From: Geosiphon pyriformis uo1
Taxonomy: Eukaryota; Fungi; Glomeromycota
Reading direction: 5' to 3'
DNA: 64,000 nucleotides
NCBI GenBank assembly: GCA_016748015.1
Contig: JAAOMT010000694.1
Coordinates: 186,001 to 250,000 of the forward strand
Below are positions 1-64,000 of the stretch, piece after piece (the first letter of the stretch is position 1; every line of letters starts with the position of its first letter). A model generated the notes under the pieces. The model did not search any database, was not told the DNA's origin, and worked only from the letters and a program-made list of their open reading frames with translations. Both the position numbers and the translations under genes were made by a program.

Positions 1-778
1 AAACTGCAGCACCAGCTTTTATGTTAATGCTTTCCAAGTCCTTTAGAGATCTATTTGTATAGACAGAAAGGCTGTCAGCTACAACATCCAACAAATAATC
101 ACAAACAAGCCTAAACTTATGAGACTCCAAAACATTCAATGGCTCAAAAGCATTTAAAAAAGAGGAGTAGACAAAAGAAGAAGCCACACCACCCAAAAAT
201 TCAATGAAAAGCTTAAACCAATTGGGAACAGGACTACACAGATCCAACTTTTCCCAATGTTTGAAGGTTTTTCAATCAAAAATAACATCATTATGACTGC
301 AAAGCTACTCCACAAATACAATGCTATATTGCTAAAGCAAAAAAACAAACAAAAAGAAATTAAACTTACCAAGCACTTCTAACATAGAAGTACTATTCTG
401 AAAATGGAAAACATTGCTCATTAGACCACCCAGAGACAAATTGTACTCATAAAAAACACAAAACACACCAGTTAAGAAGTTATTAGATAGACTGATCCTA
501 ATGTAAGCCAGAGAACTTAAAGGATGCACCAGACACCAGCACAAAGCTTGCAAGTTGTAAGATCTGTGTGAAAACAAATGACCTAATATCCTGTCAGAAT
601 TTGCAAAACACACAACAGAAGCCAATTTGCCTTCAGTCTATACTTGCTCAAAAGTCTTAACACCATACAGAAAAGAATGATAGAGCATATTACTAGGAAA
701 ATTGAGAGGCAGACCAGCTTTTAACTTCAAGCCCTTGCAAATTAAAGCATTCTACTTGTTGCATACATTAATAGACAT

Positions 779-1535
779 TGTTACGGGATGGTTTTCTTGT
801 TATATTTAATTGCTGATATCCCGCTTTAATTGCAATCAGTCTTTCGTGAGTTCCTCAATTCTATTTGTGTGATAATGTCACTGTTACACTGAAGGCTTTC
901 TTTTTACTGTTGCAATGTAAGTTATTCTTTAATTCTTGATTGTTGTGTGTGTTTATGTACTCCTTCTCAGAGGCTGAACTGAAATCTATCCACTGTCTGG
1001 GGTCTTCTCTGAGGCTATCCTTGCAATTGCCTGATGTGTTTCTCTAATCTAGAAACACAGAATGTTAATGGTCTTTAGCGCTTTTCTAATTCTCACAATA
1101 AAGCTTTTATCAATTAGTAACAACGTGAATAATCTTGATCAAGGATTATTCTTCCAAGGNNNNNNNNNNNNNNNNNNNNATTTAATTTGAAAGTATGATT
1201 TAAAGTGGAGTTTGTTAGATAAAATTGGATCTATTGCTTGATAAGTTATGATTTTTATTACTTGATTGATTCTTTTCCAATATTAAAACTACTGTATATA
1301 TACATGTTTGTAGTTCTACAAGAAAATACTTTCTTTTTGATATTTCAACCTGGTGCTTGCTGCTATCACCAGTTGGTGTTGGCTGCTATTGTAAACTGGT
1401 GCTTGCTACTATCGCGAGATGGTGTTTGCTACTATGTTAATCATTACCTTTCTAAGATTATTACTGTGCTATATTATGATTGAATAGTTTGTATTATTTT
1501 TATGATTCTTTTTGCTAAATTCTTAAACCGTAACA
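779..1535 (-). mobile_element. LTR family F: solo LTR, or collapsed element spanning the assembly gap
   Basis: Termini TGTTACGG...CCGTAACA (8-bp perfect inverted repeat), TSD ACAT (775-778 / 1536-1539), TATA-like box ~1294-1303, 4x ~23-bp repeat at 1351-1440. Confidence 0.85.
1160..1179. other. Assembly gap (20 N)
   Basis: Run of N. Confidence 1.
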
Positions 1536-4224
1536 ACATGAAGCTAAATAATGTTTAGTAACTAATAATAGGATAAAGAACTACTAACACCAAATAAAAA
1601 AACTGCTTATTCGAAATAGTTTTCTTTAAAACAAGGTTGGAAAAAAACTGAACATTTGAATGTGCCTTAGCCAAGCTAAGCTTAGACAACCCCTTAATAA
1701 ATAAAAAAATATCCAGGTAATAATAGAACTCTCCTCTTTTTGTGATGAAAATAGGCAAATCACTGATTAACAAAAAAGGACTTGTAACTCTGGAATTAAT
1801 AAAAATGATCACAGTCTTGTCATTATTAATTAAAATGTCATTAATTCAAAAAAATTTACTAGCAACATTGAAAATATGCTGTATAGTACTTTGATTACTG
1901 CCAACTCAGATAGTATTATTGACAAAAGCACTAGCAGCAAAAAAAGAAGACAATCCAGCCTGAGATTTAACATGACTGGTCTTGAAAATAAAATGAAAAT
2001 TCAACCTATATTCACATATGCTCTTCTGCCTCTTAATTTTACACAACAGAGGATCATAAAATATGTGCTACAAAAGAGATAAAAAAACCTCCTCTTAATC
2101 CAAGCCATCATGCACCCAATATTCATTTGTCAAACCAAAGTCAATTATAACTTTGTTAACATAATCACCATAAATGCTACCAAAAAATCAAATAAACTTG
2201 TTACACATCTTTATTTTGACCAGGCTTTTTTTCAGGTGCTTTTATTCAATAGAATTATATGCTTTTTGCATATCCTGCAAAACTAATCAGAGTTCACAAT
2301 TTTTTTCCAAAGCATTTTCAATCATTGATCCAACAGCAAAAATAGAAGATTGCATTATCATATCCTTTAGAATTGAAAAATTATTCTTATGAAGAACATC
2401 AAATGTGCTGCATGTTAATAAAATCCTATTAGAAAGAATCTTAGAAAAAATTTTGCAAGCTGTTTTAATTAAAATTATAGGTCGAATATTCATAAAAACA
2501 CTTTCCTATTTATATGGTTTGAGAATTATTGAGATTCAAGCCTCCTTTTAAGAATCAGAAACTCTTTCACAAGACAAACAAAAATTCAAAAGCACCAATA
2601 ACATATTTAAAACTGATCCATCACAATGCTTCCAAAGCTTATTTGAAATATCCAACAGATTTGCAGCCTTGCCATCAGACAGATTGGAAACCATGCCAAA
2701 CAATTCATTAAATTCAGTTAAACACATTATACCAAAGAAGACCCATTAAAACATATTCCAAAAGTTGATATTAATGATACCATTTATCAAAAACATTAAA
2801 AGCCATCTCTCACTTTCTTATTTATTCTTCTATAATTACATCTATCTTAGTCTTAATTATGTCAGGCTTCAAAATTAGCTTATTATTAACTATTAAATGG
2901 TTTAACATCACCTTGTGGAAAAAACACTCCAAAATACTTCTAATAGTATAATTCTTGTTTGTCTCAAAGCTCTCTATCCTCTTATTAACAGCAGACCTAA
3001 TGTTAGATTTTTTTATCCTTAATAATTTAGCAAGCTTGGAGACACAATAAGACTTCCTTATACCAAAGAAAGCAGAACATATACAATTCAAATTTATCTC
3101 AGAGTTCACAAAATTTTAAATAACCAAAGCCTTAACATTATCCAAAGAATTCCAGCATTTCATAAAAGAAACAAACTCATTAGTACTCTCCTTATGAGAA
3201 GTCTTAACAATCTTCGAAATTAAAAGTTCTAGCTTATGAAACCTAGATAGATCCTTGGTAAAAACATCATCAAAGTCCTTGAATCATCTCTTTTTAAATA
3301 TTTTATTAGCCAAAAGAGATATTATCTTGCAAATAACATCTTATATTGTACCCAGATCTGAAGATCTCTCAGAAGTAACAAACTTTTCAAAGAACATTGC
3401 AGTATTGGCTGTCATGGTGTCCTTAAATTCTTTCTATTTTGCTTTATCAGTACTCTTAATATTAAACTTCCAATGATTCCTATTAGCCTGCTTATAAAGA
3501 GAGTTCAATTACATATCTAACAATCCACCCAAACCCACAAACACAGAAATGGCTCAATGATTAGTGTTAAAGTAATTACTAATATTCAAAACATTATAAC
3601 ATACTACTGTATTAACCAAATTCAAAAAAATGAACATGTAATTAATTGTCTTTTTGATATTTCTTGAAATTTTCCACATAAAATTTCCTACAATTAGACT
3701 ACTTAACAAAGAATTAACCAAACCCAAATTAAGGCATTTTTTGAAACTAGCATATTTGCATAAACCATCTTCATTAAAATCACCACTCAGAATAACAAAA
3801 GAGAATTTATTAACAGCCTTGGCTATTAAAAAATTAATTTTACCAGCTTAAGAAAAATAAACAGTTATTGAGATTTCAGCATAAAGACCCAAAATTGAAA
3901 CAGAAAGTTTATTTTTGAAAAAAAGCTTGACAAAAAAAAGCTAACCAGATATCTCTAAAACCTTATACACATATCTAGACAAAGAATTATTTATAACAAT
4001 TGTGACACCAAAACCCAAATATCCAGAGTTCAAATCAGAAGTAAAAACATAAACACTATCAAATTTATTAGCAATCTATGAGCAAACTTTCTCTTTAAGC
4101 TTTGTTTCTATAAAGATTGAAATTAAATTGTTCATATCCTTATGCCATTAAACAATGTCTGCTTGCTTAACAAAGTTATTCATGTTTCTTATATTACATA
4201 TAGCCACTTTTCAGACAAAATCAA

Positions 4225-5842
4225 TCATTGAGAAGAATGAGCAACATACACCAGACCAGCATTGTCCACTTTGGCCATTAGGCCCATAACAGTAATTGAG
4301 AGATTTTTCAAAGTTACTTCCAATTTCGAAATTACAGATTTATCAAAAACCATGATTCCTGCAACAGTCTCACCACCAGTGACCACATCTGAACTCTCAC
4401 TTATTACTATATTCACTTTTTGATTCTGTGATAAAAAGGTTACCAATAGTTGACATTTAGGGCTAAGCTGGAAAACTGTCAGCCCAGATGCATCTAACCT
4501 TTTAGTCAGTATATCAACACACTTTACAAGGCTGACAAGACTGTGCTTAAGAGCAGCAAATTTATTATTCAGTTCCAAAGATATCATCAGAGTAGGTTTT
4601 ACTTCTAAAGAAAAACCAAAACTAGACAGACCATTACCAGCAGAAAAAGGAGGGAAAGATAATCTACCAACAACTTTTGTCCAAGAAACATCACCAAAAA
4701 AAACAGAATAAGCTACTGATACCAAATATTTGACATAGATGGTTGCCAATCTGCTTTTATCTTTCTTAGATAACACCCTATAAGAGGGAGCACCAAGAAA
4801 ACTTTTTCCACTGAAATAGTATCCATAATAGCATTAAGTGAATTAACAGAGTTTATTGGTAATGTGTACAACAATACTCTATAATTATCTCTTACATCCC
4901 ATGACACCTTGTTCATATCAGCCTTAGCAACATGAACAGTATCTTTTCCAATTAAGATAAACAACTTTGCTATGACCAAATCAGCATGTTTCAATTGCTC
5001 AAATTCCACTACAGTCTTTTGTTACAGCCCCACCAATTGCATTTTGATTGACTTAATCATTTCAAACTTGGATAGTGCAGTACACACAGCCTTAACAAAT
5101 ATTCTGACTAGAATTTTTTTACTACCACAGCCCAATCTGAATGTTCAGAAGATTTTTTGAGATCAGTATTTACTAGAATCTTCACATTCTTTATCATATT
5201 AGAAGCTTGGGCCAAGCTCAATTTAGAAGTAAATATTGCTCAGATAATTCCAGAAAATTTTGAGAAAATAGAAACCCCCTCAAAACCATTGACTTTTGAA
5301 AACAATTTTCTAACTGCCATCAGCTTCTCTTGAGAGAATTTTCCAACCACTTTGTTTAAACCAATATCTAAAGCAAATAATTTTCTAACTGGAACATCAA
5401 CCAAAATTTTCATGGAAGAAAAAAGTATTAGGAGAGCATCCAACAGAATATTATCATTATTATCAACCAAGAAATTAATTTTTTCCAATGGTTTTTCTAA
5501 CACTCTTTTGGTTTGTACTTTTGAACTCTTAGGTGTTTAATCCGAATTTTCTTCAGTGAGAGTACCACTTTCATCATAATCAAAGCTGGTTTCCTCAACC
5601 AAACACTTTTCTTTCATATTTACACTATCAGACTCAGTAGTGTTGTCAATTTTAGAACTTTATGAATGACTATTTAACTTCTTAGCAGAAATCTCTTTAT
5701 TACTAACACTATCTTTTAAAACACTACCTCTTTTCTTTTTTCTAAACACAACAGACTTAATACCAGTATCAGAACTAGAATTCTTAAGAGCTTTCTTCAT
5801 GACAGCAATATTGGGACCAACAGTAGTCTCATAATTAAGCAA
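4225..5842 (-). pseudogene. LINE ORF1 remnant
   Basis: Chain of co-oriented ORF fragments 5660-5842, 5240-5503, 4713-5009, 4225-4776 directly upstream of the endonuclease. Confidence 0.7.
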
Positions 5843-6913
5843 AAACAGTTTAGATTTATTGTACTAAATAGTAAAAAACTTCTTTTAAAAAACTTTTTGA
5901 TTCTTTTTTTTTTCTGGAAATTTGGGACAAAAGAAAAAAAAAAGTTTTTGTTTTTATTGTAATTTGTTTTTATAAAAAAAATTAAACATAGTTAAGATTT
6001 TTAAAAAAGTAAAAAAAACCAAAAATCCAAATATAATGTAAAATTTTCTTAGAAATATTCTGTTTTTTTAGTTAACATAATTTTTTTTAATTATAATACA
6101 GTAAATTTAAATGTTATTATTTATAAAGTAAAAATAATAAAAAAATAAAAAATAAAAAATAATATAAATAAATAACAACATAATATAAATTATTAAAACA
6201 TATAATATTAAAAATTTTAAGAATGCCAAAAATTCTAATAATAACTTAAAAAATTGTAAGAATTTTAGAAATTTTTTTTTATAAAAATTTATATATATAT
6301 AATAAAAGTATTAAAAACAAAAAAACAAACAAGTTAAGTTAAAAACCAATTTAGTTTTACTTTTATTCAATAATTTTTATAACTAATAATTTAATACTTA
6401 AAGATTAATTTTATTTAAATAAAATTATTATTTATTATTTTTACAAGCCAAATTTTATAAATTTATATTTATTTTATTAAAATTTAATTACTTTTTTATT
6501 AATAAAATACCAATTTTCTATTTTATTTTTTTTGTTTGTTTTACTAATTAATTAAAAAAAATATTAAAATTATAATATTAAGAATTGTTTGGTAAAATAT
6601 GTTAAAAAAAAGTAGATTACAATTTTTTTTATTACAAAATTTAATTAAATTTTACAAATTATAATTTTTAGTAATTAAACATACAAAAAATTTAAGATGT
6701 TTTAGAGAAATTAATATTTTCAATCTATTTAAAATTTATAAATTCAATTTCAAAACATAAATGCACTTAGATATATAAAAAACATAGTTTAAATATATAA
6801 ATAAAGACTTTTAAATTTAAAATTAGCATATATTACATTTGATTAATAATGCAATTTTTTATTATATTTAAATTAAAAAAGATTTATTTTAATTAATTAA
6901 TATTATTTTATAT

Positions 6914-7609
6914 TATTATGAATTGCAATAACAAGTTAATAAATAGTAAGAAAGAACAGAATTGTATAATAATAAAATAGATCAAAAAGAATTCAACTTC
7001 AAAAAGCAAATTGAATGAATATAGATTTAATATATAAGATCAGTCTTATAAAATATTTTAATCACTATTTTTTTCAAAGATAATCAAAAAATTTAATAGT
7101 AAAAAGATAGTTTGTATTGTTAACAAATAATAACACACTAATATAATTTTATGTTTTATATTAGTATTTTTAGAATTCAATATTATGTATTAGATGTGTT
7201 TTTTAGTTATGTTTTATTCAATAATTTTTAAATACTACAATTACATGAATCAGAAAAAAAGTAAAAAAATGCCAATAAGTATTTTTTATTTCAAAATATT
7301 CAGATACTTAAAAATAAAAAAAGAGAAATAAGCAATATAAAAAAAATTGAGATAATAGTTGTTATTTTATTTATTTTATTTTTTATATTTGATTATTAAT
7401 ATATATCTTCTATATCTAAAAGACTTATTATTTAAATAGATATTGAAAGTAATTAATAACCAGATTAATAATTAGGTCAATAATCAGATTAATAGTTAGA
7501 TTATTGATTAGGTTAATAATTACTATCTAAAAATAGGGTGGCTAATTATGTAATATTAATAACTAATACATGTAATAACCAATAAAAACTATAGTTTTCA
7601 ACTCTGATA
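6914..7609 (-). repeat. C1 3' LTR
   Basis: Homologous to 51181-51799; adjacent to PPT/ORF3 remnant. Confidence 0.8.
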
Positions 7610-8965
7610 TTATTTTTTCTAAAAAGATTAAGCTCTGGCAAAATCAAATTATTTATAAAATATTCTAATTAAAGAGTTTTGTTTAATTCAAAATTAACTA
7701 GTTTGGTAAAATTTTTTGTAATAAGATATATAATACTTAAAGTAAAATAAGCTTTGTATTTAAGAGACCAAATTTTTATATAAGAATTTTGGCTTTTTTA
7801 GCAATAGTTAAAACTCTTGGAACATCTAATTATATAATGCCCAAAATTTTCACTTGTATTTTTAAAGTTGTTTTCTTTATAAGTTTTATGTCTTCTATGA
7901 TTTTATTAAGTTAATTATAGAGCTTTAATTGTCTTTCATATAACAGGTTTTTGTCTATGAACAAAATTTTTTTATTGTTTTTCTAAGTATATTGAAAGAT
8001 AATAATATATTTGCTGTTATGTTTTTAAACATATATTTATTTATTTTGCTACTAATTTTTTCTCTTTTGATAATAGTTTTTTTTGGTCTAATAACAATAT
8101 GTATTCTATTGTTATTAGTTATAGTGGTTTGTTTTCCAATAATCAGAGTAACATTTGGATAATTTTTGATTCAATACTTATGAAAAGTATAGAAAGTGTT
8201 TTAAATGTTTTAATCTAGAAAATAATTGTTTATATTAATTGAAAATACCTCTGTTTTGGGAATAATATATTTATTTATATCTGATTTTTGCTGATTATTT
8301 GGGTTAGTATTACCATAACAGATAATTAATCAGGTCATTTGTAATATTTTTTAAGTTATGTGTCATAAACAGAATGATCATTAAAAATTGTTTTATATTG
8401 ATCTTGTAAGATATAAAAACCATTGTTTAAAACTTTGTTGACTATAAAAAATTTTTTCTACTGGCTAGAAAATTTATTACTATAGACATTGTTTCTGTTT
8501 GAGTGGTATTCTAAAACTAAATTACCAATACTTATGGAAAGTGTTTTATAAGTTTTTTTTTTTAAGCTTCTCTTAAAACTGTTTTATTTTTTCAAAAACA
8601 ATTATCCATGTTTCTATCAATGAATTAAGAATAATACCAAGTTTTTTTTGTAAAATGTCTTTATAATTTCTTATTGTAATTTCTTTAAAAAGTATTATTT
8701 CAATATTAGTTTTTATTAGTAGTATTGTTATTTGTCTATAAAGCAAATAAAAAAGTTTATAACTTGTTATGTTATGATTTACAGTTTTATAAACAAACAA
8801 AGCTAAAAACAGTACTTTGTTTTATAAGTTTGTTTTTTCACTGGTTTTGGCTAAGGTTTTATATAGTGTTCTATTGAAATATTCTACTAAGCTATTTATT
8901 TAAGAGTAATAAAAAGAAGAAAGTTTATAATATATTTTTATTTTTCTACAAAGTTTTTTAACCAG

Positions 8966-9795
8966 TGTTACTCATAGAATATAGAAAATATATTAGCATA
9001 TAAATTAACCAATCAGAAGTAGTCATAGTAAATGTGGAATTCCAGAATTTCTTTTAAAGGAATTGCAGGATTCTAGGAATTTCAGAATTCTCATACAAAG
9101 AATTGCAAGATTCCAGAATTCTAGGATTCCTCTTAAAGGAATTGCAGGATTCCAAAAATTCCAGGATTCCTGGTATGAAGAATTGAGGAATCTTAATTAT
9201 GTATATATAATAGTAGCATTAGAAGTAAAAAGGACAGACCTCTTAGTTTAGATTTAATCTAAGTGACTTTCCAACTCACAAATATCAATAAATAATTATT
9301 TTCTATCTCAAATCTATTCTTTACTATCAACACTTTATGTTGATAATAATTAATACTTAACTACACTAGAACAATAGCTCTTAATCACAGCTATTGACGA
9401 GATACTAACCATTATTGTCTTGGTTTATTTTTTATTACTTTTATTTTTATTTTTTATTTTTTATTATTATTTACTAATTGATTAAAAGATTAAGCGCTGG
9501 AATACAGACGTCATAGGAACTGGTAAAAGACCCATGAAACAAGAATAGAACACTTATAGATTTGAGAATAGCTTACTAGGAAAACTACCAGCCACCATGC
9601 TGAGAAAAAAATTTGATGGAATTGTGATTCCAGGAGGCTACTGAAACAACAATTGAATCTCTATCTATTATACAAAGGACTCCACCAAAACCTTCAGATA
9701 ACAATATCTTCAGAAACCAATATCATTAAATCAATTTGAGCACCAAGTTATGGGTTTGTTATTTGCTTTGAGACCACAAATAATCATCTATAACA
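8966..9795 (+). repeat. B 5' LTR
   Basis: TGTTACTCATAG...TATAACA; matches 28950-29779. Confidence 0.92.
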
Positions 9796-11548
9796 TTTGG
9801 TGCTTTCTGTAAGGTATAATCCTACAGAGAACCAGCATCAACTACAACTATTTCAAAAGTGGCAGAAACAGAAATAGTAGGAACAAACCATTTAGGATTT
9901 GCCAAATCCTTATTCCAACAGTACAGTCAACAATTAGGATTAAGCAACAATCATTATCTAGCAGAATCAGTCTTCAATTTTTACATCAATAAAAGAATCA
10001 AAGATTTCCTAAGAGAACCAGTTGACATTGAATCAGTAAGAGAAAATTTCTATACAGAATTAATTTAACATACCAGCTTACCATGAAATCATAGTTTCAT
10101 GCCAATCATCAGAGAAATTAATCAAACCATTAAAAGATACACTTAACAACAATTTCTCATTACCTATACAGATAAAAGTAAAGAAAAATTACAAACACCA
10201 GCAGGAACACCAAAAGGAATCCAAGTACTGAACTGAAAGAAACAAAAAATCGAATTTCCAATATACTCATCTTATTATCACACACTTGGAAGTACAATCA
10301 ATATTTCATTAGCAGGTGTATCTATATCAAATGCAACATCAACATTTGGATGACTCTTATTTCAAAGTAAACAAAAGAAAGCAGAATTATTAGGAACTTA
10401 TAGTGATTATTTCGAGGGATTTAAATCATGATTACCTACACCATCAGAATTTTGATCACTGCTATCTCAACCAGATTTTGGAACAATTGATCCATGGGAG
10501 ATAACCAAATCAGAAGAGGAGGAAGACAACAATCAGAAATTTAATTACCAAAACCTGATTGTTGAAAACCCAGAACTTGAAACCTCAAACATTCAAACTC
10601 AGCAAAACCCAATTGTAAAAAATCCAGAAATTGAAACTCCAAATCTTTAAACTCCCCAAAATCAGAATAATCTAAATTCCAACATTAATAATCAACAAAA
10701 CTTATCTCCAGTGATCATTATCAATCCACTACTAGTTGATGCATTACAACAACCACTGCCACAACCTCTAATTCAATTATCATCACAACAACAACAACCA
10801 AACTTGAATCCAATGGTCTATGCTCCAATAGCAAAACTTGAGAAGTTCACTGGTAAAGAAGATGACACCCAAATATGGCTTTACAATGTTGAAAAGGCTA
10901 TCATAGCCAATGGATGGAATGATGTAAGAGTCCTCCAAGCCATTTCCTATTTTTTACAAGATATTGTTAACTCATGGTATTAAAGTTTAGCTGTCAAATC
11001 TTAAATGTTTCAGGAATTTAAAACTATATTCTTGGAATATTTCAGTAATAATAACAGTATTAATTGCCTAGCCAACACCTTCACTACAATTAAACAGGGA
11101 GAAACTGAAGCAGTTACCACTTACTTGGAACATTTCCACAGGAACTTGCACCAAATTCAAGCAATCTAAGCTGACTATTTTACAGTACCACAGATTCTAA
11201 ACCAGTTCATCCATGGACTGTGCAGTAGCATCCTCTAATGTGTACACCCAATGCATTCACAAACTCTCCAAGATACAGTGACTAATGCACAAAATTTTAA
11301 ATTTGCCAAACTTGAAGCTAATCATGCTTAAACTATCAATCTAGTAATAAATAGATTATTTAAATTGGATTCTAAGCTAAAACTATTTAATGATTCCATT
11401 AACAAAAAAATTAGAAGGATACTTAGCTAACAATCAGGCAGTTTATCAACATCCACAACAATACAATAATTAAGAAAATGTGAATCATTTCCAGAGTCAG
11501 TTGTGTTTATCATTCTTGATTAATCAATAGTGGCAACAAAAGACACAT
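9597..11548 (+). pseudogene. B gag, 5' part (capsid/retrotransposon gag domain), cut by element A just before the zinc knuckle
   Basis: PIAKLEKFTGKEDDTQIWL...ANGWND..LQAI motif; continues at 22339 with VCYYCSKQRH (CCHC). Confidence 0.8.
9798..9814 (+). promoter_or_regulatory. Primer-binding site of B
   Basis: TGGTGCTTTCTGTAAGG 2 nt after the LTR. Confidence 0.8.
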
Positions 11549-12305
11549 TGTTACTTGAAGAAAAAAAGCCTATCAAAGAAAAAAGGAAAAACATGACCTG
11601 AAAAAAAACATGACAAAACATGAAAAGACACAAAATAGCATACAATAACATTGAATAATGTGTTATAACATAGAATAATGTATTATAATGTAGGATAATG
11701 TGTTATAATGTGGGATAACATAGAATAATGTGTAATAACATCAGATAATGTGTTATAATATAGAATAATTAGTTATAATGTAAGAAAAACAAATATACTT
11801 ATTCAGCATCTCAAATCCAGTTGTTCATTATTAATTCTAAATAGTGATAGTAATTAATACTTAAAACACACAGAAACAATAGCTCTTGATCACGGCTATT
11901 GATGGGATATTAACTTACATTGCCTTGGCTTATTGTCTTTATTTTTTTTTATTTCTTTTATTTTTGTCTTTATTTTGTTGTGTATACTAATTGATTGAGG
12001 ATTAAGTGCTAAGTATTGATGTCAAGAATTGTCTGGTAAAAGACTCCTATGAGTGAATAGAATGCGTAAGAATTATGGATTGCTTACCAGAGAATTGCTG
12101 GCCACCATGCTGAGAAAAAAATTGATGAAATTGCAATTCTGAGAAGCTATGGATAAAATAACATGGGAATCTCTATCCATTATACAAAAAATTCCAATCA
12201 AAATCTTCAAATCGAAACACTTGTAGACATTACTAATGTCATCCATTAAGTACCAAGTTACAGATTTATTATTTGCTTTGAGACCCCAAATAATTACCTG
12301 TAACA
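11549..12305 (+). repeat. A 5' LTR (internal ~160-bp deletion)
   Basis: TGTTACTTGAAG...TGTAACA; 10/20-bp ATAACATAGA-type tandem repeats at 11640-11780. Confidence 0.92.
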
Positions 12306-15300
12306 TTTGGTGCTCCTTGTGAGGTATAATCCTATAAAGAACCAGCACCAACAACAATCATCCAAAAGTAGTAGAATCAGAAATTATAAGAGCAAACTAT
12401 TTAGAATTTGCCAAATTCTTGTTTCAACAGTATAGCCAACAATTAAAATTAAACAACAACCATTTTCCAGTGGAATCAGTTTTCAACTTTTATGTCAATG
12501 ATAAAATTACAGACTGCTTAAGAGGAACAGTTAACATTGAATCCACAAGAGAAAATTTCTATACAGAATTATTTCAATATACCAGCTTACCAAAAAACCA
12601 CAGTTTTACACCAATCATCAGGAAAATTAATCAAACTATTAAAAGATACACTCAACAACAATTTTCCATCACCTATGCAAACAAAGGCAAAAGAAGATTG
12701 CAAACACCAGTGGTAACACCCAAAAAGATACAACCACCTACTTAGAAGAAAACCAGAGTTGAATTACCAACCAATTCATCATACTATTATACATCAGGAA
12801 GTGCCATCAACATCTCTTTAGCAGACATGTCCACATTAAATGTGACATCAACTTTTGGATGATTCCTATTTCAAAGTAAACAAAGAAGAACAGAGTTATT
12901 AGAACCATATGGTGAATATTTTGAAGGATTTAAATTGCGATCACCAATGCCATTAAGATTTTGATCACCACCACTCCCATCAAACTTTGGAATAACTGAT
13001 TCATGAGAAGTAACAAAATCAGAAAAAAAGGAAGAAGAAAATGAGGATCAGAAATTTACTTACCAAAACCCAATTTTAGAAAATCTGAAAGTCAAAACTC
13101 TAAACATTCAAACCCAGCAAACTCGAAACAATCCAAACTCTAAAACAATTAATCAACAAAACTTATCTCCAGTAATTGTCATCAATCAGCCACCAATTGA
13201 ACCAATTATCAAACTAATTCAATAGCAGCCACTTCAGCAACCTATTCAACAACCACCATCACTACAACAACCAATTGCACAAATGGCATATGCACCTATC
13301 GCAAAGCTAGAAAAATTTTCTGGTAAAGAGGATGATACCATTATTGCCAATAACTGGGATGATGTTAGAGCCCTTCAAGCAATCCTCTTTCTTTAGGATG
13401 CCACCAACTTATGGTATTATAACCTAGCTCAAAAACCCCAAACATTTGATGCATTTAAATTGGAATTTTTAAGATACTTTAGTAACAGTAACAGCATTAA
13501 CCACTTAGCCAATATTTTTATTACCATTAACCAAGAAAAAACTGAAGCAGTCACTACTTACTTAGGATGCTTCCACAAAAATCTGTGCCAAATTCAGGCA
13601 ATACAGATCAATTATTTTACAGCACCACAAATTCTAAACCAATTCATTAGAAACCTGTGCAGTAGTATCTTCCAACGCATATATTTTTTGCATCCAGCAG
13701 ACTTTCAAGCCATTGTTACAAATGCCAGAGATTTTGAAGCAGCTAAACTCGAAGCCAACCATGCCCAAGTTGTAAATTTAGTAATGAATGGATCATCTAA
13801 ATTGGATTCCAAATTGAAACAATTTAGTGATTCAATTAATTAGAAACTAAAAGAATACTTAGCTGACAATTGAGCAATTTATCAGTCTCCACAACAATAT
13901 AATAATTCAGGAAACATGAATCATTTCTGAAATCAGTCGTATCTCTCATCATCATCATCCAATTAGCCATGGCAGCAAGAAACATGTAGTTGCTACAATT
14001 GTGGTAAACAAGGTCACATTAGAGCTAGCTGCCAAGTTTATAGCGATAATCTATGATTAAAAAATTAAAATTGAAACTCCAATTGCAGATTTCAAACTCC
14101 AAACCACTACTCAAATCAAGATTACTATCAACCACACTATATTCAAATAGCACAACAACCAATCTACCAAACCTCAGCACCAGTTATCTACCAGCCACAG
14201 CCACAAATAATATATTAGTCACAACAAATTCAAACTCCACCACACAATCCAACCCAAACATCATTTGGAAACCAAAGACCAAGAATCATTCAGCAAAACT
14301 GAAGATCAGTAATAGTTGTATATCAACCAATCCCCAGAAGATGCCTTGACCAACAACAACAATCTGGAAACCTCCCCGAAGCAAATAATCAATATCAACA
14401 TATCTCCAGCCATTATTACAAATAATAAATCATTAGCAGTCATTTTTTCCTTCAAAATCAAGGGACCAACTGAAACTCCTTTCTTTAGTAAAGCTGCCCT
14501 TGATATGAAATCTATCACTGCTATGTACACTGACACCAAGGTCAATAGGCAGGCCATCAAGCTGATCCTAGACAGTGGTTCAGCAGACAGCCTTATCACA
14601 TGACAATTCATGAACCAATTAAGTTGTCGAGTTGATCACACTGCCAGTGCCAGAATTATCACTGCTGATGGAGCCATCAAAACTCCAATTGGTGAAATTG
14701 ACAATTTTCCCATCAAAATCAATGGTATCATTATACTAATCAAGATTTTAGTCATGGAAGCCACCTAGTATCAAGCTCTCATTGGTAATGACTGGTTGTC
14801 TAAAACCAATGCCATGCTCGACTGGAACACCCAAGAGCTACAGCTCAGCCAAAATAGGCAGTATACTAGAGTACCAGCCACCTGTAGACACTTCAAGACC
14901 ACTACAACCACACTACTAATTGAATTTAAGAAAGAAGAGAAGAAATTTACTTGAAAAGTCTACCAAGTTTTATGGACTAACACTAATCACAATGAATTAC
15001 CACCAATACTGTCTTGGGACAACAAAGGGAAAGAAAAAGAAAAAGACAAGCCACAAAAAGATACTACCAATGAAATTACCAGTGGCTGGGGAAGTTTCTA
15101 TTCAACTGACACCAGACCAGAACCATCCTATATTTTACTCCAGTGCAAAGACTGTAGGAAAAAATTGTCCTCCATAAAAGCTTGGGTTGCACCTGATGAA
15201 GACTACTGGACATGAACCCATTACTATTACAAACCATGCTACCATGAATGCTATGACTACCTAAAACACCAAGACAAGTGGAACAATAAACCATGTTTTG

Positions 15301-18300
15301 CTTGTGGCAAACAACTGCTCAACAAAGGGATGTGGAATGACATTCCTGGTTGAGAAAGAACCTGTGACGCTGTTACCAGACGAAATTAGAGATATTATTT
15401 AGCATGAAATTATTTTTATAATTCCTATTATTAATTAGCATATATTATTATTCAAATTATCACTTATTATATTAGCAAAATGTCCGAAATTATCATTTAA
15501 TTAATAACCTAATTTGCACATAACATAAATGTAACCTAATTGTGATGATCAATTATGTAATACCCCAAACTATATAACATTCAAAAAGTTCGCCAAAATT
15601 TGTAGAAATTTGCCGAAATAATTGATAGTTCACCGAAATATCTAATAGTTCGCAGAAATAACTTGTAGTTCGCCAAAATGTATCTTTTGTTCAGTGAAAT
15701 TGTAGAAAAGAGCAAAGTTCAAGTTCATAAAATAGTGTTATGACAAGTTGTATAAAAGAAGAGCTTCTCTCTTTGAGAAAATGTATCTTACTTTAGATTT
15801 ATCACTTAGAACCACTCCTACACACACAAAAAAAAAAATATAAAATAATTCGAAAAACCAAAAACTTTTTAATTATTGCACTTGAAAAATTCTCAAAACT
15901 CAACTAACGTTTTGAAATTGATTAGCTACCAATTTCAATAAACTGTTAATGACTTCAGGCCTGGATTGAAAATGTCTCCCTTGACAGAATTCTATTTCTT
16001 TTACATTTCTTTTATTTTCTTTCTTTTATTTTTTTATTATAATCATTAGAGTAGCCTACAGACGAGATTCCTGTAGAAGAGTTGACTTTCACAGCAAAGT
16101 AACTACATATTTTTAATGAGCTTCCAGACGAGCAATTTTTGGGAAAGAGTTGACGTTTACTACAACATAACTACATAAAGCAACTGGTATGGAATTGGTC
16201 ATTCCATTTATAAGCCCAGCAATTCAAATTATAAGAGATAATTTGAAGATAAATTCAGTTACTGGAGGTTCAACTACTTCCTGGAAATGTGAATTCACAG
16301 CAAATCAACATTAACAACATTCGAGAAAAGAGACCAAAAACCTCCAGTAACAACACATTGTGTCAATACACAATTCTCATTAATGACTGGGTAAGTTGAG
16401 AAACCTCAATAACTGCAGTCTGACATTAAGCAATTTCTTGCCTGGATGGTTACCCACATAACAAAGGTGAGATTTAGAGAATAGCCAATGCCAAGATAGA
16501 AAATGCTTCGCCCAGTGAGATCTTAAAAATAAAAAACAATTTCTCTGAATCAGTTGAAGTTGTTCTTATTCTCAATGCCTTTTTAGATATTGAGACAGAC
16601 CTAAAGGAATTCCATAAACACTACCAAAATTTAGCACACACTCAAAAGAAACAAGAACAGTGCTTGAAAAAAATAAACACCCAATTATGTAACCACTGTT
16701 TGATCCCATGTAACTTTTAGTATTGTAATGAGTGTGATCTCATCTACAATCCAACACCACACAGGATCTACATAATCTCAGAAGAAGAAGAACCAATCAG
16801 CAGCTGCACATCAAAATTGGATTCAACTTTTAATTCCAATTCAAACCCTGATGACAATAACAACAATGGTTCCAGCTCCATTCAAAATGGCAACAGCAAT
16901 AACAATGGTGATTTAAACTCAGATTCAGACTCCGAACAGTACATCTCACTTTTTGATCTTTCCAAGAAGCAAGAACTCAGATAGTTTAGTAACAACGATG
17001 AAGGTATTATGCCAGAATGTGCACATAATATTGATGCAGGGTTTGATCTGAGATATCTGGAAAAAGATATTATCAAATTGAAACCATATTTATGCATCTG
17101 CATTAATCTTAAAGTTGTATTGGAGCATCAGAGGAGGAATAATTGATGCTGGATATATGGGAAATATCATTGCTATGCTACAAAATGACTCAGAAAAGGC
17201 CTATATTATAGAACCAAACGAAAAAATAGCACAAGCAATATTCCTGCCTCTGGTTAAAATAGCTTAATTAGTATCAGTAGAAAACAGGGAAGAATTAAGA
17301 ATTACAGCTAGAGAGATACAAAAATTCGAATCAATGAGTAGAATAAATATACCAGTCAATATGGCAGAAGAAGAAGTTATTGACAAGGAAGAAATTATAT
17401 CCACCTGTCAATTAATTTCCATTCCACCATATGACCAGTACATGTTAACTATAAAAAAAAAAGTGAAAGATCAAGCACAAATTTTTGAAGTGAAACCAAC
17501 TATTTGCAAATCAAGAGAAATTGGACTTACCAATCTCTACATACTAGCCAAAAACAAGAACCATATCAAAATTTTTATCTACAACACAACAGGAAACATC
17601 ATAGAAATACCAAAAGAAACCACTATCAGGTATTTAAGCACTGAAGTTGAAGAACAGATACCAAACCCCATTCCAGATTTCCCACAGCTTTGTGGATATG
17701 TGGATATCACATCACAAACAATTTATGGATGGAATAAATATTATCTGCTCCAACCAAAACAATTGGAACAAATGAACATAAGAAACTTAGACCCACTTTA
17801 ACATATGCAGCTTAAGATATTACTCAACAACTTTAATGACATTTTTGCCAGCAAAAATGAATTTGGCTATACTGACATCATCCAGCATCAGATCAAGACT
17901 GGAGATGTGATGCCAATAAAACAACAAGCATACAGAATACCACCAGCCAGCCATGAAATTATTTGTTAAGAAATCAATTGGATGTTTGACAATGAGCTAA
18001 TTCAGCCATTAATAAGCCCATAATCATTACCAGTAGTACTAATCCATAAGAAAAATGGGAAAATCTGCTTTTGTGTAGATTACAGAAAACTGAATAGAGT
18101 AACAAAAGAAGATAACTACCCGACTCCAAAGATTCAAGAACTGTTTGATGCTTTTGGAGGAAAGCAATGGTTCTCAACTTTGAACTTAGACAGTGGTTAC
18201 TGGCAAGTAACCATGAAACTGGAAGATAAAGAGAAAATGGCTTTTACAATGCAAGAAGAGAATTTTGAATTTAAAGTAATGCTATTTGGTTTGATGAATG

Positions 18301-19172
18301 CACCAGCCACCTTCCAATAACTAATGGAAATTGTTTACACCAGACTACTATAGAAATCAGTAATTGTTTACTTAGATAACACAAATGTGTTCTCCAAGAC
18401 ATTCAACAATCATTTGCATTATCTCCAACAAATGTTTGAAAGACTAAGAAGAGCCAGATTAAAATTAAATGCAACCAAGTGTTTCTTTAAAAAAACTGAA
18501 TTCAAGTTTTTGGAACATGTTGTAAGCAAAGACAGTATCAAAACAGATTCAGACAATATTAAGGTAATCAAGAACTTTTTAATACCAACCAACTTGACAG
18601 AACTAAGAGCATTCTTGGGATTTGCTGGATACTATTGCTACTTTATCTAAGACTTTTTTAAACTGGTCCAGTTATTACATCAGCTCCAATCAAAAAACAT
18701 CAAGTATGAATAGACAGAAAACTAGCAAAAAGCTTTCGACATATTAAGAAGAAAGCTTATTTAAGCTCTAGTATTGATGTATCTAGATTACAGCAAACCA
18801 TTTATCATCATCACCAATGCATCAGGCCAAGCATTAGGAGCAGTACTATCACAGAAAAGACCAGATGGAAGAGAACATCCAGTAATATATGCTAGCCGAA
18901 GTTTGAGTCTAGCTAAAAAGAACTATGGAACACTAGCATTAGAACACTTAGCAATCTATTGAGCAGTCATGAAATGGAAAAAATACTTAAGTCAGAAGTT
19001 CAACATATACACTGATCATAAAGGATTGATTTCAATCTAAGAGCAAAAATTTGGAGATGATCATTATGCTCGATAGAAAATAGAACTTTCACTATTTAAA
19101 TATACTATACACTACAAAAAAGAAAAAAAAAAAGAAAATGCTAATGGTTTATCATGAATAAGACAAATCTAA
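12107..19172 (+). pseudogene. A gag-pol (gag with CCHC, protease, Cys-rich region, dUTPase, RT, RNase H), interrupted by solo LTR D
   Basis: CYNCGKQGHIRASC (~13990), LILDSGSADS (14565), DAGFDLRY (17033), GGIIDAGYMG (17133), RT/RH motifs 17850-19170; ends IRQI-TAA at 19170-19172. Confidence 0.88.
15371..16352 (+). mobile_element. Solo LTR, family D, inserted in A pol
   Basis: TGTTACCAG...CCAGTAACA, TSD ACGC/ACAC, TATAAAAG at 15751, ~20-bp GTTCGCCGAAAT tandem array; A pol resumes at 16357. Confidence 0.88.
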
Positions 19173-19202
19173 AGACACTTCAACCCAAAAATATAACAAA
19201 AG

Positions 19203-20567
19203 ATGAATAAACAAAAATATCAACAACTTCAACATTTTATAAATACCCAATGGTTCAAAGAGAAATTATCTCAAAAAGAACAAAACCATATCAAACAACA
19301 GTCCAAATATTTTATTACTCACCAAAATATACTTTATCAGAAAAACAGAAAGAATCCAGATCAACCAACCAGAGTAATCACAGAACCAGAAAAAGAAACA
19401 ATATTATTTAACATGCACTCCAATCCAACAGCAGGACATTTTTACAAAGAAGCAACCATAGAAAGAACCAAAAATAGATACTATTGGCCATCCATGTACT
19501 CAGACATTATCCAATACATACAAAATTGTGATGTTTGTCAGAGAAAAGGAGAAACAAAACCTAGTGAGCCATTAAAACCAATCAAAGTAAGACAACTATT
19601 CGAGCAGATTGGAATTGACTTAGTTGAATCATTAACAATAACTAACAGAGAGAACAGATACATTGCAGTAGTCATGAATTATCTCACTAAATGGCCAGAA
19701 GCAAAAGCAATTCAAAGAGCAGATGCAGAATCCATTGCCAAATTTGTCCATCAAGATCTGATTTGTCAACACAGATGTCCAAAAGAATTATTATCTGACC
19801 AAGGAACTTACTTTGTGAATAGAACATTAACAGAACTAAGTCAAAGATTCGAAATGAAGAGACTATTATTATTACCATATTATCCACAAACCAATGAATT
19901 AGTCAAAAGATTTAATAGAACATTGTGCAAAGCAATAGCCAAGATCAGCCAAGAAAACCAGAACAAATAAGATTTATTCATACCATCAGTATTATTTGTT
20001 TATTAGATGATAAAGCAAGATACTACACAAGCAACACCATTTGAATTAGTATATAGTAGAACAGCAATATTACCAGTTGAGATAGAAATCAATACATATC
20101 CGATAGAACCAATAACAGAAGACAATTTCCAAGAAACATTGCTGAGAAGAACATATAATGTAATGGAAATGCTAGAAAACAAATGGTAAAGAGCAGCTGA
20201 TAACATTCAAAAATCACAAAAAAAACAAAAAAAAAGGCATGATAACCAACTACCAAATAAACCAGTCAAATTTAGGATTGGAGACAAAGTACTGTTATAT
20301 CATACCAAAGCAGAAAAACAGTGGAATAGAAAGTTTGATCCAAAATGAGACAAACCATTTTATATACACAAAATTTTAGAAAATGGATCTTATAAGTTAT
20401 GATTAGAAAACAGAATTCTGAAAAGGACAGCACATGGAAATCATTTAAAAATTTATCAAACACAAGGATCAACATCAGTGGAACCACAACTAAGAACACA
20501 AATTCCATTAATCAGACTAGAAGATATACCATGAGATATAAAACCAATAATAATCATTAAGATATAG
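19203..20567 (+). pseudogene. A integrase (separate ORF with its own ATG)
   Basis: ORF 19203-19970 MNKQKY...MHSNPTAGHF..YYWPSMY..CDVCQR..IGIDLV..LSDQGT..PQTNELVKRFNRTL; continuation to ~20567. Confidence 0.88.
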
Positions 20568-20647
20568 CTACACATGTGCTGAAATCTAGATATTACATGC
20601 ATATAAGCCTTGAGACCGCAAAGAAGAGAACAATAAAAATTTCAAAC

Positions 20648-21418
20648 ATGGACTTTTTAGACAAAATTTTAAAATTATCTAAACAATTATTTAACAAAAT
20701 TCAAAAATCTACATCTCAAATAGAAATTATAATTGATAAAAAAGAGATAAGATATAGAAATAAGAGGAAGAGAGAGATGGATGAAAGTTCAACTAGAACT
20801 AACTATTCTTATCCCTACACTCTATCCAGGAAAAAAATTTTACAAAAAGGAATTAAATATACTTCTTGAGCAAGACATGGAGAAAAAGGAGGGGAGGAAA
20901 AAGAAAGAGTGAAAAAATTAAATAGAAAACAAAAATAATTATATACAACATACTTGGCTCTTAAGCTAGAAAAAATTAAAAAATTTTTAACTTGTGGGAC
21001 TAAACTCCCCAAAACAGGGGAGTGAACACCAGACAACACCCAAAAGTAGAAAGAAAGACTCCCACCAATATATTGGTTTTTCAAAATCAGAGAACAACTA
21101 GACTTAAAAAACTCATATGGAGATTACAACCAAAAAACTTTCAACAAAGAAGCAATATGACAAGTAGAAGAATTCGTAGGAAGGAACAACTTGACACTAC
21201 ACTACAAGACAGCATGTTGATTATATGTTGCTTTTTGACATTGTCCAAACATACTATTGGATAGATCTTTGAAAAAAATAACAATCAACAACATAGAATA
21301 AATGACCAATCAACAGTTCAAAAATCTACAAAAAGCCATAGTCAACATAATCATCGAACATTACATGAACAAAGTTCTATCAACAGACATAACTGACTTC
21401 ACAGAAGCTCACTATTAA
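20648..21418 (+). pseudogene. A ORF3 (~256 codons, unknown function)
   Basis: MDFLDKIL...; frame intact to the TAA just before the PPT, interrupted only by TGA/TAA codons explicable as C->T/G->A; homologous to B ORF3. Confidence 0.65.
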
Positions 21419-21434
21419 AAAAAGGAGGAGATAA

Positions 21435-22334
21435 TGTTACTTGAAGAAAAAAAGCCTATCAAAGAAAGAAAAAAAAATGTGATAAAACATAAAGAAACAC
21501 AGAATAGCATACAATAATATTAGATAATGCATTATAACATAGAATAACACATTATAACATAGGATAACATGTTATAATATGAGATAACATAGAATAATGT
21601 GTAATAATGTTAGATAATATGTTATAACATAGAATAATTAGTTATAACATAAAAAAAACAAAGTAATAGCTAGCAAAAACAGACAATCCAAAGCAATCCT
21701 GTAAAACCAGAAAATACACATATATAGCAGTAGCATTAAAAGCAGAAAAAAAAAAGAGAAACAAAAATTTCTTAATTATTATTTTCTAGTTAGAAACTAT
21801 AGCATTCCAAAATATCAATAAATATACTTATTCAGCATCTCAAATCCAGTTGTTTGCTATCAACTCTAAATAGTAATAGTAATTGATACTTAAAACATGC
21901 AGAAACAATAGCTCTTGATCATGGCTATTGATGGGATACTAACTTATATTGCTTTGGCTTATTGTCTTTATTTTTTTTTATCTCTTTTATTTTTGTCTTT
22001 ATTTTGTTGTATATACTAATTGATTGAGGATTAAGCACTAAGTATTAACATCAAGAATTGTCTGGTAAAAGACCCCTGCAAGTGGGTAGAATGTGTAAAA
22101 ATTACGAATTGCTTACTAGAGGATTGCTGGCCATTACACTGAGAAAAAAATTGATGGAATTGCAATTCCAGGAAGCTATGAATAAAATAATACAGGAATC
22201 TTTGTCTATTATACAAAAAACTCCAATCAAAATCTTCAGATCAAAACACCTACAGACATTACTAATGTCATCTATTAAGCACCAAATTATGAGTTTGTTA
22301 TTTGCTTTGAGACCCCAAATAATCACCTGTAACA
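21435..22334 (+). repeat. A 3' LTR
   Basis: TGTTACTTGAAG...TGTAACA. Confidence 0.92.
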
Positions 22335-22338
22335 GTGT

Positions 22339-25300
22339 GTTTGTTACTACTGTAGTAAACAAAGACATTTGAGAATTAACTATAGGTTAAAAATAAATAA
22401 CCAATGATTGGGAAATCAATATTAAAACTCTGATCACAGGTTTCAAACTCCAAATCAGAATACAAATTAAGATCAATACTTATCTTACTACACCCAAATA
22501 ACACAATAGCCAATTTATCAACCACCTGTATATTAAGCTCTAATTTATCAGCCAACAACACTCATTATTTATTAGCTGCAGCCACAACCTATCTATTAAC
22601 CACAGTTACAAGTAATATATCAGCCACAACCAATTCCAACACCACCACAAAACTTACCTTAAAACAGAATTCAAAGGCCAAGGATAACACAACAAAATTG
22701 GAGATCAGTGATAGTAGTCCATCAACTGATCTCCAGTTCTTTAACACAACCATCCAGATCTCAACAATAGAATTCAGGCACCAAGTATGCCCAAAACCTG
22801 AACTCCCAACACTATTTAAGTTTCCTAGTTGTTCCAAAAGACACTGCACCCAACAACCAAGAACCTAATCAAACCAAATCACTTACTAGCAACATACTTC
22901 CAGCCACTGTTACCAACAATAAATTACTAGTAGCAATATTCTCATTTGAACTTAAAGAACCATCATCCACATTCTTGTTCAGTGGAGCTGTGCTCAAAGA
23001 AAAACTGATTACTGCCATGTACACTAATGCTAAAGTTGATGGCCATTCTGTTAAGCTTATATTGGATAGTGGGTCAGCAGGCAGCATTATCACCTGACAA
23101 TTCATGAATCAATTAGGTCACCAAGTTGATCATGCTGCTAGTGCCAGGATCATAACAGCAGATGGAGCAACCAAAACTTTAATTGGAGAAATTAATGACT
23201 TTTTTATAGAAGTTAATAGTATCATCATACCAATTAAGGTATTGGTAATAGAAGCCACCTAGTACCAAGCACTTGTAAGTAATGACTGGTTGTTCAAGAC
23301 CAATGTGACACTTGATTAGAACATGCAGAAGCTTTAACTGAGCCAGAATGGTTAACACATATGTGTACCAGCCATGTGTGGTCACTTTAAAATGACTACC
23401 ACATCAACACCACTAATTGAGCTTAAAGAAGAAAAAGAAAAACCTACCTGGGAAGCATATCAGGTCTTATGGGCCAACAATGAGCACAACAAATTACTGC
23501 CAGTGTCTTCATGGGATGACCAAGAAAAAAGAAAACAAAGAGAGAAACCTACTTGGAATAATGATCAAATGTGGTGAACTGACAATAATCAAAACAAACT
23601 AACAACAACTTGAAAATGGAAAGAAGATAATAATAAAGGGAAAAAAAAAGAGAAAGAAGAAATTCCAATACCAATCAACACTTACTGCCTATATATGTAC
23701 CTACTACCACAGTCTTACTATTGTTAACCCAAGCTAATATGCGTCAATTGTGGTAAGAAATTGTCATCAATGGGTGCATATTGTGACAATAATAAAAAAT
23801 ACCTAATGGCCACTAAATTTTATTGTTACCCATGTGTTATAGAATGTTTTGGATGATCAAAATAACAAAAAAAATAGGACAATAAATTATGTTTTGCATG
23901 TGAAACTATTCTGCCTAACAAAAAAATGTGGAATAACATTCCTAGATATAGAAAAACATGCAATAAGATGTGTCAGTACATAATTCTAATCAATAACTGT
24001 GTATGCAAAGAAACACCAATTGAAGATGCCTAAAAACGAGCATTGTGATGATTGGAAGGATATCTACATGACAAACATGAAATATGGAGGATGGTGAGTG
24101 TGAAAGCAGAAGGCACAACAACCAATGAACTACTGAAAATCAAAAACAACCCTCTATCTCTTCCTAAACCCGAATACATACTAACTTTTGATGTCTTTGG
24201 CAACATTAAGGATGATCTGAAAAAATTCCATGAGCACTATCAATGACTGGCACCCACCAGAGAAAAACAGGAACAATGCTTAGAAGAAATAAACACCCAA
24301 TTATGTGATTACTGTTTGATCCCATGTGATTTCCAATATTGTAATGAGTATGACCTCATTTACAATCTATTACTGCACATAATCTACACAATCTCAGAAG
24401 AAAAAAAACTAATCAGCAGTTGTACAGTGGAATCAGAATCAATTTTCAATCCTGATTTAAACTTCGACAATGATAATGATAAAGATAATAGTTCCAGCTC
24501 TGTTCAAAATGACAATAAAAAGTATAATGATTTAAACCCCAAAACATATATTGTACTCTTTGATCTCACTAAGGAGCAGGAACTTAAATGGTTCAGCAAT
24601 AATAATAAAGGTATTATGTCAGAACATGTACATAATACTGATGCAGGGTTTGATCTAAGATATTCCAGAAAAGACACCATCAAATTGGAACCACATTTAT
24701 GCATCTGTATTAATCTCAAAATAGCACTAGAAATCTCAGCAACAACAATGGTTCAACTAGCATTTAGAAATAGTTTAGTGAAAAAGGGAATAAACATTAG
24801 AAGAGAAATAATTGATGCAGAATATATAAAAAACATTATTGCAATGCTACAGAATGACTCTGAAAAGACCTATATCATAGAGCCAAACAAAAAGATAACA
24901 CAGACAATATTCCTACCTCTGGTAAAAATAGTTTAGTTAATGTCAGTGGAAAACAGGGAAGAATTAAAGATTATAGCAAAAAGAATACAGGGATTTAGAT
25001 TAACAAATAGAATAAATGTACCAGTTAATATGGCAGAGAAAGAAATTATCAACAAAAAAGAAATTATCTTCACCCATCAACCAATTTCCATTCTACCATA
25101 TAACCAGTACATAGTAGTCATAGAAAGAAAAGTAAAGGATCAAGTTCAGATTTTTGAGGCAGAAGCAACACTTTGTAAATTAGAAAAGATTGGATTAGTC
25201 AATCTATACATACCAGTCAAAAACCACAGTCATATCAAAATTCTCATTTACAACAACACAGAAAATATTATCAAGATACCAGAGGAAACTATCATTAGAT

Positions 25301-26841
25301 ACTTAACCACTGAAATTGAAGACCAACTGCCAGACACCATTTCAGACTTTTCACAACTGTGTGGATATGTAGATATTACATTACAAACAATATATGAATG
25401 AGAAGAATGTTATTTGCTCCAACCAAAACAATTGAAACAGATAAACTTGAGAAATCTAGACCCACTACAATATATGCAACTCAAGATATTACTTAACAAT
25501 TTTAATAACATCTTTGCCAGTGAAAACGAATTTGGCAGAACTGATATCATCCAACATCAAATTAAGACTGGAGATGCAATGTCAATTAAACGAAGAGCAT
25601 ATAGAGTACCATCAGCTAGCCATGAAATCATTCATCAAGAAATCAATAGGATGCTTGACAATGGACTAATTCAGTCATCAATGAGTCTATGGTCATTACC
25701 AGTAATACTAGTCCATAAGAAGAATGGGAAAATCTGCTTTTGTGTGAATTACTGGAAACTGAATGGAATAACCAAAAAAGATAGTTATCTGACTCCAAAG
25801 ATTCAAAAGCTGTTTGATGCTTTTGGAGGAAAAAAATGTTTCTCAACTTTGGACTTAGACAGCAGTTACTGGCAGATAGCCATGAAATCAGAAGATAAAG
25901 AAAAAATGGCTTTTACAACACAAAAAGAGAATTTCGAATTTAAGGTTATGCCATTTGGCTTGATGAATGCTTCAACCATGTTCCAGAGACTTATGGAAAT
26001 TGTTTATACTAAACTACTATGGAAATCAGTAGTCATATACTTGGATAACACCAATGTGTTCTTAAAAACATTTGATAATTATCTGCATCATCTCCAACAA
26101 GTATTTGAAAGACTCAAATAAGCAAGATTAAAACTAAATGCCAACAAATGCTTCTTTGAAAAAACAGAACTCAAGTTTTTAGGACATGTTGTAAGCAAAG
26201 ACAGTATTAAAATGGATCCAAATAAGATTGCAATAGTAAAGAACTTTCCAGTACCAACCAACTTAACAGAACTAAAAACATTTTTGGGATTTGCTGGATA
26301 TTATCACCATTTTATCAAGAACTTCTCTAAACTGGCTCAGCCACTCCATCATTTACAAATGAAGAATGTAAAGTATGAATAAATAGAAGCTTAACAAAAA
26401 GCATCCGACATACTAAGAAGAAAGCTTATTCAAGCTCCAGTACTAATGTATTTGGATCACAGCAAACTATTTATCATTACCATCAATGCATTAGGCCAAA
26501 CATTGGGAGCAGTACTATCGCAAAAAAAACCAGATAGAAGAGAACATCCAGTAGCTTATGCCAGTAGAAGCTTAAGTCCAGCTGAAAAAAACTATAGAAC
26601 TCTGGCACTAGAACACTTAGCTATTTATTGGGCTATCATCAAATGGAAAGAATACTTGAGTCAAAGATTTGACATATACACTAATCACAAAGGATTGACT
26701 TTAATCCAGAAACAAAAATTTGCCAACAATTATCATACAAGATGGAAAATAGAACTTTCACTATTTAGTTATACAATGCATTATAAAAAAGGAAAAAAAA
26801 ATAGAAATGCCAATGGATTGTTATGAATAAAACAAATCTAA
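22339..26841 (+). pseudogene. B gag 3' end + pol (aspartic protease, Cys-rich region, dUTPase, dUTPase-like domain, RT, RNase H)
   Basis: LILDSGSAGS (~23060), DAGFDLRY (24640), RT PWSxPVILVxKKNGK...LDLDSSYWQI...VMPFGLMNA...YLDNT, RNase H LGAVLSQ...VAYASRSL; ends ...IKQI-TAA at 26839-26841. Confidence 0.88.
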
Positions 26842-26873
26842 AAACATTTTTTAACCCAAAAATATAACAAAAC

Positions 26874-28248
26874 ATAAATATACAAAAATACTAACAACTC
26901 TAACATTATATAAATACCCAATTGTTCAAGGAGAAATTATCTTAAAAAAAACAAAACAACATAAAACAGCAATCAAAATATTTTATCAACCATTAAAATA
27001 TACTTTACCAGAAGAACAAAAGAAATCCAGATCAACCAACCAGAGTAATCACAGAATTGGAGAAAGAGACAATATTATTCAACATGTACTTAAACCCAAC
27101 AGCAGGACATTTTCACAAAAAAGCAACCATAGAAAAAACCAGAAAAAGATACTATTGGCCATCAATGTATCCAGACATTATACAATATGTTCAAAATTGT
27201 GATGCTTGTCAAAAAAAAAGTGAAACAAAACCCAGTGAACCATTGAAACCAATCAAAGTGAGACAACTATTTGATCATATTAGAATTGACTTAGTCGGAC
27301 CATTAACAATAACCAGCAGAGACAACAGATATATTGCAGTAGCCATAGACTATCTTACTAAATGGCCAGAAGCAAAAGCCACTTAAAGAACAGATGCAAA
27401 ATCTGTTGCCAAATTCGTTTATTAAGATTTGATTTGTTGACACAGATATCCAAAAAAACTACTATCAGATCAAAGAACTCACTTTGTAAATAAAACATTG
27501 GCAAAATTAAGTTAAAGATTTGGGATAAAAAGACTATTATCATCACTATACTATCCATAAACAAACAGGCTAGTGGAAAGGTTTAACAGAACATTGTGTA
27601 AAGCCATTGCCAAAATCAGCCAAAAAAATCAGGATGAATGGGATTTGATTATACCATCAGTATTGTTTGCTTATTGAACAATAAAACAAAACACTACACA
27701 AGCAACACCATTCAAATTAGTATACAATAGAACAGCAATATTACCAGTTAAGATAGAAGTCAAGACATATTCAACAAAACTAATAAAAAAAGAGAATTTT
27801 CAAAAAACATTGTTGAAAAGAACATATGACTTAATGAAAACACTAGAAAACACATGGTGAAGAGCAGCTGATAACATCCAAAAGTCAAAAAAAACAAAAA
27901 GAAAGACACAATAACCAATTACCAGAGAAACCAGTTGAATTCAAGATTGAAGACAAAGTACTTTTACATCATACCAAAGCAGAAAAACAATAGAGTAGAA
28001 AATTTGACCCCAAATAGGATAGACTATTTCACATAGAAGAAATTCTTGGAAATAGAGCTTATAAATTAAGGTTGAACAACAAAATCTTAACTAAAGCAGC
28101 ACATGGTAATTAACTAAAACAATATCACCATATAGCATTACCATCTACCAGTAATATTCCACAATTAGGAGTACAAAGAATACTAGTCAAACCAGAAGAG
28201 ATTCCACAAGATTTAGAACCAATTATAATCATTGAATCAAACATGTAA
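26874..28248 (+). pseudogene. B integrase (separate ORF; start ATG decayed to ATA)
   Basis: H-H-C-C zinc finger (AGHF..RYYWPSMY..CDACQ), IDLVGPL, VAIDYLTKWPEA, SH3-like C-terminus, no chromodomain. Confidence 0.85.
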
Positions 28249-28293
28249 AATTGAACAAACAAGGAGTATATAAAGACACAGTATATGCGACAA

Positions 28294-28936
28294 ATGACAG
28301 CAGAAAATGAAGATTACTGATAATATTTACTCACTAACACAACAACTTTTTTAACTAATCCAACAACAGGAAATGGAAATTACAATCAACCAATAAACTA
28401 TCAGATATACAAACATCAGAAAAAGACCATGAGATAAAATACAGAGAAAAACAAAAAACACTGTTGACAAAATAATCACAAAAGTGAAATTGGCAATAGA
28501 AACACAACCAAAAAATACCCAATATTAAGAATTGACTATAAAAACTTGGAATTGGTAGATACAACAATTTCCAAGAAACTTTTGTTACTTCTATTTGGGA
28601 CAACACTTGAACATTTAGGGCTTGTACACAGATAAAACAAAACAATTATTTGATACAACAATACTGCAACAACTGAAACAATTTGTAAGGAAGAACAATT
28701 TGATTATACAAGCAAGAGCCATTTATTGACTACATACTGGATTTCAAGATTGACCAGAAATTCTACTCAATTCAGAAATGAACTCCATTACCATTAATCA
28801 AATGGATAAAATAACCAATGCCCAATTTAAAGACTTACAGAACAAGATAGCACAAGTAATTCTTGAAAAAAAGATTCAAGAAATACTCAAAGATGGAGAA
28901 TTAGAATTAGAAGATCTCAATGGAGCTCAATATTAA
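28294..28936 (+). pseudogene. B ORF3 (unknown protein between IN and PPT), frameshifted
   Basis: C-terminal ~120 aa align without gaps to A ORF3; TATATAAA at 28267-28274. Confidence 0.6.
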
Positions 28937-28949
28937 AAGAAAGAAATAA

Positions 28950-29779
28950 TATTACTCATAGAATATAGGAAGTATATTAGCATATAAATTAACCAATCAG
29001 AAGTAGTTGTAATAAATATAGAATTCTAAGATTCCTCTTAGAGGAATTGCAGGATTTCAAGAATTTCAGGATTCTCATACAAAGAATCGCAAAATTCCAG
29101 AATTCCTCTCAAAGGAATTGCAAAATTCCAGGAATTCCAGGATTTCTGGTATGAAAAATTAAAAAATTGAGGAATCTCAATTATGTATATATAATGGTAG
29201 TATTAGAAATAGAAAAAACAGACCTCTAAGTTTAGATTTAATCTAAATGACCTTCTAACTCACAAATATCAATAAATAATTATTCTTTATCTCAAATTCA
29301 CTTTCTACTATCAACATGAAGTGTTGATAATAATTAATACTTAACTGTACTAGAATAATAGCTCTTGATCACAGCTATTGATAAGATACTAACTATTATT
29401 GTCTTGGCTTATTTTTTATTACTTTTATTTTTCTTTTTTTTTCTTTGTTGTTATTTACTAATTGATTAAAGGATTAAGTGCTGGAATACAAACATCATAG
29501 AAACTGGTAAAAGACCCATGAAACAAAAGTAAAACACTTATGGATTTGAGGATAGCTTACTAGGAAGACTACCAGCCACCATGCTAAGAAAAAAATTTGA
29601 CAGAATTGCGATTCCAGAAGGCTACTGAAACAACAATTGAATCTCTGTCTATTATACAAAGAACTCCACCAAAACCTTCAGATAACAATATCTTCAGAAA
29701 CCAACATTATTAAATTAATTTGAGCACCAAGTTATGGGTTTGTTATTTGCTTTGAGACCACAAATAATCATCTGTAACA
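28950..29779 (+). repeat. B 3' LTR
   Basis: T(A)TTACTCATAG...TGTAACA followed by TSD CCAG. Confidence 0.92.
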
Positions 29780-30733
29780 CCAGTGTACTAAAAAAAGTTT
29801 TTTTTTTATTAGATAAAAGTTTTTTAGTATAGCCATGACAACAAATAATATCTTCATAAATAAAGTTGGCAATAGAGACTGTTATTTAATCTAAAGTGGC
29901 TTTTGTTTTTATTTACTTTGTAAGATAGTTGGTAGCTGTAATAATATATCTATTCTCATTAGGAGTTATAATTAAAGGTCCAATAACAGAGATTGAATGA
30001 ATGTTTTTTTTGTAATTGGAGAGTTTTTTTTTTGGTAGATATTACAAATTTTAATATATTCAGCAATGTTTTTTCTCAAAGTAGATTAATAATAGTGAGT
30101 AAAAATTTTCTGAATTGTTTTAGTCTTTTTAAAGTATTTAGCTAATGAATCAGTATACATATTATAAATTACAATTTCTCTTTTTTCAAATCTAATGACT
30201 TTTTAAGAACAGTTAGAATTTTTTTTATTTCTTTTATATAGTTGGTTTTGGCAAATTAAATAAAAATTTGATTGTTTTTACAAATGTTTTTTTTGTTGTT
30301 AAGTATAGTCTTGTAAGTATTGTTTTTTATCCAAAAATTTTATTAAAACAGAATAGTTGTTTAAGTTTATTATTATGTTTGTATAAAAAAAATTTATTAA
30401 TAATAGATTAGTTTGATTTAAAAAAATTATACTATTACTAGATAATAAGTCTAGAAAAAGCATCAGTATTTTGATAATAAGCTCTTTTGTAATGTTGTAT
30501 ATCAATCAAATTCATCCAAATAAAGTATTCAACAAGTTATTTTTTTGTGTTCTAGCTTCTTTTTTTATGCAGTCAAATTAAGACTTAATAATTTGTTACT
30601 ACCAGGAATTTGGCACCAAGAAAATATTTATCCCAATAACTAGTAGCTTATACTACTACCAAATATTTTTGTTTAATAATTGAATAGTTATGTTTTGTTA
30701 GAAAAAATGATCAATTGGCATAAGCTATAATAT

Positions 30734-33700
30734 TGTTACTGATTGAAGTAATAAGCTAACAAATAGCAAAAAAAAACAAAATTATAGAGTAATAGAAATA
30801 ATTAAAGAGAGAATTACAATATAAAAGTGAATTAAATAAGTAAGAATTTAATATACATAATTAGTCTTATAAAAATCACAGTCATAAATCTTTTCTGAAA
30901 ATTTAAAAGTAGAAAAATAGTTCATAATTGTCAACAAAATAATACTGCTGCTATTATTTTATGTCTCAACTCAGGGATTTTTAGAATCAATAACAGATAT
31001 TATTGTGCTTTTCAATTGTTTTTTTATTCAATAAATCACAAAAACAAGCAATTGTTTTTCAGACTAATTTTAACAATACAAATTAAGAAAAAAAAAACAT
31101 AAGGTATGTAAATACTAACAAGAAATTTTTTATTCCAAGATGTTCAGATACTTAAAAGTAGAAAAAAAAAATAAGTGATATAAGAGGAAATAATTAATAA
31201 TGGGTTTTATTTTGTTACTTTGATCATGTTTTTCTATAGTTAAAAAACTTATTACTTATATAGCTATTAAAAGTGGTCAACAATTAGGTCAATAATTAGA
31301 TTAATGATCAGATTAATAATCAGATCAACAATCAGATCATTAATTAAGTCAATAATTATTATCTAAAAATAGGGTGGCTAATTATATAATATTAGTAGCT
31401 AATATATGTAATAACTAATAAAAAGTATGAGTTTTAACCATAACATTATTCTTTCCAAAAAAATTAAGCTCTAACAAAATTAAGCTATTCATAAGATAAT
31501 TTATTTAAAAAGTTTTGTTTAACTTAAACCTAATTAGTTTATTAAAGTCTTTTGTAGATAAGATATATAATATCTGAGACAAAATAAGTTTTGTATTTAA
31601 GAGATCAAATTTTTATATAAGAGTTTTGGCTCTTTTAACAATAGTCAAAACTTTTGGAACATTTAACCATATAATGCCCAAAATTTCTATCTGTATCTCT
31701 AAAGTTGTTTTTTTTATGAGCTTTATATTTTCTATGATTTTACCAAAGTGATTATAAAGTTTTAGTTGTCTTTTATATGACAAGTTTTTGTCTATGAATA
31801 AGATTTCTTTAATCATTTTTCCAATGATAATAAAAGATAAAAGTATTGTCACTGTTATACTTTTCAGCAAATATTTATCTATTTTGCTACCAATTTTTTC
31901 TCTTTTGGTAGTAGTTTTCTTTGGTCTAATAACACTATATATTCTACTATTATCAATTATAATGGTTTGTTTTTCAATAGTTAGAATAGCATTTGAATAG
32001 TTTTGATCCAATACTTATAGAAAATATAGAAGACATTTTAAATGTTTTGATTCAAGATATAATTGTTCATGTTAATTAAAAATACCTCTGTTTTGGAAAT
32101 GATACATTTATTTATACTTGATTTTTACTGATTATTTGGATTAGTATTACCATAATAAACAACCAATTAGATCATTTGTAAGATTTATTAAGTCATGTAT
32201 CATAAATAAAGTAATTATTAAAGATTGTTTTATATTGATCTTGTAGAATATAAAAACCATTGTTTAAAACTTTGTTGACTAAAAAAGATACTTTTTACTA
32301 GCTAAAAAATTTATTATCATAGATATTGTCTTTGTTTAAGCAATATTCCAAAACTAAATTATCAATACTTAAGAAAAGTGTTTTATAAGTCTTTTTTTTT
32401 TTAAGCTTTTCTTAAAACTGTTTTATCTTTTCAAAGACAATTATTCATGTTTCTACCAAGAAGTCAAGAATAATACCAAGTTTTCCTTGCAAAATGTTTT
32501 TGTAATTTCTTATTGTAATTTCTTTAAAAAGTATTGTCTCAATATTAGTTTCTATTAGCAGGGTTGTTATTTGTTCATAAAGTAGATAAAAAGATTTATA
32601 ACTTGTTATATCATGATTTACAGTCCTATAAGCAAACAAAGCTAAAGACAGCATTTTGTTTCATAAGTTTGTTTCTTTACTGGTTTTGGTTAAGGTTTCA
32701 TATAGTGTTTTGTTAAAATGTTTTACTAGGCTATTTGTTTAAAGGTAATAAAAAAAAGAGAGTTTATGACATATTCTTATTTTTCTACAAAGTTTCTCAA
32801 CCAGTGTACTAAAAAAACTCTTCTTCTGTCAGATAAAAGTTTTTTGAAACAGTCATAATAGCAGATAATATCTTCATAAATAAAATTAGCTATGAAAACT
32901 ACTATTTGGTCTAAAGTGATTCTTGCTTTTACTCACTTTATAAGATAGTTAATAGCTGTGATAATATATTTGTTGCCATTAGGAGTTACTGTTAAAGATC
33001 CAACAACATTTATACTAATTCTGTCAAATAGTTAATCAACAAAGATTGAATGAATATCTTTTTTAAAATTGGGTTTTTTTCTTTTTTGGCAAGTATTACA
33101 AGTTTTAATATACTCAGCAATATCTTTTTCCAAAGTAGGCCAATAATAGCAAGTTAAAGTTTTCTGATTTTTTTTTGTTTTTCCAAAGTGTTTAGCTAAT
33201 AAATCAATATATATATTATATATTACAATTTTTTTTTCTTCAAATCTGATGACTCTTTGAAGGTGATTAGAATCTTTTCTATTTTTTTTTTAAAGTTAGT
33301 TTTGGCTGATCAAATAAAAATTTGATTGTTTACACAAATGTTTTTTTTGCTGTCAAGTGTAATTTGGTGAATATTGTTTTTTACTTAAAAATTCTATTAA
33401 GACAAAATAGTTATCCAAATTTATTATCATGTTTATTAAAGGGAAAAATATTAATAATTAAGTTGGTTTGGTTGAGAAATTGTACTATTACTGAATGGTA
33501 AGTCTGAGAAAAGCATTGGTATTTTGATAATTTGCTCTTTTACAATGTTAAATGTTATAGTCAAATTTATCTAAGTGAAATATCTAGTGAGTTATTCATT
33601 TATGTTTTAGCTTTTTCTTATTGTGCAGTCAAACCAAAGCTTGATAATCTGTTACCATTAGGAATTTTACACTAAGAAAATATTTATCCTAATAACTAGT

Positions 33701-36700
33701 AGTTCAAACTACTACTAAGCATTTCTGTTTAGTAATTGAATAGTTTTGTTTTACTGATAATAGTGTTTTACTTACATATGCTATAGCATATTTCTTGCTA
33801 TTTTTATTTTTTTAGAAGAGAATAGCACCAAGTTCATAGTTAGATACATCAGTATAAAAAATAAAAAGTTGATTCAGATCAGATTACATGAATATAAGTT
33901 CTGTAACTAATTTTTTCTTTTAAAGTTTCAAATGCTTTTTGTTAATGTGTACTCCAGTAATAATTGATAGTTTTTTTGAGTAGTTAATTAAAAGGAAAGG
34001 TAATTTTAAAGAAATCTTTAATGAATTTGCAATAATAAAAAGCCAATTCAAAAAAAGAGCATAGTTTATAAACATTCATTAATTGTCTAATGTTCTGGAC
34101 TTTTTCAACTTTAGCTGGATTAGAGAAGATTCCATTTTTTGTAATAAGATAACCAAAAAACTGAATGAATTAACATACAAAAAAAATTTAATTGGGTTGA
34201 TTTTGAGGCCAGCATTTCTAAGGAGATCAAAAAATTTTTGTAAATATTTTAGGTATTTATTTCAAGTTCTTAAGTATATTATTATGTTGTTTAAGTAGAC
34301 TAAAACAAAGTTTTCTTTTACTAATTCAAACACTTTGTTTATTAGGCATTAAAAGATAGAAGAAGCATTAATGAAACTAAAAAGCATAATTGTAAATTTA
34401 TAAGTGCCATACTTGGTAATGAAGACAGTTTTTTTTGCTTTCTGGATCCATCTCTACTTGTCAGAATCTAGTAGTTAAGTCAATAGTTAAGAAGAAAGCA
34501 GCACTTTTGAATTTGTTTAGCATTACATCAATTTTGGAAAGTAAGTACATATCTCTTTTAATAATAATATTTAATTGGCAATAATTAACACAGAAGTGTA
34601 GGATTCCATCTTTTTTGAATATTATTACAATTAAAAAAGTCTATTTATTCTTGGTTTTTTGTATGAATTCAAGATTTTTCATCTGGTTTATTTTTTTTTT
34701 GATAAACTAATTATTACAGTAATTAGATTAATAAAGCTTTAATTGAATAGAACAAATTTCTTTGGTGATAATAATGTGTTGTATTACATGAGTTTGTTCA
34801 GAGATATTACTTTTTTTTGAGATAGCTGGATTATTTCTAGTCAACAAATTTCAATGTTTATTTTTCTTTCTTTTAGAGAGAGTTTTTTTGCTCTATTATT
34901 AATAACTCTATCTCTGGTGTTTTATTTTTAAAAGATTTTGTACTTCTTGTATTTCTTTTTTTAATATCAAGCTAATAGATTCTCAATTTTTGTAATAGAT
35001 TAAACAAAATTTGCATTTATTACTGGGAAAATACAATGGCTTATTGCACTAGTACTGAACACAAAAATCATGCCACTAATAACTGTATTTGGCTTTTTTG
35101 CTAGGTTTTTTGTCAAAAATTCTTCTGAATATGTTATAGTATGACCAACAAATTAACTTGCCATTTACAATAATTTCTTTTTTGTTAGCTTTAATATTGT
35201 CTAATAACTTGCCATTGCTAATAAAGATAGTGTAAATAAGTTCAGCAGTTTCTTTATGTTCTTTTTGTTTTTCTTTTTTATTACTCTCTTTATTATCTGA
35301 TTTATCTAATTGTTCTTCTTTTTGGTTCTGCTTGAATACTAGAAAAGTTGTCCAATAGTAATATTTAATTACAATGGACTTTTCACTACATTTAATAATT
35401 AATTTACAGAGTTTATTATCAAGTTAAACTTTTGCTTTTTTAAGCTATTCATTACCAACAATAATTGTGTATTTTTTGGCTTCAAAAATCTCTATATTAG
35501 TTTTAATGCTGATGTTATTGATGCAAACAGGAACAGCTTTGACTATACTAAGTTTTTTTTTTTGTTATTATGCATATTGGTTATAAATCTGGTGGAAAAT
35601 TTATCAATTTTTTTACCAATAACTTTTAGAAAATGTTTGGCAATAACACTTACAGATAATCTACTGTTTAAGATCAAGTTAATGAAGTAATTAGCCACTT
35701 GTGCTTTGCAAATTAGAAGAGTAATATTGCTATTGTTAGCAAATCTGGCTTGATAAGGATGCTTGTTAGTTTTTGGTGTTTTTTTCTTTAAAATTAAGGA
35801 TTTGCAAAGATTTTTTCTAAACTGTAGATGGGTTATTAATTGGCCAAAAGTAATATGAACTGGTGTTTTTATAAGATTTTTAACAACAAAATAGGGATCA
35901 GATTTTTGTACTATCTCTAAAAGTTCTAACTTTGGAGAATTTTTAAAAACTTTAGTCTTTGGTGGCTTATTGTTATTAGCAGTTAATGTAAAAGCTTTAT
36001 TGAGGTCCAGGGCAAAATCAACTTTGGGGGTTTTTTTTTCTTGTTAAATCAGAGGGGTTAATTGCTAATTTATTTATGTTATGATTATCATCAGTTAGAT
36101 TAAAAACATAAAAGAGGTTTTTTTCTGGTTGGCTTGCACTTTTACTCTTTAAAGATACACCTACCAGTTTAAAGGCTAATAAACAATGGCTTTAACTAAA
36201 GAATTTTCTTTAAAGAAATTAATGTTGGCATAATTAGATCTTTGATTAAAGGTATTATTATTGTTGGGTCTATTGTTCTAATTGTTATTGTTTCTAAGAA
36301 CTGAAGAAAGTAATGGAGGATTGTTGTAATCTCTGAAAAAATGTCCAGTTAATCCACAATAATAGCACACAAGTGGGCCATAATTTTGCTGTTTTTGATA
36401 AAAAAATTTCTGGTGCTAATTAAAACAAAGTTTAAATCTGGGTTTTTGTGGTTGCTAGTTATTTTTGATTGCTTGGGCTAAGAATTTTAGTAACTAAACA
36501 AGATTAGCTGTGAGTTTATTTATAAACTGTTTATTTGGGTCTTGAGTTTAAGCAGCAAAAGAAGTAACAGCCATTTAAAAAACAGAAGCCATAACAGAAG
36601 CAGAAACAAAAACTGAAAGTGTGGATCTCAAATGTATTTTTTGATTGTCTTTAATTTGTTGGACAAGTTCAATGGCCATATCTATTATTGAATTATCTTT

Positions 36701-38512
36701 TAAAACCAAAAGAAACCAAAGAACATATAAAAAATCAGTTCTCAATTTTTTTGTAAAAGAATAAATCTTTTGCTCTTCTGTCTAGTTCTTTTCAAAGTCT
36801 ACTTACTTGATTAACTTTCTAATTGCTTTGATATACTCAATTACAATTTCACTAGAATTTTGGTTTTTTTTTTCTAATTTTATATGCTATTTTAAGATTA
36901 AGATGGGAGTTTTGAATTTGTCTTCAAACCAAGTGGTAAAAAAAGTGTTGTTTTCTTCAGCATTTGCTAATGTTCATCTAATAATTCTTTGTTGGGCATT
37001 GGCATTGGTTTTTTGTGAGAACCAAGTAATAAAAAAGTCTTAAAGATAACCACCAACAATTTGGAATTTGTATTTTTTATTATACTGGTTTACAGTGGCT
37101 GTTTTTTTATAATTGTCCAACCATTCTATTAAATCTTAAGCATCACTTCTAAATAATAGTAGTGGAATGTTATTTCTTTGTTCTAAAGCAGTTTGTATGC
37201 TTTGAAGAGTGGCCAAAATGTTTTGTTGTATGGAAATATTAGTTATTGGTTTAGAAATAACTGTTTATATGGAATGTTCTAATTCACTTAAAAAAAAATT
37301 AAAAACAAGAACAGTTTAATAACTTTTTTTTTTGTTTTAAAGGGAGTTTTAGCTAACTGGTAAACAACAATCCAAATATGAATTTGGTGATTCAGATATT
37401 CGAAATTAGGAGATTGTTGTTTAGAAATTATAAAGTATAAAAGCTAATTGATGCTGTTTTTTTTTTTTAAAGTGGTTTTCAAAATAAGCTTGGTTAAAAT
37501 AATAGATTGTATAGACTATGTAGGTTTCAGCTGAATGCTTATTCAGGAACCAGTTCCAAAAGTTTTGAAATTGTTTTCTGGGTTGTTTTTTAATGGAGAA
37601 ACAAATCAAGCAAAAGAATAAAGAATTGAGTTCAATAAAGTCTAGGTTATTTTTGTTGTGTGCTTTAAAATATTTTTCTAATTATTGTAACAGATATAAA
37701 TAATTACTTATACAATAAGAAACAAAGTGGATTTTAACAACTTTATAGAAAACACCACTTTTATGTTATAGGTTAAAATAACAAGTTAACAGATAGCAAG
37801 AGAGAACAAGATTGTAAAGTAATAGAAATAATCAAAGAGAGAATTACAATATGAGAGCAAATTAAACAAGTAAGAATTCAATATACATGATCAGTTTCAT
37901 AAAAACCACAGTTGCAAATTTTTTTTGGAAATCTGAAAATAGAAAAATAATTTATAATTGTCAACAAGATAATACCACTGCTATTATTCTATGTCTCAAC
38001 TTGGCAATTCTTAGAATTAATAACAAATATTATTGTGCTTTTCAATCATTTTTTTATTCAATAAATCACAAAAGCAAGCAATTACTTCTTAGACTAATTC
38101 TAACAATACAAATTAAGAAGGAAAAAAGATAAGGTATGTAAATGCTAACAAGTAATCTTTTATCTTAAGATGTTCAGATACTTGAAGATAAAAAAAAGGA
38201 AATAAGCAATATAAGATGAAGTAATTAATAGTGGATTTTATTTTGTTACTTTAATCATGTTTTTCTACAGTTAAGAGACTTATTGCTTATATAGCTATTG
38301 AAAATAGTCAATGACCAGATCAATAACTAGGTTAATAATCAGGTCAATGATTAAGTCAATAATCAAATTATTGATCAGGTCAATAATCAGATTAACAGTT
38401 AAATTATTGATTAGATCAATAATTACTATTTAAAAATAGGATGGCTAATTATATGACATCAGTGGCTAATACATATTATAACTAATAAAAAGTATAGGTT
38501 TTAAATATAACA
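30734..38512 (-). mobile_element. Ty3/Gypsy element C2 (full length, decayed), inserted in the C1 RNase H region
   Basis: LTRs 30734-31445 and 37764-38512, TSD ATAT/ATAT, collinear with C3. Confidence 0.9.
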
Positions 38513-39073
38513 ATATGCTTTTTGCTATCTTTATCTTTCTAGAAGAGAACAGTACCAAGTTCAAAACCAAATACATTAATATAAAGAATAAAAAATTAAT
38601 TCAGATAAGATTGCATAAAAATTGGTTTAGTAATTAGTTTTTCTTTTAGAGTTTCAAAGATTTTTGCTAATGTGTGCCTTAGTAATAATTGACAGTTTTC
38701 TTAAATAGCTAATTAAAAAAAAAGACTATTTTGGAAAAATCTTAACAAATCTTTAATAATAAAATACCAAACCAAGAAAAAATGTAGTTCATAAATATTT
38801 ATTGGTTGTTTAATATTTTGGACTTTTTCAATCTTAACTGGGTCAGAAAAAATTTTATTTTTTATAATAAAATAACCAAAAAATTGAGTAGATTGTTATC
38901 CAAAGAAATATTTAATAAGATTAATTTTAAGGCCAGTATTTTTAAGAAAATTAAAAACCTTTTGTAAATGTTCAAGATATTTATCTCAGGTTTTTGAATA
39001 TATTATTATGTTATCTAAATAAATTAGAACAAAGTTTTTTTTTACTAATTTGAATATTTTGTTTATTAAGCAT

Positions 39074-39865
39074 TGTTACAAACAATTATTTGGAATATTA
39101 AAACAAATAACAAACCTATAACTTAAGATTTAATAGCTGTTAATAATAATAGTTTCTAAAAATTTTGAAGTCTAAAAGTTTTGATTAAGTTTTTTGTATA
39201 ATAAACAAAGATTTAATTAATGGTTTCTTTTATGAATTTTTTTTTTAACATGATAGCTAGTTTATTTTGGCAGTTATATTTTTCTGATAAAGCTATTTTA
39301 AATTTCTATTTTTGTTTCTGAACCTTTTGTCAGACTATCCTTGATATCGATTATTCAATGCTTAATCTTTTTAATTAATTAGAAAACAACAAAAAAAATA
39401 AAACAAAAAAAAATAAAACAAAATAAGAAATTAATATTCTATTAATAGTCATAATCAAAAGCTATTGGTTTAGTATGATTAAGTATTAGTTTCTATTAAC
39501 ATAGAGTGTTAATAGTGTGATATTTCTTAATTAAATAATAATAATATAGATTAGATAATAATGAATAAGTTTATTGATATTAATATAATTTCATTTCAAA
39601 TTATAAAAAATTATTTTTTAAAAGAATGAGTATTAGATAATTACTGATTTTTAACTACTGTTCTTTATTTGAATCTGTTTTTTTTGTTTCTAATACTCTT
39701 GTTATATATACATAATTCTTGTTATATAAGATTTCACACATTTTTAAGCAATGTGTTATAATTTTTTAACAATGAACTTATTTATTAAGTACTATTTTCT
39801 TATTGGTCTATTTTTACTATCTGTTTTTTTTACTTCTTTTTTGTATTTTTTTTCTATAGATAACA
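39074..39865 (-). mobile_element. Solo LTR, family E (A/B-related), inserted in the C1 RT
   Basis: TGTTACA...TAACA termini, TSD GCAT/ATAT; reverse complement matches the U5 and hairpin of the A/B LTRs; C1 RT resumes at 39870. Confidence 0.8.
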
Positions 39866-42800
39866 ATATTAAAAAATAGAAAAGATATTGGTAAGACCAA
39901 AAGGCATGATAGTGAATTTATAAATGCCATACTTAATAATGAAAGCAGTTTTTTTTTCTGCTTTTTGGATCTATTTCTACTTGCCAAAATTTAGCAGTTA
40001 GATTAATAATTGAAAAAAAGCAGCACTATTAAATTGATCTATTATTGCATTAATTTTGAGAAGTTAATATATGTTTCTTTTAGTAATAATATTTAATTGA
40101 CAGTAGTTAACACAAAAGCATAGGGTTCTGTCTTTTTTAAATATTACTATAATTAAAAATACTTATTTATTTTTGGTTTTTTGTATAAAATCAAAATTTT
40201 TTATCCAGTTTATTTCTTTTTTGATAAATTCATTATTGTAACAATTGGATTGATAAGACTTTAAATAGATAGAATGAGTTTTTCTGATGGTAATAATATG
40301 TTGTATTATATAAGTATATCCAGAAATATTATCTTCTTTTAAGATAACTAGACTGTTTTTAGCCAACAGATTTTTAATGTTTATTTTTTTTTTCTTCTTA
40401 GAAGAATTTTTTTGGTTCTATAGCTAGTAATTGGATTTTAAATAATTCATTTTCAAAGAACTTTTGTACTTTTTTTAATTTTTTTTTGGTATTAAGCTAA
40501 TGAGTTTTCAATCTTTATAATAAATTAGACAAATTTTGCATTTATTACTAAAAAAATACAAAGATTTATTGTACTAGTACTAAGCATAAGAACTGTGTCA
40601 TCAATAATTGTATTTGGTTTTCTTATTAGGCTTTCTATTAAAGATTCTTTTAAGAATATCATAGTAGAGCCAGCAGATTAATTTGCTATTTACAATAATT
40701 TTTTCTTTGTTAGTTTTAATATTAACTAATGACTTGTTATTATTAGTAAAGATAATATAGATGAGTTTGGTAGTTTTTTTTTGTTCTTTTTTTTATTGCT
40801 TTTTTTATCATTTAATTTATCTAATTGTTCCTTTTTTTGGTTTTGTTTGAGTATTAAAAAAGTTGTTTAATAGTAATACTTAATTATAATAGACTTCTTA
40901 TTATATCTAATAGTTAATTCACACAGTTTATAATCAAGTAATGCTTTTGCTTTCTTGAATTATTTATTATTAACAATTATAATGTACTCTTTAACTTTAG
41001 ATACTTTCATGTCAGTTTCAATACTAATGTTATTAATGTAAACAGAAACAGCTTTGACAATACCAAATCTTTTTTTTTTGTTATTATGGACATTGGTTAT
41101 AGGTCTTGTTAAGAATTCATTAATCTTTCTACTAATGGCTTTTAGAAAATATTTGACAATAATACTTATAGATAATCTACTGTTTAGAATTAAGTCAATA
41201 AAATAGCCAGCCACTTGGGTTTTGCAAATTAGAGAAATAACATTGATATTGTTAGCAAGTTTAGCTTGGCAAAAGCACTTGTTGGTTTTTGGTGTTTTTT
41301 TTTTTAGGATTAATAATTTGCAAAAAATTTTTCTGAATTGTGAATGGGTTATTAACTAACCAAAAATAATGTAAACTGGAGTTTCTATAAGATCTTTGAA
41401 AACAAAATAAGATTCAGATTTTGTACAATTTTTAGAGGTTCTAACTTTAAAAAATTCTTAAAAACTTTGGTTTTTGGTGGTTTATTGTTATTAACAGTAA
41501 AAGTTGAGGCTTTATTAGAATCTAAAGTAAAATTAATCTTGGCTTTCTTCTTTTTTTTTGTAACTTCAGAGGAGTTAATAGCCAGTTTATTTATATCATG
41601 ATTATTATTAGTTAAATTAAAAGTGAAAAAAGACTTTTCTTCTAATTGGTCTGTACTTTTACTCTTTGGAAGTGTACTTACTAGTTTAAAGGCTAATAAA
41701 TAATGGCTTCAACAAAAAATTTTTTTTCAAAGAAATTAATGTTAACATGATCAGGCCTTTAATTGAGAGCATTGTTGTTACTGGTTCTGTTGTTTTAATT
41801 ATCATTATTTTTAGAAGCTGGTAAAGATAAAAAAAGATTGTTGCAATCTCTTAAAAAATATCTAGTCAATCTACAATAATAGTATACAGAGAGACCATAA
41901 TTTTGTTGTTTTTGATAAAAAAACTGCTAAAGTTGATTAAAATAGAATTCAAATTTAGGTTTTTGAAATTGTTAAGTTTTTCTAACTGCTTGAGTTAAAG
42001 ACTTTAATAATTAGGCAAAATTGGCTATAAGTCTATTTATTAATTGTTTATTGGGATCTTGAATTTGGACAGCAAAAGAAATATCAGTCATTTAAAGAGC
42101 AAAAGCAAAAACTAAAAGAGTAAATTCCAAATGCATTTTTTAATTGTTTTCAATTTTTTGTGTAAATTCAATAATCATATCTATTGTAAAATTATTTTTA
42201 AAACCAAGAAAGATCATAAAGCATAAGATAAATTAATTCTTAATCTTTTTGTAAAAGAGTAAATCTTTTGCTTTTTAGTCTAGTTTTTTTCAGAGTTTAT
42301 CTTTTTGGTAGGCTTTTTTATTGTTTTTGCATATTCAGTTACAACTTTACCAGAATTTTAAATTTTTCTTTTTAGTTTTATATATTTAGAAATCAAAATA
42401 AAAGTTTTAAATTTGTTTTCAAACTGAGTAATAAAAGAAGTGTTTTTTTTTTTAACATTTATTAATAATCCTTTAATAAGCACTAAAATCAGTTTTTTGT
42501 GAAAACCAAATAGCAAAAAAATCTTGAAAATAGCCATCAACAATTTGGAATTTGTATTTAGTATTGTATTGGTTGGCTGTAGCTGCTCTTTTAAAGTCAT
42601 TTAATTATTCAATTGGGTCTTAGATATTATTTCTAAATAATGATAGTAAAGTATTGTTTTTTTACTCTAAAACAGTTTGTATATCTTAAAAGATAGCCAG
42701 GATGTTTGTTTGCATGGAGTTAACAGTTATTAGTTCAAAAATTGCTGTTTATGTAGAATGATCTGATTACTTAAAAAGAGATCAAAAACATAAACAGTTT

Positions 42801-43249
42801 GATAGCTTTCTTCTTTTATTTCAAAAGATTGTTCAATTAATTAATGAACAACAATCCAAATATGAATTTAGTAATTCAGATATTCGAAATTAGAAGGCTG
42901 TTGTTCAAAGATTATTAAGTATAAGAGCTGATTGATGTTGTTGTTTTTTTTTTCAAAAATTTTTTTAAAATAAACTTAATTAAAGAAATAAATTGTATAA
43001 GCTGTATAGATTTTAGCTAAATACTTATTTAGAAATCAGTTCCAAAAATTTTGGAATTGTCTACTAGATTGTTTTCCAACAGAAAAACATATTAAACAGA
43101 AAAACAGAAGATTGAGTTTAATAAAATTTAGATTATTTCTGTTGTGTGCTACAAAGTGTTTTTCTAATTATTATGACAGATATGAATAATTATTTATACA
43201 ATAAAAAACAAAGTGAATTTTAACAACCTTATAAAAAATACTACTTTTA

Positions 43250-43911
43250 TGTTATGAGTTGGAGTAATAAGTTAACAGATAGCAAGAAAAAACAGAATTG
43301 TATAGTGATAAAATAGATAAAAAAAAATTCAACTTTAAGGAACAAATTGAATAAGTATGGATTTAATGTATAAGATTAGTCTCATAAAATATCTCAGTTG
43401 CTATTTTTTTTAAAAAATAACCAAAAAATCTGAAAGTAGAAAAATAGTTTATATTGTCAATAAATAATAACACACTGGTATAATTTTATGTCTTATATTG
43501 ATGCTTTTAAAATTTAATATTAGGTATTAAATATGCTTTTCAGTCATATTTTATTTAATAATCTTCAAATATTACAATTACACAAATTAGAAAAAGAATA
43601 AAAAAATGTCAACAAATAATCTTTTATTTTAAAATGTTCAAATACTTGAAAATAAAGAAAAAAAAATAAGTAATATGAGAAAAATTGAGATAATAGTTAT
43701 TATTTTATTTATTTTATATTTTATATTTAATTATTAATATATATTTTCTATAGTTAAGAGATTTATTACCTATATAACTATTGAAAATAGTTAATGGTCA
43801 AGTCATTAATTAGGTCAATAATTACTATCTAAAAATAAAGTGGCTAATTATATAATATCAATAACTAATATATGTAATAACTAATAAAAACTATGATTTT
43901 TAAATATTATA
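43250..43911 (-). repeat. C1 5' LTR
   Basis: TGTTATGAGTTGGAG start, decayed PBS at ~43227-43243; right end approximate. Confidence 0.8.
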
Positions 43912-44034
43912 TTATTTTTTCAATTAATAAATATTGATATTATCAAATCTTTTAAAAACAAATATAAGCACTTATATTATTAATCAATTTAAACAAAAAA
44001 TTAATATTGAATAGTTAAGTAAAATAATATATAT

Positions 44035-44036
<2 letters not shown>

Positions 44037-44087
<51 letters not shown>
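44037..44087. repeat. (TAT)n microsatellite in AT desert
   Basis: ~17 perfect TAT units. Confidence 0.95.
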
Positions 44088-44091
<4 letters not shown>

Positions 44092-45445
44092 TATATAATT
44101 TTATTTAATATTAATTTATTTTTTAGACATAAATTAAACATAAAACAAATAATTGATTATGTTGTTCAATTATAATTTCAAATAACAATTGTTATAATTC
44201 AAAATTTTTGGCAAAAAACAAATATTTTTCTCTATAATCAAAATTCAAAAATTCAAAAATTCAAAACATTAATTGTTATAAATATAATTAACAATTTATT
44301 ATCAAATACATAATAATTAGTCAAAAATTTTAAAGATTGTATAATAGTTAATAAATTATTGACAATTAAAAATATTCTTAATAATAATAAAATTGTAAAT
44401 ATAATTTAATTAATGCTTAAATTAAACTAATACAATTAATAACTTAGAAAAAAAATTAAAAAAATCTTTATATGTTATAATTACAGTTACAAATACATAT
44501 AAAACATTAAAAAAGGTAATTAGATTTAAAAAACAATTAGCAAAAAAAAATTTTAATATAAAAAACTAAAAAAAATTATATGAATATGAAAAAATAAAGA
44601 AAAATTCTAAAAAACAAATAACAATTAATCAATATTTTAATAATAATAATAATAATAATAATAATTGATTAATTTAAATAAATAAATATAATTTATTTAA
44701 TAATAATTATAAAACTCTATAATAAAACATTTATATAATAAAACATAATTTGCATGTTTCAATTGTGTTCTTTTATAAAGATCTAATTATATAATATTAT
44801 TTTGTTAACAATTACAAACTATTTTTAAAAAATTAATTATATATATTAAATTTTTACTTATTTAATTTGTCTTTTTTTTTTGCTATTTGTTAATTTGTTA
44901 CTTCAATTTATAAAAATAAGTTTTTTTAAATGGACTTAGTCAAAAAAATATACAAAGTAAATAGTATAAATATTAGCCAAATATTTATTTAAAAACCAGT
45001 TCTAAAAGTTTGAAAAATGTTAATAAATTGATTTTAAGATTTTGATTAAAAATTTTATATAAGTATTTTTATTATATGAGAATAAAAAAGTAATTGCCAA
45101 TAATTTTGCAACAGACCGTAGATAGCCATCAACCTCACGAGGTTATTTTCTTGAAAAATATGGCCTTTAGTGTGCAAACTCAACACTTAACTTGAAATTG
45201 CAGCTGCGTGGCGAGTTGAATTTCATGTAATTTGAGCGCATTCTTGAATCTATTAGATTGTTTTAATTTTGACATAGATCACTTTATTATCAAAAAAACG
45301 TTTTAGAGTTTAGATAAGAAATGATAATGAGAATTAATTTAATCACAAGAAATAAATCAAAATAAAACAATAAAAAGTGGGAGAAAAACTTGATTCACAG
45401 CCATCACATTTCACAATTTTTTGCTTCCAGATTGATCAATGTAGA

Positions 45446-46882
45446 CTAGTAAATTCCTGGCAATTCCTCTTCCAATAGCATTCCTATGTCGTTATCTTCA
45501 TCCTCATCTTCATCGACAATTGAATCATTATCACTTTGTAAAAGGTCATCAAAAGCATTATCTGAAAGAATTACTCCTTCATGTAATGCGTCAACTTTAC
45601 GTCGCATGACCTTACGCATCTTTACAATTTGTGATTTCTTGAAAAATCCATATTGTCTTTGGCACTTGTCTGAAAGACCGTCTGTTGAATTTATAAGAGA
45701 TTTCAGTAGTTCATCTTCGATATCACACATTTGAAAAACAGCCACATCTCGGCATCTTGTTTTGCCGTCAAAAATGTGACCGATTTGTGGATCGCTAGTA
45801 ATTATATCAGCCATGTCATCTACAACATAGTCTGATTGTCGTCGTAAAACTCGCTTGGCCCGATCTGTCCTTACTGGACGCTTATTGTTACGAATATCAA
45901 GAAGCTGATAAAATCGTGCATCCCGATCTTTCCGCGGATCAAAACCGTAGCGGGTCCAACAATCCCGCCAAGGCCCATTTACCATCCAATAAGCGTATAA
46001 TGGGAGCAGCCTTTTGATTATCTTCTTATCCTCCAAGCCTAACGAACTCTCCAATGCAAGTCTAGTCCAGACGGGACGTTTTTTAAATAATTTTTGCATT
46101 TTATCACGACTCTCTAATGGGGTTTTATGAATATGTTTTTTGGCCTCTTGAGGAGGTCCATCTGGAACAATTCTTGTATCAAATGTAATTGACAAAGCTA
46201 CGAACTTTCTTCGGCGGCTACGATTGATTAACCTAATTGTGGGTATATGGGTCTCATCTTTTTGAATCAAGACCTTGATTACAGCAGCATTTTGGTCATA
46301 TCCATAATCCATTGGACATTCAGTTCTCGAAAATGAGGGTGGTGGAAGATTGGGTGGCGGATCTCCTTCTTCATTTTCAATTTTGTACTCTAAATTTCCC
46401 AATCCTTCCACATCAAATTTCTCTAATGATTGCCTGAAATTCCTAATGGGGCTGTTAGGATGTACAATATGCTGGAAGTCAGCCATCCCTCTAAACCGAC
46501 AGGTTCTACTTATGATCCCCAAGATTTTAAATTCAATATGACTATTGTTGTCGTCATTATTATCCTGATCTTTATCATCTATGTTGTTTTCGAAGTTATT
46601 ACCATTATATTTAGATTTCTTGCGCCAGCGTGTCACTTTAGTCAGTAAATTTGCAGTAGGAATAATATCCCCATTGATAGGATGGCAAAAAGGATCATCT
46701 GGACGAAATCGAAGTTCCACTAGATCTTGGTTGACTGCTTTATTTAATCCTCTCTGACCTCCGAGTGTTTTTAAAACATTTTCGAGGTTCTTTACATAGC
46801 CGGGATACTCGACCGCAAAAAAATGTTTCGCTGGAATCCCAAGACATGGTGCTTGTTCATAATCTGGTTGTTCAGAATCCAT
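45446..46882 (-). CDS. TFC1: RNA polymerase III transcription factor TFIIIC subunit tau95 (Tfc1/Sfc1/GTF3C5), 478 aa, intronless
   Basis: FFAVEYPGYVKN...TLGG...LRFRPDDPFCHPI...FRGMADFQ; LFKKRPVWTRLAL; AYWMVNGPWRDCWTRYGFDPRKD; acidic tail. First ATG (MDSEQP) at 46882. Confidence 0.93.
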   Translation of the reverse strand: MDSEQPDYEQAPCLGIPAKHFFAVEYPGYVKNLENVLKTLGGQRGLNKAVNQDLVELRFRPDDPFCHPINGDIIPTANLLTKVTRWRKKSKYNGNNFENNIDDKDQDNNDDNNSHIEFKILGIISRTCRFRGMADFQHIVHPNSPIRNFRQSLEKFDVEGLGNLEYKIENEEGDPPPNLPPPSFSRTECPMDYGYDQNAAVIKVLIQKDETHIPTIRLINRSRRRKFVALSITFDTRIVPDGPPQEAKKHIHKTPLESRDKMQKLFKKRPVWTRLALESSLGLEDKKIIKRLLPLYAYWMVNGPWRDCWTRYGFDPRKDRDARFYQLLDIRNNKRPVRTDRAKRVLRRQSDYVVDDMADIITSDPQIGHIFDGKTRCRDVAVFQMCDIEDELLKSLINSTDGLSDKCQRQYGFFKKSQIVKMRKVMRRKVDALHEGVILSDNAFDDLLQSDNDSIVDEDEDEDNDIGMLLEEELPGIY

Positions 46883-47087
46883 TATGCCTTTGTTTTGGTA
46901 AAGAAACTTGGGGACAAAATTCAAATGTAAATAATCAATGATGCACCTTTTAATTAGTGGCACTGTGCACACTGTATAATGTGGATAGTAGGTGTCGTCA
47001 TAGAAAAAACGCGTCCTATTTGGGAAAAGCAAATAAATCTAATACGTGTCGAGAAATTTTGGCTCGCTACCAAATGACGGAGAAAAT
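46883..47087. promoter_or_regulatory. Putative bidirectional promoter, TFC1/WDR8
   Basis: 205 bp between divergent start codons; ACGCGT at 47009-47014. Confidence 0.55.
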
Positions 47088-49200
47088 ATGGATTTCACAG
47101 AACTCTACAAACAATCTTTATATCTTAGTCAATTTTCCCCGAATGGGCAATTCTTGGCTACTGCTTACAGAAACAAACTCGTTATTCGTGATTCTAACAC
47201 TTTAGAAGTAATTGTCATTCATACCAGTGCAGAAATCATTCAAAGCATAGCTTGGTCCCCTGACTCAGAACTTTTGCTCGCCGGTTGTTTTAAATCCGGA
47301 GCTGTGTACATTTGGGGGGTATATGACGAGGAATGGAACGCTAAAATTGAAGAGGGAACTGTGGGATTGACTAATGCTAAGTGGAGTCCTGATGGGAGAA
47401 GCGTATTGTGTTTCTCCGATTTTCAAGTATGATTCGTTCGAATTTTAAAACAGCTTCATTTAATCATTAAAAAACTTTGATTTCTGCCTAACTTGGAGGT
47501 ACGAATAACAATATGGTCATTAATTTCTCGAGAGGCATGTTACATTCAATTCCCGAAATATTCTGAAAAAGGTAAATAGAGAAACTTCGTTTCTCGGTAC
47601 AACTTGTATAGTTTTATTAAAGATTAATTCTATATTGTTTCTATACGTCCTGAAAAGGATTTGATTTTCGAAAAGATGGCAAATATTTTATTCTTGCCGA
47701 ACGTCGTGACGGTAAAGATTATATCGGGATTTACGATTGCAATAATGCATGGAGATTATTAAAGGTCATTTTTTTTCTGATTAATACTGTTTGATTTAAT
47801 TAAACCATAATTTTATCTTTTGTTTCTTTTAACGACATGGGTCTTTGTTCACAGCATTTCGTGGTGGACACCGTAGATTTGGAGAATCTAGCTTGGTCCC
47901 CCGATGGACGGTATATTGCAGTATGGGATAATCGCATTGATGTATGTAACTATTCTTTTAGTCGCAAAATTCCAAATGCTTAATATAAACTTTCTGGTTA
48001 ATTAAAAGTATAGAGTTCTCATATATACACCTGATGGCAGGTGCCAAAAATCATATTCTGCCTATGAGATGGAGTTAGGTGTCAAAACGGCAACATGGGC
48101 CCCTTCCAGTCAGTTCTTAGCTGTTAGCAGCTACGACCAAAAGGTAAACTCTTAATATCAACCACACATTACTTTATTTCCCAAAGAGCTACCATTATTT
48201 AGAAGCTTTCTGCAAAAAAAAACCAAAAAACGACGGATGACGGGTAGCCTTTTTCTTCCTATAGATTCGTTTCCTTAATCATTACAACTGGTCACCAACA
48301 ATTGAATTTCTCCATACCAGTCCGGTCAATGATATACCAGATTTGGTAATCTCTCAAAATTTTCATTTGTTAACGATTTTTGCAACGTTCTAAATTTTCT
48401 TAATGTCACAAATAGACCATTCTGAGAGAAGTAAGCGAGGGAGAATCCAAAGACTATGGCCGCTCTATAATAAAGTGTAAGATGAATTTACAATAAAAAT
48501 ATTATTGCATTTCCAATTCACTAATACATTTCTTTATTGGGGATATTTTCACTAAGATGTGATTCAGGATCAGCCAATAGAGCTCCTTTCAATTCGCCCA
48601 GACCCTGAAAAGCCAAATCCCCGACTGGGAGTGGGGCTCTGTAAATTCAATGCGAATGGGACATTAGTTGCTTCCCGCAATGGTGCAGTATATTTTCCAA
48701 GCTAATTTAGTCTTTATAGATCCAACATCAAGGATTTTGTTATTCTGATTTACTTAACTCTCCTTCGCTTTTCCGCACATCTACAAGATAACATGCCAAA
48801 TTGTTTGTGGATATGGGATATATCTATGCTGAAACCCATTGTGTTATTTATCCAATTGATGCCAATAAAGAATTTCCATTGGAACCCGCAAGATCCCCAC
48901 CAGTTGGTACTGTTTTGTGGTTCAGAGTATCTTTATTTATGGTCTGGCGAGGAAATAGGCGCTGAAATTATTCAAGTTCCTCAAGGTAGGGGGATTCTTT
49001 TATCACTTATTTTATTTGGAATGTACTAAATAGGGGATTCATATATAGTCAACTTTCTCGTGAATAACCTTCGATGGAACCCTTCTGGTCAGTCATTATT
49101 ACTTATGGATAAAGAAGTATTTTGTGTTTCATTTTTTGTCAATGAGGATAACGAATCCTATGGGGAGGGAGATATCTCGAGTGTCTTGACTCATTATTAA
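47088..49200 (+). CDS. WRAP73: WD40 protein WDR8/WRAP73 (centrosome/SPB). 10 exons: 47088-47426, 47499-47571, 47658-47764, 47855-47941, 48009-48143, 48265-48345, 48416-48476, 48557-48682, 48788-48985, 49049-49200
   Basis: MDFTELYKQS..FSPNGQFLA..LVIRD..W.AKIEEG..GL...WSPDGR..RITIWS..IQFPK..RPDPEKPNPRLGV..RNDNMPNCLWIWD match the WDR8 family; GT-AG introns keep frame. Confidence 0.92.
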
Positions 49201-49337
49201 AAAGATTGAGAGTTTTCATTGTTTAATTTCGATTAATTTTAATTTTAATTTGTTCAAGATACAAATTTAAGTGTCCATATTTTACTTTGCATTCTTGTAA
49301 AACTAAATACAAAAGATCCTCAAACATATTCTAGAGA

Positions 49338-50637
49338 CTAATAATAGATAGTGGAAGCTGGTTTTTGTATTTTGAGCGAGTAATCGATATGGGGCACACC
49401 TTGAGATAAACTACCCATACTGATAATATCAATATCTTGAATAAAAGTAAATTAACGAATTAAACTCTAGCATGTTAAAAAGTACCTTTGTCGAATAAGA
49501 TAGAAATTAAATATACCTGGCGAAAAGAAATTAATAATGTTATCTTCAGTGACTCCGCCACTAGATTCGACCAAAAAGTGTTTATGAGTCCAACGAGATT
49601 TTAACGATTTCGCCACTTTTTTCAGCCCTTCACCAGACATATTATCAAGCATCACTATGTCAGCACCAGATTTGATTGCTTCATCTGCTTCTGCCTCAGT
49701 GCGGCACTCTACTTCGATTTTTAACGAGAAACTAGCGACTGAACGAGCGCGTTTCACAGCCTTTGTAATGGAACCTAGGTTTGAGGGAAAGTTAGCAAAT
49801 CATCAGAAACTTACAAAGCATAAGAGTTACCTTGACTCCAAATGTGATTATCCTTTAACATTATCATGGTGGATAAGTCAATACGATGAGTATCTGCTCC
49901 GCCAACAACCATTCCATATTTCTCCACCATTCGAAATCCTAATAAATGCTATTGTATTAATTTCTGGTGTATATTTTCAAAGATTCAGATGAATAAAAAG
50001 TTACCAGGAGTGGTTTTTCGCGTTCCTGCAATAATGCCTTTGAAGCTATGCTTCGCCTTTAAGTCAACGCAGCGTTTAGCTCTATTGAAAAACGAGCTCA
50101 GTAAAGATGGCTTTGTACAAATTTATTAATGAGGGAAGCACAGGCTCAAAAAAGGAAGTACCTCGTAGCAATGCCACTACAGCGGGCCAGTATATTCAGT
50201 GCTGTTCGTTCGCCCAAGAGTATCTTGCGCGCTGGGCCGTAAACTCGTGCTACTTCTTTGATTGGTTCAAAATGTTCTCCTTCCTCACAAACCCACTCAA
50301 CTCTAAAAATTATTTATAACATGAGTCGTAATTGGGAATTATAACGCTCTCACAGACTATCTAACCAGACCTGCAGTCCAACTGATTAAAAACTTCTTCA
50401 AAAAATGGGACACCGGCTAATATGCCCTGTTTAGAGAAGGAAGAATAGTTGAAGAGTAAAGAAATTTAAATGCGTATAGTGAAATAGACTAACAGGAGTT
50501 TTCGCCAATATTACGGCAACTTCTGGAGTTTCTCCAACGACATATCCCCCATAGTCAAATGAAGGAACATCTTCTTGTAACCAAACTTGAATGGCTTTCT
50601 TGTAATTTGGAGGAAGAAGATAACTATAAGATTCCAT
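49338..50637 (-). CDS. BNA6: Nicotinate-nucleotide pyrophosphorylase (quinolinate phosphoribosyltransferase), multi-exon
   Basis: [107 protein letters not shown]. Confidence 0.95.
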
Positions 50638-51180
50638 TAAAATTTTTTGTGAATGGAAATGATCACCAGAAGACAGTTTTGACAAATTTATTTAAAATAA
50701 AATATTTATTTATCTGTATAACTTTTTTATTAATTTAATTACATAATGTATATACATATTTGTATAAGTGTAAATTATGTATTTTTTTTACATTTTATGT
50801 TAATATTATTATGGTTAAAAATTATAGTTTTTATTAATTATTACATGTATTAGCCACTAATATTATATAATTAGCCACTTTATTTTTAGAAAATAATTAA
50901 TAATCTGATTATTGACCTAATTGTTAACTTAATTAATAACTTAATTATTAATCTAATTGTTAATTTGATTATTAATCATTTTAAACAGCTATATAAATAA
51001 TATATCTTTTAGCTTTAAAAAAACATATTCAAATATACAAAATATATACAAATCAAAATAATAAAAATCATTTTTAAAATATTTAATTCTTTCTAATTTA
51101 CTATCTTTTTATTTTTTTAAGTATCTAAATATTTTTGAATAAAAGATTATTTGTTAGTATTTACTTATAACTATTAGTAT

Positions 51181-51799
51181 TGTTACAGGTTGGAGTAACA
51201 AGCTAATGGATAGCAAGAGAGAACAGTATTGTATAGTGATGGAAATAAACAAAGAGGGAATTACAATAAGGGAGCGAATTAAATAAGTAGGAATTCAATG
51301 TGCGTAATCAGTCTCATAAAAATCACAGTCGCTAATCTTTTCTTAAATCTGAAGGTAGAGGAATAGTCTGTGATTGTCAACAAAATAACACTGCTGCTAT
51401 TATTCTATGCCTCAACTTGGCGATTCTTAGAATCAATAATAGGTATCATTGTGTTTTTTAATCATTTCTTTATTCAATAAATTACAAGAGCAAGCCAATT
51501 GCTTCTCAGGCTAATTCTAACAAATACAAATCAAGAAGGGGAAAAGATAAGATATGTGAATACCAACAAGTAGATACTTGAAGGTAAGGAAAGAGGAATA
51601 AGCGATTATAAGAGGAAGTAATTGATATTGTTTTATTTCGTTACTTTTATCATGTCTTTCTACAGCTAAGGGAATCATCACTTATATAGCTATCTAAAGT
51701 GGTCAACGATCACTATCTAAAAATAGGGTGGCTAATTATATGACATCAGTGGCTAATACATGTAATAACTAATAAAAACTATGGATTTCAACCATAACA
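51181..51799 (-). repeat. C3 3' LTR (619 bp)
   Basis: TGTTAC...ATAACA; 60 bp shorter than its partner, in the minisatellite. Confidence 0.93.
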
Positions 51800-52425
51800 T
51801 TATCCTCTTCAAAGAGATTGAGCTCTGGTGAAATCAAGCTATTTATGGGATAGTCTATGTGAAGGATTTTGTCTAACTCAAAACTAACTAGTTTGTTGAA
51901 GTCTTTTGTGGATAGGGTATATAATACTTGAGATGAAATAAGTTTTGTATCCAAGAGACCAAATCTTTGTGTAAGAGTTCTGGCTCTTTTAGCAATGGTC
52001 AAAACTCTTAGAATATCCAATCGTATAATGCCCAAAATTTTCCCTTGTATCTCTGAAGTTGTTTTCTTCATGAGCTTCATGTCTTCTATGATTTCACCAA
52101 GATGACCATAGAGTTCTAGTTGTCTTTCATATGACAAGTTTTTGTCTATGGGCAAGATTTCTTGTATTATTTTTCCAATTGTGCTGGAAGGTGAAAGTAT
52201 CACTGCTGTTATGCTTTCCAGCAGGTATTTATCCATTTTGCCACCAATTTTTTCTCTTCTGGTAGTTGTTTTCTTTGGTCTGATAACAGTGTAAGTTCCA
52301 TTGTTGTCTGTTATGGTGGTTTGTTTTCCGATAGTCAAAGTAGCATTTGGATAGTTCTTGATCCAGTACTCATGGAGAGTATAAAAAGCGTTTTGAATGT
52401 TTTAATCCAGGAAATAATTGTTCAT
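51769..52425 (-). pseudogene. C3 ORF3 (~218 aa, unknown), single premature TAA at codon 8; stop lies inside the 3' LTR
   Basis: ATG at 52425 (MNNYFLD*NIQ); the stop is CAA in copy C2; 189-aa ORF 51769-52338; homologues at 31415-32070 and ~7580-8230. Confidence 0.7.
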
Positions 52426-52466
52426 ATTGATTGAAGATACCTCTATTTTGGGAATGGTGCATTTAT

Positions 52467-53833
52467 TTATCTTTGATTTTTGCTGATCATTTGGGTTGGT
52501 ATTACCACAACAGGTAACCAATCAGATCATTTGTAATATTTCTTGAGTTGTGTGCTATAAACAGGGCAATTACTGAATATTGTTCCATATTGATTTTGTA
52601 GGATATATGAACCATTGTTCAAAACTTTGTTGACTATAAAAGGTCTTTTCCAGCGGCTAGAAAATTTATCACCATAGACATTGTCTCTGTCTGAACAGTA
52701 TTCTAAAACTAAGTCATCAATACTTAAGGAAAGTGTTTTATAGGTCTTTTTTTTTTGAGCTTCTCTTGAAACTATTCTATCTTTTCAAAGGCAATTATCC
52801 GTGCTTCTACCAATAAGTCAAGAATGGTACCAAGTCTTCTTTGCAAAATGTTCTTGTAATCTCCTATTGTTATTTCTTCAAAAGGTATTGTTTCTATATC
52901 TGTTTCTATTGGTAGAATTGCCATTCATCCATAGAGCAGATAAAAGGATTCATAACTTGTTATGTCATGATTCATGGTTCTGTAGGCGAACAAAGCTGAA
53001 GGCAATACTTTGTCCCATAGGTTGGTTTTTTCACTGGTTTTGGCTAGGGTTTCACATAGTGTTCTATTGAAACATTCCACTAGACTATTTGTTTGGGGGT
53101 GATAAGGGGAAGAAAGTTTATGACATATTCCCATTTTTCTGCAAAGTTCTTCAACCAGTGTACTGAGAAAAGCTCTTCCTCTGTCAGATAAAAGTTCTTT
53201 GGGACAGCCATGGTGACAAATAATATCTTCATAAATGAAATTGGCAATTGAGACTGCTGTTTGATCTGGGGTGGCTCTTGTTTCTACTCACTTTGTAAGA
53301 TAGTCAGTAGCTGTGATAATGTATTTGTTGCCATCAGGAGTTACTGTTAAAGGTCCAACAACATCTATACCAATTCTGTCAAATGGTTGACCAACAGAGA
53401 TTGGATGAATATCTTCCTTGTGATTGGGTTTTCCTTTTCTTTGGCAGGTATCACAGGTTTTGATGTATTCAGCAATGTCTTTTTCCAAGGTAGGCCAATA
53501 ATAGCAAGCTAAAGTTTTCTGAATTGTTTTTGTTTTTCCAAAGTGTCCAGCTAATGGATTAGTGTGCATATTGTAGATCACAATTTCTCTTTCTTCAAAT
53601 CTAATGACTCTCTGGGGGCAGTCAGAATCTTTTTTATTTCTTTTATATAACTTAATTCCGTAAATATTATTTGGATTTGCACGTCGAGAAATAGTTTAAA
53701 AAAAATGGTTCTGGTGAATCAAATAGAAATTTGATTGTTTGTGCAAATGTTCTCTTTGCTGTTGAGTATAGTCCAGCAGGTATTGTTCTTTACCCAAAAA
53801 TTCCATTAAGGCAGAGTAGTTGTCCAAGTCCAT
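52467..53833 (-). pseudogene. C3 integrase (separate ORF, ATG at 53833)
   Basis: MDLDNYSALMEFL...MHTNPLAGHFG..YYWP..CDTCQR..IGIDVVGPL..DYLTK..SSPYHPQTN..FNRTL; 54-bp foreign insert at 53652-53705. Confidence 0.88.
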
Positions 53834-53898
53834 TATCGTGTTTGTTTGTGGAGGAGTTACAAATAATTAAGTTGGTTTGGTTTGAGAGGGTTTTACTA

Positions 53899-56592
53899 TC
53901 ACTGGATGGTAAGTTTGGAGAGAGCGTCGGCGTTTTGATGATTAGCTCCTTTGCAGTGTTGAATGTCATAGTCGAATTCATCCAAGTGGAGTATCCAGTG
54001 AGTTATCCATTTATGTTTTAGGTTTTTTTTGTTGTGTAGCCAAACCAAAGCTTGATGATCTGTTACCACCAAAAATTTTACACCTTTAAGATATTTGTCT
54101 CAGTAGCTGGTAGTCCAAACTACTGCTAAGCATTCTTGCTCTGTGACTGAGTAGTTCTTTTCTGTTGGTGTGAGAGTTTTACTGGCATATGCTACGGCAT
54201 GTTTCCTGCCATTTTCGTCTTTCTGGGAAAGAACAGCACCAAGTCTATAGCCAGATGCATCAGTATGGAGGATAAAAGATTGATCCAGATTAGGTTGCAT
54301 GAGGATAGGTTCTGTAACCAGTTTTTTCTTCAGAATTTCAAATGCTTTTTGTTGATGAGTGCCCCAGTGATAATTGATGTTTTTTCTAAGTAGCTGATTG
54401 AGAGGAGTGGCAATTTTGGAGAAATTCTTGACAAACTTGCGATAATAAGAGGCCAAACCAAGAAAAGAGTGTAGTTCATGAACATTCATTGGTTGTCTAA
54501 TGTTTTGAACTTTTTCAATTTTGGCTGGATCAGGGAAGATTCCATCTTTTGTAATAAGATGACCAAGGAACTGGGTGGATTGACATCCAAAGAATGATTT
54601 GATTGGATTGATCTTGAGGCCAGCATTTCTAAGGAGGTCAAAAACCTTTTGCAAATGTTCAAGGTGTTCATCTCAGGTTTTTGAGTATACCATTATGTTG
54701 TCCAAGTAGACTAGAACAAAGTTTTCTTTCACTAATTCAAATACTTTGTCCATTAAGCATTGAAAAGTGGGAAGAGCATTTGTGAGACCAAAAGGCATGA
54801 CTGTGAATTCATAAGTGCCATACTTGGTGATGAAGGCAGTTTTCTTTCTGCTTTCTGGATCCATCTCTACTTGCCAGAATTCAGCAGTTAAGTCAATGGT
54901 TAAGAAGAAAGCAGCACCATAGAATTGGTCTAGCATTGCATCAATCTTGGGAAGTAGGTACATGTCTCTTTCAGTAATGGCATTTAATTGGCGATAGTCA
55001 ACACAAAAGCGTAGGGTTCCTCCTTTCTTGGATACCACTACAACCAGGAATGCCCATTTACTCTTGGTTTCCTGTATGAATTCAAGGTTTTTCATTCGGA
55101 TTATTTCCTTTTTGATAAACTTATTATTGTGCCGGTTGAATTGATAGGGCTTTAAATAGATGAAGTGAGTTTTTCTGGTGATGATGGTGTGTTGTATCAC
55201 ATGTGTATGTCCAGGAAGTTTACTTTCTTTTGAGATAACTGGGCTGTTTCTAGCCAGCAGGTTTTCAATGTCTATCTTTCTTTTTTCTGGAGAGGGTTCT
55301 CTTTGTTCTACAACCAGTGATTGGATTTTAGGTGGTTTGTTTTCAAAGAATTTTTGGACTTCTTTTATTTCTTTACAGGGTATCAAGCTAATTGGTTTCC
55401 AATTTTTGTAATAGATCAGGCAGGACATGCATTCATCACTAAGAGAATACAATGGTTTGTCGCACCAGCACTGGGCACAAAGACCATGCCACCAATAACT
55501 GTATTTGGCTTTCTTGCCTGGCTTTCTGTCAAAGATTCTTCTGAGCATGTCATAATAAGGCCAGCAGATCAGCTTGCCATTGACAATGATTCCTTCTTTA
55601 TCTGCCTTGACATTATCCAGTGGTTTGCCATTGCTGGTGAAGATAGTATAGGCGAGTTCAGTAGTTTCTTCTTGTTCTTCTTGTTCTTCTTCTTCCTCAC
55701 TTTCTTTATCATCTGATTCGTCTGATTCATTTTTTTCTGGGCTCTGCTTGGGTACTGGGGGAGTTGTTCAATAGTAACACTTAACCACAATGGGTTTCTT
55801 ACCACATCTGATGGTTAGTTCACAGAGTTCATAATCAAGCAAAGCTTTTGCTTTCTTGAGCCATTTATTGCCAACAATAATGGTGTATTCTTTCACTTCA
55901 GATACTTTCATATCAGTTTTAATGCTGATGCCATTGATGTGGACAGAAATAGCTTTGGCTATGCCAAGCCCTTTCTTTTTATCACCATGCACATTGGTCA
56001 TTGGTTGTGTAGATGGTTCATCAATTTTTCTGCCAATTGCTTCAAGAAAGTGTTTAGCAATAATACTAACAAATGATCCACTGTTTAGAATCAAATCAAT
56101 GAAGTAGCCAGCCACTTGGGCTTTGCAAATTAGAGGAGTGACATTGCTATTGTTAGCAAGTCCAGCTTGGCAAGGGTGTTTGTTGGTTTTGGGTGTCTTT
56201 TTCTTTGGAATCAGAGATTTGCAAAGATCTTTTCTGAATTGTGGATGGGTCATCAATTGGCCAAAGGTTATATGTGCTGGGGTTTCCATGAGGTCTTTGA
56301 CAACAGAATAGAGGCCGGATTTTTGTACTATTTCTGGGGATTCCAACTTTGGAGAGTTTTTGAAAACTTTGGCTTTTGGGGGCTCATTGTTGTCAGCAGT
56401 TGATGTAGAAGCTTTATTGGGGTCCAGAATGAAATCAACTTTGGCTTTCTTCTTCTTTCTTGTAAATTCAGAGGGGTTGGTTGCTAGTTCATCCATGTCA
56501 TGGTCATCATCAGTTAAGTTAAAAGCGAAAAAGGGGTTTTCTTCTGATTGGCTTGTACTTTCACTCTTTGAAAGTGCGCCTACCAGTTTAAA
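53899..56592 (-). pseudogene. C3 Pol (protease-RT-RNase H), with stops and frameshifts
   Basis: LIL(D)SGS, KKGGTLRFCVDYRQLN, VMPFGLTNA, YLDNI, LHTDASG..LGAVLSQ, NADALSKL; ends TGA TAG TAA at 53901-53893. Confidence 0.9.
56546..56592 (-). promoter_or_regulatory. -1 programmed ribosomal frameshift signal (UUUAAAC + hairpin)
   Basis: T TTA AAC in the gag frame; the -1 frame is open into the protease ORF; GCACTTTCA-AAGAG-TGAAAGTAC stem-loop downstream. Confidence 0.8.
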
Positions 56593-58133
56593 GGCTGATA
56601 AACAGTGGCTTCAACTAGGGGATCCTCTCCAAAGAAATTGATGTTAGCATGATTGGGTCTTTGGTTGGGCACATTGTTGTTGTTGGGTCTGTTGTTCTGA
56701 GCATCATTGTTTCTGGGAACTGGTGGAAGTAGTGGAGAATTGTTGCAATCTCTTGAAAAGTGTTCAGTTAATTCACAGCAATAGCATACAGGTGGGCTAC
56801 GATTTTGTTGTCTTTGATAAGGTGGTTGCTGGGGCTGATTGAAGTGTGGTTCAAATCTGGGTCTTTGTGGTTGTTGATTTTCTCTGACTGCTTGGGCTAA
56901 GGGCTCTAATAACTGGACAAGATTTGCTGTAAGTCTGTCTATAAACTGTTCATTTGGATCTTGAGTGTGAGTAGCAAAAGAAGTAGCAGCCATTTGAGGG
57001 GCAGGAGCCATGACAGAAACAGAAGCAAAAACTGGTAATGTGGATTCCAAGTGCATCCTTTGGTTATCTTCAATTCTTTGTGCTAATTCAATGGCCATAT
57101 CCATGGTGGGATTATTTTTCAGGGCCAGAAGGGGCCAAAGAGCATATGATAGATCAGTTCTCAATCCTTTTGTGAAGGAGTGAATTTTCTGCTCTTCTGT
57201 CCAATTTCTCCCAGAGTCTATATGTTTAATTAGCTTTCTAATAGCCTTGGCATATTCAGTTACTACTTCTCCAGGATCTTGGGTTCTTCTTTCCAATTCT
57301 ATGTGCCATTTTGATATTAATATTGGGGTTCTGAACTTGGCCTCAAATCGGGTAGTGAAAGAGGTATTTTCTTCTCCAACATTAATTGGTGTCCATCTGA
57401 TTATTCTGTGTTGAGCATTGGCATCTGTTTCTTGTGAGAACCAGGTAGCAGAAGAGCCTTGAAGGTAGCCACTAACGATTTGGAACTTGTATTCTTCATC
57501 ATACTGGTTGGCTGTGGCAGCTCTCTCAAAATCATCCAACCATTCAATTGGATCTTGTGCATCACCTCTAAATAGTGGTAGTGGGGTATTGTTTCTTCTT
57601 CCTAGAGCAGTTTGTATACCTTGGAGGGTGGCCAGAATGTTTGCTTGCATGGGGTTATTAGCCATTGGTTTAGGGGTAACTGTTTGTATAGACAAGTCTG
57701 ATTCACTTAATAAAAGATCAAAAACAGGGGCAGTTTGATAACTTTCTTCTTCTGTTTCAAAGGAAGTTTCAGTTGCTTGATGGGCAGCAATCCAAATGTG
57801 GATTTGATGATTCAGATATTCGAAATCAGGAGGCTGTTGTTCAAAAGTTGCAGAATATAAGAGCTGATTAATACTGTTGTTTCTTTCTTCAAAGTCGTTT
57901 TCAAAATAAGCTTGGTCAAAATAATAGGTTGTATAAGCTGTGTAGGTTTCAGCTAAATGCTCATTCAGGAACCAGTTCCAAAAGTTTTGGAATTGTCTGC
58001 TGGATTGTTTTTCAAGGGGGAAGCAGATCAAGCAGAAGGGCAGAGGATTAAGTTCAATGAAATCTAGGTCGTTTCTGTTGTGTGCTGCAAAGTGTTCTTC
58101 TGATTGCTGTGACAGATATGAGTAATCACCCAT
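56580..58133 (-). CDS. C3 Gag (517 aa, open)
   Basis: PLFRGDAQDPIEWLDDFERAA capsid motif, QDPGEVVTEY, FTKGL, CYCCELTEHFSRDC zinc knuckle. Confidence 0.9.
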   Translation of the reverse strand: MGDYSYLSQQSEEHFAAHNRNDLDFIELNPLPFCLICFPLEKQSSRQFQNFWNWFLNEHLAETYTAYTTYYFDQAYFENDFEERNNSINQLLYSATFEQQPPDFEYLNHQIHIWIAAHQATETSFETEEESYQTAPVFDLLLSESDLSIQTVTPKPMANNPMQANILATLQGIQTALGRRNNTPLPLFRGDAQDPIEWLDDFERAATANQYDEEYKFQIVSGYLQGSSATWFSQETDANAQHRIIRWTPINVGEENTSFTTRFEAKFRTPILISKWHIELERRTQDPGEVVTEYAKAIRKLIKHIDSGRNWTEEQKIHSFTKGLRTDLSYALWPLLALKNNPTMDMAIELAQRIEDNQRMHLESTLPVFASVSVMAPAPQMAATSFATHTQDPNEQFIDRLTANLVQLLEPLAQAVRENQQPQRPRFEPHFNQPQQPPYQRQQNRSPPVCYCCELTEHFSRDCNNSPLLPPVPRNNDAQNNRPNNNNVPNQRPNHANINFFGEDPLVEATVYQPLNW

Positions 58134-58162
58134 ACAATGAGGGAATAAGTGAATTTTGACAA

Positions 58163-58179
58163 CCTCACAGGAAGCACCA
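58163..58179 (-). promoter_or_regulatory. Primer-binding site of C3
   Basis: TGGTGCTTCCTGTGAGG on the minus strand, 6 nt after the LTR. Confidence 0.8.
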
Positions 58180-58185
58180 CTTTTA

Positions 58186-58864
58186 TGTTATGGGTTGGAG
58201 TAACAAGCTAATGGATAGCAAGGGAGAACAGTATTGTATAGTAATGAAAATAAACAAAGAAGGAATTACAATAAGGGAGTGAATTAAATAAGTAGGAATT
58301 CAATGTGCATGATCAGTTTCATAAAAATCACAGTCGCTAATCTTTTCTTAAATCTGAAGGTAGAAGAATAGTCTGTGATTGTCAACAAAATAACACTGCT
58401 GCTATTATTCTATGCCTTAACTCGGCAATTCTTAGAATCAATAACAGATATTATTGTGCTTTTCAATCATTTCTTTATTCAATGAATTACAAGAGCAAGC
58501 CAATTGCTTCTCAGGCTAATTCTAACAAATACAAATCAAGAAAGAGAAAAGATAAGGTATGTCAATACCAACAAGTAGATACTTGAAGGTAAGGAAAGGG
58601 GAATAAGTGATTATGAAAAGAAGTAATTGATATTGTTTTATTTCGTTACTTTTATCATGTCTTTCTACAGCTAAAAAAATCATCACTTATATAGCTATCT
58701 AAAATGGTCAATGACCAGATCAATGATCAGATTAATAATCAGGTCAATAGTCAAGTCATTGATCAGGTCAACGATCACTATCTAAAAATAGAGTGGCTAA
58801 TTATATGACATCAGTGGCTAATACATGTAATAATTAATAAAAACTATGGGTTTCAACCATAACA
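58186..58864 (-). repeat. C3 5' LTR (679 bp)
   Basis: TGTTAT...ATAACA followed by TSD GTAT. Confidence 0.93.
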
Positions 58865-59342
58865 GTATTAAAGATTATTAAATATAAATTATTAAAAAAT
58901 ACAATTAATATTTAATATTAAGTTCTAAGAACATTAATATAAGACATAAAATTATATTAATGTGTTATTTTTTGTTAACAATATAAACTATTTTTTTATC
59001 TTTTAATTTTTTTGTTACTTTTTGAAAACAATAACAATTAAGATATTTATAAAACTAATCTTACATATTAAATTCATACTAATTTAATTTGTTTTTTGAA
59101 GTTGAATTTCTTTTTAATTAATTTTATCTTGTTTTACCTTGTTATTTGTTAGCTTGTTATTTTGATTTGTAATATAAAAGTAGTATTTCTATAAAGTTGT
59201 CAAAATTTATTTGTTTTCTATTGTATAAATAAATACTACAATAATCAGAAAAATACTTTAAAGTATACAACAAAAATAATTTAAAATTTATTAAACTCAA
59301 TTTTTTGTTTTTTTGTTTAATTTGCTTTTTTGTTTAATTTGC

Positions 59343-60047
59343 TTTTTTTTTTTTATGTTTTACAAGTGAGGTTCAAACACTATCTAGAACTATACATCAA
59401 AGAAATGATTTAAACTAAGTATAAATTATGCACTTTCTACATACAATCAGCCATTCAGACTAATCAGAACAATACTATATAACTATATGAACTGAAACAG
59501 AATTACCAATTCCTGAAAAAAATAAACAAGGCCTATGAAAGCCAAAATAGACACCAAATGCTTTAGCAATACCAAGCAACCTGATCATGCTGGCTAATAA
59601 TCCCGAAGCCAAACCAGAAACTGAAACAAAAACCAATTTATCTAGTGGAATCAGGCTATTTTTCTCCATGTAAGCATAATGTTTAGCATGAACCAACCAG
59701 ACTTTGTTTCTAAAAGCAAGACAAAGAAAATGCACAAACTCAACAATCTTCAAACTAACAACTTTGGGATCATGAAAAACAAAAACAGCCTTCTGAAGCC
59801 AATCATCAAAAACAAAACCCTTAAAAAGAGCCATAAAGACAAAAGAATTAGAAATACTGGATAATAACAGCTATAAGACATATAATAAAGAATAAGAAAG
59901 GCCAGAAAAATTCTTCCAAGAGGCTACAAAAGTACCCAAAATCTGATGACAAGTAGAGTTATTAATGTTACAAGAAAAAACATAATCTGACACTTCTATA
60001 ACACCACAATATAAGCACAACACACTAGAGTAATGTCAGGTATAAAG
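59343..60047 (-). mobile_element. 5'-truncated LINE 3' end with poly(A) tail
   Basis: T-run at 59343-59354; C-terminal LCLYCGVIEVSD(H)VFSC zinc motif (~59970-60023); ORF 59475-59834. Confidence 0.75.
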
Positions 60048-62058
60048 TTAAACAAATACTTAGTTAAAATTTATATTGCTTATATTATACACTTTTTTAA
60101 CCAAGCTTATTTTGAAAATTTTTTTTAAAAAAAACTGCAATATTAGCCAGCTCTTATATTCTGTAATTTTTAAATAATCAACACTTAATTTCAAATATTT
60201 AAATTACCAAATTTATATTTAAATAGCTTAATATTAATTAGTTAAAGATCATTTTAAAACAAAAAAAAAGTTACTAAATTGCTTCTGTTTTTAATTTTTT
60301 TTTAAATAAATCAGATTTTTTTTACAAAAACAGCTATTTTTAAATAAAAAATTAATAATCTAATACAAATAAATATTTTGGCAATTTTTTAAGACATACA
60401 AACAAAAAAACAATATTTACTATTTTTATTTAAAGACAATACACAAAATTTAATTAAATAGTTGAATAACTTTGAAAAAACAACAATAATTAACCAATAT
60501 AATAATAATTACAAGTTTTAAATTATTGGTGGCTATCTTTAAAAGTCTTCTACTATTTGGTTTTTTCAAAAAACTATTACTTATATTCCTTAAAAAATAA
60601 AAAAATAGACTTTTAAAAATGCTAAAGAAAATAATATTTTTTTTACTACTTAATTTAAATAAAAATTTAAAATTCTTATTTTAATTTTTAAATAATATAT
60701 AAAACTAAAAAAAAAACTCAAAATTTTGATAAAACTATAATTAAATATGTTAAAATTATAAAAAAATTAATTAAATAAATAAATACTAAAAAAAATTAAA
60801 CTAAAAAACAAAAAATTCACTTTTTTACAAAAAAATTAAGAACTAATTTGTCATATATTTTTTGGTTTTTTTGGTTTTATAAGACAATTTTACAATAGAT
60901 ATAATTATTAAACTTGTCCAAAAAATTAAAAATAATTAAAAAATACATCTGAAATCTATACTTTTAGTTTTTGTTTTTGTTTTTATTTTAGTTTTAGCTT
61001 TTTAAATGACTGTTATTTTTTTTACTGTTCAAATTTAAAATTCAAACAAATAATTTATAAACAAATTTACAACTAATTTTGTTTAACTACTAAAATTTTT
61101 AGCACAAACAGTAAAAAAAATTAACAGTTTTAAAAATCTAAATTTAAATCCTAATTTAATTAGTTTTAACAATCATCTTATAATCAAAGACAATGAAATT
61201 ATAACTCTTTTGTGTGCTATTATTATAAATTAACTAGACATTTTTCAAGAATTGCAACAATTTTTTTGTTTTTTCTAACTTTTAAAAATAACAACAATTA
61301 GAACAATAAAACAAATAATAACAATAACTCTAATTAAAAATTTAAACTTACTAATCTGAATTTTTTTAAAGATTTTCTAATTAAAGCCATTACTTATTAG
61401 TTTTTAAACTAATAAGTATACTTTTAAAGAGTAAAATATAAGCCAACTAAAAAAACTCTTTATTCTTTTAATCTAATTAATAATCTTTTTATTTTCACAA
61501 AATAAAGAAAAAAACCAAAATTAAATTCGCTTTAAATTTCAATAAAATATTAATATCTACTAGTAACAATAATAAATTCTCAAAAACCAAAGTTTTTAAA
61601 AATTTTTCAAAATTAAAATTTTCAAAAATTATACAAAAATTTGGATCTTATTTTATTGTAAAAAATTTTATAGAAACTCCAATATATATTAACTTTGACC
61701 AATTAATAATCTATCTATAGTTTAGAAAAAATTTTTGCAAATTCTTGATTTTAAAAAAAACTCCCAAAAACCAACAAGTATTTTTATCAAACAGAATTTA
61801 CTAATAATAACAATATTACTTTCTTAATTTATAAAACACAAGTAACTGATTATTTTATTGACTTGATCTTAAACAGTAAATTATCTGTTAGTATTATTGT
61901 TAAATATTTTTTGAAAACCATTAATGAATTTTTAATTTGGTTTATAACCAATATATTAATAATAAAAAAAGTATTAACATAACCAAAGCTATTTTTGTCT
62001 AAATTAATTATGTTTACATTAAAATTAACATAAAAGTTTTTGAAGCAAAAAAATATAC

Positions 62059-62878
62059 TATTATGGTTAAAAACCATAGTTTTTATTAGTTATTACATAT
62101 ATTAACTATTAATATTACATAATTAATCACCTTATTTTTAGATAGTAATCAAAAACCTAATCATTAACTTAATTATTAATCTGATTATTCATCTGACTAT
62201 TGACTTAATTATTGACTATTTTCAATAGTTATATAAGTGATAAGTCTCTTAGCTATAAAAAAACATGATCAAAATAACGAAATAAAACCTACTATTAATT
62301 GGTAATATTTATAAAAAATTTTTAAGACTTTTTCTTATATTGCTTATTTTTTTTTCTTACTTTTAGGTATTTAAACATCTTGAATAAAAAATTACTTATT
62401 AGTATTCATATATTTTATTTTTTTCCCTTCTTAATTTGTATTATTAAAATTAGCCTTAAAAGCAATTGCTTACTCTTGTACTTTTTTGAATAAAAAAATG
62501 ATTGAAAAGCACAATAATACCTGTTATTAATTTTAAAAATCACCAAGTTAAAACATAAAATAATAACAGTAATATTATTTTATTAACAATCACAGACTAT
62601 TTTTTTATTATTAAATTTTCAAAAAAGATTCACAACTATAATTATTATAAGACTAATTATGTATATTAAATCTTTACTTATTTAATTCACTTTCTTATTG
62701 TAATTTTTTTTTGATTAATTTTATTATTCTACAATTTTGTTCTTCTTTACTATTTATTAGTTTATTATTCTAACTTATAACATAAAAGTAGTATTTTTTA
62801 TAAGATTATTAAAATACATTTTGTTTTTTATTGTATGGATAATTATTTATATTTGTCACAATAATCAGAAGAATACTT
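62059..62878 (+). mobile_element. Element C5: 5' LTR (62059-62782), PBS and start of gag, truncated
   Basis: Reverse-oriented C2/C3-type LTR inserted in the C4 protease after ATAC; decayed PBS follows. Confidence 0.78.
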
Positions 62879-64000
62879 TCAATTTTCTGATTAATGACTT
62901 TACCAAATTGCTTCAATTTGGTATCCAATTCAGATGATTTATTCATTACTAGGTTGATGGCTTGAACATAATTGGCTTCAAGTTTGGCCAATTTAAAATT
63001 CCTGGTATGTATGACTGTATTCTAAAAAGTATTTGGGTGCATTAGACATACTTGTTGTAAAAAGCTACTATGTAATTCACAAATAAATTGGTTCAAAATC
63101 TGTGCTGTTGTAAAATAATTGGCTTGAATTGTCTGAATTTGGCATAAATTCTTGTGTAAGTGTTTTAAGTAAGTAGTAACTGCTTCAGTATTACCTTGTT
63201 TAATTGTAATAAAACTAGTTAATAACTAATTGATGTTGTTATAATTGCTGAAGTATTGTAAAAATGTGATTTTAAACACATTAAAAGTTTGTGGCTTGTT
63301 GATAAGATTCTAATATTATAAATTAATAGTATTTTGTAAGAAGTAGAAAATAGCTTGAAGGGCTCTGGCATCATTCCAGTTATTGGCTGTAATTGTTTTG
63401 GCTATGTTATTTAATCATACTTGGACATTGTTTTCTTTGCCAGTGAATTTTTTAAGTTTAATAATAAGTGCATATACTATTGGTATTAGTTGTTGTTGTT
63501 GTAATTATTATTAAAGTTGTTATTGAGGTTGTTGTTGTGGTAAAACAATTAGTACAATTAGTAAATCAATTACAATTATTGAAAATAGGTTTTGTTAAAT
63601 AATAGGAGTAGAGTTTGGATTTTTTGGGTTCTGTAGAATTTAAACAATTAGAGTTTGTATTTTTGGGTTATTTGGAATCGGATTTTAATTATTATTTCTC
63701 TAATAACTGTTTTCTTTTTTTCCCAATTTGTTATCTTTCCAATGACTAATAAATCCAAAATTTGGTTAAGATAATAGTGATTAAAATTCTGATAATATTG
63801 TTGGTTATAATTTAAATTTTTCAAAAAAATTGCCATAGATTTCTAATAATTTGGTTTTTTTTTGATTATTTTGGAATGGTATTCTGGTTAATAGTGTTTT
63901 TGTAGTTAATAATAATGCAAATTCTGATGGTATGTGTATAGTACTTCTTAGTATATAATAGTATGATAAGTAAATAGATAAAATGACTCTTGGTTTCTTT
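62879..64000 (-). pseudogene. gag fragment of an A/B-related Gypsy element (continues beyond the window)
   Basis: AKLEANYVQAINLVMNKSSELDTKLKQF and ANNWNDARALQAI remnants homologous to A/B gag. Confidence 0.8.

Follow-up and report, generated by a model that had tools for sequence, protein, structure and literature searches.

A third open reading frame in Ty3/gypsy retrotransposons of Geosiphon pyriformis, with a candidate role as a family-specific regulator

Among described systems, the Ty3/gypsy retrotransposons (Metaviridae), the YPYY-type integrases near Athila/Tat and Ginger1 (PMC2836005, accessible text) resemble the elements studied here in domain order, RT, LTR ends and a YPYY-like extension. 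Sense ORFs between pol and the 3' LTR (aORF-3S or env-like ORFs) have been described in plant and insect elements, and the functions of the extra ORFs of LTR retrotransposons are an open question according to the available part of that account (PMC7264820). Foamy viruses carry near the 3' LTR an accessory gene whose product, Tas/BTas, binds the LTR and an internal promoter (PMC4929722), and in Arabidopsis, a host that methylates its DNA, VANC of the VANDAL elements is a transposon accessory protein that diverges in step with tandem repeats specific to each family (PMC5735166); both descriptions follow the accessible portions of these sources.

According to the same kind of partial text, LTR elements form 41.2% of the Geosiphon genome (PMC11952901), and for the related Rhizophagus irregularis both methylation of DNA and small RNAs have been recorded at TEs (bioRxiv 10.1101/2021.03.30.436303). 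A third ORF is not mentioned in the accessible text of a survey of fungal LTR elements (PMC3248453) or of the TE survey that includes Geosiphon (PMC11952901), and no prior description of the ORF3 family reported below was found in searches of the open literature.

The nested elements, their integrase and their third ORF

In the window (the whole 64,000-nt stretch of G. pyriformis DNA analysed), nested and decayed LTR elements are stacked around a small number of host genes. Those between the stacks (45446-47038, 47043-47432 and ~50500-50640) are a TFIIIC Tau95 subunit, a WD40 protein and a gene start that is presumably that of a quinolinate phosphoribosyltransferase. Element A lies within B, B within the integrase of C1, and C2 likewise within C1; C1 and B are thus interrupted by nested insertions. 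The elements were assigned to Ty3/gypsy by the domain order gag-PR-RT-RH-IN between LTRs. Their RT is of the Ty3 type, with Ty3 RT as the best match among solved structures (E 3e-35), the LTR ends are TG..CA and the target duplications are 4 bp. CpG is depleted in the elements (observed/expected 0.07-0.16, versus 0.88 in one host gene), and C>T/G>A differences between C2 and C3 over 51769-53833 occur in every dinucleotide context (27-40% outside CpG, 7/12 at CpG). Elements A and B also contain a dUTPase domain (24247-24933 and ~16600-17100; Pfam E 2e-10 in B), a domain not found in C3, as well as a long insert rich in cysteine that lies between protease and RT. The primer-binding site is nearly identical across families A, B and C (12306-12325, 58170-58185) and probably resembles the end of an isoleucine tRNA.

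A decayed sense ORF of 209-256 codons, ORF3, lies 3' of a stand-alone integrase ORF in all five copies of the window that have a 3' internal region. The original prediction had placed this extra ORF between the integrase and the PPT in five copies; the number stands, and the 3' boundary had to be revised for family C, in which ORF3 reads through the PPT and ends eight codons inside the 3' LTR. In C3 (minus strand; 5' LTR 58186..58864, 3' LTR 51181..51799, starting at 51799), ORF3 occupies 51769..52425 and has 218 codons, the last eight inside the 3' LTR, and one internal stop (codon 8); the PPT (51800..51810, minus strand) is read as ORF3 codons. The C2 copy (31415..32070, minus strand) has a 1-nt deletion near codon 23, which shifts the frame, and two stops, and the C1 copy (~7579..8233, minus strand) has lost its start and has two frameshifts. 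At 7579-7581, C1 reads TGG versus the ORF3 stop TAG of C2 and C3, and its frame therefore runs further into U3. The ORF3 copies of A (20648..21418, plus strand; 256 codons) and B (28307..28936, plus strand; 209 codons) have eight stops each and end just before the PPT. The start at 28294 given earlier for B was rejected, as it opens a different frame and another, stop-ridden peptide; the correct start is 28307. A and B, said to align without gaps, come close to this only in a 116-codon core, with about 50 extra codons in the N-terminal half of A.

The C3 interval contains two stops in the ORF3 frame (terminal one counted) versus 11-18 in the five alternative frames; for A and B the ORF3 frame leads only by a narrow margin, with nine stops (terminal one counted) versus 10-22. 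Whether stops belong to the consensus had been raised as a check. At 16 of the 17 internal stops in A, B and C3, one or more relatives have Q, W or R in the aligned position, which is C>T/G>A decay, and 20 complete, start-to-stop 218-aa relatives of the C protein were present among the 120 matches listed; for both reasons the ancestral frames are taken to have been open. Intact natural copies of ORF3 are present elsewhere in the G. pyriformis genome.

The integrase ORF of C3 (52467..53833, minus strand) has its own ATG, is decayed, contains H2C2 and rve, and stops 44 nt upstream of the ORF3 ATG. The spacer between the RNase H stop and the integrase ATG is 65 nt and out of frame in C3 (53834..53898, minus strand), and in frame in A (30 nt, ~19172-19203) and in a metagenomic contig, L001 (24 nt, 772-801). 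The integrase is not part of the Pol polyprotein, since an RNase H stop is followed by a separate ATG in A, C3 and L001. Read-through of the stop as a general route to the integrase was rejected because of the differing frames of these spacers. The spacers are rich in C and A, and their ends provide a good start context. By eye, the N-terminal extension before the zinc finger resembles the YPYY motif.

L001 is the contig of P0201, an ORF3 relative described below, and is the least decayed element. Its order is RNase H stop, 24-nt spacer, integrase (own ATG, one internal stop), 316-nt spacer, ORF3 (intact, 230 codons, reading through the PPT into the LTR) and LTR. With 50-54% identity between its integrase and the integrases of A, B and C3, the three-part arrangement is a property of a lineage rather than of a single family.

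Family membership and divergence of ORF3

Homology of the A and B proteins was detected by tblastn (29% identity, E 3e-15). All of the C3 relatives among the 120 matches listed were labelled Geosiphon pyriformis (identity up to 89%), as were 14/14 relatives of A (up to 69%). A profile of A and B, searched against 1.84 billion representatives, gave 96 matches, 19 of which were looked up for origin: 17 were from Geosiphon (three further subfamilies) and two were metagenomic (P0200, P0201). A second search gave 176 matches, with 118 Geosiphon and two metagenomic entries among the 120 listed. The profile search that had been called for thus finds ORF3 outside the window, in at least three further Geosiphon subfamilies and in P0200 and P0201, and the gene is kept in at least six Geosiphon subfamilies. 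The proteins retrieved comprise 193 A/B-type and 121 C-type pieces, nearly all labelled Geosiphon, so that more than 300 'hypothetical proteins' are pieces of one transposon gene. That ORF3 might be a hitchhiking captured host fragment or by-product of no use to the element, as the broken state of all window copies could suggest, is largely refuted and very improbable, given the purifying signal between A and B (below), the intact copy in L001, its retention in these subfamilies, and an integrase C-terminal piece upstream of ORF3 in every gene model that also holds such a piece (24/24 A/B-type, 30/30 C-type).

A looser similarity of the C protein to A and B had been claimed, and here the measures divide. 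The HMM of the A/B family gave at most 1.5 bits on C, below shuffled sequences (up to 9 bits), hhalign a probability below 1%, and global alignment of C with A a z of about 0; these values would suit an unrelated gene in the same slot, with the family limited to A, B and their relatives. Against this stand the end-to-end colinearity of C with the family, the same position, length and PPT overlap, and whole-length scores (z 4-5) above controls. Global alignment of C with P0201 gave a mean z of 4.7 (range 2.5-7.0 over 20 copies, after removal of the PPT tail; in the reversed control the mean was 2.2 and the maximum 3.7), and profile-profile alignment of C with the family a z of 4.4 (0/40 shuffles as high; unrelated controls -0.6 and 0.3, reversed 2.3). 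The C protein is thus quite probably a remote member of the A/B/P0201 family, and the unrelated-gene alternative is unlikely; one protein is likely to be present in all three families.

Divergence was scored by transversions only, because decay in the window runs by transitions. Between A and B, pol differs by 5 second-position and 50 third-position transversions in 704 codons and ORF3 by 42 and 71 in 206 codons, in agreement with the earlier statement that ORF3 is far more diverged than pol. The third-position excess in ORF3 (p 0.008) indicates constraint, and therefore purifying selection in place of the dN/dS near 1 that had been named as adverse; among the three C copies the transversions were too few to see any selection (p 0.17). 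Fourfold sites were changed at 5/11 in ORF3 versus 21/147 in pol (p 0.019, on small numbers), which suggests that the ORF3 genes of A and B split before their pol genes. A sliding comparison bounded the divergent block at about 20400, in the integrase tail, and at about 21880, where the U3 region ends. In A this block (20400..21880, plus strand) comprises the integrase tail, ORF3, the PPT and U3, and forms an old divergent unit, far more diverged from B than the near-identical pol and R/U5 around it. On branch lengths, with C forced into the alignment, the rate of ORF3 is about 2-3 times that of the integrase for distant elements and about 5 times for the pair A and B. The description of ORF3 as fast-evolving holds overall, at about 2-3 times the integrase when distances to L001 are read from the trees. 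The contrast between A and B is inflated, because the silent sites of ORF3 are also far more diverged than those of pol, an excess that points to an older, exchanged 3' block. A fast-evolving gene combined with exchange of a 3' cassette would be the simplest reading.

The ORF3 protein, its promoters and its possible function

The maximum 19-residue hydropathy was 0.27-1.29 in 8/8 proteins; no hydrophobic segment was found, the earlier claim of no transmembrane stretch holds, and Env identity was rejected. No match to ORF3 was found in Pfam or PDB. The predicted fold (pLDDT 79) consists of a small alpha/beta head joined by a basic linker to a helical core. The core shows a weak, non-significant likeness to the ParB/KorB helix-turn-helix, and the weak structural hits for ParB/Spo0J/KorB and DUF1016 share a consistent register with the best local profile alignments, again without significance. 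For DUF1016_N (PF17761), hhalign gave E 0.16-0.23 against 79 members (0/25 shuffles as good), profile-profile alignment a z of 1.2 and the HMM at most 2.3 bits; ORF3 has neither the ParB CTPase nor the DUF1016 nuclease domain. In the model, a conserved GKTN-x6-A-x2-RLY in the core may form the turn and recognition helix of a helix-turn-helix. With a predicted helical core, purifying selection and the pairing with a split integrase, the earlier picture of an uncharacterised, mostly helical accessory protein is upheld.

Upstream of the LTR TATA box, the U3 of families A, B and C holds a tandem array that differs from family to family: 10/20-bp units in A (11645..11781, plus strand; second copy 21521-21651), a 40-bp unit in B (9036..9169, plus strand; second copy 29080-29146) and 12-bp units in the 5' LTR of C3 (58708-58777, minus strand). 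The two C3 LTRs differ in this array, with about six units (58708-58777) versus one (51700-51720), and the A 5' LTR lacks about 150 nt found in the 3' LTR. The TATA-like boxes predicted upstream of ORF3 are present in B (28267..28274, plus strand; 40 nt upstream of the ATG) and C2 (32109..32116, minus strand) but weigh little as evidence; the C2 box overlaps the integrase stop codon, C3 reads GATAAATA at this site and lacks the strict form, and A has a weak match alone (strict TATAWAWR, 0.08 per 100 nt in these elements). As to a promoter of its own, sequence support is confined to L001, with a TATA box before ORF3 and a heptamer whose sites are restricted to U3 and the region upstream of that box; the same comparison found no motif common to U3 and the region upstream of ORF3 in A, B or C (1/4 with L001), where motifs with C and G have decayed heavily and spacers are short. 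A DNA motif of the form GAGCTCAAT is found immediately 5' of the PPT in C3 (51820-51830), B (28920-28930) and L001 (3092-3100), with a variant in A (21405-21415), whether ORF3 stops there or reads through; it is likely a cis element for plus-strand priming.

Our leading reading, held tentatively and a little short of an even chance, is that ORF3, the conserved third gene of a fungal Ty3/gypsy lineage with a separately encoded integrase, would encode a nuclear DNA-binding protein that regulates the promoters of its own element and is specific to its family, by analogy with foamy-virus Tas or VANC. ORF3 would be transcribed from an internal promoter lying in the final part of the integrase gene, and its product would enter the nucleus and bind the U3 repeats of its own family, raising transcription or countering silencing by methylation. 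The ORF3 and U3 cassette may be exchanged by template switching, and protein and target would be inherited together because both are copied from the RNA 3' end. Among the three functions offered originally, transactivator or anti-silencer would fit best.

A partner of the separately translated integrase, which would carry the integrase into the particle or nucleus or steer integration to chromatin in the manner of a trans-encoded chromodomain, is an unlikely alternative that accounts for several observations: ORF3 and the separate integrase co-occur in A, B, C and L001, the C-terminal tail of the integrase falls within the block that diverges between A and B, the two trees concur in grouping A and B against L001 and C, and no chromodomain family was reported in the integrase pieces scanned. 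The integrase core, however, is almost unchanged between A and B (one second-position transversion in 275 codons), whereas identity in ORF3 is 32%, and the coupling reaches the non-coding U3, for which an adaptor does not account. Less probable still is an RNA-binding protein that suppresses small-RNA silencing or governs export, splicing or translation of the integrase message. The ORF3 proteins of families A-D are basic (pI 8.7-9.7) and diverge fast under constraint, a separate integrase ORF needs a special expression route, and small RNAs from young TEs are reported in the accessible text on a related fungus (bioRxiv 10.1101/2021.03.30.436303); but comparison with viral and solved RNA-binding folds gave no match, and this reading does not predict that ORF3 and U3 are coupled.

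A fuller version of the regulator reading is possible but rather doubtful: three separately translated units (gag-pol, integrase and ORF3), with ORF3 as a helix-turn-helix protein of a new family that would bind its own U3 and internal promoter, and ORF3 with U3 as a swappable lock-and-key cassette, the retroelement counterpart of VANC anti-silencing. If true, such a self-encoded cassette could explain how LTR elements reach about 41% of the heavily methylated Geosiphon genome. A sequence-specific activator or anti-silencer would represent a counter-defence that a fungal retrotransposon encodes for itself. The family offers intact natural genes, a confidently predicted fold, candidate target repeats and several pairs of protein and repeat that have diverged.

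Comparison with known systems

Unlike in Ty3/gypsy elements, the integrase here begins at an ATG of its own, downstream of an RNase H stop, and is followed by a third ORF. ORF3 shares with the aORF-3S/env-like ORFs its position, sense orientation and conservation across most copies, as far as the accessible account goes (PMC7264820), but is fungal, lacks a transmembrane segment, overlaps the PPT and LTR in C and L001, and showed no match to a protein family. The position of ORF3 near the 3' LTR is reminiscent of Tas, and the L001 motif common to U3 and the region upstream of ORF3 may be so too (PMC4929722, in part), whereas no env is present here and no relation of sequence or fold to Tas was seen. 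Family-specific tandem repeats in non-coding regions, a VANC-like trait, are present in the U3 of A, B and C, and ORF3 likewise diverges with them in a methylating host; VANDALs, in contrast, are DNA transposons, and ORF3 has no Pfam match to any such family (PMC5735166, in part). Originally suggested as part of an undescribed system, ORF3 is better seen as a new protein family occupying a slot already known, in an unusual element of three units, because sense ORFs between pol and the 3' LTR are already described in the available text of PMC7264820.
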